From positions 68,248 through 92,247 of the forward strand of contig NZ_FQZS01000007.1 of the NCBI RefSeq assembly GCF_900142105.1: a DNA stretch of 24,000 nt, in the 5' to 3' direction. Origin of the DNA: Lutispora thermophila DSM 19022 (GTDB taxonomy: Bacteria > Bacillota > Clostridia > Lutisporales > Lutisporaceae). Positions 1 through 24,000 of this stretch are shown here, one piece after another. The stretch's first letter is position 1, and each line of letters begins with the position of its first letter. The notes below the pieces were generated by a model that searched no databases, had not been told where the DNA came from, and worked only from the letters and a program-made list of their open reading frames with translations. The translations under genes and the position numbers were made by a program.

Positions 1-66
1 GGAGACAAATATAACGAAATGGCAGATGAACTGGCAAAGAAGGCATTGATGGAATCCAAAATTTAG
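1..66 (+). CDS. 3' end of an upstream ORF (partial). The tail GDKYNEMADELAKKALMESKI* resembles the C-terminal N-x-x-AD-x-LA motif of RNase H-like proteins.
   Basis: Open frame 1 from the window edge to TAG at 64-66. The motif resemblance is the only evidence. Confidence 0.35.
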   Translation, partial: GDKYNEMADELAKKALMESKI

Positions 67-125
67 CTGTATGATATACCATAAATCAATCTATAATTTT
101 ATTAACAGAAAAAGTAATATGATAC

Positions 126-154
126 TTGACAGGTTCATATGATTATGTTACTAT
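126..154 (+). promoter_or_regulatory. sigmaA-type promoter of the pyr operon
   Basis: TTGACA at 126-131, 17-nt spacer, TACTAT at 149-154. It lies about 210 nt upstream of the pyrC ATG. Confidence 0.5.
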
Positions 155-169
155 TATAAAAATCTTTAA

Positions 170-275
170 ATGCGGTACAGAGATGCCGACAAGATTAGAA
201 GTCAATATTGTAGGAATTGGTGTGCTTACATATTGGGCCATTCTATAGTCTTGCGGTATCCGCAAGACTTTTTGC
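170..275 (+). promoter_or_regulatory. pyr leader attenuator: PyrR-binding-loop-like element plus intrinsic terminator
   Basis: GGTACAGAGATGCC at 174-187 resembles the PyrR loop consensus ARUCCAGAGAGGYU as I recall it. A perfect hairpin AGTCTTGCGG-TAT-CCGCAAGACT at 247-269 is followed by TTTT (270-273), all inside the 5' leader of pyrC. Confidence 0.55.
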
Positions 276-364
276 TTGCCATTAGACTCTGAAATAATAC
301 TTCTCATCTTTGTTGCACTATGAAATGACACTTCTCTGCACCGCCCAGTAAGGAGAAATGGACT

Positions 365-1651
365 ATGAAATATGTGTTTAAGAATGTAAACATCTATCAG
401 GAAGGTGCATTCAAAAAAGGGACCATAGTCGTTGACAATGGTCGTATTGCCACTATTTCATTTATTGATATCGCTATCGAAGATAAGCCCGTTTTTGAAC
501 TTAATGATTGTTTCCTTTTTCCCGGTTTTGTTGATGTCCATGTGCATCTGCGTGAACCGGGTTTTTCATATAAAGAAACAATCAAAAACGGAACCTTGGC
601 CGCAGCGCACGGAGGCTTTACTTCTGTCTGTACCATGCCAAATGTCAATCCTGTTCCCGATAGCATTGAACATCTGAATATTCAGAAGGAAATAATAGAT
701 AGAGATGCTGTCATTAATGTCTATCCATACGGTGCCATAACAGTTAATGAAGGTGGAATAGTTTTGGCAGACATGGATGGATTATCAGACAAGGTAATAG
801 GTTTTTCAGATGACGGAAAAGGTATACAAGATGAAGAAATCATGCTTGCTGCTATGAAAAAGGCTAAAACTCTGGGCAAGATAATCGCTGCCCATTGCGA
901 GGACAACAGCCTGCTAAATGGCGGCTATATTCACCAGGGTGTCTATGCCAGCCTTTACAATCATAGAGGTATCCCCAGTGAAAGCGAATGGCGGCATATA
1001 GAAAGAGACCTCCGCTTGGCAGAGCAAACAGGCTGTGCCTATCATGTATGCCATGTTTCATGCAAAGAAAGCGTATCACTCATCCGTAATGCAAAGATGC
1101 GGGGTGTTGATGTTACATGTGAGACGGCTCCCCATTATTTGCTGCTTAATGACATGCAATTGAAAGATGATGGGCGTTTCAAAATGAATCCTCCTATTCG
1201 CAGCGAAGCAGACCGACAGGCCCTTATTGAAGGGATCTGTGACAACACCATAGATATGATTGCAACAGATCATGCACCACATTCGGTCCAGGAAAAATCA
1301 GGAGGTTTACGTGAGAGCCTCAATGGAATAACAGGTTTGGAAACTGCATTCCCTGTATTGTATACAGGTCTTGTATGCAAAGGAATCATTCCTTTGGAAA
1401 AGCTCATAGACCTTATGTACAGGAACCCTTCCAGACGATTTGGCATAGGATCTTCCATTGCAGTAGGTGAACCTGCATCCTTTACCATTTATGATTTAAA
1501 AGAAGAATACAAGATTGATTCAAAAGATTTTCTTTCTCTTGGCAAAAGTTCACCATTTGACGGTATATATTCTTTTGGCAAGTGCCTACTTACAATGTGC
1601 AATGGAGAAATCGTCTGGAAAGACAACAGTCTAAAGGAGGTTATCAAATGA
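365..1651 (+). CDS. pyrC: dihydroorotase
   Basis: 428 aa. Metal-ligand motifs DVHVHLREPG and TDHAPH. RBS AAGGAGA lies upstream of the ATG. First gene of the pyr operon. Confidence 0.95.
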   Translation: MKYVFKNVNIYQEGAFKKGTIVVDNGRIATISFIDIAIEDKPVFELNDCFLFPGFVDVHVHLREPGFSYKETIKNGTLAAAHGGFTSVCTMPNVNPVPDSIEHLNIQKEIIDRDAVINVYPYGAITVNEGGIVLADMDGLSDKVIGFSDDGKGIQDEEIMLAAMKKAKTLGKIIAAHCEDNSLLNGGYIHQGVYASLYNHRGIPSESEWRHIERDLRLAEQTGCAYHVCHVSCKESVSLIRNAKMRGVDVTCETAPHYLLLNDMQLKDDGRFKMNPPIRSEADRQALIEGICDNTIDMIATDHAPHSVQEKSGGLRESLNGITGLETAFPVLYTGLVCKGIIPLEKLIDLMYRNPSRRFGIGSSIAVGEPASFTIYDLKEEYKIDSKDFLSLGKSSPFDGIYSFGKCLLTMCNGEIVWKDNSLKEVIK

Positions 1652-2379
1652 AAAAAGAGCTGTTTGAAATTATAAGCAATGACATTGCTGCAGAAAACAT
1701 TTTCAAAATGGAACTTTCAGGGGATACCTCGGCAATTACTGCACCTGGCCAGTTTATAAATATAGAACTCCAAGGCTATTTCCTCCGCAGGCCTTTTTCC
1801 GTATGCGACTGGGAGGATTATAAGCTGACCATATATTATAAAGTGGTGGGAAAAGGAACAGCAGAAATGAGCTGCATGAAACCCTGTGAAAGTCTTGATG
1901 TGCTCATCGGTCTTGGCAATGGGTATAATCTGGCAGCCAGTGGAGACAGGCCATTGCTCATTGGCGGTGGAGCCGGCATTCCTCCCCTCTTTGGCTTGGC
2001 TAAGAGACTTATTGAAGAAAGGAAACAACCTGAGGTCATCCTCGGTTTCAATACATATATGGAAATGTTCCTTGTGGAAGAATTCCAGAACCTAGGAATC
2101 AAAACAACAATAACAACAGCAGACGGCAGTCATGGCACAAAAGGTTTTGTCACAGATGCTATGGCAGATAAAAATTATTCCTACATATATACCTGTGGTC
2201 CAGAGGCTATGCTAAAGGCTGTCTATGAGAAATCCATATCGTCCGGCGAGTTCAGCTTTGAAGAACGGATGGGTTGCGGCTTTGGTGCCTGTATGGGCTG
2301 CACTTGCAGAACAAAATACGGCAATAAGCGCATTTGCAAAGATGGTCCGGTGCTCAGAAAGGAGGAAATCATATGGTAG
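1648..2379 (+). CDS. pyrK: dihydroorotate dehydrogenase B electron-transfer (FAD/2Fe-2S) subunit
   Basis: Start trimmed to the ATG at 1648 (GGAGG RBS; ATGA overlap with the pyrC stop). C-terminal cluster motif CGFGACMGCTC...CKDGP. Confidence 0.9.
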   Translation: MKKELFEIISNDIAAENIFKMELSGDTSAITAPGQFINIELQGYFLRRPFSVCDWEDYKLTIYYKVVGKGTAEMSCMKPCESLDVLIGLGNGYNLAASGDRPLLIGGGAGIPPLFGLAKRLIEERKQPEVILGFNTYMEMFLVEEFQNLGIKTTITTADGSHGTKGFVTDAMADKNYSYIYTCGPEAMLKAVYEKSISSGEFSFEERMGCGFGACMGCTCRTKYGNKRICKDGPVLRKEEIIW

Positions 2380-3287
2380 ACACATCTGTGGAATTGAACG
2401 GAATCAAATTTCAGAATCCGGTAATCCCTGCCAGCGGAACCTTTGGTTATGGCTATGAATTTGCCCATTGGTATGACATCAATTGTTTAGGAGCCATATG
2501 CATTAAAGGAACCACCAAGGAACCTCGATTTGGAAATGACTGCCCCCGAATTGCAGAAGGGCCTTCAGGGATACTTAACGCTGTAGGACTTGAAAATCCA
2601 GGCATCCATAAAGTATTAGACGAGGAACTTCCAAAACTGCGACATATATATCATCAACCCATTATTGCAAATATCAGCGGTTTTAGTAAAGATGAGTATG
2701 TGTATTGCTGTGCTAAAGCTGATGAGTCCCCTTTGGTAGATATAATTGAAGTAAATATCAGTTGCCCCAATGTTCATAACGGTGGCATGAGTTTCGGCAC
2801 TTCACCGGAGTCTGCCGGAGAGATTACAAAAGCTGTGAAAACCATCGTACACAATAAACCCGTCTATATCAAACTTTCTCCCAACGCAATGGACATAGCA
2901 GCCATTGCAAAATCCTGTGAGGAAGCAGGTGCCGATGGTATCAGCCTCATCAATACTTTCCTTGCCATGCGCATTGATATAAAAAAGAAAAAACCAATAC
3001 TCGCCAATGTAACAGGGGGGCTTTCGGGTCCGGCAGTGTTTCCCATCGCCCTTCGCATGGTATGGCAGGTATATGAGGCAGTCCGAATACCCATAATTGG
3101 CATAGGAGGAATATCAACGGCAGATGATGTGATTGAAATGATGCTGGCCGGAGCAACTGCAGTACAGGTGGGTGCTGCAAATCTGAAAAATCCCTATGCC
3201 TGCAAAAAAATCATAGAAGATCTTCCCTCCGCAATGGAGCGGTATGGGATAAAAAGTCTTAAATCAATTATAGGAGGAGGACATTAA
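2373..3287 (+). CDS. pyrD: dihydroorotate dehydrogenase, class 1B catalytic subunit
   Basis: Start trimmed to the ATG at 2373 (AAGGAGG RBS; overlaps the pyrK stop at 2377-2379). Sequences NPVIPASGTFGYG, EVNISCPN and GIGGI are typical of PyrD. Confidence 0.93.
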   Translation: MVDTSVELNGIKFQNPVIPASGTFGYGYEFAHWYDINCLGAICIKGTTKEPRFGNDCPRIAEGPSGILNAVGLENPGIHKVLDEELPKLRHIYHQPIIANISGFSKDEYVYCCAKADESPLVDIIEVNISCPNVHNGGMSFGTSPESAGEITKAVKTIVHNKPVYIKLSPNAMDIAAIAKSCEEAGADGISLINTFLAMRIDIKKKKPILANVTGGLSGPAVFPIALRMVWQVYEAVRIPIIGIGGISTADDVIEMMLAGATAVQVGAANLKNPYACKKIIEDLPSAMERYGIKSLKSIIGGGH

Positions 3288-3288
3288 C

Positions 3289-3987
3289 ATGGGAAAAGAC
3301 GTGATTATTGCCTGCGATTTCAGCAGCACATCAGAAACCCTCAAGTTTCTTGAACAATTCGGATCGATTCGGCCTTATGTGAAAATTGGCATGGAACTAT
3401 ATTATGCCGAGGGACCGACTATCGTTAGGGAGTTGAAAGTACGCGGTCACAAAATATTCCTTGACTTGAAGCTTCATGATATTCCCAATACTGTAAAAAG
3501 AACCATGAGGATACTTTCCTCACTCAATGTTGATATGATAAACCTTCACGCCGCCGGAACAAGCTCCATGATGGAGGCTGCCATGGAAGGAGTGATTAAA
3601 TATGATGGTTCACGTCCATTGGTGATAGCTGTCACCCAGTTGACCAGCATCAGTGAAGAACAGTTGCATAATGAACTTCTTATCAATGAATCTCTCAAAA
3701 ATACTGTTCTTGCCTATGCTGCCAATGCCAAATCCGCCGGACTGGACGGTGTGGTATGCTCCCCCTTGGAATCTCAAATCATTCATGAGAAATGCGGCAA
3801 TAATTTTATCACCGTAACACCGGGCATTCGCTTCCCTGATGGTGACAAAAGCGATCAGGTGAGGGTTACTACACCTGCACAAGCAAAGGAGTTAGGCTCA
3901 GATTACATAGTGGTTGGAAGACCTATAACACAATCTGAAGATCCAGTGTCTGCATACCATAGATGTATAAAAGATTTTCTAGTATAG
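3289..3987 (+). CDS. pyrF: orotidine 5'-phosphate decarboxylase
   Basis: 232 aa with the FLDLKLHDIPNT active-site motif. The ATG lies 2 nt after the pyrD stop. Confidence 0.93.
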   Translation: MGKDVIIACDFSSTSETLKFLEQFGSIRPYVKIGMELYYAEGPTIVRELKVRGHKIFLDLKLHDIPNTVKRTMRILSSLNVDMINLHAAGTSSMMEAAMEGVIKYDGSRPLVIAVTQLTSISEEQLHNELLINESLKNTVLAYAANAKSAGLDGVVCSPLESQIIHEKCGNNFITVTPGIRFPDGDKSDQVRVTTPAQAKELGSDYIVVGRPITQSEDPVSAYHRCIKDFLV

Positions 3988-3999
3988 GAGGCGATGTAA

Positions 4000-4638
4000 A
4001 TGAAAGTAAAAATTGCAAAGGATCTGCTTAAAATTAAAGCTGTATTTCTCAGACCTAATGAACCTTTCATCTGGGCCAGTGGCATAAAAAGCCCTATATA
4101 CTGCGACAACCGTCTTACACTTTCTGATCCTGAAGTGCGAATGGATGTGGAAACAGGCCTTGCAAATATTATAAAAACCCATTATCCCGAAGCTGAAGTT
4201 CTTATGGGTACCAGTACGGCAGGCATTGCCCACGCAGCCATTACGGCACATCTTTTAAATCTTCCCATGGGCTATGTTCGTTCCAGTGCAAAAGATCACG
4301 GACGAAAGAATAAGATTGAAGGTAAACTGATACCCGGTCAGAAGGTTGTGGTCGTAGAAGACCTTATATCCACGGGAGGAAGTGCCATTGAGGTTGTAAA
4401 TGTGCTTAAGGAAGCAGGGGCTGAAATCCTTGGTATCGCAAGCATATTTACCTATGGCATGAAAGAAAGCATGGATAAACTTTCAAAAGCTAATGTAAAA
4501 AACATAAGCCTCACAGACTTTGACACCATTGTTGAGGTAGCAGCAAAGGAAAAATATATTGAGGAAGATGATATAAAGAGGCTTCTCTCATTCAGAGATA
4601 ATCCATCAGATGAAAGTTGGATAGGAGGTATAAAGTAA
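4000..4638 (+). CDS. pyrE: orotate phosphoribosyltransferase
   Basis: 212 aa with the PRPP-binding motif [13 protein letters not shown]. Confidence 0.93.
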
Positions 4639-5552
4639 TGAAACATCTTATAGACATTCTTGATCTTTCAAAAGAAGAAATTGACGAACTCATCTCCGTT
4701 GCTGAAGACATAATAGAAAACCCGGCAAAATATAGTGAAAAGTGCCGCGGAAAGAAACTGGCCACATTGTTTTATGAGCCATCTACCCGTACAAGACTTA
4801 GTTTTGAATCTGCCATGTATGAGCTAGGTGGCAATGTCATAGGCTTTTCTGAGGCCGGCAGCAGTTCCGCAGCTAAAGGCGAAAGCGTTGCAGACACAGC
4901 AAGGACGGTGGAATGCTTTGCAGACATAATAGCCATGAGACATCCCAAGGAAGGAGCTCCCCTGGTAGCTGCTCAAAGTGTTTCTATACCAGTCATCAAT
5001 GCAGGAGATGGCAGCCATAACCATCCTACACAGACCTTGACGGATCTCCTTACAATAAAGCGTGAAAAAGGAAGATTGGACCATCTTACAATTGGATGCT
5101 GTGGAGATCTTAAATTCGGACGTACAGTTCATTCTCTTATCTCTGCCATGTCAAGGTATGATAATGTAGAATTTGTGTTAATCTCTCCTGAAGAACTGAT
5201 GATTCCTGAGCATCTTCGCACTGATGTTCTTATAAAAAACAACATTCCATTTACAGAAACAACCTCATTGGAAGAAGCAATGCCAAAACTTGATATACTG
5301 TACATGACTCGAGTCCAGCGCGAGCGTTTCTTCAATGAAGCTGATTATGTCCGTCTCAAGGACAGCTATATACTTACTCCTGACAAACTTTCAAATGCAA
5401 AAAAAGATCTCTCCATCCTCCATCCACTGCCAAGGGTAAACGAAATTTCGGTGGAAATAGACTCTGATCCACGAGCTTGCTATTTCAAACAAGTTCTTTG
5501 TGGTAAATATATCCGCATGGCACTTATACTTAATCTTTTGGGGGTGAATTAA
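4638..5552 (+). CDS. pyrB: aspartate carbamoyltransferase catalytic subunit
   Basis: Start trimmed to the ATG at 4638 (GGAGG RBS; overlaps the pyrE TAA). Motifs STRTR, HPTQ and HPLPR. Confidence 0.95.
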
Positions 5553-5555
5553 ACA

Positions 5556-5987
5556 ATGATTATAGGAAGCATAGTAAACGGAGTTGTCATAGACCACATT
5601 CCTGCCGGCAGAGGCATGGAACTTTACCGCTATTTGAATCTGGAAGAGCTTCAATGTGAAGTAGCTCTCATAAAAAATGCCTTCAGTGAGAAGCATGGTA
5701 AAAAGGATATTCTGAAAGTCAATGAAGTCATCGACTTAAACTTTGATATACTTGGATATATTGCACCACAGATTACTGTCAATATCATTAAAGACGGTGT
5801 CAGGGTTCAAAAGATCCATCCTCAATTGCCAAACACCATTACAGGAGTAATAAAATGCAAAAACCCTCGCTGCATCGTATCCACAGAACAAGGGTTAAAG
5901 CACGTATTCAAGCTGACAGACAGAGAAAACAGAATTTATCGCTGCATATACTGCGATACAAAAGCAGAACCCCAAAGCTTTTTATAA
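5556..5987 (+). CDS. pyrI: aspartate carbamoyltransferase regulatory subunit
   Basis: 143 aa. C-terminal zinc motif CKNPRC...CIYC. Immediately follows pyrB. Confidence 0.9.
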   Translation: MIIGSIVNGVVIDHIPAGRGMELYRYLNLEELQCEVALIKNAFSEKHGKKDILKVNEVIDLNFDILGYIAPQITVNIIKDGVRVQKIHPQLPNTITGVIKCKNPRCIVSTEQGLKHVFKLTDRENRIYRCIYCDTKAEPQSFL

Positions 5988-6100
5988 ATCAAGAAACATT
6001 AATATAAAAATACATTTACAGCTCTAACCTCAAAGCAATGAATATCGGGGTTTAGTAACAAACAAGACAATCATCCAACCTGCTTGTGACCTGACACATC

Positions 6101-6160
6101 AAAAATGGACACTGGAGCGATACTCAAAACCAGTTATGGTATCGTTGTGTCCATTTTTTG
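6101..6160 (+). terminator. intrinsic terminator closing the pyr operon
   Basis: AAAAATGGACAC (6101-6112) pairs with GTGTCCATTTTT (6147-6158). There is an inner GCGATAC/GTATCG stem and a T-run at the 3' side. Confidence 0.75.
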
Positions 6161-6181
6161 TTAAGCTTAATGTTAAAATAA

Positions 6182-6872
6182 TCATCCAGTCTTTAGTTCA
6201 ATCAGTCTTATAATATACGTGCCAGCCAACAATATTAGACTCAAAGCTGAATAACCAATCAATATGCTCGTGCCCACATCTGTTCCAACATTGCATAGCC
6301 CCGTAAAATTTAAGATATAATTATTCTAGCTAATACCTGTATACCAAATGAATGAATAAATATATCATTTGAAACAAATTTGGACTTCTACTCCATGCGC
6401 TTAAAAATAAGGCCAAAGAAGGGATAAATATGCTCCCTGCCATTATCATAGTAATATCAATATGCTGCCTTAGCAATAGCCCTTTGCAAATCAATGGCAC
6501 ATTGGGCAAAAACACTATAAGGACTCCGCAAATATAATGCGTTAAAATCTACATCCTATTGAAATATGATGTACTCTGAATCACCTCTCTAGTACTATAA
6601 TAAATGTTCCTTGTGTTTATTTCTGATATGATGCTTAAAGGCATTATCCATAAAATTGATATTATGGGGCCCTTCACCGAATCAAATGACAAAAGCAAAT
6701 ATAATCCGATGACTGCTACATACATAAAAAGTATAAAAGCATTGATACTCCGCACCACAAGCCCCAGTTCTGCATATAATAAATCCCTTAGTCTGTATTT
6801 TAGATTTCCAGCAAAAATCCTGCTCAATACATAATTATCTTGTTGTGCCTTTGCCATATTGTTTTTTAACAT
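6182..6872 (-). pseudogene. decayed polytopic membrane protein: one in-frame TAG plus one frameshift
   Basis: ORFs 6549-6872 and 6330-6515 share a frame and are separated only by TAG at 6549-6551; the read-through is ...YFNRM*ILTHYICGVLIVFLPNVPL.... A further hydrophobic piece (GLCNVGTDVGTSILIGYSALSLILLAGTYIIRLIELKTG*, ending 6182) continues in another frame. Confidence 0.4.
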
Positions 6873-6937
6873 ATCACTTCTTACAACTTGCCCATTTCTC
6901 GTTTTTTATAAATTTAAGAAGGCTGCCGCCCAACTAA

Positions 6938-7528
6938 CTATTTATTAGTTGTGCAACAACCTCCACTTCTAAAATTCTTCACCTTTCCAATAATTATCAA
7001 AATACTTAATGCAAGTATCGATACAGATATGCAAAACGAAACCCAGCTCACTCTCAGCCCCATGGCCAGTAGCATAGCACATAATTCTACTGCAAGAATT
7101 TTTCTTGCTCGCTTTTTATATACTTCCTCTTCCATTTTATCCAAGGGCTTGTTGGCATCCTCCACAGGAGCAAGGGCATAGATGATTATTGCTGCAATCA
7201 TTGCTATACATACAATATTAAACCTTGTACAAGGAATAAGTTTTATTGCCAAAAGCACTGACATAGTTAATAATATGGAAAAAAAGTAACATTTTGATTG
7301 TGTCCTTGCATGATAACCTCCTGCAAATGACCTCAACGGAATGTATGCAATCATAAACAGAAGGCTTTGCCAAACCATATTGAACAAAAGGCCTATTGCT
7401 ATTGTTGTAAGGATATTCACAATTATTAATAATCCCTGTTTTAAACCATACTCATATAAGTCTCTGTCTTCAACTTTTATGGCTCCATTGGCAATGAGCC
7501 CATCCGCAATTTTATTAATCAAGTCCAT
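6938..7528 (-). CDS. agrB: AgrB-family accessory gene regulator protein B (AgrD-processing membrane peptidase)
   Basis: 196 aa, polytopic. The stretch IAYIPLRSFAGGYHARTQSKCYFFS carries the catalytic His and Cys of AgrB. Its ATG lies 6 nt after the agrD stop. Confidence 0.88.
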   Translation of the reverse strand: MDLINKIADGLIANGAIKVEDRDLYEYGLKQGLLIIVNILTTIAIGLLFNMVWQSLLFMIAYIPLRSFAGGYHARTQSKCYFFSILLTMSVLLAIKLIPCTRFNIVCIAMIAAIIIYALAPVEDANKPLDKMEEEVYKKRARKILAVELCAMLLAMGLRVSWVSFCISVSILALSILIIIGKVKNFRSGGCCTTNK

Positions 7529-7533
7529 ATCAA

Positions 7534-7677
7534 TCAGAATTTGCGCAAATTCTCTGCACCTTTAGGCAGTTTTGGTTGGTGAATTAAGCATATACATGTT
7601 GTATTTACGTTCATTGTTGTTATAAACAAGGCAAAACTGGCAATCAAACTACTCAACTTTATTAAAGCTTTTTTCAT
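7534..7677 (-). CDS. agrD: AgrD-like autoinducing-peptide precursor (47 aa, absent from the ORF track)
   Basis: Hand translation gives MKKALIKLSSLIASFALFITTMNVNTTCICLIHQPKLPKGAENLRKF*. GGGAGG sits 8 nt upstream of the ATG. It has an amphipathic N-terminus, a Cys-containing pentapeptide, then an HQPKxPK tail like clostridial AgrD (C. perfringens ...CLWFT-HQPEEPK..., from memory). Confidence 0.85.
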   Translation of the reverse strand: MKKALIKLSSLIASFALFITTMNVNTTCICLIHQPKLPKGAENLRKF

Positions 7678-7748
7678 TACCATTACCTCCCATAAATCTT
7701 TTCATTTAGTTTTATATTACATCAAAGATATCATTTAAGCGATTAGAT

Positions 7749-7786
7749 GGTAAAACTTATATATGTTTTTGGCAAAACTTACAGTT
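7749..7786 (-). promoter_or_regulatory. LytTR-type direct-repeat box A, upstream of agrD
   Basis: GGTAAAAC at 7749-7756 and GGCAAAAC at 7771-7778, period 22 bp. It shares a roughly 38-bp consensus with boxes B, C and D. A TAATAT -10 candidate lies downstream on the minus strand. Confidence 0.7.
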
Positions 7787-7792
7787 TTTTTC

Positions 7793-8296
7793 TTAAAAAG
7801 TATTAGCAAATCTTTGATTCTTGGGAAGAAGTTCATTAGCTAATTGTACTGCCTCATTCCAATCTTTAGATGGCGCAGAAATCATCCATCCATCAGCAGA
7901 ACTAAAACTATATACACCTGATTCATTGGGCTCAAATATTTTAATCATAATCTTTTCTAACTTATCTCCAAAATAAGCATGCAGAACTGTATCGCTATTC
8001 TTTAAGCCTGCCATTCTATCTTTATTTATTATCAATGTCATTTTAGTAAAGTCAAATCGTTGGTCTTCTACATCAATAGTGCCTTCAAATGCAATTCCCC
8101 CGTCTTTTGATGGCCTATATGTTCCATTAATTGATATGGTAATGGGTACCACATCTTCCCTATTTACCATCCTGAACTTAAGTCCGTATAAAGTAGTGTT
8201 TATTGATTTGGGAGACATATAATAATAATTACATGCAACATATATTAACAATATAATTACTATCAAAATACTGATTGACTTATCTGTAATTTCCAT
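7793..8296 (-). CDS. hypothetical N-terminally membrane-anchored or secreted protein
   Basis: 167 aa. GGGAGGAG RBS 10 nt upstream. One N-terminal hydrophobic helix (SISILIVIILLIYVA) followed by a soluble domain. No recognisable family. Confidence 0.7.
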   Translation of the reverse strand: MEITDKSISILIVIILLIYVACNYYYMSPKSINTTLYGLKFRMVNREDVVPITISINGTYRPSKDGGIAFEGTIDVEDQRFDFTKMTLIINKDRMAGLKNSDTVLHAYFGDKLEKIMIKIFEPNESGVYSFSSADGWMISAPSKDWNEAVQLANELLPKNQRFANTF

Positions 8297-8839
8297 TATT
8301 ATCTAGCTCCTCCCAAGTATTTCTTGGCCCAGTTCATAATATGAATTATACTTTTTAAATATATCATATCAATGTTACATTGATCATCATTTTGCTTAAC
8401 AGCATGAAAAGAGACTAAAATCTTTTATAGGTCTGCATACACATTGTTCCATATATAATCACTTCAAAACTCTTAAATCTGTGCTTTCTCTATTTATAAG
8501 CAAATTTTGTGTAAAATATCTCCTAACTAACATTATTTTTCGCTTCATTTTAAAATAAGAAAGGCTTACTATAAAAGTGTTTATATTTATCTAGGTAGCC
8601 TTTCTTGAAACCTATTACGGAAAGTACAAATTAAAAATTTATACATGTTTTTCCAATAACCTAACACTTTTTCAGAAAAATATATACAATGTACACATTA
8701 CAGCATCTTAAAAATCAATCAGTATATGTTGAAGCAAATGATAATTAAATTTAGTTTATCTTTATAAAATCCTCATGGAAAACAAGTATCACATATAAAA
8801 ATGTCTCTACCTTAAAAGATATCCTTTAAGGAATTGAAT

Positions 8840-8877
8840 AGCAAAACTTATATGTGTTTCTGGTAAAATTTAAAATT
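8840..8877 (-). promoter_or_regulatory. LytTR-type direct-repeat box B (no ORF immediately downstream)
   Basis: AGCAAAAC at 8840-8847 and GGTAAAAT at 8862-8869, period 22 bp. Its higher-coordinate flank matches the box C flank and its lower-coordinate flank (AAAGATATCNTTTAAG) matches the box A flank. Confidence 0.6.
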
Positions 8878-8943
8878 TTGAATTGATTAGCAGAAATGTC
8901 TTGTAAAATGAAAATTTCCGGTACCTGTTTGGTGAAGGGAGCT

Positions 8944-9027
8944 TTATTTGGCATATTGCTTAAAAAGCTTCTCATCATCAGATTTCAGTATCACAAAATT
9001 TTTCTCTTGAAGCTCCTCTGCTGTTTT
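8944..9027 (-). pseudogene. internally deleted relic of the ankyrin-repeat gene
   Basis: Translates KTAEELQEKNFVILKSDDEK|LFKQYAK*. This matches residues KTTDGLQEENSVILKSDDEK and the last residues IFKQYAK of the intact 153-aa gene, without the ankyrin repeats. A degenerate copy of that gene's terminator and spacer follows (8893-8945). Confidence 0.75.
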
Positions 9028-9073
9028 TTAAAAGGCAACTTTGTCACAAATTCTTCCGCAAACAAAATTTGCA

Positions 9074-9328
9074 TCACATCAGTCGTTCCTCTGGATCACG
9101 AAATGCATCACAAATTTTATCGCATATTCCATCACATATTCCATCACATACTGAAGCAACACAATCACATATCTTATCGCATACTATACCATCACATATT
9201 ACGACTTCACCGGGATCTGGAATACCGGCAACGATAAAGCTGAATTCAAGTCTGTTTTCCATCTCAGTAATGCTCAAATTTTCAACGGAATTCAAATTAA
9301 TTGAATTCAATATACCTTTGTTATCCAT
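9074..9328 (-). CDS. RiPP precursor paralog A3 (Cys-Asp tetrad-repeat peptide), probably frameshifted at its 3' end
   Basis: 84 aa. Same AAGGAGGTGAAATT RBS as A1. The leader differs from A1 at 3 of the first 38 residues. The core has 8 Cys in [I/V]CDx units. The ending RDPEERLM* is unrelated, while the adjacent frame (9028-9078) encodes CDANFVCGRICDKVAF*, homologous to the A2 tail. Confidence 0.8.
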   Translation of the reverse strand: MDNKGILNSINLNSVENLSITEMENRLEFSFIVAGIPDPGEVVICDGIVCDKICDCVASVCDGICDGICDKICDAFRDPEERLM

Positions 9329-9421
9329 AATTTCACCTCCTTTATTTTAATCTGATGCTTAATGTTTGGATTAATTGCTAATTTTATCTTACAATAAAAA
9401 AAGTCCCTAATGGGTTAATAT

Positions 9422-9459
9422 GGTAAAATTTACATATATTTTGGGTAAAATTTAAAGTT
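9422..9459 (-). promoter_or_regulatory. LytTR-type direct-repeat box C, upstream of precursor A3
   Basis: GGTAAAAT at 9422-9429 and 9444-9451, period 22 bp. It lies about 95-130 nt upstream of the A3 ATG. Confidence 0.7.
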
Positions 9460-9485
9460 CTGCTTTGGTTGGAAGGAATGTCTCG

Positions 9486-9524
9486 TAAAATGAAAACTCC
9501 CCTCACCTGTTTGGTGAAGGGAGT
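9486..9524 (-). terminator. intrinsic terminator ending the biosynthetic operon, after the ankyrin gene
   Basis: On the minus strand, ACTCCCTTCACC-aaaca-GGTGAGGGGAGT is followed by TTTTCATTTT, starting right after the TAA at 9526-9528. Confidence 0.8.
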
Positions 9525-9525
9525 T

Positions 9526-9987
9526 TTATTTGGCATATTGCTTAAAAATCTTCTTCAGGTAGGTGTTATCTCCTTCCATTACAAGATCATACACTGACTT
9601 TCCACTGGATGTTATAACATAAGGATCTGCTCCGGCTTCCAGCAATATTTTAGCCATATCGCAATTTCCCATTACCAGCACCATCTCAATAGGATATTGC
9701 CCTTCTGAATCCTGACTGTTTATATCAACTGTTCCACTGGCTAATATCCTCTTAACTAATGCAATGTTGTTCTCCAATACTGCCTGTGTTAACATATCAA
9801 TCGTAAATTCCATATTACTAACCCTTTTCTCATCATCAGATTTAAGAATCACAGAATTCTCTTCCTGAAGCCCGTCTGTTGTCTTTGAATCAGCAGATAA
9901 AACGATGTTGTTGAAGTTCAGTAACATGATCACTGACACAAATACTGCTGCTAAAACCATTGTTGCTCTCGAACCTTTATTTAGCAT
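9526..9987 (-). CDS. signal-anchored or secreted ankyrin-repeat protein
   Basis: 153 aa. N-terminal hydrophobic segment ATMVLAAVFVSVIMLL. Ankyrin-like repeats: NIALVKRILASGTVDINSQDSEGQYPIEMVLVMGNCDMAKILLEAGADP. Confidence 0.8.
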   Translation of the reverse strand: MLNKGSRATMVLAAVFVSVIMLLNFNNIVLSADSKTTDGLQEENSVILKSDDEKRVSNMEFTIDMLTQAVLENNIALVKRILASGTVDINSQDSEGQYPIEMVLVMGNCDMAKILLEAGADPYVITSSGKSVYDLVMEGDNTYLKKIFKQYAK

Positions 9988-10036
9988 ATAATATCTCCTC
10001 CTTATTCTATTTTATTTTTTAACACCCTTAATGATG

Positions 10037-11167
10037 CTATTGAGCACAATTATCAACCTCTTTTTTTCTTATAAAGCGATTATAGAACTCTAAAAACCTA
10101 TTTGTGATAGCTCTAAAAAGAATTATTACTAAATACATATAAAATAAATTCATTAAAAGTCTCACATTAAGTTTAATATTACTGAAATCCCTAAAGTATG
10201 ACACTATGAATTTTACAATCAAAGCACCTTTTTTAATTAAAATTATTGTGAATAAAAAATATAAGAAGTAGTAAATGTTGTTTGCAACTTTACCTATTTT
10301 ATTATTCTCATAATACTGCAAAACATCTCTGAAAAACCAATATCCATCTGTTCTCATGAAAGGATGAAAATTAAAATAAAAAGTATAAAAAAGCATATTT
10401 ATACATATTAGAAAAATGCTGTATTTAGTTACTATATATAAAATAATTAATAAAACCATATATATGCCTTGCGCAAACAATCCTGCAATATTAACCAAAA
10501 TTCTTTGTTTCAAATCAAGTTCATCTATCCCTGATACATTCGTAAACATAACTGGATATATCAAATATACGGAAAAACTGATAGGTCTTAATCCTATGCC
10601 GCAGTAGCTGCACATGTATGAATGTCCAAGTTCATGAAACATGATGCCAATTATAATAATCAATAATAAAGCAAAGAAATCTGATATGTAAAAATTATCT
10701 TCTTTTTGATAGGCTGAAAAAAAACTATTAAAAGGCAATCCTAAAACAGCCACCAGCAGAACAGAGATAGACACAAGTTTAAGCATGGTATTTTCCCTTA
10801 AATTATATAAAAAGCTGTGACCAAAAAGCTTTTCTTGAATACTGCTTGAAAGCACCTGAATTTGAGGATTAAATATTTTGCGTATTATATGCTTAAATTT
10901 TTTATTGAAACTTTCATACTGTCTTTCCTTTAACACTCCAAGATCAATCAATTTGTCAAATATAACCTGACTGTTTTCTATATTTAAAGATGTTAAATGC
11001 CTTAAATACTCTTCTTTATCACCTTTTTCAGGCAGAACGGATATGAGATAAGCCACTTCTTTACTTACCTTATAGCAAGATGTCTTGTTGATTATTAAAT
11101 TCCCATTTTTATAATCCGGCATATATTCATTTTTAAATACATTAACATATTCTGAGCCAGCTCTCAT
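10037..11167 (-). CDS. membrane-embedded zinc metalloprotease, M50/site-2-protease-like (YydH-like), with a cytosolic N-terminal domain
   Basis: 376 aa. HELGH at codons 178-182 (10622-10636) lies in a TM segment. NFHPFMRTDG matches the S2P signature NxxPxxxxDG. Multiple TM helices. The first ~90 aa resemble a PqqD-like winged-helix domain (VSKEVAYLISVL...VIFDKLIDLGVLKE). Confidence 0.75.
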   Translation of the reverse strand: MRAGSEYVNVFKNEYMPDYKNGNLIINKTSCYKVSKEVAYLISVLPEKGDKEEYLRHLTSLNIENSQVIFDKLIDLGVLKERQYESFNKKFKHIIRKIFNPQIQVLSSSIQEKLFGHSFLYNLRENTMLKLVSISVLLVAVLGLPFNSFFSAYQKEDNFYISDFFALLLIIIIGIMFHELGHSYMCSYCGIGLRPISFSVYLIYPVMFTNVSGIDELDLKQRILVNIAGLFAQGIYMVLLIILYIVTKYSIFLICINMLFYTFYFNFHPFMRTDGYWFFRDVLQYYENNKIGKVANNIYYFLYFLFTIILIKKGALIVKFIVSYFRDFSNIKLNVRLLMNLFYMYLVIILFRAITNRFLEFYNRFIRKKEVDNCAQ

Positions 11168-11194
11168 ATTATCACTCGCTTTTGTTTTGCATAA

Positions 11195-12613
11195 TTACAG
11201 ATGAGGAAATAGGAAATTTAAACTATCTATGCGATCATCCTGTTCTCGCTCAGTATATATATATTTGATGGCTTCATAAATTTCATCTTTCCTTGTGCTG
11301 CAATATGGGTTATATATACTTCCATTGTTTTCTCTAGCCTGAACGCCGCATTCTCCGGCACAAAGCAGTGAGATGGAACATTCCAAACACTTATCAAGAT
11401 TAAGCAGATTTCTGTTTAGGTAATCTTCTCTCAATGAGTTAAAATAAACCTCTCCATTTTTCAGGTATCCTATTTTATAATCATCCCTGCCTGCTTCCTC
11501 ATAGCAGCCGTATATGTCTCCATATGGGTCAATGAGAAAGTTATTGGGTATATTTTGCATGCAAAATCTTGTTTTTCTGAATGGTATGCCCCTTTGAATT
11601 TTCATAAGATATGCCAATCCCTCTGCTTTTCTTCTTATGGGATGTCTGATTTTGCTTTTTATATTGATTGATTCTATTGTTGCAGCGGCTTCCATATGTC
11701 CTACAAAAGAACTGTCATCTGTTTGCTTGAAGTGATTGTGCAAAGGATGCAGATAAATATATGCGTATGGATGATTTAAAATTTCTTCCTTTTCAAGAAA
11801 ATCGTACAAGAATGCCAGTTTTTCCAAAGAATTGGCATCAATATTTATTCTTATATTCAACTTTACTTTCCTATCCAGCATTAAATGGATATTCCTTACT
11901 ATTGTATCAAATGTTGGCTTTCCAGGCTCTGAAACTCTACTTGTATCGTGATCTTCTTGGTTGCCGTCTATTGATACTTGTATGAAGTTTATTTGGCCCG
12001 GCAGAGGACCAACCAAATCCAGGTAATGTTCCAATTGAGTACAATTGGATATGGCACCTACATTGATTGAATATTTATTGGAATACTCCAATACCCTTTC
12101 TACCACATCCCTATTCCTTTTTAAAAAAGGTTCTCCTCCATATAAGGTAATGTCCAGGTCTTCTCTTGAAACATCTCTATATAACTTTTCAAAATATATG
12201 CCAAACAATTGATCCACAAATTCTTTCGTCATAACCTTATTTTCTTTTTTTCCTCTAATTGGCTTCTGATAACAGTAATAGCAATTTAGATTACATGCAT
12301 ATGATAGTAGCAACATCAAGTTGCACTCTGAAAAATCATTTTTTAAATTAAACTCATCTATTTTCTTAACAAACTTAACAAACTCTTTCTTTTCTTCTTC
12401 AGGAGTAAGATTTGTTACATGCCCTCTTCTTTGCAGGAATTCAATTTCCACATCGGCAATATCCTGGGAAGATACCACTTTATCCTTATTGCTTAGAAGT
12501 TGGCCCATCTCTTTAGAAACCTCATCTATACATCCATTGAATCCATTAAATAACAGATATGTGTCTTTAAGAGGTATTATATTTAGATATTTGCTAACAT
12601 AATAGTTTTTCAT
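11195..12613 (-). CDS. radical SAM/SPASM-domain peptide maturase
   Basis: 472 aa. CNLNCYYC (CxxxCxxC) at 12272-12295. GGEPF SAM motif. C-terminal auxiliary-cluster cysteines include the CX2CX5CX3C motif CLECSISLLCAGEC and GDIYGC. A ~100-aa N-terminal extension precedes the rSAM core. Strong RBS GAGGAAGGAG. The start lies 20 nt inside the upstream gene. Confidence 0.9.
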   Translation of the reverse strand: MKNYYVSKYLNIIPLKDTYLLFNGFNGCIDEVSKEMGQLLSNKDKVVSSQDIADVEIEFLQRRGHVTNLTPEEEKKEFVKFVKKIDEFNLKNDFSECNLMLLLSYACNLNCYYCYQKPIRGKKENKVMTKEFVDQLFGIYFEKLYRDVSREDLDITLYGGEPFLKRNRDVVERVLEYSNKYSINVGAISNCTQLEHYLDLVGPLPGQINFIQVSIDGNQEDHDTSRVSEPGKPTFDTIVRNIHLMLDRKVKLNIRINIDANSLEKLAFLYDFLEKEEILNHPYAYIYLHPLHNHFKQTDDSSFVGHMEAAATIESINIKSKIRHPIRRKAEGLAYLMKIQRGIPFRKTRFCMQNIPNNFLIDPYGDIYGCYEEAGRDDYKIGYLKNGEVYFNSLREDYLNRNLLNLDKCLECSISLLCAGECGVQARENNGSIYNPYCSTRKDEIYEAIKYIYTEREQDDRIDSLNFLFPHL

Positions 12614-14444
12614 AATAAACTCCTTCCTCTATGAACCTTTTTGTATCCAATGCAGATAAAAAATATCCATAACGGGACACATTGCTTCCGTTAGCATAAA
12701 ATGGATGAGGCACATCATTTTTTATGAAATATTCATGAATATTGCCTTTATGAATCTTATAAAAGTTGCCTTTATAAAAATCGGAGAACCATTTTTCCAA
12801 CTGCGGCTTTTGTTCTAAAAATCTTTCATATACTTCATTTGAAAAGCCCAAGCTTTGTCTGATATCTATGTCAAATTTCTTGGCAGACAGATAAACTGCA
12901 AGCCCTTCATCATAATACTTTATTAACTCATGTGGCATATTCATGCTACGCCATATGCCAGCAGTCATGAAATGTGTTAGCTCATGGGTGATGAGTCTTA
13001 ATATATCTTGCTCATCAATCCTGTCATCAGAGAGCATTATAACACGGTTTGGGTTAAAGCAATTGCATGCATTGAAATTACCTAATAATATGCGCACTAT
13101 CTCAATGTTATCAATATCTTTAAGAAAAACATCTTTGTTAATACCGAACAAAGTTTCAATTTCACCGGATAAATATTCACGGATATCTATTATATCTTTT
13201 TTTTCTATTGGGGTTATTTTTTTACTTGACAAAAATTCTTTATATCTGTAATATGAGTTACTATCCAGATTAGGCATGTCCAAGCTGTAAGTTGAAAATA
13301 TTTTTCTCAACTCTGGAAGGCCTCGGGTTAAATAATCAACATAATTATCGCAGCTTAAAATGATGTTCCTTATATGATCTGAGTGATTTGTGATATTAAT
13401 ATCAGGTTCCTTAATGGATGTTTTTATATTTGCAGATATGGGCTCATTTGTTATTTCACTTTCAATTTTAAAAGCAATAGTTTTTATAAATTCAGTATAT
13501 TCTTTCAAAAGTGATAAATCAATTTCCTCCGCTCCAAATTTACTAAAAGGAATGCCATTGTGAAAATGATTAATCTTAATAAACAGGCTTATGCTTGGTC
13601 TGTTTTCTTTTACCAGAGTTACACCTTCGCATACTCCAAAGGGAATTTCCGCTTTATACTTTTCATCTAACTGATGCATAACTCCTTCAGGGATAAACTT
13701 ATCCAGCTCTACACCATTTTGTTTTGTGCGTATACCGAAGCCATTATTGCTGTTTATCGATGAGTCTATGGCATCCATAGATATAAAATATAGATCCCTA
13801 TCATAAATTATGTTTAAAAACTCATACAATCCTGAATGACTTACCTCTTCATTAAGCGTCAAAAGTCCGTAATACTTATCAGCATAGTTTTCATATTTCA
13901 TCAGATATATGATAAGAGCAGCATTCAATATATTATCTAAGTTCCAATTTGTCAAAGTATCATTTTTTAATACAGGAGACCCATCATAATGGATGACAAG
14001 TTCACCTGAATCATAAGTTTTTATCAAATCATTATGAGCTTTAAAAAACAATGTGACGCCATCCATGCCACTTCTATGACAATGCTCTACCTCAAGTTGA
14101 TCTATACTTTCATACATTCCCGGCAAAAACACTCCAAAATTTCTGCCCACTAAATATTTTGAAGTTCTATGTCCGTACAATTTTGAGTACATATATTCCT
14201 CATCTTGACTATAGTAAAGCCTTCCTCCAGGATGATCGAGATGAGCCTGAAAGCATATCCTATTATTTTTTATTTTTTCTTGGGAATCCTCTCCTAAAAA
14301 AATATTACCGTTCCTTGTAATAAAAAAAGGTATGTTTCCTAATATAGAAGCTAAAATAGCTTTCGTCGTTTCATTCCATTTATGAAAGGGAACAATATGC
14401 AATCTGGACAGTTCTTTAACAATTTTATGATATTCTTGTATCAT
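12594..14444 (-). CDS. two-domain putative leader peptidase: N-terminal co-catalytic (M42/M20-like) aminopeptidase fold plus C-terminal HExxH zincin domain
   Basis: 616 aa. Ordered motifs AHLDHPG (H68/D70), NLDN (D170), NEEVSH (E199/E200), SMDAID and INHFH mirror the M42 metal ligands. HELTH at codons 487-491 (12972-12986) is followed by YDEGLAVY. Overlaps the rSAM gene, implying translational coupling. Confidence 0.6.
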   Translation of the reverse strand: MIQEYHKIVKELSRLHIVPFHKWNETTKAILASILGNIPFFITRNGNIFLGEDSQEKIKNNRICFQAHLDHPGGRLYYSQDEEYMYSKLYGHRTSKYLVGRNFGVFLPGMYESIDQLEVEHCHRSGMDGVTLFFKAHNDLIKTYDSGELVIHYDGSPVLKNDTLTNWNLDNILNAALIIYLMKYENYADKYYGLLTLNEEVSHSGLYEFLNIIYDRDLYFISMDAIDSSINSNNGFGIRTKQNGVELDKFIPEGVMHQLDEKYKAEIPFGVCEGVTLVKENRPSISLFIKINHFHNGIPFSKFGAEEIDLSLLKEYTEFIKTIAFKIESEITNEPISANIKTSIKEPDINITNHSDHIRNIILSCDNYVDYLTRGLPELRKIFSTYSLDMPNLDSNSYYRYKEFLSSKKITPIEKKDIIDIREYLSGEIETLFGINKDVFLKDIDNIEIVRILLGNFNACNCFNPNRVIMLSDDRIDEQDILRLITHELTHFMTAGIWRSMNMPHELIKYYDEGLAVYLSAKKFDIDIRQSLGFSNEVYERFLEQKPQLEKWFSDFYKGNFYKIHKGNIHEYFIKNDVPHPFYANGSNVSRYGYFLSALDTKRFIEEGVYYEKLLC

Positions 14445-14494
14445 AACATTTATCCTTTCTTTCGCTTTAATATCATGTTATTTCCATCATCAGT

Positions 14495-14803
14495 CTACCA
14501 GATGACCTTGTCACAGAATCTTCCGCAAACGAAATTTACATCGCATGGATATATTGTGTCACAAAAAACATCACAAACTTTATCACATATCTTGTCACAG
14601 ATATCCCCACAAATCTTATCGCATACTTTATCACAAATAGGACTGCAAATTACATCACATACACCGGTTGTACACTCAGGGCGGATTATATCTAAAATTG
14701 ATATGTCCATAATCGAATAGACAATTCTTTCTTCAGATTTTTCCAATATTAGATTGTCTTCATTGAACAGGTTAATAGTTCTAATAATATTATTCATAAA
14801 CAT
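14495..14803 (-). CDS. RiPP precursor A2 (13-Cys Cys-Asp tetrad-repeat peptide)
   Basis: 102 aa as tracked. The likely true start is the third codon (ATG at 14797), 7 nt after GGGGG. Cys-free leader ...IRTINLFNEDNLILEKSEERIVYS.... Core CTTGVCDVICSPICDKVCDKICGDICDKICDKVCDVFCDTIYPCDVNFVCGRFCDKVIW. Confidence 0.85.
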   Translation of the reverse strand: MFMNNIIRTINLFNEDNLILEKSEERIVYSIMDISILDIIRPECTTGVCDVICSPICDKVCDKICGDICDKICDKVCDVFCDTIYPCDVNFVCGRFCDKVIW

Positions 14804-14881
14804 TCCCCCAAGTTATATTTTCACATTATTCAATTTGCATAACCTGTCTAATAAACATCCGAAAGAACTAATTGAGGATTA

Positions 14882-14920
14882 CTCAAACTCATCTTTGCCC
14901 CAGCCAAAGATGAGTTTGAG
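14882..14920 (-). other. 15-bp perfect stem-loop between precursor A1 and A2 (partial terminator or RNA stabiliser)
   Basis: CTCAAACTCATCTTT (14882-14896), 9-nt loop, AAAGATGAGTTTGAG (14906-14920). There is no U-tract on either strand. Confidence 0.6.
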
Positions 14921-14954
14921 TATGTAACCTTAATTATTTTGCAAAATCAAATTG

Positions 14955-15188
14955 CTACCAAATTGCATCGCATATTTGTCCACATATTTGATCACATATT
15001 GCATCACATACTGCGGAGATGCAGTCACATATCTTATCACATACAATAGCATCACATATTCTACCATCATAATAATCCGGAACACCAGCAAAGATAAAGC
15101 TGAATTCAAGTCTGTTCTCCATTTCAGTAATACTTAAATTCTCAACTGAATTTAGGTTAATTGAGTTCAATATGCCTTTGTTTTCCAT
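14955..15188 (-). CDS. RiPP precursor A1 (8-Cys Cys-Asp tetrad-repeat peptide)
   Basis: 77 aa. RBS AAGGAGGTGAAATT. Leader MENKGILNSINLNSVENLSITEMENRLEFSFIFAGVPD. Core GRICDAIVCDKICDCISAVCDAICDQICGQICDAIW. Confidence 0.88.
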   Translation of the reverse strand: MENKGILNSINLNSVENLSITEMENRLEFSFIFAGVPDYYDGRICDAIVCDKICDCISAVCDAICDQICGQICDAIW

Positions 15189-15282
15189 AATTTCACCTCC
15201 TTTATTTCTGTTTTACTTCATGCGTTATTTATTGATAGCTATTTTTAGCTTATAATAAAAAAGCCCCCTAATGGGGGAAAGT

Positions 15283-15320
15283 GGTAAAACTTATACACAT
15301 TTTTGGTAAAATTTAAAATT
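15283..15320 (-). promoter_or_regulatory. LytTR-type direct-repeat box D, upstream of the precursor A1/biosynthetic operon
   Basis: GGTAAAAC at 15283-15290 and GGTAAAAT at 15305-15312, period 22 bp. A TATTAT/TATAAG -10 candidate lies at about 15249-15257 on the minus strand. Confidence 0.72.
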
Positions 15321-15375
15321 ATGTTTGTTTAGGAAATATATTTGTAGTAAGGCCTTCAGCTTGGATTTCTTATTT

Positions 15376-16671
15376 CTAAAAACTATGACAAAAATTATAT
15401 AAAAGAACATCTGCATAAAACATAGAGTCTGTATGTTGTATGGTTATCGCTCCATTATATTTGCCAATGGCCTTTTTTACACTCTTTAAACCAAATCCAT
15501 GATTTTCTTTATCTCTATGAGTCGTCTTAAGATCGCTGTTTTCATAGACAAGATTTCCGTCAAAGGGATTTGAGATGCTAATATAAAGAACATTTCTATC
15601 TAGCTTGATAGAAGCTTTAATGGTTTTATCCCTTTCCAATTTTGATACCGCCTCTATAGCATTATCAAACAAATTGCCAAGAATTATGCTCAAATCAAAA
15701 GGCTGGATATCTAATTTCTCAGGCATGTTCAATTCCAAATCCACTTCTATGCCAAGCTTTTTTGCCTCATTTATCTTATAATTCAATATACTATCTACCG
15801 GCATATTGCCGGATTTGATATGATTGTTTGATTCTCCGATTAAATCAAAAATTCTATGTAAATATTCCAAAGCACCTTTATTGTCGTTTTTTTCTATTAG
15901 GACCTGTAAAACTGAGATATGATTTTTTATATCATGTCTGAGAATCTTTATATTCTCATTAGATTGATTAATAATGTCAAGTTGTTTTATATAAGCATTA
16001 TTCTGCTGGTGCAGCAATTCTTTTTCTATTTTTTCGTTATAAGATCTTATCAAAGCATCATATAAATAAAATACAAAAACATTAATAATGAATAATATTG
16101 ATATACTTATCAAAATAAAATACAATTTGTATTGAGCTTCTATAGTTATCAAAATAAAGGTGGAAAAGAGAGTTCCTACAGGTATTAAAATTATTGCAAT
16201 CCAATGCATAGGAGAAATGTTTATATCATTTTTTATCATTTTGAAATTTGATAAAGCAAGCATGATCATATATGAAATTATCTTTGTACTAATTAGTGCA
16301 GCTATTAATTCTACATTGGCATCATCGCTTAATTGATTTAAGTTCATAGATTTTAACCCATACACTGTTAAAGCTTCAACAGACAGCAATATTGCATATA
16401 TGTAAATCGTTGCAATAAGTCTTGACTTCAATGAAGCTGGATAATTAAACGTTAGCAAGAAAAATAGAATAAGATTTGAAATTAAATTAACACCTGGATT
16501 GTTAAACATAATGTAAATAATAGCTATAGATAGATAATAAAGTATATAAGATATGAATTCAAAATTTTTGCTGACTGCATCATTTTCAAAGAAAAAAGTC
16601 ATAAATTTGAAAATTATATAAGTACCAAAGATATTTGACAGAAGATAAATAATATCGTAATTATCAAGCAT
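15376..16671 (-). CDS. AgrC-like (HPK10-type) membrane sensor histidine kinase
   Basis: 431 aa. About 6 N-terminal TM helices. H-box LRHDIKNHISVL, N-box LGNLFDNAIEA, G-box HGFGLKSV. Its start overlaps the response-regulator stop by 8 nt. Confidence 0.88.
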   Translation of the reverse strand: MLDNYDIIYLLSNIFGTYIIFKFMTFFFENDAVSKNFEFISYILYYLSIAIIYIMFNNPGVNLISNLILFFLLTFNYPASLKSRLIATIYIYAILLSVEALTVYGLKSMNLNQLSDDANVELIAALISTKIISYMIMLALSNFKMIKNDINISPMHWIAIILIPVGTLFSTFILITIEAQYKLYFILISISILFIINVFVFYLYDALIRSYNEKIEKELLHQQNNAYIKQLDIINQSNENIKILRHDIKNHISVLQVLIEKNDNKGALEYLHRIFDLIGESNNHIKSGNMPVDSILNYKINEAKKLGIEVDLELNMPEKLDIQPFDLSIILGNLFDNAIEAVSKLERDKTIKASIKLDRNVLYISISNPFDGNLVYENSDLKTTHRDKENHGFGLKSVKKAIGKYNGAITIQHTDSMFYADVLLYNFCHSF

Positions 16672-17395
16672 TGTTATTAACCTCTTTCTGTCTCATCTGC
16701 AAAAGCTTGTCTCTCACAGCCTTTCTGTTATGTTGGCTAATGGGCAGTATCACATTATTGGATATCCTAACTTTATCATATTGCACTTCAACTATGTGAT
16801 CATAATTTACCAGATATGATTTATGAATGGATATGAAAGGCGCTCCTCTAATCTGCCTTTGTATTATTGACAATTTGGAATAATATTCCTCTATGGTATC
16901 TTTCATAATAATGCGGATTTTTTTACCCATACTTTCAAAATATAAAATATTATTTATCGGTATTCTATAAAAACAATGACCCTTTTGATATTCAAAAATA
17001 ATGCCATTATTACGTAAAAGTCTTAAGGCTGTCATAAATACTTTCTGGATTTTCTCATATGTAAGAGGTTTTATTAGGAAATTGAGAGGCCTTATATCGA
17101 AAAGTTCCATGGCATAGCTGTCTTTTCCTGACACATAAACTATATGGGTGATATCATTAGCTATTACTTCTCTTATGAGTTTACCAATTCTTATTCCATT
17201 CATGGTCTTTAGGTCAATATCTAAAAATATTACATCATAATACACTCCTTCATGTAATGACTGGCATAATTTTTCTCCAGAATAGAATGTCTCTACAGAT
17301 ATTTCCTCGCAAAAGGTCTGTCCTATTTCCAATAATACATTTTCCATGTAGGCACATATAGCTTTCTCATCATCACATATAGCTACATTAATCAT
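16664..17395 (-). CDS. LytTR-family response regulator (AgrA-like)
   Basis: Start trimmed to the ATG at 17395 (AAGGAGGTG RBS), giving MINVAICDDEK.... REC domain with DVIFLDIDL. C-terminal LytTR domain ILYFES...ISIHKSYLVNYDHI. Confidence 0.9.
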   Translation of the reverse strand: MINVAICDDEKAICAYMENVLLEIGQTFCEEISVETFYSGEKLCQSLHEGVYYDVIFLDIDLKTMNGIRIGKLIREVIANDITHIVYVSGKDSYAMELFDIRPLNFLIKPLTYEKIQKVFMTALRLLRNNGIIFEYQKGHCFYRIPINNILYFESMGKKIRIIMKDTIEEYYSKLSIIQRQIRGAPFISIHKSYLVNYDHIVEVQYDKVRISNNVILPISQHNRKAVRDKLLQMRQKEVNNNA

Positions 17396-17468
17396 ATAGG
17401 ACACCTCCTTTAAAAGGATATTATAGAAAACTAAACCTTTATTTAACATATTTTATTTAATTTGTATA

Positions 17469-17498
17469 ATTATAGCATAAAACCTGTCCATATCTCAA
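17469..17498 (-). promoter_or_regulatory. sigmaA promoter of the kinase/regulator operon
   Basis: Minus strand TTGAGA (17493-17498), 18-nt spacer, TATAAT (17469-17474). A single TATTTTACC half-site sits just upstream (about 17505-17515). Confidence 0.5.
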
Positions 17499-17640
17499 CT
17501 TGTATTTGGTAAAATAGGGACAAAGTAGGATGATAGTGAAATGCTTCAAGCTAGCAACTCAAATGCAACACTAACAAAAAAACAAGGAGAACATTTTCTT
17601 CATCCCTCTCTGGTTAATTGATCTTGGATAAATTAAGAAG

Positions 17641-17679
17641 GCTGATGGATAACTGACTGCTTGTCAGTTATCCATCAGC
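17641..17679 (-). terminator. hairpin terminator after the hsp20 gene
   Basis: Perfect 17-bp stem GCTGATGGATAACTGAC / GTCAGTTATCCATCAGC with a 5-nt loop. Weak T-run (CTTCTTAATTT) on the minus strand. Confidence 0.6.
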
Positions 17680-17690
17680 CCCTATTAATA

Positions 17691-18143
17691 CTATTTGATC
17701 TCTATTCTGTTTCTCTTCTTTGGAGTTGGTTCCTTTTTAGGCAGCACTATTGTTAGGACTCCGTTTTCAAACTTTGCAGTAACCTTGTCTTCGATTACAT
17801 TTTCTACATAGAAGCTTCTGCAGAAGCTGCCGCTTCTTCTTTCTCTTCTAATGTAGTTCTCCTTTTCCACATTTATTTCCTCGTTTCTTTCTACAGCAAT
17901 GGTAAGCCTGTCATTGTCAAGTTCAATGTTTATATTTTCCTTGTTTACTCCTGGCAAATCTGCTTCTACAATGTATTCCCTATCATTTTCCTTTACATCC
18001 ACTCTCATCTGAGTGTTCTCCATGAACCAAGCTGGCATAAAGGAATCATTGAAGAAATCGTCAAATAAATTATCTATGTCGAAAATATCTCTGCTTTTGT
18101 TAGCCAGTGATTTATTTCTTCTGCCATATGGAATTAGAAACAT
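17691..18143 (-). CDS. Hsp20/alpha-crystallin family small heat-shock protein
   Basis: Start trimmed to the ATG at 18143 (GGAGGTG RBS 7 nt upstream). Alpha-crystallin domain VDVKENDREYIVEADLPGVNKENINIEL...GVLTIVLPK. Confidence 0.9.
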   Translation of the reverse strand: MFLIPYGRRNKSLANKSRDIFDIDNLFDDFFNDSFMPAWFMENTQMRVDVKENDREYIVEADLPGVNKENINIELDNDRLTIAVERNEEINVEKENYIRRERRSGSFCRSFYVENVIEDKVTAKFENGVLTIVLPKKEPTPKKRNRIEIK

Positions 18144-18162
18144 ATGAAACACCTCCAACTAA

Positions 18163-18185
18163 TTTGACTTTGACTTTCTTTGACC
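18163..18185 (-). promoter_or_regulatory. CtsR operator in the hsp20 promoter/leader
   Basis: Minus strand reads GGTCAAA-GAA-AGTCAAA-GTCAAA. The first 17 nt match the CtsR consensus (A/G)GTCAAANAN(A/G)GTCAAA exactly. A TTGATA-N17-AATAAT promoter lies just upstream. Confidence 0.7.
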
Positions 18186-18334
18186 TTCAATCATATTATT
18201 GCACCATTGTGTCTTAATATCAATTAGTGATATGCTTAATATTATATAAAAATTTGTGTTTATATCTAAATATTTGAATTTATCTCTTATTTTCTCAATA
18301 TTTTTCATTAGACTTTCATTTTATTTGATAACAT

Positions 18335-18370
18335 AAAAAGAAGACCCATAAAAGTCAGGATCTTCTTTTT
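18335..18370 (-). terminator. intrinsic terminator after the thiolase gene
   Basis: Minus strand AAAAAGAAGATCC...GGGTCTTCTTTTT: an imperfect stem flanked by A and T runs. Confidence 0.6.
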
Positions 18371-18400
18371 CATCAGTTCATATTATGGTTGTCAATGCTG

Positions 18401-19579
18401 TTATCTCTTTACTATTAATGAAGTACCTTGGCCTCCGCCTATGCAAAGAGTTGCAAGACCAGTCTTAGCATCTCTCTTTACCATTTCATGAAGCAATGTT
18501 ACCAATATTCTCGTTCCGGAGCATCCGATAGGATGACCCAAAGCTATTGCTCCACCGTTTACGTTAGTTTTCTCAGGATCCAATCCAAGATCTCTTACAA
18601 CAGCTATGGATTGAGCTGCAAAAGCTTCATTAGCTTCTACCAAATCTATGTCATCAATAGTCATATTTGCTTTTTCTAGTGCCTTTCTGGAAGCTGGTAC
18701 AGGTCCATATCCCATGATTGTTGGATCAACGCCTGCTGAAGCAAAGGATACTATTGTTGCCATAGGCGTGATTCCAAGCTCTTCTGCTTTTTCTTTTGAC
18801 ATGAGCACTACTGCAGCTGCTCCGTCATTTATTCCTGAAGCATTTCCTGCTGTAACTGTTCCATCTTTCTTGAAAGCAGGTTTCAGTTTTGCCAATGCCT
18901 CTAATGTTGTACCAAAGCGAGGATGCTCATCTGTATCAACTATAACAGGATCTCCTTTTTTCTGTGGGATTTCAACGGGCACTATCTCATCCTTAAATCT
19001 TCCGCTCTTTATAGCCTTCTCTGCTTTCAACTGGCTCTCTAAGGCGAACTTATCCTGGTCTTCTCTTGTTATGTTCCATTTTTCTGCTATGTTCTCTGCG
19101 GTAATTCCCATATGATAATTGTTGAATACATCAGTAAGACCATCATATACCATGTAATCAACAACAGCTCCGTCTCCCATTCTATGACCCCATCTTGCAT
19201 TCTTCAACAGATAGGGAGCCATACTCATGTTCTCAGTACCTCCTGCTACAACCACATCAGCTTCTCCCAACATAATAGCCTGAGCACCAAGGCTTACTGT
19301 TTTCAAACCCGAGCCACATACCTTATTTATAGTCATAGATGGCACTTCAGCGGGTATTCCTGCAGCAATTGATACTTGTCTTGCTACATTCTGACCGAGA
19401 CCAGCCTGAAGCACGCTGCCGAATATGACTTCATCCACCATTTCAGGTTTAACATTAGCTCTAGCCATTGCTTCTTTTACAACTGTTGCTCCTAATTTTA
19501 TCGGAGATACATCTTTAAAACTTCCTCCAAAAGTTCCAATAGCAGTTCTTACAGCACTAACTATAACGACTTCTCTCAA
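18401..19579 (-). CDS. acetyl-CoA C-acetyltransferase (thiolase II)
   Basis: 392 aa. [20 protein letters not shown]-terminus, active-site [10 protein letters not shown]-terminal GHPIGCSG and CIGGGQG. Confidence 0.95.
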
Positions 19580-19626
19580 GTTATTAGTCCCCTTTCCTAA
19601 AATGTTTTATTTTGAATTATTACTAT

Positions 19627-19642
19627 TGCAAATAACGTGCCA
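19627..19642 (-). promoter_or_regulatory. sigma54 (-24/-12) promoter of the thiolase gene
   Basis: Minus strand TGGCACGTTATTTGCA is TGGCAC-N5-TTGCA, a perfect consensus, 48-63 nt upstream of the thiolase ATG. Confidence 0.8.
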
Positions 19643-19738
19643 TATGTTCCTAATATTATGCCATATTACCTAGCCAAGTAATTTCAGTACATAGGCATCT
19701 GTAATTATATCATACATCAAATATTATGTAAACAAACT

Positions 19739-19778
19739 AACTATAAATATGTAGATAATAATCTACATATTTATAGTT
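19739..19778. promoter_or_regulatory. 40-bp perfect palindrome, candidate enhancer (UAS) for the sigma54 activator; could also terminate the activator gene
   Basis: AACTATAAATATGTAGAT-AATA-ATCTACATATTTATAGTT. The core TGTAGAT-N4-ATCTACA recurs as TGTAGAA-ATTA-TTCTACA at 19860-19877, and TTCTACA occurs again at 19843-19849. Confidence 0.55.
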
Positions 19779-19877
19779 GCTCTGCTTAATAAAACCAATG
19801 GAACATCTTTAAATATAGCAAATCTTCACATTGTATAATATTTTCTACATATTTTCTAGTGTAGAAATTATTCTACA

Positions 19878-21584
19878 TCATATGTTCTTTATATTGATTC
19901 CATATTTTTTTATTTTCTTGTAAAGACCCGTCCTATGGATCCCTAGAAGCTTTGCTGCTTCTGTCCTATTTCCGTTTGTTTTTTCCAGCGCTTCAATAAT
20001 TGCGTCAAGCTCTGTATCGATAACTCTAGTCTTCAGACAGGATTTATCAGCTTTTGAAACTCTGTCTTTAACATTGCTCTTTATATAATCCGGCAAATCC
20101 TCCAGAGTGATGAGATTACCTGAAGACATATTTGCCGCTCTCTCAAGCACATTTCGCAACTCTCTCACATTACCTGGCCAACTATGCAATTTCAAGGCTT
20201 CCACCGCCCTATCAGTAACGGTTTTATAGGTAAAACCCATATTCCTTACCAACTGACTTAATATTTCATCGCACAATACAGGTATATCATCCATTCTTTC
20301 TCTCAAAGGCGGAATGTTTATCTCCACCACGTTAAGCCTATAGAACAAGTCATTTCTAAATTTTCCTTGTTTTACTGCCGTCTTCAGGTTTTCATTGGTA
20401 CAAGCAATAATCCTAACATCTATCTTTACCTTTGTGTTTCCGCCTATTCTTTCTATTTCCCTTTCTTCCAATACCCTGAGAAGCTTTGCCTGCATACTCA
20501 TAGGCATGGAGGAAATCTCATCCATCAATACTGTCCCTCCGTTAGCAAGCTCCAACTTCCCTATTTTCCCTTCCTTTTTGGCACCGGTAAATGCTCCTCC
20601 TTCATATCCAAAAAGTTCTGATTCCAACAACTCATGGGGTATTGCTGCGCAGTTTATCTGCACAAAAGGAGCATATCTCCTGTTGCTGGCATTATGTATA
20701 GCATGGGCAAAAAACTCTTTGCCTGTACCGCTTTCTCCCTGAATTAATACAGTTGAATCCGAATTAGCAACCCTGGCAGCAAACTCTTTAAGTTCAATCA
20801 TGTCAACATTTTGAGTTATTATATTTTCAAAGGTGTACTTTGCACTATACATCTTGCTTATTTCATTCCTATACTTATTAACAGTCTTCTCCAGCATTTC
20901 CACCTTCTTGGTAATTGCTCTTAACTCCTCAATATTTCTAAAAAGCACAGTGCCTATTGCCCCTATGACTTCGCCATCTTCAATTATGGGAATTCTGTTT
21001 GCCAGCATGTCACGTCCCTGTATTCTCTGGATTTCACATAATTCTTTTTGTCCTGTCTTTACAACAACATGAAGTCTGGTGTTTTCTATAGCTTCATCAA
21101 CATGTTTTCCCAACACGTCTTCTTCCTTTATTCCTAGCAGCTTTTCGTAACACCACTTGAGTACCCTTCCTTCTTTATCAACCAGGACCATGCCTTGATA
21201 CACATTATCTACTATATCTTTCATGGCATCAAGACTTCGTATCAGTTCTTCCATCTTAGAATATCTGTCACCGTTTTTCAAATCTTTAAAAATCAGAATG
21301 TGAAAATTATATTCTTCTGAAAAGGATAACTTTCTTTTTTTAACTTTTAATTTTCTATCCCCTATTAGAATATCCTTATCTATATGGTTATCTTCCTTCA
21401 GCATTTCTTCTAGTCCATATTTCTTCAATTGAGCCATTATAATATGGGATTCATTATTTTTTATATCAAATATATGCATTAAGTGATTATTTATTGTTAT
21501 TTTATCTTCAGAATGGTATACCAGTACTCCTTCTGATAACTCATCCAATAGGCTATGCAAATTTGAAAGATAACTGTTTACCAT
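19878..21584 (-). CDS. sigma54-dependent transcriptional activator (PAS sensor + AAA+ + Fis-type HTH)
   Basis: 568 aa. Walker A GESGTGKE, sigma54-contact [20 protein letters not shown]-terminal [26 protein letters not shown]. Confidence 0.92.
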
Positions 21585-21778
21585 TCTAAATCACCTACCG
21601 TTTATATTTGATATAACCTTAGTGTATCATGCTTAATACTATTTTAAATAACTTGGTTTCATATTTCAATGACAACCATCAGACAATCTTTTCTGCCAGT
21701 GTTGATGAGAAAAGTTTTGTCACCAAAGCTTTAGCTGTGAATAAAATGATTATATATATTTGCTTGAGGGTGATTTAG

Positions 21779-23110
21779 ATGTTCGGAAATGAATCAAATC
21801 CTTATAGAAACCTGATTGCCGGCGTCAACACAATAGTGCCTTTAAAAGGCGGAAATTTTACAACCTATATAAATTTTGACAACGCAGCCACTACCCCTCC
21901 TTTTATATCTGTAGTAAACAGAATTGTTGACTTTTCACAATGGTATTCCTCTATACACAGAGGAACTGGATACAAATCCAAACTTTCTTCGGAGATATAT
22001 GACTCTTCGAGAAAAGCTATTCTTGACTTTGTTGGAGGTACATGTGGAAAAGACTGTGTGATATATGTAAAAAATACTACTGAAGCTATTAACAAGTTGT
22101 CGAACATGTATAAAGAAATATATGGTACAGGTGTCATATTATCAACTTCTATGGAACATCATTCCAACGATCTGCCCTGGAGGTACAAATTTCATGTTGA
22201 TTATGTAAATATAGATCAAGAGGGAAGACTTGATTTGGAAGATCTAGAAAAGAAATTGCAGGCATATAGGGGAATGGTTCGTCTGGTAACCGTCACAGGT
22301 GCTTCCAATGTGACAGGGTACAAAAATCCTATTCATCAAATTGCCCGATTAGCTCATAAATATGGGGCCAAGATTCTCGTAGACGGAGCCCAATTGGTTC
22401 CTCATTGCGCTGTTGATATGAAACCTCATTCTTCACCTGAACATATAGATTATCTGGCTTTTTCGGCTCACAAGATGTATGCACCCTTTGGCATAGGAGT
22501 GCTCATAGGACCTAACTCAATCTTTGATCAATGCTCTCCCGATTATAAGGGTGGAGGTACCATTGATGTGGTAACACATGATTATATCAAATGGGCTGAA
22601 CTTCCGGACAAAGAAGAGGCTGGTACACCTAATGTGATGGGCGTTGTAGCTTTATTGGAATCCATAAACATATTAAACTCAATCAGTATGGAGTATTTGG
22701 ATAGATATGAAAGGAGCCTGGCTCAGTATACCTATGACCATTTATCAAAGATACCTGACATAGACCTATATAACTTTCATAAAAACAGCAATGACAGAGT
22801 ATCAATTGTTCCATTCAATATAAAAGGTTTACACCATAGTCAGGTTGCGGAAATCCTTTCTGAAGAAGCTGGCATAGGCGTAAGAAATGGTTGTTTCTGC
22901 GCTCAGCCTTATATACAAAAACTACTGAATGTCAGCAATGAAGAAATAGACGAAAGGAAAAAGGGCAACTTGAAAATCCGCCCCGGTTTTGTAAGATTAA
23001 GCTTTGGTCTTTACAATACAATCGAAGAAATAGATGCACTGATTGGAATACTAAAAAAGATTGTAGATAATAAAGAACACTACATGAGAGAATATCCTTT
23101 GGAATCCTAG
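21779..23110 (+). CDS. class V aminotransferase-fold PLP enzyme, cysteine desulfurase (SufS/CsdA)-like
   Basis: 443 aa. PLP-lysine context FSAHKMYAPFG, HHSNDLPW, DGAQ. Candidate catalytic Cys in VRNGCFCAQPY (compare SufS RxGHHCA). RBS GAGGGTGA. Confidence 0.8.
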   Translation: MFGNESNPYRNLIAGVNTIVPLKGGNFTTYINFDNAATTPPFISVVNRIVDFSQWYSSIHRGTGYKSKLSSEIYDSSRKAILDFVGGTCGKDCVIYVKNTTEAINKLSNMYKEIYGTGVILSTSMEHHSNDLPWRYKFHVDYVNIDQEGRLDLEDLEKKLQAYRGMVRLVTVTGASNVTGYKNPIHQIARLAHKYGAKILVDGAQLVPHCAVDMKPHSSPEHIDYLAFSAHKMYAPFGIGVLIGPNSIFDQCSPDYKGGGTIDVVTHDYIKWAELPDKEEAGTPNVMGVVALLESINILNSISMEYLDRYERSLAQYTYDHLSKIPDIDLYNFHKNSNDRVSIVPFNIKGLHHSQVAEILSEEAGIGVRNGCFCAQPYIQKLLNVSNEEIDERKKGNLKIRPGFVRLSFGLYNTIEEIDALIGILKKIVDNKEHYMREYPLES

Positions 23111-23160
23111 GACAGAATATTATCAGTGTTTTATAAAGGAAGTACAAAGGAGGTATTAAT

Positions 23161-23631
23161 TTGGCTAAAAAGCTCAATATACTTATGTTTAGCGGTGAGT
23201 ATGACAAAGCATTGGCAGCATTGATATTGGCAAACACCGCAAGGCAAATGGGTATTGATGTAACAATGTTTTTCGCATTCTGGGGGCTTTGCATTCTGAG
23301 AAATGACAGCAATATGAAAGGAAAAAGCTTTTATGAAAAGCTCTTGTCTGCTATGACCCCCAAAGGACCTGAAGATCTGCCATTATCCAAAATGAACTTC
23401 AGCGGTATAGGCAAAGCCATGATGCTTGAGATGATGGATGATAATGAAGCTCCAAAGCTCATTGACTTTTTAAACAGTGCCCGGAAAAAGGGAGTCAAAT
23501 TTTACAGTTGCAAACTTTCAATGGAGATCATGGGTATTGACAAAAATGAACTCATACCCGAAGTGGAAATTATGGATGCTCAGCAATATCTAAAGGATGC
23601 ATTGGAATCTGATATACAACTGTTTGTATGA
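23161..23631 (+). CDS. DsrE/DsrF-like family protein (putative sulfur-carrier fold)
   Basis: 156 aa. TTG start 6 nt after AAAGGAGG. N-terminus KLNILMFSGEYDKALAALILANTARQMGIDVTMFFAFWGL matches my recollection of clostridial DsrE-like proteins. Confidence 0.65.
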   Translation: MAKKLNILMFSGEYDKALAALILANTARQMGIDVTMFFAFWGLCILRNDSNMKGKSFYEKLLSAMTPKGPEDLPLSKMNFSGIGKAMMLEMMDDNEAPKLIDFLNSARKKGVKFYSCKLSMEIMGIDKNELIPEVEIMDAQQYLKDALESDIQLFV

Positions 23632-23637
23632 ATGAAT

Positions 23638-23675
23638 AGAATAAGCATATGCTAATTTGGACATATGCTTATTCT
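23638..23675 (+). terminator. hairpin after the DsrE-like gene
   Basis: 14-bp perfect stem AGAATAAGCATATG / CATATGCTTATTCT with a 10-nt loop and a poor T-tract. Confidence 0.5.
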
Positions 23676-23786
23676 ATATTGTGAGGATTGTGAGGTTTTT
23701 TTCTACGATTAAATATGATATGAGAAGAATCAAAATTTGGACCTTTCAGCATATTATAAGGATTTTCTGCATCTTTTAATTTCCTA

Positions 23787-23999
23787 TTATATTCCCAAAT
23801 AGTCAGCTATATTGGCCTTGTCCTGCTTTACTCCTTCAATAATTGGCTCTCTGCAGGACATTATTGTTGTTATTCCAGGTCCATGTCCCGCTTTTATGCA
23901 GTCACTGTGAATAACCACACCAATTGAAACCGCATTTTTTGAATAAGTCCTGCCAAAGCCGTTATCATGATCCCTTATTAGAACTATATCCCCAAACCT
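23787..23999 (-). CDS. 3' end of a minus-strand ORF entering from the window edge (hypothetical)
   Basis: Hand translation is open for 70 codons: RFGDIVLIRDHDNGFGRTYSKNAVSIGVVIHSDCIKAGHGPGITTIMSCREPIIEGVKQDKANIADYLGI*, with stop TAA at 23787-23789. Family not recognised. Confidence 0.45.
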   Translation of the reverse strand, partial: RFGDIVLIRDHDNGFGRTYSKNAVSIGVVIHSDCIKAGHGPGITTIMSCREPIIEGVKQDKANIADYLGI

Positions 24000-24000
24000 C

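Follow-up and report, generated by a model that had tools for sequence, protein, structure and literature searches.

An agrD gene ahead of agrB in Lutispora thermophila and the RiPP island between it and a putative agrC

A short ORF directly ahead of agrB in Lutispora thermophila DSM 19022 raised three connected questions: whether it encodes a genuine AIP precursor, whether the order agrD then agrB is exceptional, and whether a kinase and a regulator about 7.7 kb away, on the far side of a cluster of RiPP genes, belong to the same system. These were addressed in the window, i.e. the whole stretch of 24,000 nt that was analyzed, and at the loci of its relatives.

The 47-residue ORF and gene order at agrB

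The ORF, its ribosome-binding site and agrB were located as follows:
6938-7528, minus strand: agrB, membrane peptidase/cyclase of 196 aa (PF04647)
7534-7677, minus strand: agrD, AIP precursor of 47 aa (TIGR04223 and conservation)
7686-7691, minus strand: GGGAGG, ribosome-binding site of agrD, 8 nt from the ATG (read from the sequence)

The ORF was read as MKKALIKLSSLIASFALFITTMNVNTTCICLIHQPKLPKGAENLRKF. The NCBIfam model TIGR04223 (AgrD family cyclic lactone autoinducer peptide) matched it with 47.9 bits (cutoff 19; E 9.6e-13), and the Pfam scan of the ORF gave no family at E <= 0.01, the staphylococcal-type Pfam AgrD included. The layout comprised a hydrophobic leader in residues 1-22 (mean Kyte-Doolittle hydropathy of 1.78 over residues 4-22), a conserved NVNTT, the predicted ring C28-I-C-L-I32 and the C-terminal recognition tail HQPKLPKGAENLRKF. 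In this way, the size, the adjacency to agrB, the Cys five residues before the predicted cleavage site, the charged Pro-containing tail and the leader of an AgrD were all present. The stop codon lay 5 nt ahead of the co-oriented agrB start. An alternative in-frame ATG at 7683 would give a protein of 49 aa (adding Met-Val), but the GGGAGG motif (7691-7686) was 8 nt from the ATG at 7677 and only 2 nt from that at 7683, so the 47-aa start was preferred; the strong ribosome-binding site claimed by the first-pass annotation was thus found in place.

Judged by its sequence, the 47-aa ORF is a genuine agrD and an additional member of a known, automatically annotated family, with homologous ORFs in the same position in 71 other genomes. 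That annotation had also called the gene unannotated, which was true of its own ORF track with a length cutoff and not of public data: the exact 47-aa sequence was already in the NCBI, UniRef, MGnify and JGI collections, JGI gene calling gave the same 47-aa gene on sister contigs, and WP_089285235.1 of Anaerovirgula multivorans, with an identical mature region, carried the name "cyclic lactone autoinducer peptide".

The assignment of agrB was based on PF04647 (E 3.2e-40, 137.9 bits against a gathering score of 23, model positions 2-183 of 185), and the hydropathy profile with about 5 hydrophobic 19-residue segments indicated a polytopic membrane protein. A total of 799 AgrB homologues were found, and the sequence search against PDB gave no match. 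His73 and Cys80 were invariant in an alignment of 24 diverse homologues; their seven-residue spacing matches that of the catalytic His77/Cys84 of S. aureus AgrB, which we take to be the corresponding residues on the basis of motif spacing.

Gene order was surveyed at the 79 best genome loci by AgrB homology (38-71% AgrB identity), in which all small ORFs were searched with an iterated AgrD profile. Among the taxa represented were Clostridium sporogenes, C. tepidum, C. pascui, Lacrimispora, Anaerocolumna, Ruminococcus, Tissierella, Sedimentibacter, Paenibacillus and Fontibacillus. At 71 of the 79 loci, agrB was directly preceded on its own strand by an AgrD-like ORF, usually with a gap of 0-18 nt; of the 72 such upstream ORFs in the alignment, that of the window among them, 71 passed TIGR04223 at E <= 0.001. 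The converse arrangement, AgrB homologues of relatives paired with a downstream peptide, which the first-pass annotation had named as contrary evidence, was seen on the same strand at none of the 79 loci; at three loci an AgrD-like ORF lay about 90 nt past agrB in convergent orientation, and at two an AgrD-like ORF was absent. A REC + LytTR regulator and an HPK10-type kinase lay directly upstream (<600 nt) in 48 of the 71 loci, giving agrA-agrC-agrD-agrB. For C. difficile, the agrACDB order and a partial locus "agrDB" have been published (Martin et al. 2013, PMC3754575). The order that had been regarded as unusual, agrD before agrB, is therefore the norm of this clostridial AgrB clade, usually within agrA-agrC-agrD-agrB, and need not be flagged as an anomaly by readers of genomes. 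Taken alone, agrD carries little weight, being one more AIP precursor in the normal order.

The predicted AIP ring

In the alignment of 72 AgrD sequences (window included), Cys28 and Gln34 were the sole invariant columns, His33, Pro38, Leu44 and Arg45 were nearly invariant, and Cys30 was variable. A Cys occurred exactly five residues ahead of H/Y/N-Q in 87 of 89 AgrD-like ORFs, and HQP opened 58 of the 78 distinct AgrD tails. Because Cys28 and Gln34 were invariant, Cys30 varied and the five-residue spacing was fixed, cleavage after Ile32 and a C28-I-C-L-I32 ring were favoured. The ring thus most likely starts at Cys28, as had been proposed from the window alone, and the cleavage sites and ring chemistry given here for AgrD are those we infer. 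The second ring Cys, seen in 12 of 54 distinct rings and mostly at ring position 3, could alter the chemistry. Tail-less clostridial thiolactone AIPs are converted to homodetic cyclopeptides via an S-to-N acyl shift (Molloy et al. 2021, PMC8251862); by analogy, such a rearrangement, leaving two free thiols, would be a plausible fate of CICLI.

The core of AgrD holds two Cys, and the second Cys of the relatives' rings may be selected for, which would suit a ring closed through Cys30 (C30-L-I-H-Q, the alternative offered earlier) or a two-Cys product, disulfide or bicyclic, in place of the C28-I32 thiolactone. Such a ring would be built on the Cys that is not conserved instead of the invariant one, would draw on H33-Q34-P35, which belong to the conserved C-terminal tail of nearly all homologues, and by ending at Q34 would break the five-residue spacing; we regard it as very unlikely. 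Scarcely credible is the view that the ORF arose by chance or is a decayed remnant in a non-functional locus. Some decay does occur in the region, with stop codons breaking the gene downstream of agrB and a frameshift in the tail of an 84-aa RiPP precursor. The agrD ORF, however, was intact with an optimal ribosome-binding site and the family match reported above, agrB was intact including its catalytic residues, the promoter box ahead of agrD was conserved, and the exact CICLI core recurred in four other lineages, L005, L006 (Anaerovirgula multivorans), L084 and L088. A chance origin of the ORF is excluded.

The kinase and regulator pair and the island ahead of agrD

The presumptive receptor pair consisted of two genes:
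16664-17395, minus strand: agrA-like response regulator, REC + LytTR (Response_reg 1.5e-12, LytTR 1.7e-15)
15376-16671, minus strand: agrC-like sensor histidine kinase with about 6 predicted N-terminal membrane spans and a GHKL domain (HATPase_c_5 9e-25)

The longest ORF of the regulator started at 17449; an ATG at 17395 was preceded by a AAAGGAGG ribosome-binding site, and the 243-aa form is called by ENA, and the real start is probably 17395, behind AAAGGAGG. The regulator was 63% identical to that of the contiguous agrACDB locus L006, and the kinase matched the AgrC model of NCBIfam weakly.

On the minus strand the order regulator (17395-16664), kinase (16671-15376), agrD (7677-7534) and agrB (7528-6938) was kept, but the genes were not contiguous. 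The distance between agrC and agrD was 7,699 nt with 10 other ORFs, compared to a typical gap of 100-300 nt in relatives. The splitting of the locus by a RiPP island, as first described, was thus real, with the refinement that the genes are not scattered and follow the order of the clade. The inserted segment and the gene next to it contained:
9074-15188, minus strand: inserted RiPP island as a whole (Pfam, NCBIfam, ORFs)
14955-15188, minus strand: first precursor, 77 aa
14495-14803, minus strand: second precursor, 102 aa
12594-14444, minus strand: 616-aa HExxH protein of no family
11195-12613, minus strand: radical SAM/SPASM maturase
10037-11167, minus strand: M50-like membrane metalloprotease
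9526-9987, minus strand: ankyrin-repeat protein
9074-9328, minus strand: third precursor, 84 aa
7793-8296, minus strand: 167-aa membrane-anchored protein with one N-terminal hydrophobic span, between the island and agrD

The 167-aa protein had no Pfam or NCBIfam match, and a fragment homologue was found in L005.

The same island adjoined agrD-agrB in L005, L088 and L090 and was absent from L089, L084 and L006. In L089 the regulator, kinase, AgrD and AgrB followed one another with nothing between, and in L006 the locus was contiguous with an agrC-agrD gap of 160 nt. The window kinase was 78-79% identical to those of L084 and L089 and 67% identical to that of L006, all three directly upstream of agrD-agrB. 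The AgrB identities to L084 and L089 (76% and 72%) were comparable to these kinase values, which suggested co-inheritance as one locus. Since orthologous kinases abut agrD-agrB in the island-free relatives, the island appeared to have been inserted into one ancestral agr locus. On sequence grounds, the locus has the agrA-agrC-agrD-agrB layout, its agrC and agrD being separated by an inserted RiPP island; the pair at 15376-17395 is the presumptive AIP receptor of agrD-agrB, in agreement with the first-pass annotation.

Whether the sensor tracks the ring was considered at three loci. In L006, whose AIP core is identical, the sensor domain was 71% and the cytoplasmic half 63% identical to the window kinase, which was suggestive. 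The comparison of L084 with L089 was uninformative: both sensors were 77% identical to the window sensor despite different rings (CICLI and CTFLI), so ligand pairing was not demonstrated by covariation. The pairing of kinase and ligand, together with the regulation that would follow from it, is what we infer.

In L005, L088 and L090, agrC was followed by a second copy of agrD (CICLI), and the first precursor came about 130 nt after that copy; the L088 locus begins within the last codons of this copy. A scan for repeat pairs between the second agrD copy and the precursors of these three loci detected no box. Searching metagenomes with the 616-aa protein of the island yielded only one further, short locus (L090). 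Smaller cargo genes occupied the agrC-agrD gap of L007, L084 and L015. The 7.5-kb gap of L030, considered as another RiPP island, proved to be an IS66 insertion with unrelated genes.

Direct-repeat boxes, the proposed circuit and known systems

LytTR operators, such as AgrA P2/P3, ComE and PlnC/D, consist of two direct repeats of 9-10 bp about 21-22 bp apart upstream of their targets. A box of this kind, AARTTTTRCC-N12-AARTTTTRCY with a 22-bp period, occurred in four copies in the window, all on the coding strand, against 0.00 matches expected from 100 dinucleotide-preserving shuffles:
15283-15314, minus strand: box 1, AAATTTTACC-N12-AAGTTTTACC, directly past agrC, with the first precursor 94 nt downstream; putative AgrA operator
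9422-9453, minus strand: box 2, 93 nt ahead of the 84-aa precursor
8840-8871, minus strand: box 3, about 540 nt ahead of the 167-aa gene
7749-7780, minus strand: box 4, AAGTTTTGCC-N12-AAGTTTTACC, 71 nt ahead of the ATG of agrD; putative agrD-agrB autoinduction promoter

By analogy with the operators above, the boxes are putative AgrA-type LytTR operators. A -10-like element, TGTAATAT, was found at 7714-7721, 27 nt downstream of box 4. The same box was present upstream of agrD in L005, L088, L089, L006, L007 and L012, with a TGTAAGAT/TGTAATAT -10-like element exactly 27 nt downstream. This architecture implied that agrD-agrB has an autoinducible promoter to itself, also where the four genes are contiguous. 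Box 1, just past agrC, occupied the position of the agrD box in island-free relatives. Box 3 lay within a 165-nt duplication (8808-8972 and 9390-9554, 78% identical), which also included a hairpin and, as a 3'-end remnant, the final codons of the ankyrin gene. Since the duplication carries the box, it was evident that copies of the box spread by segmental duplication. The window scan found no box upstream of agrA, where a sigma-70-like promoter, TTGAGA...TGCTATAAT, followed the terminator of the HSP20 gene. The two box-preceded precursor genes encoded four-residue Cys/Asp repeats. These results suggested that the AIP controls its own synthesis and the island, and that the uncharacterised Cys/Asp-repeat radical-SAM peptide is probably under AIP control.

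We consider it likely that the window holds an agrACDB-type quorum-sensing locus with a radical-SAM RiPP island between agrC and agrD, in which an AIP circuit drives the box promoters. This explanation builds on what the analysis showed, namely that all four agr proteins belong to their families, that synteny and the ring Cys are conserved, and that the boxes are non-random and conserved in position. In the proposed circuit, agrA-agrC would be transcribed from the ordinary sigma-70-like promoter, and agrD-agrB from its own promoter with the LytTR-type direct-repeat box. The 47-aa AgrD would be anchored at the membrane through its hydrophobic leader; AgrB, through His73/Cys80, would cut off the C-terminal 15 residues (HQPKLPKGAENLRKF) and close the ring between the Cys28 thiol and the Ile32 carbonyl, so that the five-residue C-I-C-L-I thiolactone forms. 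After export and removal of the leader, the signal would be a thiolactone that retains a tail or, as in other Clostridia, the ring alone, rearranged to a homodetic cyclopeptide. The AgrC-like kinase (15376-16671) would sense this signal and phosphorylate the AgrA-like regulator, which would bind the four boxes; transcription of agrD-agrB would then rise in positive feedback, as would that of the RiPP operon, the third precursor gene and the 167-aa gene. The testable prediction is that a CICLI cyclic peptide turns on the uncharacterised Cys/Asp-repeat radical-SAM peptide.

In three-component bacteriocin regulation of the PlnABCD type (class II), the kinase senses an induction peptide. The kinase and regulator of the window might likewise belong to the RiPP island and sense the RiPP product or a linear induction peptide, leaving agrD-agrB as an orphan pair that uses another kinase. 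The pair does adjoin the island, box 1 would drive the precursor genes, and a same-strand upstream kinase was absent in 18 of the 71 relatives whose AgrD precedes AgrB; orphan agrDB pairs exist, e.g. agr1 of C. difficile (PMC3754575), and an orphan HATPase_c_5 kinase is encoded beyond the pyr operon, just outside the window. However, the orthologous kinase and regulator (78-79%) adjoin agrD-agrB in L084 and L089, both free of the island, and agrD itself is preceded by the same box. The orphan HPK10-type kinase was only 26% identical over the catalytic half and had an unrelated sensor, which made it an unlikely AIP receptor. Sensing of the RiPP by this pair is accordingly held to be unlikely, and the pair is retained as the candidate receptor of the AIP.

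The nested island with duplicated operator boxes recurs in at least three other metagenomic lineages. The literature searched on agrD upstream of agrB, or on ranthipeptides together with AgrD, yielded no description of this nested, box-duplicated architecture; it is a modestly interesting variant and the sole unusual point of the locus. It may tentatively be proposed, with slightly less than even confidence, that the agrC-agrD gap is a recurrent landing site for AIP-controlled cargo, and that a complete, uncurated radical-SAM RiPP pathway was captured there with the box copied ahead of the new units. If so, the quorum signal and the RiPP would be produced from one operon in L005, L088 and L090, and a new operon architecture would link an AIP circuit to a new ranthipeptide-like class of products.

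Among known systems, agrBDCA/RNAIII of S. aureus resembled the window in its AgrB-processed cyclic peptide, its sensing by AgrC/AgrA and its autoinduction through LytTR direct repeats, whereas its gene order, agrB-agrD-agrC-agrA with a divergent RNAIII, is opposite; the Rfam scan of the whole window gave no match, so no RNAIII-like or other known RNA was found in it. L006 of Anaerovirgula multivorans had an identical mature region (NVNTTCICLIHQPKLPKGAEK), the same box upstream of agrD, and identities of 59% for AgrB, 67% for the kinase (sensor 71%) and 63% for the regulator; unlike the window, its four genes are contiguous across the 160-nt gap and free of the island. L039 and L052 of Clostridium sporogenes / C. 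botulinum belong to the same AgrB clade (49-51%) with the same regulator-kinase-AgrD-AgrB order, and their AgrD is routinely named by NCBI, but they differ in the ring (CIFLV), the kinase (33-35% identical) and the absence of an island.

In class II bacteriocin systems of the PlnABCD type, an HPK10 kinase and a LytTR regulator with direct-repeat promoters lie beside peptide-modification genes. The agr2 locus (agrACDB) of C. difficile R20291 has the same four components in the same order, with a REC + LytTR regulator and an HPK10-type kinase (PMC3754575), but it is contiguous without an internal biosynthetic island; C. difficile fell outside the 79 closest AgrB loci and is thus a more distant relative. 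Rc-AIP1 of Ruminiclostridium cellulolyticum and the clostridial cAIPs (PMC8251862) are AgrB/AgrD-derived rings closed through Cys, as predicted here, although Rc-AIP1 has a six-residue ring (CWFWSY) and the window a predicted five-residue ring with a second Cys. The C. acetobutylicum locus agrBDCA-CA_C0082 (PMC10301443) shares with the window an HPK10 kinase, a LytTR regulator, direct-repeat promoters and adjoining peptide-modification genes. Compared to both this locus and the PlnABCD type, the cluster of the window is enclosed by the agr operon, with agrC on one side and agrD on the other, and encodes radical SAM/SPASM enzymes in place of LanM-like or bacteriocin genes.

The RiPP island and a second agrD copy

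The RiPP island separates the agrC-like kinase gene from agrD, and in three sister lineages an additional agrD copy was located at its upstream edge.

Window 9074-15188, minus strand: RiPP island, with three precursors, a radical SAM/SPASM enzyme and a 616-aa HExxH protein
L005 1230-1382, L090 912-1064 and L088 1-31: second agrD copy with CICLI core, between agrC and the RiPP precursors
L088 6838-10020: LanB-type lantibiotic dehydratase gene (1,060 aa), directly downstream of agrB in this island-bearing relative

The three precursors shared a common leader, with MENKGILNSINLNSVENLSITEMENRLEF present in two of them, and their cores were composed of four-residue repeats, C-D-x-[I/V]. The top NCBIfam models for the radical SAM/SPASM enzyme were CefB (126 bits) and PapB (113 bits), both far under their cutoffs, and no curated family was matched by the precursors or by the 616-aa HExxH protein. 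A new ranthipeptide-like class, in which Cys and Asp are joined as thioethers, is a possible reading. The 84-aa precursor gene looks frameshifted or truncated: at window 9025-9085, minus strand, the precursor was read to end in ...CDAFRDPEERLM and a stop, and the next frame read on as CDANFVCGRICDKVAF and a stop, a match to how the 102-aa precursor ends.

The second agrD copy was positioned about 130 nt ahead of the first precursor gene in all three lineages (L005, L090 and L088), and no box was found between the two by the repeat-pair scan. In L005 the agrD adjoining agrB encoded another ring, CIWLI, and the second copy encoded CICLI. In the window, the second copy is either lost or was never there.

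Promoter boxes, their duplication and box-preceded genes

Window 8808-8972 and 9390-9554: direct duplication of 165 nt, 78% identity
Window 15262-15281 and 9400-9420, minus strand: short G+C hairpin (e.g. CCCCCATTAGGGGG) followed by a T-run, between box and -10-like element
L089 7921-7952 and L084 10715-10746: direct-repeat box downstream of agrB, the same element as the window boxes

The 165-nt duplication included the 3'-terminal codons of the ankyrin gene, a hairpin and the promoter box; one copy held the gene end KIFKQYAK-stop and the other a remnant, KLFKQYAK-stop. It is evidence for a spread of the boxes by segmental duplication. The short G+C hairpin and its T-run were also detected between box and -10-like element in L005, L006, L088 and L090, but not at the agrD box of the window; a possible role is to stop transcription that reads through from the gene upstream.

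Small cargo genes, for a lipoprotein, a secreted protein and a small membrane protein, filled the agrC-agrD gap in L007 (7012-7650), L084 (8781-9690) and L015 (5657-6235), and the cargo of L007 had its own box copy. The downstream box of L089 and L084 preceded a secreted or membrane protein pair (267 aa and 189 aa), which had no family match, was not present in the window, and probably represents further regulon members in relatives.

Possibly decayed stretches, kinase and regulator

Window 8297-8839, minus strand: stretch of about 540 nt from the third box to the start of the 167-aa gene
Window 5988-6872, minus strand: 107-aa ORF downstream of agrB, with in-frame extension past stop codons
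L001 18365-19636: orphan HATPase_c_5 (HPK10-type) kinase, 423 aa, outside the window and beyond the pyr operon
Window 16664-17449, minus strand: regulator, longest ORF 261 aa, start 17449

No convincing ORF or Rfam match was found in the 540-nt stretch. It might represent an extended leader, the remains of a gene, or an RNA driven by the box and so far unrecognised. The 107-aa ORF had no family match and no homologue among the fetched loci; past its stop codons the same frame encoded more hydrophobic segments, and the region seems to be a pseudogene, a gene for a membrane protein that has been disrupted.

The orphan kinase had no adjoining regulator and shared 26% identity with the window kinase, in the catalytic half only. 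For the window regulator, the ATG at 17395 was preceded by a strong AAAGGAGG ribosome-binding site and yielded the 243-aa form, as called by ENA.

Follow-up and report, generated by a model that had tools for sequence, protein, structure and literature searches.

The 24-kb window analysed here (the whole stretch of DNA under study, 24,000 nt of Lutispora thermophila) contains four conserved direct-repeat boxes that, judging from their sequence and setting, very probably serve as operators of the AgrA-like response regulator whose gene lies at 16664-17395. If these are its docking sites, a peptide cluster and the signal genes would be switched on with cell density; regulator binding, activation and cell-density dependence are all predictions here. 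The first-pass annotation had already read the boxes as LytTR operators, and comparison supports it: a regulator gene is nearby, the geometry agrees with published cases, and the box is found in eight orthologous loci. As control this is a clean but ordinary case of a well-known kind, conceptually nothing new; the peptide cluster regulated is more unusual than its control. Searches of the literature turned up no paper on the locus or on agr in Lutispora.

A search for the full pair pattern (11-nt gap, at most two mismatches) gave exactly four matches in the window, boxes A-D, and none of 100 shuffles yielded any box pair. Taken singly, GGYAAAAYTTA with at most one mismatch has 12 matches in the window (3.8 expected), eight of which make up the four pairs. 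As in LytTR operators, the repeats are direct rather than inverted and about 9-11 bp long, the eight half-sites forming four same-strand pairs; the centre-to-centre distance, about 21-22 bp in such operators, is exactly 22 bp throughout, in the four boxes as in the eight orthologous loci. All of the pairs match on the plus strand, which places the boxes in one orientation with the minus-strand genes. By a position-weight matrix (PWM) built from the box half-sites, these score 16.5-20.5 bits each in a scan of the window, and the next-best single site (15.4 bits) has no partner:

7749-7786, minus strand: box A (PWM 20.5 and 20.5), directly after the p167 stop codon and upstream of agrD-agrB
8840-8877, minus strand: box B (PWM 19.0 and 16.5), with a one-mismatch proximal half-site, TAAGTTTTGCT, followed by an ORF-free stretch
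9422-9459, minus strand: box C (PWM 17.9 and 19.9), upstream of an 84-aa precursor
15283-15320, minus strand: box D (PWM 19.5 and 20.0), between the kinase stop codon (15376) and a 77-aa precursor

In gene orientation, box D reads TTTAAATTTTACC-N9-TATAAGTTTTACC. That four boxes of 22-bp direct repeats stand at these coordinates had been noted in the first-pass annotation, and the pattern scan and shuffles bear it out; their orientation with the minus-strand genes is confirmed by the orthologous loci, where the same box reads in the gene direction. The half-site consensus proposed there holds overall, the exception being the first half-site of box B, which begins AGC instead of GG (a single mismatch). 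The targets had been named correctly as a set, but not in their A-D order: box A precedes agrD-agrB; B, the ORF-free stretch and then p167; C, the 84-aa precursor; and D, the 77-aa precursor and the biosynthetic operon. The general LytTR consensus, reportedly formulated by Nikolskaya and Galperin in 2002, is [TA][AC][CA]GTTN[AG][TG]; TAAGTTTTA fits it at only seven of nine positions, and three of the eight half-sites in the window have A in place of the consensus G. Departures from the general consensus are also seen in published LytTR sites (PMC6193735).

A LytTR-domain regulator is encoded alongside the boxes, and the other parts of an agr circuit (AgrB, AgrD and an AgrC-type kinase beside the AgrA-type regulator) are all present:

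16664-17395, minus strand: response regulator of 243 aa, with receiver (PF00072) and LytTR (PF04397, E = 1.7e-15) domains
15376-16671, minus strand: AgrC-like GHKL membrane histidine kinase of 431 aa (HATPase_c_5, E = 9e-25; weak AgrC NCBIfam match)
17469-17498, minus strand: sigma-A promoter of the regulator-kinase operon, TTGAGA-18-TATAAT with an upstream TG (11 of 12 matches), without a LytTR box
7534-7683, minus strand: agrD, autoinducer precursor, ...NVNTTCICLIHQPKLPKGAENLRKF (TIGR04223, E = 1e-12)
6938-7528, minus strand: agrB, AgrD-processing membrane peptidase (PF04647, E = 3e-40)

The regulator matches a LytR/AlgR regulator of Lutispora thermophila at 100% identity, and its receiver residues D8, D9, D59 and K109 are invariant. 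Its nearest solved structure is ComE (4cbv); the reported AgrA LytTR-domain structure is not among its sequence matches at E ≤ 0.001. Measured against the staphylococcal equivalog cut-offs, kinase and regulator score far too low, and are thus relatives, not equivalogs. Orthologs of agrD are kept in loci L025, L030, L031, L111 and L118. The sigma-A promoter of the regulator-kinase operon is conserved in an 80%-identical ortholog (L024). A lone half-site had been proposed just ahead of this promoter, but has to be discarded: it scores 2.3 bits (near 17508), while 74 window positions reach at least 3 bits, and it is absent from L024, though the adjacent promoter is kept there. Since this half-site is not real, the regulator-kinase operon is probably not autoinduced. 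Autoinduction of all four agr genes from a single promoter, the S. aureus P2 arrangement, was not found, only agrD-agrB being preceded by a box.

The geometry of the boxes is that of published LytTR promoters, with direct repeats of 22-bp period and a very poor -35 element (PMC6193735, PMC4227749, PMC10602386). The promoter elements are as follows:

7714-7719, minus strand: predicted -10 of the box A promoter, TAATAT, 29 nt after the box
9386-9391, minus strand: predicted -10 of the box C promoter, TAAGAT, 30 nt after the box
15247-15252, minus strand: predicted -10 of the box D promoter, TAAGCT, 30 nt after the box
8804-8814, minus strand: candidate -10s for box B, TAAGGT at 25 nt (8809-8814) or TAGAGA at 30 nt (8804-8809)
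15264-15279, minus strand: GC hairpin CCCCC-ATTA-GGGGG followed by a T-run (-9.6 kcal/mol), between box D and its -10, in the place of a -35

In 11 of 12 promoters the box ends 29-30 nt before the -10, a TAnnnT hexamer whose T and A are invariant and whose final T nearly so; the TAGAGA candidate of box B lacks this final T. The best match to TTGACA at the -35 is only one to four of six positions, the box ending 5-8 bp before the nominal -35. Box B excepted, the boxes thus stand a few bp upstream of the -35 of a weak promoter and are co-oriented with the gene. No box promoter has a usable -35, and on sequence this is an activator-dependent geometry. At LytTR promoters, those of bacteriocin loci among them, repeats 11-13 bp apart end 4-11 bp ahead of the -35 (PMC6193735). 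In RgaR targets, the G residues at -51 and -72 are critical (PMC10602386); the fourth base (G or A) of the window half-sites falls near -50 and -72. Transcription is predicted to start about 7 nt downstream of the -10, near 7707 (A), 9379 (C) and 15240 (D). The hairpin after box D recurs in L025, L111 and L112, where its outer pair has changed in a compensatory way; in the promoter alignment it is absent from A, B, L030, L031 and L034.

The same repeat pair occurs in eight independent orthologous agr loci whose regulators are only 50-64% identical (L025, 64%; L117, 56%; L030, 55%; L118 and L119, 54%; L031, 53%; L034, 50%), immediately behind the stop codon of the kinase, with agrD or another first gene downstream of it. 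A box D equivalent directly follows the kinase in L025, L030, L031, L034 (as the variant TAAGTTTCTAC), L117 and L118, and a box A equivalent lies upstream of agrD in L111 and L112. Mean pairwise identity among the orthologous sites is 0.78 for half-sites, 0.74 for spacers and 0.46-0.48 for flanks; the box is conserved while its flanks diverge, as is looked for in LytTR operators. With both half-sites scored by the PWM at a threshold of 16, loci with more distant regulators, 665 kb in total, contain a single match, which belongs to the closest of them. Where agr loci have regulators 32-42% identical, repeats of 21-22 bp period are found in the same place with different half-sites, as expected if every regulator owns its operator; the loci thus form a comparative series in which LytTR operators drift along with their regulators. 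No recognisable repeat pair was found at L116, a distant peptide cluster beside a different LytTR pair, and peptide clusters L113 and L114 have neither agr genes nor boxes in the DNA examined. Contigs with an identical 616-aa protein (see below) are all 100% identical to the window, and so uninformative for footprinting.

Within the window, resemblance among boxes has a second source. By sequence comparison, boxes A and D are ancestral, and C and B lie within a lineage-specific partial re-duplication, box C having been copied from the box D module (repeat families D2, D3 and D5). The segments 8808-8972 and 9390-9554 are 78% identical, 9101-9347 and 14961-15207 are 81% identical, and 8969-9031 is a fragment of the ankyrin gene; since B and C are inside these larger duplicated segments, part of their similarity reflects recent common descent. 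Four features lie in this part of the window:

9074-9328, minus strand: 84-aa precursor behind box C, a chimera of the two other precursors with a frame-shifted tail (families D2 and D10)
8631-8668, minus strand: dead box relic (family D6; PWM -0.4 and -8.7)
8297-8839, minus strand: ORF-free stretch downstream of box B, with no ORF of at least 30 aa
7793-8296, minus strand: p167, a membrane-anchored protein of 167 aa that the relative L111 lacks; a strong sigma-A-like promoter of its own lies at 8345-8372

It is conceivable, with a chance that is minor but has to be taken seriously, that the boxes are alike merely as copies of one duplicated promoter segment, with one or two of them functional and B, perhaps also C, decaying relics. 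The two duplicated segment pairs and the ankyrin fragment would then be expected, as would the frame-shifted chimera behind C, the missing final T of the box B -10 at normal spacing, and the arrangement in L111, which is the ancestral one only; upstream of B, the copied terminator has decayed (-4.1 vs. -24.5 kcal/mol), and the dead box shows that such copies do decay. Better retention of the half-sites within the duplicates argues the other way: among the four window copies their mean pairwise identity is 0.89, against 0.67 for the spacer and 0.47-0.53 for the flanks, and box B holds 21 of 22 half-site positions despite the decayed terminator next to it. Box C, moreover, has a normal TAAGAT -10 at 30 nt, and A and D are clearly ancestral and conserved across species. 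The dead box had been described as a degenerate fifth copy (about 8625-8668) carrying a 5-nt insertion; the degenerate copy is there, but it aligns in register, without the insertion, and at -0.4 and -8.7 bits is not a site.

Box B itself, with a deviant core promoter and no ORF, may be a weak or non-functional relic. The ORF-free stretch it faces may encode an sRNA, form the leader of p167, or consist of duplicated DNA in decay. An Rfam search of 6800-17800 returned spurious microRNA-model matches only, none of them in this stretch; comparison with the rest of the window (blastn, tblastx, blastx) matched only the dead box. Looked at as an RNAIII-like effector, box B does face 540 nt without an ORF, with no Rfam match, a folding z of -1.4 (for 8540-8805), and a deviant -10. 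A larger proposal, that an undescribed class of radical-SAM peptides has been nested in the agr locus by operator-promoter duplication (a "plug-in"), with box B driving an RNAIII-like RNA, seems unlikely.

That the boxes are real operators, but of another regulator (a LytTR paralogue or an unrelated protein), is improbable. Several LytTR regulators are often encoded in Clostridia, and the family search gave 1875 relatives at E ≤ 1e-20; the box, however, accompanies this particular regulator-kinase pair in eight further organisms, in every case immediately behind the kinase gene, and diverged regulators go with correspondingly diverged repeats. An exact-pattern scan of one genome per species (185,579 species) gave 17 scattered matches, L. 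thermophila not among them and none near a homologue of any protein of the locus. A dispersed non-coding element (REP- or MITE-like) or RNA-level signal would account for several intergenic copies and for the small hairpin and T-run after some, but is highly improbable: the repeats are direct, not inverted, with no terminal repeats and no Rfam match, they keep a fixed distance from the -10, the five promoters named above have no such hairpin, and instead of many unrelated copies with inverted structure there are four copies in the 24-kb window, all at promoters.

With the boxes taken as operators of the 16664-17395 regulator, the circuit would run as follows. AgrB would turn AgrD into a cyclic autoinducer (predicted ring CICLI), to be sensed by the AgrC-like kinase, which would phosphorylate the regulator. 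A regulator dimer would occupy the two direct half-sites T(A/G/T)TAA(G/A)TTTT(A/G)CC, centred near -48 and -70, and bring RNA polymerase to promoters with a TAnnnT -10 and no usable -35. Box A is the predicted autoinduction operator, closing the loop on agrD-agrB, and box D that of the main operon, with its two precursors, double peptidase, radical SAM maturase, M50-like protease and ankyrin protein; box C would add the extra chimeric precursor, and box B is a duplicated copy of uncertain output. The regulator-kinase operon would be expressed from its own constitutive sigma-A promoter. This gives a testable operator model (consensus, spacing, predicted starts) for an agr-type system in a thermophilic digester anaerobe, and predicts that a rare radical-SAM peptide cluster stays silent until the culture reaches quorum; if it holds, the product might be reached with synthetic autoinducer or a constitutive promoter before the operon. 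It would also illustrate how duplication of one operator-promoter module can draw new genes into a quorum-sensing regulon.

The S. aureus AgrA half-site is ACAGTTAAG; the Lutispora half-site is TAAGTTTTACC. The S. aureus agr P2/P3 system is similar in its LytTR regulator, AgrC-type kinase, AgrB/AgrD autoinducer, 21-22 bp repeat period, and positive feedback on agrBD (predicted for Lutispora), and AgrA has two direct repeats, immediately followed by promoters whose core elements are suboptimal (PMC4227749). Gene order differs (regulator-kinase then agrD-agrB in Lutispora, agrBDCA in S. aureus), as does the main output (a modified-peptide operon, rather than RNAIII); and with regulator and kinase under their own constitutive promoter without a box, only the signal arm would be autoinduced, unlike in S. 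aureus. RgaR of Clostridioides difficile and VirR of Clostridium perfringens are clostridial LytTR regulators, too; they activate a handful of promoters by way of paired direct repeats of different half-site sequence. RgaR targets agrB1D1, hypothetical genes and a small RNA (PMC10602386); a small-RNA target is merely possible in Lutispora (box B). The RgaR gene lies apart from that of its kinase, and AgrD1 does not activate RgaR, whereas the Lutispora circuit is all in one locus. PlnC/PlnD of Lactobacillus plantarum, BlpR/ComE of streptococci and HdrR/BrsR of S. mutans have the same arrangement of a repeat pair before the weak promoters of several operons within one peptide-production locus. 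In these bacteriocin loci the signal is a double-glycine pheromone exported by an ABC transporter and the product an unmodified class II bacteriocin; in Lutispora they would be an AgrD-type cyclic peptide processed by AgrB and a radical-SAM-modified Cys/Asp-repeat peptide.

The operon behind box D comprises:

14955-15188, minus strand: Cys/Asp-repeat precursor peptide of 77 aa, encoded by the first gene downstream of box D, with a 12-nt repeat period (family D1)
14879-14922, minus strand: stem-loop with a perfect 17-bp stem, immediately behind the gene of the 77-aa precursor (-34.2 kcal/mol, z = -6.7)
14495-14803, minus strand: second precursor peptide, 102 aa
12594-14444, minus strand: p616, 616 aa, its N-terminal half M42/TET-aminopeptidase-like, with an HExxH domain at the C-terminal end
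11195-12613, minus strand: radical SAM/SPASM peptide maturase (nearest solved structure CteB, 5wgg)
10037-11167, minus strand: intramembrane HExxH (M50-like) metalloprotease (daptide_HExxH, E = 3e-17, below the cut-off of that model)
9526-9987, minus strand: ankyrin-repeat protein, the last gene
9483-9527, minus strand: intrinsic terminator closing the main operon, a short way upstream of box C (-24.5 kcal/mol, z = -7.2, then a U-run)

The precursors have Cys at every fourth residue, mostly in Cys-Asp pairs. The stem-loop after the first of them is conserved in L111 with compensatory changes, and is a candidate mRNA stabiliser or attenuator. No sequence match to p616 was found in Pfam or the PDB; its AlphaFold2 model (pLDDT 81) matches 2wyr and 4p6y by Foldseek with E = 8e-12, and H487, E488 and H491 are invariant. 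It is a probable leader peptidase. Fused M42-aminopeptidase/HExxH proteins of this type are rare, forming only eight sequence clusters.

The four paired direct repeats described by the first-pass annotation (boxes A to D, with plus-strand half-sites GGYAAAAYTTA) lie where it had placed them, and the statistics, the geometry, the genes present and conservation across species all favour its reading of them as LytTR operators; as predicted operators they are well supported. It is textbook knowledge for the pln, blp, com and agr systems that paired LytTR repeats precede several operons within one peptide-production locus. The newer part is the peptide cluster itself and its nesting inside an agr locus via duplicated operator modules. 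The relevant genes are all on the minus strand, and are listed here in transcription order.

17498-17469, minus: sigma-A promoter of the regulator-kinase operon (TTGAGA-18-TATAAT)
17395-16664, minus: receiver and LytTR regulator (100% identity to a Lutispora thermophila LytR/AlgR-family protein)
16671-15376, minus: AgrC-like GHKL kinase
15320-15283, minus: box D, 3' of the kinase and before the 77-aa precursor
After box D, minus: 77-aa precursor, then a strong stem-loop, then 102-aa precursor
After the 102-aa precursor, minus: p616 (a 616-aa protein), radical SAM/SPASM enzyme, M50-like protease and ankyrin protein, in this order
3' of the ankyrin gene and before box C, minus: strong terminator
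9459-9422, minus: box C, then 84-aa precursor
Between the 84-aa precursor and box B, minus: ankyrin-gene remnants and a decayed terminator copy
8877-8840, minus: box B, then 540 nt without an ORF, then the gene for p167 (a 167-aa membrane-anchored protein)
7786-7749, minus: box A, 3' of the p167 gene, then agrD and agrB

With up to one mismatch, GGYAAAAYTTA has 12 matches in the window against 3.8 expected, eight of which form the four pairs; the full pair pattern with up to two mismatches has four matches, and none in 100 dinucleotide-preserving shuffles. The period is exactly 22 in all four pairs, all are on the plus strand, and the half-site, read along the genes, is T(A/G/T)TAA(G/A)TTTT(A/G)CC. 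Scored with a position-weight matrix (PWM) made from these eight half-sites, each of them reaches 16.5-20.5 bits; the next best site in the window (15.4 bits) is an unpaired one within the thiolase gene. When one genome per species was scanned for the exact pattern (185,579 species, with the source genome absent or masked), 17 scattered matches turned up in unrelated phyla, none with a homologue of any protein of the window locus nearby.

Two further sites had been proposed. A degenerate fifth copy, said to carry a 5-nt insertion, aligns in register at 8631-8668 with no insertion (repeat family D6 of the window's self-comparison); considered as a box, it scores -0.4 and -8.7 bits and is a dead relic. 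A lone half-site near 17508, at the regulator-kinase promoter, scores 2.3 bits, and 74 window positions reach at least 3 bits; it is not found in an 80%-identical ortholog (L024), where the adjacent TTGAGA-18-TATAAT promoter is kept. The regulator-kinase operon carries no box.

Contigs with an identical p616 match the window throughout and are uninformative for comparison, so regulator homologues were used instead. The loci listed next each have a box pair of period 22, reading in gene direction and starting a few bases past the kinase stop codon.

L025: regulator 64% identical, box pair after kinase
L117: regulator 56% identical, box pair after kinase
L030: regulator 55% identical, box pair after kinase
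L118/L119: regulator 54% identical, box pair after kinase
L031: regulator 53% identical, box pair after kinase
L034: regulator 50% identical, box pair after kinase, variant half-site TAAGTTTCTAC

The next genes after the box are agrD-agrB in most of them, and AgrD is conserved across them (...NVNT[TN]CI[CA][LF]IHQPK[LM]PK...). In L117 (2186-3091; regulator 56% identical) the same post-kinase box precedes a DUF6345 gene, not agrD. Sequence identity is concentrated in the box relative to its flanks.

Sequence identity within and around the boxes
Orthologous sites: half-sites 0.78; spacer 0.74; flanks 0.46-0.48
Four window copies: half-sites 0.89; spacer 0.67; flanks 0.47-0.53

Across 665 kb of loci whose regulators are more distant, the PWM pair at a 16-bit threshold finds a single match, in L031, the closest of them. 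Where regulators are only 32-42% identical, a direct-repeat pair with a period of 21-22 bp is still present beside agrD, between the kinase stop and agrD (L039, L045, L057, L067, L079, L090, L091, L093, L101, L103, L107, L109 and L110) or in the divergent agrD-regulator intergenic region (L037). The half-sites vary by locus (CAGTTTCACCAT, GATTTATTACAT, TTTTTTACATG, TTTTTGACAG, TAGTTTCGCCA and others). The architecture is thus family-wide, with a half-site that drifts with the regulator, as would be expected of cognate operators; these pairs are a ready data set on the evolution of LytTR specificity.

In an alignment of ten box regions, the sole invariant columns outside the box are the opening T and A of a TAnnnT hexamer, whose final T is nearly invariant. 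In 11 of 12 promoters this hexamer begins 29-30 nt past the box, and a TG often precedes it. At the -35 position, which follows the end of the box by 5-8 bp, even the best match agrees with TTGACA at only 1-4 of 6 bases. Taking the start as ~7 nt after the hexamer, the half-site centres are predicted to fall near -48 and -70, and the starts themselves near 7707 (box A), 9379 (box C) and 15240 (box D). This geometry agrees with published LytTR promoters: a gap of 11-13 bp separates the repeats, which precede the -35 by 4-11 bp (PMC6193735); AgrA dimers sit on direct repeats immediately ahead of promoters whose spacing is suboptimal (PMC4227749); and in RgaR targets the Gs at -51 and -72 are critical (PMC10602386). 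Among solved structures ComE is nearest to the window regulator, and receiver residues D8, D9, D59 and K109 are invariant in the regulator family.

Between operator and -10, at the place of the -35, a GC hairpin (CCCC-N4-GGGG) with a T-run is found at 15264-15279 (minus) in the window and at L025 2858-2873, L111 5961-5976 and L112 5986-5999. Its outer pair co-varies (C-G, A-T, G-T). Boxes A and B lack the hairpin, as do L030, L031 and L034. By stopping transcripts that run on from the kinase gene, it could serve to insulate the promoter.

Only boxes A and D are ancestral. Judging from sequence comparison, 7787-9460 is a re-duplicated copy of the operon that is specific to this lineage and has suffered partial deletion; the relative L111 does not have it. 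Within it, 9101-9347 is 81% identical to 14961-15207, and 8808-8972 is 78% identical to 9390-9554. The stretch 8895-9031, upstream of box B, holds both an ankyrin-gene fragment (8969-9031; 81% identity with 9827-9889) and a decayed terminator copy (-4.1 vs. -24.5 kcal/mol for the operon terminator); it is from these remnants that partial deletion after re-duplication is deduced. The 84-aa precursor after box C (9030-9328, minus) is chimeric. Over its first three quarters it is similar to the 77-aa precursor; its tail is frame-shifted, and the +1 frame runs on as CDANFVCGRICDKVAF*, which is how the 102-aa precursor ends. Both other window precursors and both L111 precursors have a C-terminal Trp, which the 84-aa precursor lacks.

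The function of box B is uncertain. It keeps 21 of 22 half-site positions, and its candidate -10 is either TAAGGT, 25 nt from the box, or TAGAGA, 30 nt from it and without the conserved final T; a start would be expected near 8802 or 8797. Downstream of it there is no ORF of at least 30 aa, no Rfam match, no significant structure (folding z-score -1.4) and no homology elsewhere in the window, and the p167 gene has its own strong, near-consensus sigma-A promoter (8345-8372, TTGATA-16-TATAAT). One possibility is that box B drives a regulatory RNA comparable to RNAIII, VR-RNA and SpoZ (PMC10602386); equally, it could be a copy in decay.

In the precursor cores (14495-15188 and 9074-9328, minus) every fourth residue is Cys, usually within a Cys-Asp pair, a spacing that appears as a 12-nt period in the DNA (repeat family D1). 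Neither NCBIfam nor Pfam has a family that matches the precursors. Several peptide-maturase models match the radical SAM enzyme, each with a score far below its cut-off, and CteB is the enzyme's nearest solved relative; enzyme and precursors may represent an undescribed peptide class. Sequence comparison with Pfam and PDB gave no match for p616 (12594-14444, minus), which falls in only 8 sequence clusters among 5.8 billion proteins. Its N-terminal half is modelled with an M42/TET aminopeptidase fold (AlphaFold2 pLDDT 81; Foldseek E = 8e-12) and its C-terminal half has an invariant HELxH motif; it is probably a two-headed leader peptidase.

Past the stop codon of the first precursor is a perfect 17-bp stem-loop (14879-14922, minus; -34 kcal/mol, z = -6.7, no U-run), which L111 (about 447-490) keeps through compensatory base changes. 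In lantibiotic operons, similar hairpins follow precursor genes and stabilise or attenuate the mRNA; the one here is probably a stabiliser or attenuator of the precursor mRNA. Its sole Rfam report, as mir-576, is spurious.

Autoinduction is predicted to be limited to the signal arm of the circuit. At low density, regulator and kinase would be made constitutively. Because there is no terminator between the p167 gene and box A/agrD (7787-7795), basal agrD-agrB expression may include read-through from the p167 promoter, yielding a little autoinducer that would prime autoinduction. Candidates for the autoinducer are thiolactones whose C-terminal residues are C-I-C-L-I, preceded by a tail of 0-3 residues taken from NVNTT. 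Above threshold, the phosphorylated regulator would bind A, D and C as a dimer and recruit RNA polymerase; signal production would then be amplified and the peptide operon switched on.

A distantly related version of the peptide cluster (L116, 3-5657) has a p616 homologue 42% identical to that of the window, and next to it are a LytTR regulator (34% identical) and a kinase (32%); its 890-bp intergenic region has no recognisable repeat pair. The closest relative (L111/L112) has a p616 homologue 81% identical to the window's and a simple gene order: ankyrin gene, terminator, box, agrD, agrB. Some 105 nt upstream of its first precursor lies the 3' end of a second agrD (L111 1-160, L112 1-185); its peptide operon appears to be co-transcribed with this agrD copy, which L. 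thermophila has lost. After agrB, L111 has a gene for a LanB-type lanthipeptide dehydratase (6838-10020), of which there is no trace in the window. In L025, agrB is followed by a 67-aa ORF (3751-3954), which we suspect to be a truncated LanB start, and then by an ISL3 transposase gene.

Follow-up and report, generated by a model that had tools for sequence, protein, structure and literature searches.

An agr-associated radical-SAM/SPASM RiPP cluster with Cys-Asp tetrad-repeat precursors in Lutispora thermophila

What is made by a locus in which small, Cys- and Asp-rich peptides, a radical-SAM (rSAM) enzyme, and protease-like proteins lie among agr-type quorum-sensing genes, and how is it switched on? 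In this study, we have analyzed a 24,000-nucleotide stretch of the L. thermophila DSM 19022 genome (the window); coordinates are positions in the window, and all of the features described lie on the minus strand. The reading that we consider probable is that the locus is an agr-controlled RiPP cluster whose radical-SAM/SPASM enzyme belongs to a rare family without a name, and for this cluster we propose a scheme of regulation, maturation, and processing. The sequence-only reading of this DNA had outlined a quorum-sensing-wired cluster between positions 9028 and 17395. All of the open reading frames that it listed, together with boxes C and D, the stem-loop, and the terminator, were found in place, and the elements inside its limits were correct; however, those limits left out AgrD, AgrB, and two further boxes (A and B).

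Three small peptides are the candidate substrates. Precursor A1 (14955 to 15188; 77 aa), annotated at NCBI as a hypothetical protein, has an ATG preceded by an AGGAGG site and consists of a leader, MENKGILNSINLNSVENLSITEMENRLEFS..., and a core, RICDAIVCDKICDCISAVCDAICDQICGQICDAIW. Precursor A2 (14495 to 14797; 100 aa, 13 Cys) is identical to WP_073025355.1, begins at the start annotated by NCBI, and carries a second leader type, MNNIIRTINLFNEDNLILEKSEERIVYS. Precursor A3 (9074 to 9328; 84 aa) is a paralogue of A1 with an aberrant tail (…ICDAFRDPEERLM). None of the three matched an NCBIfam model at an E value of 0.01 or below. Compared with the orthologue from an 85%-identical relative, A2 has 29 synonymous and 13 nonsynonymous codon differences, and the leaders have 9 to 11 synonymous and 2 nonsynonymous differences. 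This excess of synonymous changes suggests that the small open reading frames are under purifying selection and, together with the recurrence of similar peptides beside homologous enzymes elsewhere, argues that they are genes.

The repeat itself is clear across 13 precursors of the family: 97 of their 138 Cys residues are followed directly by Asp, Ile or Val directly precedes 96, and 80 of the 125 intervals between successive Cys residues have a spacing of 4. Each core is rich in acidic residues, although these are usually outnumbered by Cys, and the leaders share the conserved motif (I/L)xSINLNxVENL...E.E.R.EF. Relatives from Vecturithrix have C-x-x-D pentads rather than C-D tetrads, and a Cys at every fifth residue is found only there, whereas in Lutispora it falls at every fourth residue; because the Cys-Asp spacing is therefore not conserved across the family, no single ring register is evident.

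The enzyme most likely to act on these cores is a 472-aa radical-SAM/SPASM peptide maturase (11195 to 12613; Pfam Radical_SAM, 43 bits), with the Cys motifs CX3CX2C at residue 107, CX13GX4C at residue 351, and CX2CX5CX3C at residue 409, as well as C438. It passes the NCBIfam SPASM model TIGR04085 (44.2 bits; cut-off, 27) and scores below the cut-off of every NCBIfam equivalog model. The best profiles are nevertheless those of peptide maturases, namely CefB, geopeptide, TIGR04463, and PapB: CefB (NF038107) gave 126 bits against a cut-off of 600, the next scores, among TIGR04463, geopeptide TIGR04280, and Clo7bot TIGR04334, were 125 bits (cut-off, 400) and 117 bits (cut-off, 525), and PapB gave 113 bits (cut-off, 340). 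Matches of the CefB type span nearly the whole protein, including its N-terminal domain. The SCIFF model TIGR03974 followed with 80 bits (cut-off, 425) and a QhpD-type model with 65 bits, and the closest solved structure is that of the thioether-forming enzyme CteB (5wgg; E value, 3.4e-12). Firm placement among the anaerobic sulfatase maturases, which the earlier reading had named as an outcome that would sink it, did not materialize, TIGR03942 scoring 88 bits against a cut-off of 349 and below several peptide-maturase models. The suggestion that the locus belongs to the CXXX-repeat target family fared less well: the enzyme reached 49.2 bits against the TIGR04115 cut-off of 350, which places it outside that family, and neither the partner protein described below nor the precursors matched an NCBIfam model. 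The family is very rare, unnamed, and uncharacterized, and our literature search found no publication on it.

Among the alternatives, the one that survives best, although we regard it as unlikely, is that the enzyme is a sactipeptide-type synthase that links the Cys sulfur to the alpha-carbon of a neighboring residue, with Asp serving solubility or recognition rather than acting as the acceptor. Sactisynthases share the rSAM/SPASM architecture, the cores are Cys rich, and SkfB is a weak match (E value, 3e-4). However, the best profiles (PapB, SCIFF, and QhpD-type) and the solved homologue CteB are non-alpha thioether-forming or unclassified maturases, and the placement of Asp after Cys in 97 of 138 cases, with Glu in its stead in a distant clade, is the pattern expected of an acceptor carboxylate (PMC9413430).

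Directly upstream of the maturase gene, and overlapping it by 20 nt, lies the gene for a 616-aa partner protein (12594 to 14444) that matched no family in Pfam or, at an E value of 0.01 or below, in NCBIfam, and in which no hydrophobic segment was found. Its AF2 model (pLDDT, 82) resembles two fused metallopeptidase-type domains, an N-terminal domain with an M42/TET-type aminopeptidase fold (Foldseek match to PhTET1, 2wyr; E value, 3e-12) and a zincin-like C-terminal domain with an HExxH...E motif (pLDDT, 91). The C-terminal domain had no significant relative among solved structures; its weak similarities are to M1, M61, and HExxH oxygenases, including a 2-oxoglutarate-dependent one. A profile built from the partner reaches standalone Pfam-M42 proteins. 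Both metal sites are invariant among 26 homologues, down to approximately 17% identity (H68, D70, D170, E199, E200, H295, H487, E488, H491, and E513). The earlier description of a dual-peptidase-like protein is supported.

The cluster also encodes a 376-aa M50/site-2-protease-like intramembrane metalloprotease (10037 to 11167), with HELGH at residue 178, NFHPFMRTDG (an NxxPxxxxDG motif) at residue 266, approximately 5 to 6 hydrophobic segments, and an N-terminal cytoplasmic domain of approximately 120 aa. It scored 26.5 bits with Pfam M50 (cut-off, 27.2) and 62.6 bits with the NCBIfam daptide_HExxH model NF041824 (cut-off, 300). A small ankyrin-repeat protein (9526 to 9987; Pfam Ank_4/Ank_5) has a single hydrophobic, signal- or anchor-like N-terminal segment at residues 5 to 33. 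No exporter gene is encoded in the cluster. With precursors, rSAM/SPASM motifs, and proteases all present, as the sequence-only reading had stated, this is the anatomy of a full rSAM/SPASM RiPP cluster.

The presence of this protease fusion raises a second alternative, which we judge slightly less likely than the sactipeptide one: the partner might cut the modified repeats into many small units, such as a cyclized Cys-Asp-derived di- or tetrapeptide, in the manner of small molecules derived from peptides or of the ustiloxin-type repeat precursors of fungi. Translational coupling of the fusion to the maturase is strict, both active sites of the fusion are invariant, only the fourth position of the repeat varies freely, I/V, C, and D being fixed, and the cluster lacks an exporter for a large peptide. 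However, the repeat pattern is not perfect, since spacings of 2, 5, and 6 also occur, and no cleavage signal can be recognized between units. Furthermore, the order of the irregularities is kept between orthologues, as in the central CDC(V/I)xxVCD and the aromatic C terminus ...CDx(I/F)(W/F/L), which suggests that the core acts as one unit. The least probable reading is that the peptides are metal- or Fe-S-binding, with the rSAM enzyme performing another reaction (for example, epimerization or the oxidative conversion of Cys to formylglycine) or no Cys modification and the partner being a nonproteolytic scaffold; Cys and Asp are indeed both metal ligands, the sulfatase-maturase model gives the enzyme 88 bits, and a partner-like protein of a distant clade is without the catalytic, metal-binding motifs, which leaves room for a scaffold role, but that score is exceeded by those of several peptide-maturase models and falls far short of the model's own cut-off, a leader-plus-core design with a conserved leader motif is typical of cross-linked RiPPs, and the partner's catalytic residues are invariant in the clade with tetrad peptides.

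The second part of the question concerns control. The genes of a complete agr system lie on either side of the cluster, in agreement with the quorum-sensing wiring originally proposed. On one side lie an AgrA-like response regulator (16664 to 17395; Pfam Response_reg, 48 bits; LytTR, 57.5 bits) and an AgrC-like membrane histidine kinase (15376 to 16671; Pfam HATPase_c_5 [GHKL], 87 bits; NCBIfam AgrC, 28 bits against a cut-off of 500), whose genes overlap by 8 nt; the kinase has several hydrophobic segments between residues 37 and 210. The regulator reading frame is open from 17449, and its likely start is 17395, since the REC domain begins only at residue 22 of the frame; a sigma-70-like promoter (TTGAGA-18-TATAAT) lies at 17498 to 17469. 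On the other side are the autoinducing-peptide precursor AgrD (7534 to 7677; 47 aa, ...MNVNTTCICLIHQPKLPKGAENLRKF; 47.9 bits with NCBIfam TIGR04223; cut-off, 19), with GGGAGG 8 nt upstream of its ATG at 7677, and the AgrD-processing membrane peptidase AgrB (6938 to 7528; Pfam AgrB, 137.9 bits). AgrB, AgrD, and the LytTR and REC domains all pass their curated cut-offs.

Four LytTR-type boxes were found with the pattern TTTTACC-N14-RTTTTRC; all are on the coding strand, and every one of them precedes a gene start: box A (7750 to 7777; one mismatch) before agrD-agrB, box B (8841 to 8868), box C (9423 to 9450; exact match) before A3, and box D (15284 to 15311; exact match) before A1. Box D reads TTTTACC-N14-AAGTTTTAC, with direct repeats in a 21-bp register. 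A loose form of the pattern gave at least 4 matches in 6 of 100 shuffled sequences. The promoter modules of all four boxes align with each other; these are paralogous copies, box B falling within a 165-nt duplication, and should not be counted as four independent observations. By direct sequence reading, box B is part of a duplicated-cassette remnant (8808 to 9079; repeat families D5, D6, and D7) that also includes an A2-type tail that is out of frame, an ankyrin gene with an internal deletion, and a second copy of the terminator. Approximately 545 nt downstream of box B is the gene for a 167-aa membrane-anchored protein (7793 to 8296), which has no family match in Pfam or NCBIfam. Between A1 and A2 is a stem-loop (14880 to 14922) with a perfect 18-bp stem and no U-tract (ΔG, −34.2 kcal/mol; z, −6.25; a stability reached by none of 200 shuffled sequences). 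It probably acts as a partial terminator or stabilizes the mRNA. The ankyrin gene ends in a terminator-like hairpin (9488 to 9531; ΔG, −25.6 kcal/mol; z, −5.19).

The complete set of [I/V]-C-[D/E]-x precursors, partner, and rSAM enzyme occurs in approximately a dozen loci in all public data. Co-occurrence and synteny are evident within this small group: [I/V]CDx tetrads adjoin homologous enzyme pairs in loci L001, L007/L016, L011, L012, L015, and L019, and in every locus that carries the partner, its gene adjoins and overlaps the rSAM gene. An M50-like gene follows the rSAM gene in L001, L011, L012, L013, L015, and L016, and the ankyrin gene is also found in L001 and L011. L020/L021 have tetrad peptides as well, with a partner that is only 27% identical and many C-E units in place of C-D, an interchange that agrees with the acceptor tolerance of PapB (PMC9413430). 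The 85%-identical relative has a box-driven agrD copy immediately before A1 and a second agrD-agrB pair after the ankyrin gene; L001 has a counterpart of box A upstream of agrD (positions 7263 to 7290 of L001) and a fragmentary homologue of the 167-aa protein; and L019 has an AgrC fragment immediately before A1. Other family loci adjoin sigma-54 two-component systems rather than agr, which indicates that the quorum-sensing wiring is lineage specific.

Domain identities, motifs, synteny, co-occurrence, and rarity are direct observations; the regulation, the chemistry, and the division of labor among the proteases that follow are what we infer. The cluster is probably switched on by cell density: AgrD would be processed by AgrB into a cyclic autoinducer, which the AgrC-like kinase would sense, leading to phosphorylation of the LytTR regulator and its binding to the four boxes. 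The targets would be agrDB (autoinduction), the 167-aa membrane protein, A3, and the A1-A2-partner-rSAM-M50-ankyrin operon, in which the stem-loop after A1 probably increases the ratio of precursor to enzyme transcripts. We postulate that the rSAM enzyme recognizes the conserved leader and modifies every Cys in the core of tandem (I/V)-C-(D/E)-x repeats, most likely joining its sulfur to an Asp or Glu side-chain carbon (a ranthionine thioether) and so generating a ladder of small rings, for which CX0D, CX4D, and DX2C are candidate registers. The coupled M42-HExxH partner and the M50-like protease may then remove and trim the leader or otherwise process the core.

The closest chemical precedents are freyrasin/PapB and QhpD, which form Cys-S to Asp-C-beta thioethers; PapB installs six of these, accepts Glu, and tolerates spacings from CX0D to CX6D (PMC9413430, PMC11002830). 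As in those systems, an rSAM/SPASM enzyme in Lutispora is paired with a leader-bearing, many-Cys peptide in which each Cys has an acidic counterpart, and multiple Cys-S to Asp/Glu side-chain thioethers are by analogy the most likely products; the bond type is an analogy because the enzyme is below all equivalog cut-offs. Unlike the CX3D arrangement of PapB, Asp directly follows Cys in the Lutispora four-residue tandem repeat. The Lutispora leader carries Asn residues, and one Asn of the PapA leader has been proposed to be required for recognition. To our knowledge, PapB clusters have no M42-HExxH partner, M50-like protease, or ankyrin protein. Neither freyrasin/PapB nor QhpD had been named in the sequence-only reading.

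Other systems resemble the locus in part. Precursors of the CefB (NF038107), TIGR04463, TIGR04280, and TIGR04334 systems also have periodic Cys residues, but the Lutispora enzyme scores far under their cut-offs and its candidate substrates have Cys at every fourth residue. In the SCIFF/CteB system, the precursors have six Cys residues and no tetrad repeats. The work of Chen et al. 2020, as described in PMC8102284, showed that ranthipeptide knockouts in C. beijerinckii alter the expression of agr, whereas the Lutispora cluster itself physically includes agr genes and LytTR-type boxes. The streptococcal RaS-RiPPs likewise place an rSAM-modified peptide operon under peptide quorum sensing, described as shp/rgg control (PMC9389541), but through a cytoplasmic Rgg receptor rather than an AgrCA two-component system, and the rSAM families and chemistry also differ. 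For the proteases, an M42-type precedent is ChrP of the chryseobasin MNIO cluster (PMC11002830), although in Lutispora the M42-like domain forms one protein with an HExxH domain and is coupled to the rSAM enzyme, and the daptide intramembrane protease (NF041824) is likewise an M50-like metalloprotease in a RiPP cluster. Finally, the CXXX-repeat system (TIGR04115) shares C-x-x-x tandem repeats and an rSAM/SPASM enzyme with the Lutispora locus, which represents a family parallel to the CXXX-repeat one and not the same.

The proteins encoded in the window are identical to those in the NCBI records of Lutispora thermophila DSM 19022, a member of the Clostridia. Every element that the sequence-only reading had listed for the cluster was recovered on the minus strand, between 17449 and 9074. 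At its head stand a REC-LytTR regulator and a GHKL kinase whose N terminus is polytopic, followed by a direct-repeat box (box D, 15284-15311), precursor A1 (14955-15188), an 18-bp stem-loop (dG of -34.2 kcal/mol, z of -6.25), precursor A2 (14495-14797), and a 616-aa open reading frame (the partner, 12594-14444) that overlaps the gene for the radical-SAM/SPASM enzyme (rSAM, 11195-12613) by 20 nt. On the 3' side of the rSAM gene lie an M50-like membrane protein (10037-11167), which carries both an HExxH motif (HELGH) and NxxPxxxxDG and scored 26.5 bits against PF02163, just below the cut-off of 27.2; a small ankyrin protein with one hydrophobic segment, at its N terminus; a terminator-like hairpin; a second box (box C, 9423-9450); and precursor A3 (9074-9328). 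The small open reading frames behave as real genes, since synonymous differences outnumber nonsynonymous ones when they are compared with their orthologues in an 85%-identical relative, the Clostridiaceae MAG locus L001: A2 differs at 29 synonymous and 13 nonsynonymous codons, and the leaders differ at 9 to 11 and 2, respectively. An Rfam scan of the whole window returned zero families. A very strong 20-bp hairpin at 17638-17682, directly downstream of hsp20 (17691-18158), divides the cluster from hsp20, a thiolase gene (18401-19579), and a sigma-54 activator gene (19878-21584).

The rSAM enzyme passed the superfamily domain models PF04055 (43.1 bits; cut-off, 29.5) and TIGR04085 (SPASM; 44.2 bits; cut-off, 27), and its motifs (CX3CX2C at residue 107, CX13GX4C at 351-370, CX2CX5CX3C at 409-422, and a final Cys at 438) are those of a radical-SAM enzyme with a seven-Cys SPASM domain. 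It reached the cut-off of no NCBIfam equivalog model; the scores were 126.3 bits for CefB (NF038107; cut-off, 600), 125 for the geopeptide model (400), 117 for TIGR04463 (525), 113.1 for PapB (NF047865; 340), 88 for the anaerobic sulfatase maturase model (349), 80 for the SCIFF model (425), and 49.2, from two short stretches, for the CXXX-repeat model TIGR04115 (350). It is therefore a peptide maturase whose family has no name so far. The suggestion that the locus might belong to the CXXX-repeat family fails on the last of these scores, and membership in the CefB, PapB, SCIFF, and sulfatase-maturase families was likewise rejected, all of the scores falling under the curated cut-offs. The CXXX-repeat system presumably has NCBIfam models for its modification-system protein and its repeat peptide; when the partner, A1, A2, and A3 were searched against NCBIfam, no family was returned at an E value of ≤0.01, and none was returned for the C-terminal half of the partner at an E value of ≤1. 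The alignments of the CefB, geopeptide, and Clo7bot profiles to the rSAM enzyme begin at residue 6 or 7, an indirect hint of a possible N-terminal RiPP recognition element (PqqD-like fold). The solved structure nearest to the enzyme is that of CteB, the thioether-forming SCIFF maturase (E value, 3.4e-12). The family is small: when 5.8 billion protein clusters were searched, 51 members were found.

The partner was unmatched in NCBIfam and, at an E value of ≤0.01, in Pfam, including the M42 family PF05343. Its family profile extends to standalone proteins that pass Pfam M42; a distant homologue, P0066, passes PF05343 (32.6 bits versus 23.2), and the homologue at locus L012 has a precomputed match described as weak. 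The AlphaFold model of the partner (pLDDT of 82) resembles M42/TET aminopeptidases, with Foldseek matches of the predicted fold to PhTET1 (2wyr; E value, 3.3e-12; TM score to target, 0.65) and TmPep1050 (4p6y; E value, 1.1e-11). The C-terminal 270 residues, modeled with a pLDDT of 91, contain HELTH and a downstream Glu and have a weak, nonsignificant likeness to M1/M61 zincins and to an HExxH oxygenase. An oxygenase role is considered unlikely because the host, Lutispora thermophila, is an obligate anaerobe. Searches of the partner and its C-terminal half against PDB sequences gave chance-level matches alone (antibody chains, KaiA, and RRF). Alignment of 26 full-length homologues, with identities down to approximately 17%, shows H68, D70, D170, E199, E200, H295, H487, E488, H491, and E513 to be invariant; the first six are the His, Asp, Glu-Glu, and His residues of the TET/M42 dinuclear site. 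The invariance of both metal sites argues for two metalloenzyme domains that are probably active, and the earlier label of a dual-peptidase-like protein is a reasonable one for what is a predicted proteolytic function. The partner is strikingly rare: word-based searching returned 8 clusters, a profile run across 1.84 billion representatives yielded 78 proteins, of which about 35 are full length, and partner loci numbered 5 in 185,579 species genomes, with 5 more in JGI metagenomes. At L023, a locus of a distant clade whose rSAM enzyme is 36% identical, a gene at 3368-5023 that overlaps the rSAM gene and adjoins two YcaO genes encodes a 551-aa partner-like protein without the HxDH and HExxH motifs, which may be a noncatalytic scaffold version of the partner.

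Across the relatives, the family signature has three parts: precursors of tetrad Cys-acid repeats, the rSAM/SPASM enzyme, and the M42-HExxH fusion partner. The partner and rSAM genes are adjacent and overlapping at all loci that have the partner, and wherever precursors were found nearby (L001, L007/L016, L011, L012, L015, L019, and L020/L021) they contain tandem (I/V)-C-(D/E)-x units. This includes the distant L020/L021, where gene order is reversed, the partner is 27% identical, and, in L020, C-E replaces C-D in many units. The 13 family peptides hold 138 Cys residues, with Asp next in 97 and Ile or Val before in 96; 80 of the 125 Cys-Cys intervals have a spacing of 4, and a further Asp occurs at +5 from Cys. 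A leader motif, (I/L)xSINLNxVENL..E.E.R.EF, is common to the family. Locus L013 (rSAM enzyme 40% identical) has the same leader motif but neither the partner nor the tetrads; within the clade at or below 40% rSAM identity it agrees with a possible covariation of partner with tetrads and of leader with rSAM enzyme, and L014, L022, L023, and L024 are without clear precursors. Most clostridial loci have an M50-like gene after the rSAM gene. Relatives in "Candidatus Vecturithrix" have C-(D/S)-S-D-x pentads, a Gly-Gly leader, and a C39 ABC exporter. A search for precursor homologues returned only 4 clusters and no new loci. Dethiothermospora has the enzyme pair and no local precursor: in Dethiothermospora halolimnae (L003 and L008) the pair stands alone between ligA and gatCAB, and the nearest 8 to 10 kb contain no gene for a precursor, an M50-like protease, or a regulator, so that either the substrates of the pair come from genes at another site or it is an orphan.

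The quorum-sensing circuit proposed in the sequence-only reading is present, but the interval drawn for it was too narrow, leaving outside two further promoter modules, AgrD, and AgrB. The extra modules lie downstream of A3 at 8841-8868 (box B) and 7750-7777 (box A), and box A precedes agrD and agrB (6938-7677), whose products match TIGR04223 (47.9 bits; cut-off, 19) and PF04647 (137.9 bits; cut-off, 23). The biosynthetic genes are thus flanked on both sides by the parts of a complete agr system. The order agrD-agrB is the reverse of the staphylococcal agrB-agrD. The kinase combines HATPase_c_5 (87 bits) with the hydrophobic segments of a polytopic HPK10-type protein and scored 28 bits with the staphylococcal AgrC equivalog model, below its cut-off of 500; the regulator matched both LytTR and Response_reg.

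The sites recognized in agr systems are paired direct repeats approximately 12 nt apart, upstream of target promoters, and the four boxes are candidate sites of this architecture. All share TAA(A/G)TTTT(A/G)CC repeats in a 21-bp register, and downstream of each come a -10-like element and the start of a gene (agrD-agrB for box A, a 167-aa membrane protein for box B, A3 for box C, and A1 for box D). They are paralogous copies, box B lying inside a 165-nt duplication; one is kept in L001. Of 100 shuffled sequences, 6 contained at least four matches to the loose box pattern alone. The search revealed no box ahead of the regulator and kinase genes; a good sigma-70-like promoter occupies that position instead. 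Independent support for the circuit comes from the relatives: L001 has a box-driven agrD copy directly 5' of A1 and a second box-agrD-agrB set after the ankyrin gene, and L019 has an AgrC fragment directly 5' of A1. Regulation differs by locus: Lutispora and its near relatives have agr, and L012 and "Candidatus Vecturithrix" have sigma-54 two-component systems.

Several further features of the circuit were observed. The predicted AgrD contains ...NTTCICLIHQPKLPKG..., and the usual AgrD layout tentatively suggests a five-residue ring, C-I-C-L-I. The L001 agrD copies, at 1239-1382 and within 7368-8077, vary by a few residues (…CICLIHQ… versus …CIWLIHQ…). Directly after agrB in L001, at 8198-15494, is a class I lanthipeptide cluster (LanB, LanC, flavoprotein, CPBP protease, and ABC transporter), so that both RiPP clusters there may be under the control of a single agr system. 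In each of promoter modules A to D, a short GC-rich palindrome and then a T-run separate the second LytTR-type repeat from the -10 element; in box D this feature, at 15255-15279, reads CCCCCATTAGGGGGCTTTTTT. The feature was flagged by the terminator scan and could be the terminator of the upstream gene or part of the promoter spacer.

The region downstream of A3 (8808-9079) is a decayed copy of the cassette end. It comprises an out-of-frame A2-type tail (9038-9079; 86% identity to 14505-14546), the beginning of an ankyrin gene (8969-9031; 81% identity to 9827-9889) joined to that gene's end by an internal deletion, and a second terminator and LytTR-type promoter (8808-8972; 78% identity to 9390-9554). 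The tail of A3 is itself aberrant (…CDAFRDPEERLM, versus the usual …CDx(I/F)(W/F/L)). Together, these features point to a tandem duplication and later deletion, and A3 may be decaying. Box B is approximately 545 nt from the next gene, that of the 167-aa membrane-anchored protein, which has no family match; the interval 8297-8840 between them contained no convincing open reading frame and no Rfam match. A shortened homologue of this protein is encoded upstream of the cluster in L001.

In the pathway that we propose, agr autoinduction would activate the precursor genes and the operon for the enzymes, the rSAM enzyme would recognize the leader and cross-link each Cys, and the leader would be removed by metalloproteases. 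A rival role for the partner would be to cut a multicore precursor into small units. For the cross-link, we favor, by analogy, a thioether between the Cys sulfur and an Asp or Glu side-chain carbon, because PapB and QhpD form exactly such Cys-Asp and Cys-Glu links, because an acidic residue is kept beside almost every Cys, with Asp and Glu interchanged, and because all of the cores are rich in acidic residues. PapB accepts Glu and all spacings from CX0D to CX6D (PMC9413430, PMC11002830). Sactionine formation is the rival cross-link; the thioether to Asp or Glu is favored also because the nearest characterized relatives make non-alpha thioethers. A metal-binding peptide, modified without cross-linking, would be a further alternative to the Cys-Asp/Glu thioether. 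As ring acceptor, the Asp beside the Cys, that of the following unit, and a preceding Asp are all candidates, and the different spacing in "Candidatus Vecturithrix" shows that no single ring register holds for the whole family.

The most far-reaching interpretation is that of a previously undescribed RiPP class in which (I/V)-C-(D/E)-x repeats are acted on by an rSAM/SPASM enzyme with an M42-aminopeptidase/zincin fusion as its obligatory partner, yielding either a dense ladder of tiny thioether rings unseen in natural products (e.g., seven-membered Cys-Asp CX0D, or DX2C) or a small repeat-derived unit in many copies, and the product would serve thermophilic anaerobes as a secreted factor under agr control; taken as one joint proposal, this is speculative, and we consider it rather unlikely. 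If Cys-Asp thioethers at a four-residue period do form, they would extend the ring topologies of ranthipeptides, and the chemistry could provide a new peptide-stapling enzyme, a use for which PapB is already being explored. The partner is a new pairing of two metalloenzyme domains with a possible role in RiPP maturation. Since the agr circuit and LytTR-type boxes are embedded in the cluster, a synthetic autoinducer could serve as an induction handle to switch on an otherwise silent cluster in DSM 19022, a culturable type strain.

A literature search (core peptide strings, accessions, Lutispora with rSAM, CXXX repeat, Cys-every-fifth, TIGR04115, TIGR04463, and OhkG/FlmE/geopeptide) returned nothing relevant. 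The concept of a Cys-rich-precursor rSAM RiPP under peptide quorum sensing is already known. Streptococcal RaS-RiPPs are controlled by shp/rgg, and a link between agr and the SCIFF ranthipeptides of clostridia has been reported (PMC8102284). What is new is the family itself, which is without a curated model in Pfam or NCBIfam, together with its precursors of four-residue Cys-acid repeats, its M42-HExxH fusion partner, and the placement of a whole agr circuit and its boxes physically within the cluster. The cluster is thus a well-defined and attractive target and not a surprise of principle. Like PapB-type precursors, those of the Lutispora family pair Cys with a downstream Asp or Glu, although the spacing differs from the native CX3D, and whereas CefB is associated with a Cys at every fifth residue, the spacing in the Lutispora family is mostly 4.

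Follow-up and report, generated by a model that had tools for sequence, protein, structure and literature searches.

The protein encoded at 12594..14444 of the window (the whole 24,000-nt stretch of Lutispora thermophila DNA analyzed here) combines in one chain an aminopeptidase domain of the M42 type and a zinc-protease domain with an HExxH motif, an architecture that was predicted from sequence and structural models and is regarded as confirmed. The family to which this fusion belongs was rare (6 of 185,579 species genomes) and undescribed, and wherever it was found, its gene was tightly, and usually translationally, coupled to the gene of a radical SAM (rSAM) peptide maturase. The first-pass annotation had proposed the two-domain architecture, and the proposal holds. 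The N-terminal half has the M42 fold with all co-catalytic ligands, the C-terminal part is a gluzincin-like HExxH...E domain, and Foldseek, hhalign and the predicted models indicated that a peptidase fold is adopted by both halves. The motifs were also located where they had been placed: AHLDHPG at residues 67-73, NLDN at 168-171, NEEVSH at 198-203, SMDAID at 222-227, INHFH at 291-295, HELTH at 487-491 and YDEGLAVY at 511-518.

Two metallopeptidase domains in one polypeptide

The fusion gene lies on the minus strand, as do all features described below, and encodes 616 aa plus a stop codon behind an AGGA-type ribosome-binding site. The product had neither a signal peptide nor a transmembrane segment and is therefore read as cytoplasmic. 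Direct scans of the whole protein reached no Pfam or NCBIfam threshold. In NCBIfam, the whole fusion gave no match at E ≤ 0.01, and either half, as well as three full-length relatives, gave no meaningful match at E ≤ 10. The fusion architecture is covered by no model of either database, and since direct scans of the fusion or its separate halves were empty, sets of homologs were required for domain assignment. The interdomain linker (residues 331-345, 13410..13454) was modeled with low confidence, with pLDDT <50 at residues 334-344, and the full-length model had a pTM of 0.58, so that it is uncertain how the two domains are oriented to each other.

Residues 1-330 (13455..14444) form a divergent domain of the M42 aminopeptidases (TET-type, clan MH), in which the full set of predicted co-catalytic ligands is present. 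When the full model was compared with the PDB using Foldseek, the top 50 matches were all M42 enzymes (2wyr, 4p6y and 1y0r among them) with E values from 3e-12, obtained for PhTET1 and TmPep1050, to 2e-9. The target-normalized TM scores were 0.59-0.68, and the alignments comprised 345-385 columns against whole chains of 305-360 residues. Furthermore, the model predicted a beta-rich insertion at residues 73-166, between H68 and D170, like the PDZ-like insertion of M42 enzymes. The N-terminal domain of the family matched Pfam-positive M42 proteins in hhalign with a probability of 100% and an E value of 6e-44. The Pfam M42 model PF05343 was matched at E ≤ 1 by 25 of the 27 relatives (best 7e-12), and not by the fusion itself. 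One relative was annotated as "cellulase M"; this identity was rejected, since M42 enzymes are known to have been mis-annotated in this way (PMC3511314).

The predicted active-site residues were assigned by alignment. In a profile search against the PDB, H68/D70, D170 and E199-E200 aligned with H60/D62, D168 and E197-E198 of TmPep1050 (4p6y), whose mutants H60A and D62A appear in PDB titles among the Foldseek matches. Within the H68-L-D70 segment of AHLDHPG (14235..14243), H68 is a predicted metal ligand and D70 the predicted second-shell Asp. D170 of the WNLD segment (13935..13937) is the predicted bridging ligand, while E199, the predicted general base, and E200, a predicted metal ligand (13845..13850), correspond in the alignment to QEEVG, a motif of the M42 family. 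Two more metal ligands, D224 (13773..13775) and H295 of the xHNG motif (13560..13562), were predicted from the homolog alignments and hhalign. The five M42 ligands (H68, D170, E200, D/E224 and H295) and the base E199 were present in canonical order, and the likeness to M42 enzymes in ligand order and spacing, claimed earlier from the motifs, extends to TmPep1050.

Residues 346-616 (12597..13409) form a gluzincin-like domain with an HExxH...E motif, which comes nearest to DUF2268 and DUF5700 and is without a close solved relative. The domain was modeled by AF2 with a pLDDT of 93.9 and a pTM of 0.90. In the predicted order of elements, a helical N-subdomain and a three-stranded sheet come first, followed by the helices that carry HExxH and the Glu, and a helical subdomain forms the C-terminus. 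The predicted zinc-binding and catalytic motif H487-E488-L-T-H491 (12972..12986) is followed, 21 residues past H491, by E513 of the EGLA motif (12906..12908), the predicted third zinc ligand. The two motifs were placed on consecutive helices (134-156 and 161-179 in C-domain numbering of the AF2 model), the arrangement that characterizes gluzincins of clan MA(E), and the earlier reading of HELTH and YDEGLAVY as a gluzincin-like pair was borne out. In addition, a nearly invariant NFNA(C/S)N strand was found in the C-domain family, of which stand-alone homologs exist. Pfam matches of individual members were weak and nearly all to zincins; DUF2268 was found in 12 of 23 (all weak, best E 3e-5), and DUF5700, M1, M48 and SprT-like families also appeared. 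The top Foldseek matches of the C-domain model in the PDB were nearly all zincins, with EryP among the weak ones. All had E ≥ 0.05 (best 0.05), so that nothing was obtained at E ≤ 0.001, and a profile search of the domain against PDB sequences gave spurious matches only.

The putative ligands of both sites were kept among the homologs. H68, D70, D170, E199, E200, H295, H487, E488, H491 and E513 were invariant in 27 full-length homologs (17-81% identity), and position 224 was either Asp or Glu. D227, H293 and D512 varied and are therefore not ligands. In this 27-sequence alignment, with a mean column identity of 35%, 10 of the 11 predicted positions fell among just 26 invariant columns of 616 (hypergeometric P about 3e-14). 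Shuffling of the fusion sequence produced a bare HExxH in 5.6% of cases and HExxH-x15-30-EG in 0.3%.

Coupling to the radical SAM gene and cluster content

The neighboring gene (11195..12613), which encodes a peptide maturase of the radical SAM/SPASM type, starts inside the 3' end of the fusion gene, with an overlap of 20 nt that had been noted earlier, and its Shine-Dalgarno sequence, GGAAGGAG, lies within the 3' end of the fusion ORF. An orthologous rSAM gene (36-85% identity of the products) directly adjoined the fusion wherever a locus had flanks (L001-L013 and L016-L020). The order of the two genes varied; they usually overlapped and otherwise were separated by no more than a few nt. The hosts belonged to at least three phyla, including Clostridia, Candidatus Vecturithrix and a Deltaproteobacteria MAG; those identified came from samples of fermentations, anaerobic reactors and groundwater and were of anaerobe-type lineages. 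Chance adjoining of a housekeeping M42 peptidase was rejected, since the rSAM gene was adjacent in every locus with flanks. Because the family always adjoins this peptide-crosslinking enzyme, it is probably the dedicated peptide-trimming partner of that pathway. The maturase itself scored under the cutoff of every curated NCBIfam model. With the PapB model NF047865, it reached 113 bits against a cutoff of 340 and was not assigned to that family.

Three precursor genes were present in the window: A1 (14955..15188, 77 aa), whose conserved leader is joined to a core of C-D-x-I repeats with IW at its end, A2 (14495..14803, 100-102 aa), with 13 Cys in its core, and A3 (9074..9328, 84 aa), a paralog of A1. 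ORFs on the plus strand across the precursors were rejected as antisense artefacts of the repeats. In the precursors of the cluster, a conserved leader is combined with a [Cys-Asp/Glu-x-Ile/Val]n core. Homologous Cys-Asp/Glu-repeat precursors with a common leader were found near the fusion in most loci, and many cores ended in IW. The window also encodes an M50-like, daptide-protease-like HExxH intramembrane metalloprotease (10037..11167), which scored 62.6 bits with the daptide protease model (cutoff 300) and was conserved in five other loci (L004, L005, L006, L011 and L012), and an ankyrin-repeat protein with a hydrophobic N-terminus (9526..9987), conserved in the closest related cluster. 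In L001, an S41 peptidase, a C39-ABC exporter and a precursor with a GG motif were found. By contrast with these, the minimal clusters L016, L018 and L019 consisted of precursors, rSAM and fusion only, and no other obvious protease or transporter was seen among the large ORFs within their flanks, as judged by reading.

Proposed function and alternative readings

On balance, we infer that the fusion is probably a cytoplasmic two-domain metallopeptidase that serves the rSAM/SPASM maturase as a dedicated partner in endo-plus-exo leader processing. The zincin domain would cut the leader endoproteolytically, and the new N-terminus would be trimmed by the M42 domain up to the first macrocycle; the M42 domain might also, or instead, degrade the released leader of about 35-45 aa. 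Dedicated metallopeptidases are found in other rSAM/SPASM pathways, such as PqqF with PqqE and MftE with MftC, and class III lanthipeptide leaders are processed by the bifunctional endo/aminopeptidase M1 enzymes AplP and EryP. In the three minimal clusters, the fusion was the sole candidate protease, which argues for the processing role. On the other side, the M50-like protease of the window and of five other loci could remove the leader. The earlier claim of an unusual dedicated leader-removal device is therefore to be divided. Dedication is supported by context, namely the adjacent rSAM gene in all flanked loci, across at least three phyla and in both orders. Leader removal is not supported in the same way, because other proteases (M50-like, or S41 together with C39-ABC) occur in many clusters and a sister clade without the sites keeps the rSAM coupling.

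In that sister clade (P0014, P0020, P0021, P0034 and P0035), the ligands of both metal sites were lost: H68, D170, E199/E200 and H295 were absent, and HExxH was changed to G/A-E-x-x-Y/S. At least two members still overlapped the rSAM gene; in L011 and L012, the shared stretch is about 23 nt. The dead clade was found in YcaO/rSAM clusters, which also encode an M50-like protein with its HELGH motif intact and leaders homologous to those of the window (MKKRNYIIESVNFISEEDLLVQELDKRLSF versus MENKGILNSINLNSVENLSITEMENRLEF). Since a catalytically dead clade keeps the coupling, members of the family probably bind the precursor or the rSAM enzyme physically as well, and non-catalytic binding or scaffolding may be the family's conserved core role. 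The fusion could then be chiefly a scaffold or leader-binding partner that presents or protects the precursor, with secondary or vestigial peptidase chemistry, the leader being removed by M50-like or other proteases. The loss of the sites and the retained leaders and HELGH protein favor this reading, and the gene overlap would fit co-translation and stoichiometric complex formation. It nevertheless appears rather unlikely, because all ligands of both sites are invariant in the clade of the window's fusion down to 17% identity, which implies selection for catalysis. Moreover, the rSAM enzyme already carries about 100 extra aa at its N-terminus, judged from the sequence to be of the RRE type of SPASM maturases, and no other obvious protease was seen in the flanks of the minimal clusters.

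A reading that combines both roles is put forward tentatively and is judged unlikely. It supposes that the fusion forms half of an obligate maturase-peptidase machine, in which the peptidase-derived folds would grip the common leader and pass the precursor between the rSAM enzyme and the two proteolytic sites, with cross-linking gating the endo-cut and the exo-trimming. The dead clade would then be a pseudo-peptidase with gripping or scaffolding only. If true, the fusion would be a RiPP recognition or partner protein of a kind not recognized before and without relation to the PqqD-like RRE.

Compared with dedicated processing, a clean-up or immunity role is improbable. The fusion would in this case degrade released leaders, unmodified or mis-modified precursors or re-entering product, without a defined cut between leader and core. 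General oligopeptide degradation is indeed the role of M42 TET aminopeptidases (PMC3511314, PMC8993905). The specific cut could come from the other proteases seen in several clusters. However, the strict rSAM coupling, kept even in clusters without another obvious protease, better fits a biosynthetic step, and immunity genes are seldom translationally coupled to a maturase.

It is very improbable that the C-terminal domain is an alpha-ketoglutarate/Fe(II) oxygenase, like ChlB-H, BpmH, PflC and PosC, hydroxylating core Asp or Glu. HExxH proteins of RiPP clusters have repeatedly proved to be such beta-hydroxylases, including of Asp (PMC12636437), the cores here are Asp-rich, and the HExxH domain of ChlB (8s5f) was the second-best Foldseek match (E 0.09). 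However, 8s5f superposed poorly (TM 0.27, rmsd 13 Å), and IPR026337/TIGR04267 was not matched even at E ≤ 10 by either half of the fusion or by three full-length relatives. Furthermore, the invariant EGLA Glu is a gluzincin signature, the Pfam similarities point to protease families, and O2-dependent chemistry would be unlikely in hosts of anaerobe-type lineages. Least probable of all is the earlier suggestion that the fusion is the uncharacterized partner of the curated CXXX-repeat rSAM system (TIGR04115 and associated families): Cys does occur at every fourth residue of the precursors and TIGR04115 is among the weak matches of the rSAM enzyme, but the score was 49.2 bits where the cutoff is 350, higher scores were obtained with the CefB, geopeptide, TIGR04463 and PapB models, and neither the fusion nor three of its relatives had a meaningful NCBIfam match.

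Significance and comparison with known systems

To our knowledge, no leader-removing enzyme has been identified for the majority of radical-SAM RiPPs, such as ranthipeptides, sactipeptides and their relatives, and production of the mature compounds is therefore blocked. The fusion family is a concrete candidate, a compact device with two active sites that could cut and trim. It marks a distinct cross-phylum RiPP class, with Cys-Asp/Glu tetrad repeats, a common leader and many IW-ending cores, and could serve as a handle for genome mining, while the dead-site sister clade is a natural experiment separating binding from catalysis. Both domains come from well-known peptidase clans, dedicated RiPP peptidases are familiar, and the principle is not new. 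We know of no M42 peptidase linked to RiPP biosynthesis, and none was found in the searchable literature; nor was the fusion protein or the cluster type described there, subscription journals lying outside its coverage.

Among RiPP systems, PapA/PapB (freyrasin) and other ranthipeptide systems are comparable in that the neighboring maturase is a SPASM rSAM enzyme related to the PapB, CefB and geopeptide models. PapB cross-links Cys with Asp/Glu (PMC9413430, PMC10739248), and the cores of the present cluster are likewise repeats of Cys with Asp/Glu. The resemblance is limited to the SPASM architecture and this substrate composition, and the repeat register differs (C-D-x-x-C here, C-x3-D in PapA). 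An M42-zincin partner is not apparent in the two accounts of PapA/PapB (PMC9413430, PMC10739248), where it was not specifically sought. The alpha-ketoglutarate HExxH hydroxylases (ChlB-H, BpmH, PflC/PosC; IPR026337) are also adjacent to or fused with rSAM RiPP maturases and act on leader-containing peptides (PMC12636437). Unlike them, the fusion has the gluzincin Glu, no sequence similarity, a poor superposition and hosts that are apparently anaerobes. As for daptide-type systems, the cluster encodes, besides the fusion, an M50-like metalloprotease, which is a membrane protein and the other candidate leader protease.

The M42/TET aminopeptidases (PhTET1-3, TmPep1050, YsdC, CelM and SpPepA) share the fold of the N-terminal domain over the entire chain, PDZ-like insertion included. 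The ligand order and spacing are alike (H68, D170, EE199-200, D224 and H295 in the fusion; H60, D168, EE197-198 and H307 in TmPep1050), whereas HLDHPG replaces the H(M/I)DE(I/V)G motif of known M42 enzymes. The latter are stand-alone housekeeping dodecamers of 330-370 aa, whereas the fusion carries an extra metallopeptidase domain and lies in a RiPP operon. The C-terminal domain has weak Pfam and fold similarity to gluzincins of clan MA (the uncharacterized DUF2268 and DUF5700, M61, and M1 including AplP and EryP). As in the NEGFA motif of M1, the zinc-binding Glu of EGLA lies on the helix after HExxH, 21 residues later, and a beta-sheet precedes the motif, while the GxMEN motif is replaced by the NFNA(C/S)N strand. 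In AplP and EryP, both activities reside in one M1 active site, whereas in the fusion they would be divided between two domains of different clans.

Domain composition of the fusion protein

A protein of 616 residues is encoded by the minus-strand ORF at 12594..14444. The first-pass annotation had tentatively described it as two peptidase domains in one polypeptide, with an M42/M20-like aminopeptidase fold in the N-terminal half and an HExxH zincin domain, as in gluzincins, in the C-terminal third. Translation of the ORF placed the motifs where they had been reported: AHLDHPG at residues 67-73, NLDN at 168-171, NEEVSH at 198-203, SMDAID at 222-227, INHFH at 291-295, HELTH at 487-491 and YDEGLAVY at 511-518. 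The protein, whole or as halves, had no match in Pfam (E<=1) or NCBIfam (E<=0.01). A word-indexed search of 5.8 billion proteins returned only eight related clusters, one of them annotated as "cellulase M and related protein", which is a historical mis-annotation of M42 aminopeptidases (PMC3511314). Furthermore, a profile search run exhaustively over 1.84 billion representatives yielded 78 proteins, including about 25 full-length two-domain members of 610-660 aa and some proteins of about 300 aa that consist of the C-domain alone. The weak end of these matches consisted of ordinary proteins of 320-380 aa, and all five that were checked were Pfam M42 members.

Although divergent, the N-terminal half is a complete domain of the M42 family. 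TmPep1050 and YsdC, both M42 enzymes, were matched marginally (E 0.02) in a profile search of PDB sequences, in which H68/D70 aligned with H60/D62, D170 with D168, and E199-E200 with E197-E198. The top 50 Foldseek matches of the AlphaFold2 model (pLDDT 82) were solely M42/TET aminopeptidases (E 3e-12 to 2e-9), with a target-normalised TM of about 0.6-0.68 and alignments that spanned the target chains in full, PDZ-like insertion included. Moreover, when hhalign compared the family N-domain with the aligned weak-end profile matches, five of which were confirmed Pfam M42 members, the probability was 100% (E 6e-44), and the Pfam M42 model PF05343 was matched directly by 25 of 27 relatives (E<=1). 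The result was consistent with the M42/M20-like fold proposed earlier.

Residues 345-616 were modelled using a 23-sequence alignment (pLDDT 93.9, pTM 0.90). The model runs from a helical subdomain through a three-stranded sheet to a long HExxH helix and then a second helix with the EGLA Glu, the classical zincin layout. For this model, no significant match to a solved structure was found (best E 0.05), and the matches were mostly zincins: M61, the ChlB HExxH domain, BlaR1, aminopeptidase N, SPRTN, anthrax LF, EryP, AsaP1, ACE2 and Ste24. When the 23 members were scanned singly, 12 weakly matched DUF2268 (best 3e-5) and three matched DUF5700 (1.4e-5); other members gave M1, M48 or SprT-like matches. 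The stand-alone C-domain homologs retained the HExxH and the E. We read the C-terminal part as a gluzincin-type domain nearest DUF2268 and DUF5700, without a close characterised relative. In addition, the motif NFNA(C/S)N (residues 456-460; 13065..13079, minus strand), which hardly varies, sits on a beta-strand about 30 residues ahead of HExxH. In M1 aminopeptidases, GxMEN is the substrate-anchoring motif. NFNA(C/S)N probably occupies the same place, and since it lacks the Glu, it may bind substrate as an endopeptidase and not as an exopeptidase would.

Only 26 of the 616 columns were invariant among 27 full-length members with 17-81% identity to the window protein. These included H68, D70, D170, E199, E200 and H295 as well as H487, E488, H491 and E513, and position 224 was always Asp or Glu. 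Thus 10 of the 11 predicted functional positions fell among these 26 columns (P about 3e-14). D227, H293 and D512 varied and are therefore not the ligands. Purifying selection acts on both active sites, and two complete metallopeptidase domains are fused in one protein.

Gene cluster and related loci

The precursors A1 and A2 are encoded at 14955..15188 and 14495..14803 on the minus strand. The rSAM/SPASM maturase gene (11195..12613) begins 20 nt ahead of the fusion stop codon, in agreement with the overlap reported before, and its ribosome-binding site GGAAGGAG sits within the 3' end of the fusion ORF. The maturase did not reach the threshold of any curated model (CefB, 126 bits vs 600; PapB, 113 vs 340). 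The suggestion that the fusion is the partner protein of CXXX-repeat systems was not borne out, with the maturase at 49 bits vs the TIGR04115 cutoff of 350 and the fusion without an NCBIfam match. The cluster also contains an M50-like, daptide-protease-like membrane metalloprotease (10037..11167) and the third precursor A3 (9074..9328, minus strand). Downstream of the M50-like gene lies an ankyrin-repeat protein (9526..9987, minus strand), an unusual component of a bacterial RiPP cluster; its N-terminus is hydrophobic, possibly a signal or anchor, and it is 76% identical in the closest related cluster (L005).

The RiPP cluster is enclosed by a split quorum-sensing system of the agr type, all on the minus strand, with AgrB (6938..7528) and an AgrD-like ORF (7534..7683) on one side and a GHKL histidine kinase (15376..16671) and LytTR response regulator (16664..17449) on the far side. 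The 49-aa AgrD-like ORF, directly upstream of AgrB, contains TTCICLIHQPKLPKGAE. Between the agrBD genes and A3 is a 167-aa ORF (7793..8296, minus strand) that has a hydrophobic stretch near its N-terminus and gave no match in Pfam. The plus-strand ORFs 8896..9237, 9069..9350, 14382..14720 and 14952..15137, with SHILSH or ITY-type repeats, were rejected as genes, being antisense or out-of-frame readings of the C-D-x-I repeat DNA.

Relatives occurred in only 6 of 185,579 species genomes, namely a Clostridiaceae MAG, a Clostridium sp. MAG, Dethiothermospora halolimnae SD1, two Vecturithrix and one Deltaproteobacteria MAG, and a metagenome collection added eight loci. In every locus having flanking DNA, an orthologous rSAM (36-85% identity) directly adjoins the fusion gene, either downstream, where the two genes share about 17-32 nt, or upstream, where they overlap by 4 nt or stand a few nt apart. 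The precursors beside most loci share the leader I-I/L-x-S-I/V-N-L/F ... E-L-E/D-x-R-L/I and a core of [C-D/E-x-I/V]n, often IW-terminated. This context supports the dedication of the fusion to an rSAM/SPASM RiPP pathway. The IW dipeptide right after the last C-D-x unit ends many cores (window precursors, L004, L005, L006 and L016), and the A3 core carries the 8-residue tail RDPEERLM in its place.

Accessory genes differ between loci. The M50-like protease is present in the window, L004, L005 and L006; the Vecturithrix locus L001 has an S41 protein, a C39-ABC exporter and a GG leader motif; L010 has an ORF that we read as S41-like; and in L016, L018 and L019 no further accessory genes were apparent on reading the large ORFs within the flanks. 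The real Vecturithrix precursor is 97 aa (L001 9463..9756), and the 56-aa gene in the record (L001 9602..9772) is the same antisense or out-of-frame artefact. In the cultured strain D. halolimnae SD1 (L007; L002 8001..11235), the fusion-rSAM pair lies between ligA and gatCAB. Nothing recognisable as a precursor, a protease or a transporter was present within 8 kb of it; its precursor genes must therefore lie at another site, unless the pair is an orphan.

A sister clade without metal sites

Five representatives of a sister clade (479-577 aa) aligned over both domains, but the metal ligands were gone from each of the two sites. At the M42 site, HLDHPG was replaced by x-L-x-x-G-G-G and WNLD by WNLS, EE was lost, and H295 was F, A or G; at the zincin site, HExxH became G/A-E-x-x-Y/S. 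Two of the five were placed on contigs (L011 5508..7163 and L012 2931..4658), and each of the two genes still shares about 23 nt with an orthologous rSAM. YcaO proteins, a second rSAM and an M50-like HELGH protein are further members of these clusters, and the precursors have leaders clearly homologous to those of the window, whereas their cores differ and finish with GLRG or GVRG. In these two loci the rSAM overlap and the leader family persist without metal sites. The coupling therefore outlives catalysis, and binding of the precursor or the rSAM may be a further function of the family. In this clade, binding alone may be left, and the M50-like protease would cut.

Possible role of the fusion

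On balance, we lean towards the fusion being a processing peptidase. PapB cross-links Cys to Asp/Glu (PMC9413430), and the maturase may act likewise; the zincin domain would then remove the leader, and the M42 domain would trim up to the first ring and/or break down the leader. Set beside the sister clade, a mainly scaffolding role is conceivable, if rather unlikely, in a family whose full-length members keep both sets of ligands. That the protein serves as a clean-up or immunity peptidase is quite improbable. The least probable reading by far, that the HExxH domain is an aKG-HExxH oxygenase (PMC12636437), is rated low because that family model was unmatched, the structural fit was poor, the gluzincin Glu is present and the hosts are anaerobe-type.

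Compared with known systems, the M42-plus-gluzincin architecture, its exclusive coupling to an rSAM maturase, the associated precursor class and the pseudo-peptidase offshoot were all absent from Pfam, NCBIfam and the searchable literature. The clan of each domain and dedicated RiPP peptidases as a concept are known already.

Follow-up and report, generated by a model that had tools for sequence, protein, structure and literature searches.

Hydrophobic-Cys-Asp-x repeat peptides, a candidate family of radical-SAM-modified RiPPs in Lutispora thermophila

The stretch of DNA analysed here (the window, 24,000 nucleotides from Lutispora thermophila) encodes three small peptides, A1, A2 and A3, whose cores are arrays of Cys residues mostly followed by Asp, in a cluster with a radical-SAM (rSAM)/SPASM maturase, a 616-aa partner protein and a predicted membrane protease (Table 1). 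With roughly even confidence, we regard the three peptides as precursors of a small, rare and previously undescribed family of rSAM-modified RiPPs, for which we propose the name hydrophobic-Cys-Asp-x repeat peptides. The best reading of their product, in which we place moderate confidence, is a new variant of thioether-crosslinked (ranthipeptide-like) RiPP, the chemistry being predicted from sequence.

Table 1. Features of the window discussed in the text (coordinates count from the first nucleotide of the window).
Feature	Position	Strand	Description
AgrB-like processing protein	6938-7528	minus	AgrB-like model below cut-off
AgrD-like autoinducer precursor	7534-7683	minus	TIGR04223, 47.9 bits (cut-off 19)
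A2-tail remnant	9028-9078	minus	out of frame (CDANFVCGRICDKVAF*); 86% DNA match to 14505-14546
Precursor A3	9074-9328	minus	84 aa; A1 paralogue; 8 Cys, 7 Cys-Asp
Ankyrin-repeat protein	9526-9987	minus	153 aa; N-terminal hydrophobic segment; Pfam ankyrin families
S2P/M50-like intramembrane metalloprotease	10037-11167	minus	376 aa; HELGH and N-x2-P-x4-DG motifs
Radical-SAM/SPASM peptide maturase	11195-12613	minus	472 aa; Pfam Radical_SAM and Fer4_12
616-aa partner	12594-14444	minus	N-terminal M42/TET-type aminopeptidase domain and C-terminal HExxH...E (gluzincin-like) domain
Precursor A2	14495-14803	minus	ORF of 102 aa; leader, then 13-Cys core; ends VIW
Perfect 18-bp hairpin	14881-14921	minus	between A1 and A2; no clear U tract
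Precursor A1	14955-15188	minus	77 aa; Cys-free leader, then 8-Cys core; ends IW
65-nt promoter element	15258-15322	minus	upstream of A1; repeat family D3
AgrC-like histidine kinase	15376-16671	minus	Pfam HATPase_c_5, 87 bits; weak AgrC similarity
LytTR response regulator	16664-17449	minus	Pfam LytTR, 57.5 bits; Response_reg

The core of A1 reads ICDAIVCDKICDCISAVCDAICDQICGQICDAIW. Six of its eight Cys are followed by Asp, in [I/V]-C-D-x units, at Cys-to-Cys spacings of 5, 4, 2, 5, 4, 4 and 4; in A2 this holds for nine of the 13 Cys, at spacings of 5, eight steps of 4, and finally 6, 6 and 4. These counts agree with those of a first-pass annotation of the same DNA, which had also picked out the A2 run ICDKVCDKICGDICDKICDKVCDVFCDT, found here exactly as given. 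Its description of the cores as near-perfect period-four repeats applies to the middle of A2 only, since A1 has steps of five and two residues. The leaders of A1 and A2 contain no Cys, as it had noted, and have in common the columns I-x4-NL-x4-NL-x5-E-x-R-x3-S; the longer leader pattern that it quoted fits A1 and has two mismatches in A2. Both peptides do end in the hydrophobic-Trp pair to which it drew attention (IW in each), an ending that is typical of the close clade and absent in clade II.

The A1 reading frame is preceded by a strong AGGAGG ribosome-binding site. For A2, a second ATG at 14797 gives a protein of 100 aa; this start, used in the NCBI annotation and in the orthologue P0001 (87% identical), is the probable one. 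A2-type orthologues retain an N-terminal CT[TS][GA]VCD and a C-terminal FCD(K/R)V(I/V)W, and A1 orthologues are present in loci L001, L214, L087, L088 and L089. In NCBI, A1 (WP_073025356), A2 and A3 of L. thermophila are all hypothetical proteins. Searches of A1, A2 and A3 against NCBIfam and Pfam returned no match, even at E = 10.

Could such cores be the product of chance, or an artefact of simple repeats? This explanation was ruled out by leader conservation, ribosome-binding sites, orthologues and shuffle statistics. When each core was shuffled 100,000 times, its Cys-Asp count was matched in three shuffles for A1 and in none for A2, and its number of spacing-4 steps in 466 and none, respectively. 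The 12-bp periodicity that had been remarked on in the DNA is reported by Tandem Repeats Finder as 12-nt arrays at 14570-14638 and 14962-15014; these match at only 63-75% and are thus old, degenerate repeats. The accompanying suggestion that the repeat could expand or contract fits the range of 5-18 Cys per precursor and the recombinant origin of A3.

A3 is a third precursor that lies outside the span covered by the first-pass annotation and was missed by it. At the DNA level it is 81% identical to A1 over 247 nt, and its terminus has been swapped for AFRDPEERLM. Judged by sequence comparison, A3 is a recombinant in which an A1 copy is joined with a deleted A2 copy, and the out-of-frame A2 tail is the remnant left by deletion or recombination between duplicated repeat genes.

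How widespread are such peptides? A word-indexed search with A2 found a single homologue cluster, and a full HMMER profile was needed to reveal the family: among 1.84 billion representative proteins it gave 35 matches, of which some 30 are small peptides carrying [IVLF]-C-D-x arrays. The gene order precursor(s)-616-aa partner-rSAM is kept in L001, L087-L090, L211 and L214, which supports the proposal of the first-pass annotation that the precursors serve the neighbouring rSAM enzyme. In the conserved loci the membrane protease gene lies 3' of the rSAM gene wherever the contig extends that far; it adjoins the rSAM gene in L001, L086-L090, L211, L212 and the Elusimicrobia loci (the upstream end of L086 is lacking). 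A1- and A2-type orthologues with the same neighbours occur in L001, L087, L088, L089/L090 and L214, with rSAM identity falling from 85% to 48%. In clade II, locus L216 combines Cys-Asp arrays with an rSAM enzyme (37% identical) and an M42-like partner (24% identical). Six representative precursors with longer, divergent leaders have Asp after 100% of their Cys; one of these, P0073, is encoded in L216. The leader motif and the gene order, which together serve as a generic mark of a RiPP locus, were found in L001, L087-L090, L211, L214 and L216. Distant loci from Elusimicrobia and Vecturithrix retain the leader motif too and combine it with different cores. Among related cores in which the spacing is not the same, Cys-Asp persists in L048 and Cys-Asp/Cys-Asn in Elusimicrobia, and a Vecturithrix relative (L007) has a CDSDx core with Cys at every fifth position.

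In the Dethiothermospora locus L006, where the rSAM enzyme is 56% identical, the partner-rSAM pair has no precursor within 6 kb, and the analysis of cores does not include this locus. The first-pass annotation had recommended a search of other genomes for small reading frames with at least five consecutive C-D-x-x units beside rSAM genes, and this proved uninformative: a metagenome scan for five consecutive TGYGAY-N6 units gave at least 120 loci. Essentially all of the loci listed were 12-bp microsatellite-like, and among them none had the leader, an rSAM enzyme or the partner protein. The best-looking match, L135, adjoins a eukaryote-like membrane-protein gene. A literature search linked Lutispora to no radical SAM enzyme, returned no printed cores such as ICDKICD or VCDQVCD and found no combination of M42, aminopeptidase, RiPP and radical SAM.

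The maturase carries the rSAM motif CX3CX2C (C107/C111/C114) and a seven-Cys SPASM motif (C409-x2-C412-x5-C418-x3-C422 with C351, C370 and C438), both invariant among 37 homologues, and its SPASM domain scores 44 bits against a TIGR04085 cut-off of 27. Many RiPP-maturase models of NCBIfam match the protein, and every equivalog model does so far below its cut-off. Its best neighbours are all maturases of Cys-rich peptides: CefB (NF038107, the top match, 126 bits against 600; the Cys spacing of the present substrates is not every fifth residue), the geopeptide maturase (TIGR04280, the second match, 125 against 400), TIGR04463 (117 against 525) and PapB (NF047865, 113 against 340, aligned over residues 99-436, with relatives at 114-125). 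The SCIFF maturase model (TIGR03974) gives 80 bits against 425, and the CXXX-repeat-target rSAM model (TIGR04115) 49 against 350 in a partial alignment. SCIFF precursors contain no Cys-Asp repeat; their six Cys lie within about 45 residues. Relatives from Vecturithrix and Geobacteraceae are below all cut-offs too; on these profile scores, the maturase clade is outside every curated model. Enzyme relatives at 35-49% identity (L211 and the Elusimicrobia loci) pair with cores that lack regular Asp. Thus, the enzyme fold does not demand Asp.

The N-terminal part of the maturase, about 95 aa, resembles a leader-binding RRE domain. Pfam detected no RRE domain in residues 1-100, and the evidence for one is the full-length fold alignment: the AF2 model has an N-terminal domain of beta-strands and helices, and Foldseek aligns the model over about 490 columns with the RRE-bearing CteB.

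The gene for the 616-aa partner overlaps the rSAM gene by 20 nt. Only eight homologue clusters of this protein were found, one of them called 'cellulase M'. Pfam gave no match for the protein of the window and weak matches for its homologues in L089 and L216. The AF2 model (pLDDT 82) retrieves PhTET1 and TmPep1050 in Foldseek at E about 1e-11, and the top 50 hits, with E down to 3e-12, are all M42 proteins. Among eight homologues, H68-x-D70, D170, E199-E200, D224, H295 and H487-E-x-x-H491...E513 are invariant; all but the last of these groups are the putative ligands of the M42 dinuclear metal site, assigned by pattern, not by superposition. In the S2P/M50-like protein the motifs read HELGH and NFHPFMRTDG. 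It scores 26.5 bits as a whole and 28.1 bits over its C-terminal 246 aa against Pfam Peptidase_M50 (cut-off 27.2), and 62.6 bits against the NCBIfam daptide HExxH protease (cut-off 300). The ankyrin gene, which is conserved 3' of the protease in L001 and L087, possibly encodes an immunity or accessory protein. The cluster has no exporter gene.

The cluster is bracketed by parts of the Agr type, namely AgrD, an AgrB-like protein, a HATPase_c_5 kinase and a LytTR regulator. The same AgrD/AgrB pair lies 3' of the cluster in L001, where the AgrB orthologue has a Pfam AgrB match. The promoter element before A1 contains two direct TAA(A/G)TTTTACC boxes in a 22-nt register, a spacing typical of LytTR/AgrA sites, and has copies at 9397-9461 (before A3), 7724-7788 (before agrD) and 8815-8879 (degenerate). 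Given the adjacent LytTR regulator gene, the regulator probably binds at these boxes. The RNA between A1 and A2 folds with a z-score of -4.5, and none of 200 shuffles folds as well; the hairpin may act in processing, attenuation or stability and could in this way fix the ratio between A1 and the genes downstream of it.

Which residue would be the partner of each Cys? Homologues without conserved Asp, which had been put forward as evidence against Asp as the acceptor, were not found within the family: in 36 precursors, Asp comes next after 327 of the 404 array Cys (81%), and 139 of 154 core Asp (90%) sit directly after a Cys. Over 18 precursors, Asp occupies the +1 position of Cys in 72% of cases and the -3 or +5 position in only about 45-50%. 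Although Cys spacing varies (4 in 71% of steps, 5 in 22%), Asp stands at +1 whether the next Cys is four or five residues on. It also follows the last array Cys in 26 of 33 arrays, and exactly one Asp is found in 285 of 343 Cys-Cys intervals. An Asp missing from +1 is found instead at +2 or +3 within the unit (CGD, CPQD). Single Asp residues can be replaced (by G, S, T, V or A, and also P or N) while the Cys is kept, and the x position of the unit is unconstrained. A hydrophobic residue is present at -1 of 82% and at +3 of 88% of Cys, the latter position being better conserved than Asp. Because Asp tracks its own Cys and is present after the last one, one Cys-Asp pair per unit is favoured as the modified element. 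An attempt to deduce ring topology from the termini was dropped, as orphan counts are equal under the adjacent and D-x-x-C models; L001 A1, for example, has two orphan Cys and one orphan Asp under both.

The Cys-free leader (I-x4-NL-x4-NL...E-x-R) is common to substrates of the whole CteB-like rSAM/SPASM clade and presumably docks onto the N-terminal domain of the maturase. From its enzyme class and the precedents of PapB, CteB and NxxcB, the maturase would draw on a 5'-deoxyadenosyl radical and its auxiliary Fe-S clusters in converting each Cys thiol to a thioether. The acceptor suggested by the statistics above would be the single Asp of the same unit, usually the residue immediately C-terminal to the Cys. 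Each unit would then contribute one small sulfur ring to the mature core, which would be a chain of such rings with no long or overlapping macrocycles. Bond formation at the Asp C-beta, as by PapB, would give seven-membered rings, and bond formation at the C-alpha, as in enteropeptin, six-membered thiomorpholinone rings. The leader may be removed by the fused HExxH endopeptidase/M42 aminopeptidase, by the S2P-like membrane protease or by both, and the conserved boxes suggest that the operon would be turned on by the flanking Agr-type quorum sensing. The presence of A1- and A2-type peptides together in five loci suggests a two-peptide product, which is probably a secreted antimicrobial or signal. 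In its most specific form the proposal is less likely than not to hold: every Cys-Asp would be self-cyclised (S to C-alpha or C-beta) into 8-18 consecutive six- or seven-membered S,N-heterocycles (thiomorpholinone/thiazepanone) with two-residue spacers, A1 and A2 acting together. Such a backbone of serial S,N-heterocycles is not known from natural products.

Several observations run against intra-unit Cys-Asp thioethers. The incomplete processing of adjacent CX0D by PapB means that small rings may be disfavoured, and the acceptor could just as well be the hydrophobic residue at +3. Individual Asp can be substituted, and relatives of the enzyme act on cores without regular Asp. The rSAM enzymes of the clade are below all thioether-maturase cut-offs, and an exporter gene is lacking.

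Thioethers between units, which we consider unlikely, would run from the Asp at i+1 to the next Cys (D-x-x-C, the NxxcB orientation, giving head-to-tail four-residue rings) or from Cys i to the Asp one unit further on (C-x4-D, with PapB polarity, giving an overlapping ladder). With spacing 4 dominant, a Cys is indeed found at +3 for most Asp, and an Asp at +5 for most Cys; however, Asp stays beside the upstream Cys at spacings of 5, 6 and 2 as well, and occupies +1 more often than -3 or +5. In favour of such rings, where the first Cys of an A1-type peptide is followed by Ala, its -4 position is occupied by Asp, whereas D-x-x-C rings would leave the Asp after the last Cys unpaired and C-x4-D rings the last Cys itself. 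Enzymology lends these rings some support, in that NxxcB forms a beta-thioether in N-x-x-C and tolerates Asp (PMC9389541) and PapB is efficient at n = 1-5 and poor at n = 0 (PMC9413430). If the chemistry is PapB-like, D-x-x-C is opposed by the need of PapB for an acceptor C-terminal to the donor (PMC12373016). The first-pass annotation had taken the register to imply rings of these two types; this does not follow, as Asp tracks the +1 position of its own Cys. Alternatively, and in our view improbably, each Cys could be linked to the C-alpha, C-beta or C-gamma of a hydrophobic I, V or F (+3 or -1), in the manner of sactipeptides or thermocellin, with Asp serving solubility, recognition or turns. 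The hydrophobic positions are slightly better conserved than Asp, D-x-hydrophobic always follows the last Cys, and the Asp substitutes G, S, T, P and N are turn formers. CteB, the closest solved enzyme, reportedly links Cys to Thr rather than Asp in thermocellin. Yet the placement of 90% of core Asp exactly after Cys, reaching 100% in some clade II peptides, suggests selection stronger than solubility needs, and the Cys-Asp or Cys-Asp/Cys-Asn kept in L048 and the Elusimicrobia cores both offer a carbonyl-activated beta-carbon of the kind that PapB and NxxcB attack.

Might the core be cut up instead? Excision from a peptide on which an rSAM/SPASM enzyme has acted is the route to PQQ and mycofactocin, and by the same logic the rSAM enzyme could modify each unit of a multi-core precursor and three peptidase domains could cut the array into copies of a small sulfur molecule. 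The ratio of one modifying enzyme to three metallopeptidase domains, an aminopeptidase among them, would suit this, as would the freely varying unit number, the unconstrained x and the lack of an exporter gene. We nevertheless judge it very improbable: irregularities are conserved between orthologues (CDCVxxVCD in the A1 type, CTTGVCD and ...CGRFCDKVIW in the A2 type) and two distinct peptide types co-occur, which implies that the whole core acts as one molecule. We give the least credence to an un-crosslinked core that binds metal or iron-sulfur clusters, with the rSAM enzyme making another change or acting elsewhere; metal binding had been the alternative offered in the first-pass annotation. 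The cores are indeed dense in Cys and Asp and strongly acidic in net charge, but the Cys of metallothioneins occur in C-x-C, CC or C-x-x-C motifs, a pattern different from one Cys at every fourth position next to a hydrophobic residue. Moreover, the leader, the translationally coupled protease-rSAM pair and the membrane protease are hallmarks of processed RiPPs, and control by quorum sensing is in keeping with a product that is secreted.

The radical-SAM thioether peptides, sactipeptides and ranthipeptides, supply protease-resistant antibiotics as well as enzymes used for peptide stapling, such as PapB. In this family, the likely acceptor Asp lies next to the donor Cys, and the pair is repeated up to 18 times; such a natural substrate could show whether the adjacent-residue reaction, at which PapB is poor in vitro, is used in nature, and its maturase might write many small rings into one peptide. 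That an rSAM maturase can be paired with a fused M42-aminopeptidase/HExxH protein had previously gone unnoticed. The leader motif is common to a wider uncurated clade (Elusimicrobia, Vecturithrix and Desulfobacterota) in which the cores differ, and this clade thus forms a test set for acceptor choice. If the product consists of ordinary Cys-Asp macrocycles, the family would be a new ranthipeptide subfamily, useful and not surprising.

Among characterised systems, freyrasin (PapA/PapB of Paenibacillus polymyxa) is similar in having a leader followed by repeated Cys...Asp and an rSAM/SPASM maturase with two auxiliary clusters. PapB links the Cys sulfur to the Asp C-beta and requires the carboxylate acceptor to be C-terminal to the Cys (PMC9413430, PMC12373016). 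It accepts Cys-Xn-Asp with n = 0-6, adjacent residues included, although adjacent CX0D is processed only incompletely (PMC9413430); this range, i+1 to i+7, covers the +1 Asp of the window peptides. In contrast to the C-x3-D of PapA, the motif here is C-D in period-four units, with Asp at +1, the next Cys at +4 and each Cys preceded by a hydrophobic residue. The number of units reaches 18 here, against six in PapA, and the accessory genes differ from those of the freyrasin cluster (a fused M42/HExxH protein, an S2P-like protease and an ankyrin protein here).

Enteropeptins, in which an rSAM enzyme closes a ring between Cys and an adjacent N-methylornithine (PMC12973295), and TqqB, which links adjacent Thr-Gln (PMC9389541), are natural examples in which rSAM chemistry makes a small heterocycle in the backbone from a pair of adjacent residues; the +1 Asp suggests the same here. 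However, each of those products has a single ring, compared with the 8-18 proposed here, the acceptors are N-methylornithine and Gln, and the enzymes belong to other families and were not retrieved as close homologues. The streptococcal NxxcA/NxxcB system resembles the present one in its carbonyl-activated beta-carbon acceptor, and a D-x-x-C spacing does exist in the period-four stretches. It differs in having a single motif with the acceptor N-terminal to the Cys, whereas Asp here tracks the upstream Cys.

The closest solved structure is that of the thioether-forming SCIFF/thermocellin maturase CteB (PDB 5WGG/5WHY; sequence E 3e-12, fold E about 1e-16), which shares the rSAM barrel, the SPASM domain and, putatively, the RRE-like N-terminal domain at an identity of only about 16%. 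CefB, the geopeptide maturase, TIGR04463 and TIGR04115 are uncharacterised rSAM/SPASM maturases of Cys-periodic peptides. In the case of TIGR04115, the substrate in the window is literally a C-x-x-x repeat, yet its enzyme is not of that family.

The A1 and A2 precursor genes lie on the minus strand where the first-pass annotation had placed them, and its Cys-Asp counts are borne out: Cys is followed by Asp in 6/8 cases in the A1 core and in 9/13 in A2, whose middle run reads ICDKVCDKICGDICDKICDKVCDVFCDT, as quoted. Shuffled cores matched the observed count in 3/100,000 cases for A1 and 0/100,000 for A2. The description of the cores as near-perfect in period 4 goes too far for A1, with Cys spacings of 5, 4, 2, 5, 4, 4 and 4, and A2 departs from the proposed leader pattern at two positions. 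A third precursor, A3, had escaped that annotation. A2 probably starts at its second ATG (14797), since an 87%-identical orthologue (P0001) and the NCBI annotation begin there. In the Lutispora thermophila genome, which encodes a protein 100% identical to the window rSAM, NCBI annotates A1, A2, A3 and the 616-aa partner as 'hypothetical protein'.

Features of the peptide island, in the order read along the minus strand
Feature	Position	Strand	Remarks
LytTR response regulator	16664-17449		With AgrC-like kinase; before A1
65-nt element, four copies	15258-15322; 9397-9461; 8815-8879 (degenerate); 7724-7788	minus (boxes)	
A1	14955-15188	minus	77 aa; 43-residue leader without Cys; core ICDAIVCDKICDCISAVCDAICDQICGQICDAIW
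Hairpin between A1 and A2	14881-14921		Perfect 18-bp stem, without clear U tract
A2 ORF	14495-14803	minus	13 Cys
616-aa partner	12594-14444		After A2; 20-nt overlap with the rSAM gene
472-aa radical-SAM/SPASM enzyme (rSAM)			After partner
376-aa membrane protein			After rSAM; HELGH and N-x2-P-x4-DG motifs; borderline Pfam M50 match
Small ankyrin protein			After the membrane protease-like gene, before A3
A3	9074-9328	minus	Third precursor, A1 copy
A2-copy tail	9028-9078		Out of frame
Ankyrin-gene fragment, 63 nt	8969-9031		Matches 9827-9889
Second promoter copy	8808-8972		Matches 9390-9554
167-aa ORF	7793-8296		Between A3 and agr genes; hydrophobic N-terminal segment
AgrD and AgrB-like pair			After 167-aa ORF; AgrD exceeds curated cut-off
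107-aa membrane-like ORF	6549-6872		Beyond agr genes

Which enzyme would act on these peptides? CX3CX2C is kept without change throughout 37 homologues of the rSAM, as is the entire SPASM motif. Its nearest solved structure by sequence is thioether-forming CteB (E 3e-12), and its AF2 model (pLDDT 90.7) also matches CteB best (~490 columns), followed by anSME, TigE, ChlB and SuiB. Its best NCBIfam matches, every one a maturase acting on Cys-rich peptides, are CefB (126 bits), geopeptide (125), TIGR04463 (117), PapB (113), SCIFF (80) and the CXXX-repeat family (49), each scoring far under its cut-off (340-600 bits). Remoter members of the clade likewise fall under every curated cut-off; the rSAM clade is therefore uncurated, and none of the curated models covers the precursors.

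Homologues of the partner form only 8 protein clusters, all adjoining members of the window rSAM clade. Invariant residues mark both halves (H-x-D, D, E-E, D and H in the first, HExxH...E in the second), and the top 50 structural matches of its AF2 model (pLDDT 82) are exclusively M42/TET aminopeptidases; on these grounds it is an M42/TET-type aminopeptidase fused to a gluzincin-like HExxH...E domain. Its obvious role would be removal of the leader, by endo-cleavage and then trimming. The overlap couples its translation to that of the rSAM gene.

The family was surveyed by a genome scan with rSAM alignment and contig look-ups. Where the rSAM is at least 48% identical (L001, L086-L090, L211 and L214), the partner lies directly upstream of it, the membrane protease is present wherever the contig extends far enough and, except in L211, 1-4 precursors with [IVLF]-C-D-x arrays occur per locus. 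In Dethiothermospora halolimnae (L006, 4179-7413), a partner-rSAM pair (52% and 56% identical) lies between ligA and gatCAB, with neither precursor nor membrane protease within 6 kb; the gene for its substrate must lie elsewhere, unless this pair is a remnant. A second clade (L216; rSAM 37% and partner 24% identical) has the gene order swapped and three Cys-Asp-array precursors. With rSAMs 35-42% identical, the leader motif LN-x3-GE-x-LTLEKA-x-DRMEFEAL is kept and the cores differ. The Vecturithrix core is CDSDxCDSDS, with Cys at every fifth residue; in L048 the distance between Cys-Asp pairs varies; Elusimicrobia cores are Cys-Asn/Ser/Gly-rich, and there the M42-like partner is absent and the membrane protease kept. 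Across L007, L009-L021, L048 and L211 (rSAM 35-49% identical), the leader motif is common and core types vary, Pro-rich ones included. A census of 1.84 billion representatives, using a profile built from A1, A3, A2 and P0001, gave 35 matches, of which ~30 are genuine small precursors; by this measure the Cys-Asp repeat precursor family is real but rare. In the closest relative (L001, 6934-10900), the cluster and AgrD/AgrB are followed by genes for a LanB-like lanthipeptide dehydratase and an Rce1-like protease, which are a second, unrelated RiPP locus.

How might the precursors be controlled? Copies of the 65-nt element precede agrD, A3 and A1, the fourth being degenerate, and the element carries two TAA(A/G)TTTTACC boxes in a 22-nt register. 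Paired boxes in this register are the layout expected of LytTR regulators. The elements look like candidate binding sites for the island's own LytTR regulator, and control of the precursors by quorum sensing is likely because the box layout fits such regulators. The A1-A2 intergenic RNA folds far more strongly than shuffles (z -4.5), and its hairpin may set the ratio of A1 to A2 and enzyme. The island shows no gene for an exporter, and the 167-aa and 107-aa ORFs have no family match in any library searched. The GC content of the island (6000-17500) is 0.27-0.35, versus 0.39-0.44 in the adjoining pyrimidine-biosynthesis operon to the left (1-6000), and horizontal transfer may have brought the island in.

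The A1 and A2 genes show 12-nt periodicity with matches of only 63-75% (Tandem Repeats Finder), and the DNA repeats are therefore old. A1 orthologues differ by whole units, with 8 Cys in the window, 10 in L001 and 11 in L214. A3 is 81% identical to A1 in DNA and is followed by the tail of the A2 copy, CDANFVCGRICDKVAF*, the ankyrin-gene fragment and the promoter copy. Judged from these matches, 8788-9554 is a segmental-duplication scar marked by deletion between repeat genes, which supports the earlier idea that the arrays recombine.

What is conserved in the arrays? Among 36 precursors, Asp directly follows 327/404 array Cys (81%), I, V, L or F stands at -1 in 82% and at +3 in 88%, and the Cys-Cys step is 4 in 71% and 5 in 22%. 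In 5-residue steps the additional residue falls after x, leaving hydrophobic-Cys-Asp uninterrupted. Exactly one Asp lies in 285/343 Cys-Cys intervals, an Asp that is not at +1 is at +2 or +3 within its own Cys unit (CGD, CPQD), and Asp directly follows the last array Cys in 26/33 arrays. In 18 precursors from seven loci, 139/154 core Asp come immediately after Cys, with Asp at +1 in 72% versus about 45-50% at -3 or +5. Because of these position, interval and last-Cys statistics, the conserved element is a single Cys together with the Asp that follows it in its unit; the fixed-size D-x-x-C or C-x4-D ring of the first-pass annotation is not favoured.

In the proposed chemistry, the rSAM would turn Cys thiols into thioethers, with the Asp of the same unit as acceptor. 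Gene content, the conservation of leader, Cys and Asp, and enzyme class are firm. A1, A2 and A3 are very probably RiPP precursors of the window rSAM, and thioether chemistry on their cores is fairly likely; the chances that Asp is the acceptor are about even, and strictly adjacent rings, from each Cys to the very next Asp, seem rather unlikely. Rival readings would place the rings between units, take the hydrophobic residue at -1 or +3 as acceptor, or have the core bind metal. A further rival, a multi-core pathway yielding a small molecule, is weakened by the conservation of irregularities: every A1-type peptide has CDCVxxVCD, and those of A2 type share CT[TS][GA]VCD and ...FCD(K/R)V(I/V)W. 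The co-occurrence of both types in the window, L001, L087, L088 and L214 also counts against this rival and suggests a two-peptide product instead.

Neither such cores nor links between these components occur in the searched literature, which covers the main text of openly accessible papers; a genome-mining dataset may already list them. The proposed Cys-Asp linkage has precedents. PapB joins Cys to the carbon adjoining the Asp carboxylate, which must be C-terminal to Cys, over a range of i+1 to i+7, with incomplete reaction at i+1 (PMC9413430, PMC12373016). Enteropeptins contain an rSAM-made thiomorpholine from neighbouring Cys and N-methylornithine (PMC12973295); TqqB links adjacent Thr-Gln, and NxxcB forms beta-thioethers in N-x-x-C, with Asp tolerated (PMC9389541). 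The adjacent-residue question can be tested directly in the Cys-Asp repeat family. The motif is striking and the overall logic familiar: the cluster is filed here as an rSAM/SPASM thioether RiPP that would work like a ranthipeptide but does not qualify for the PapB family.
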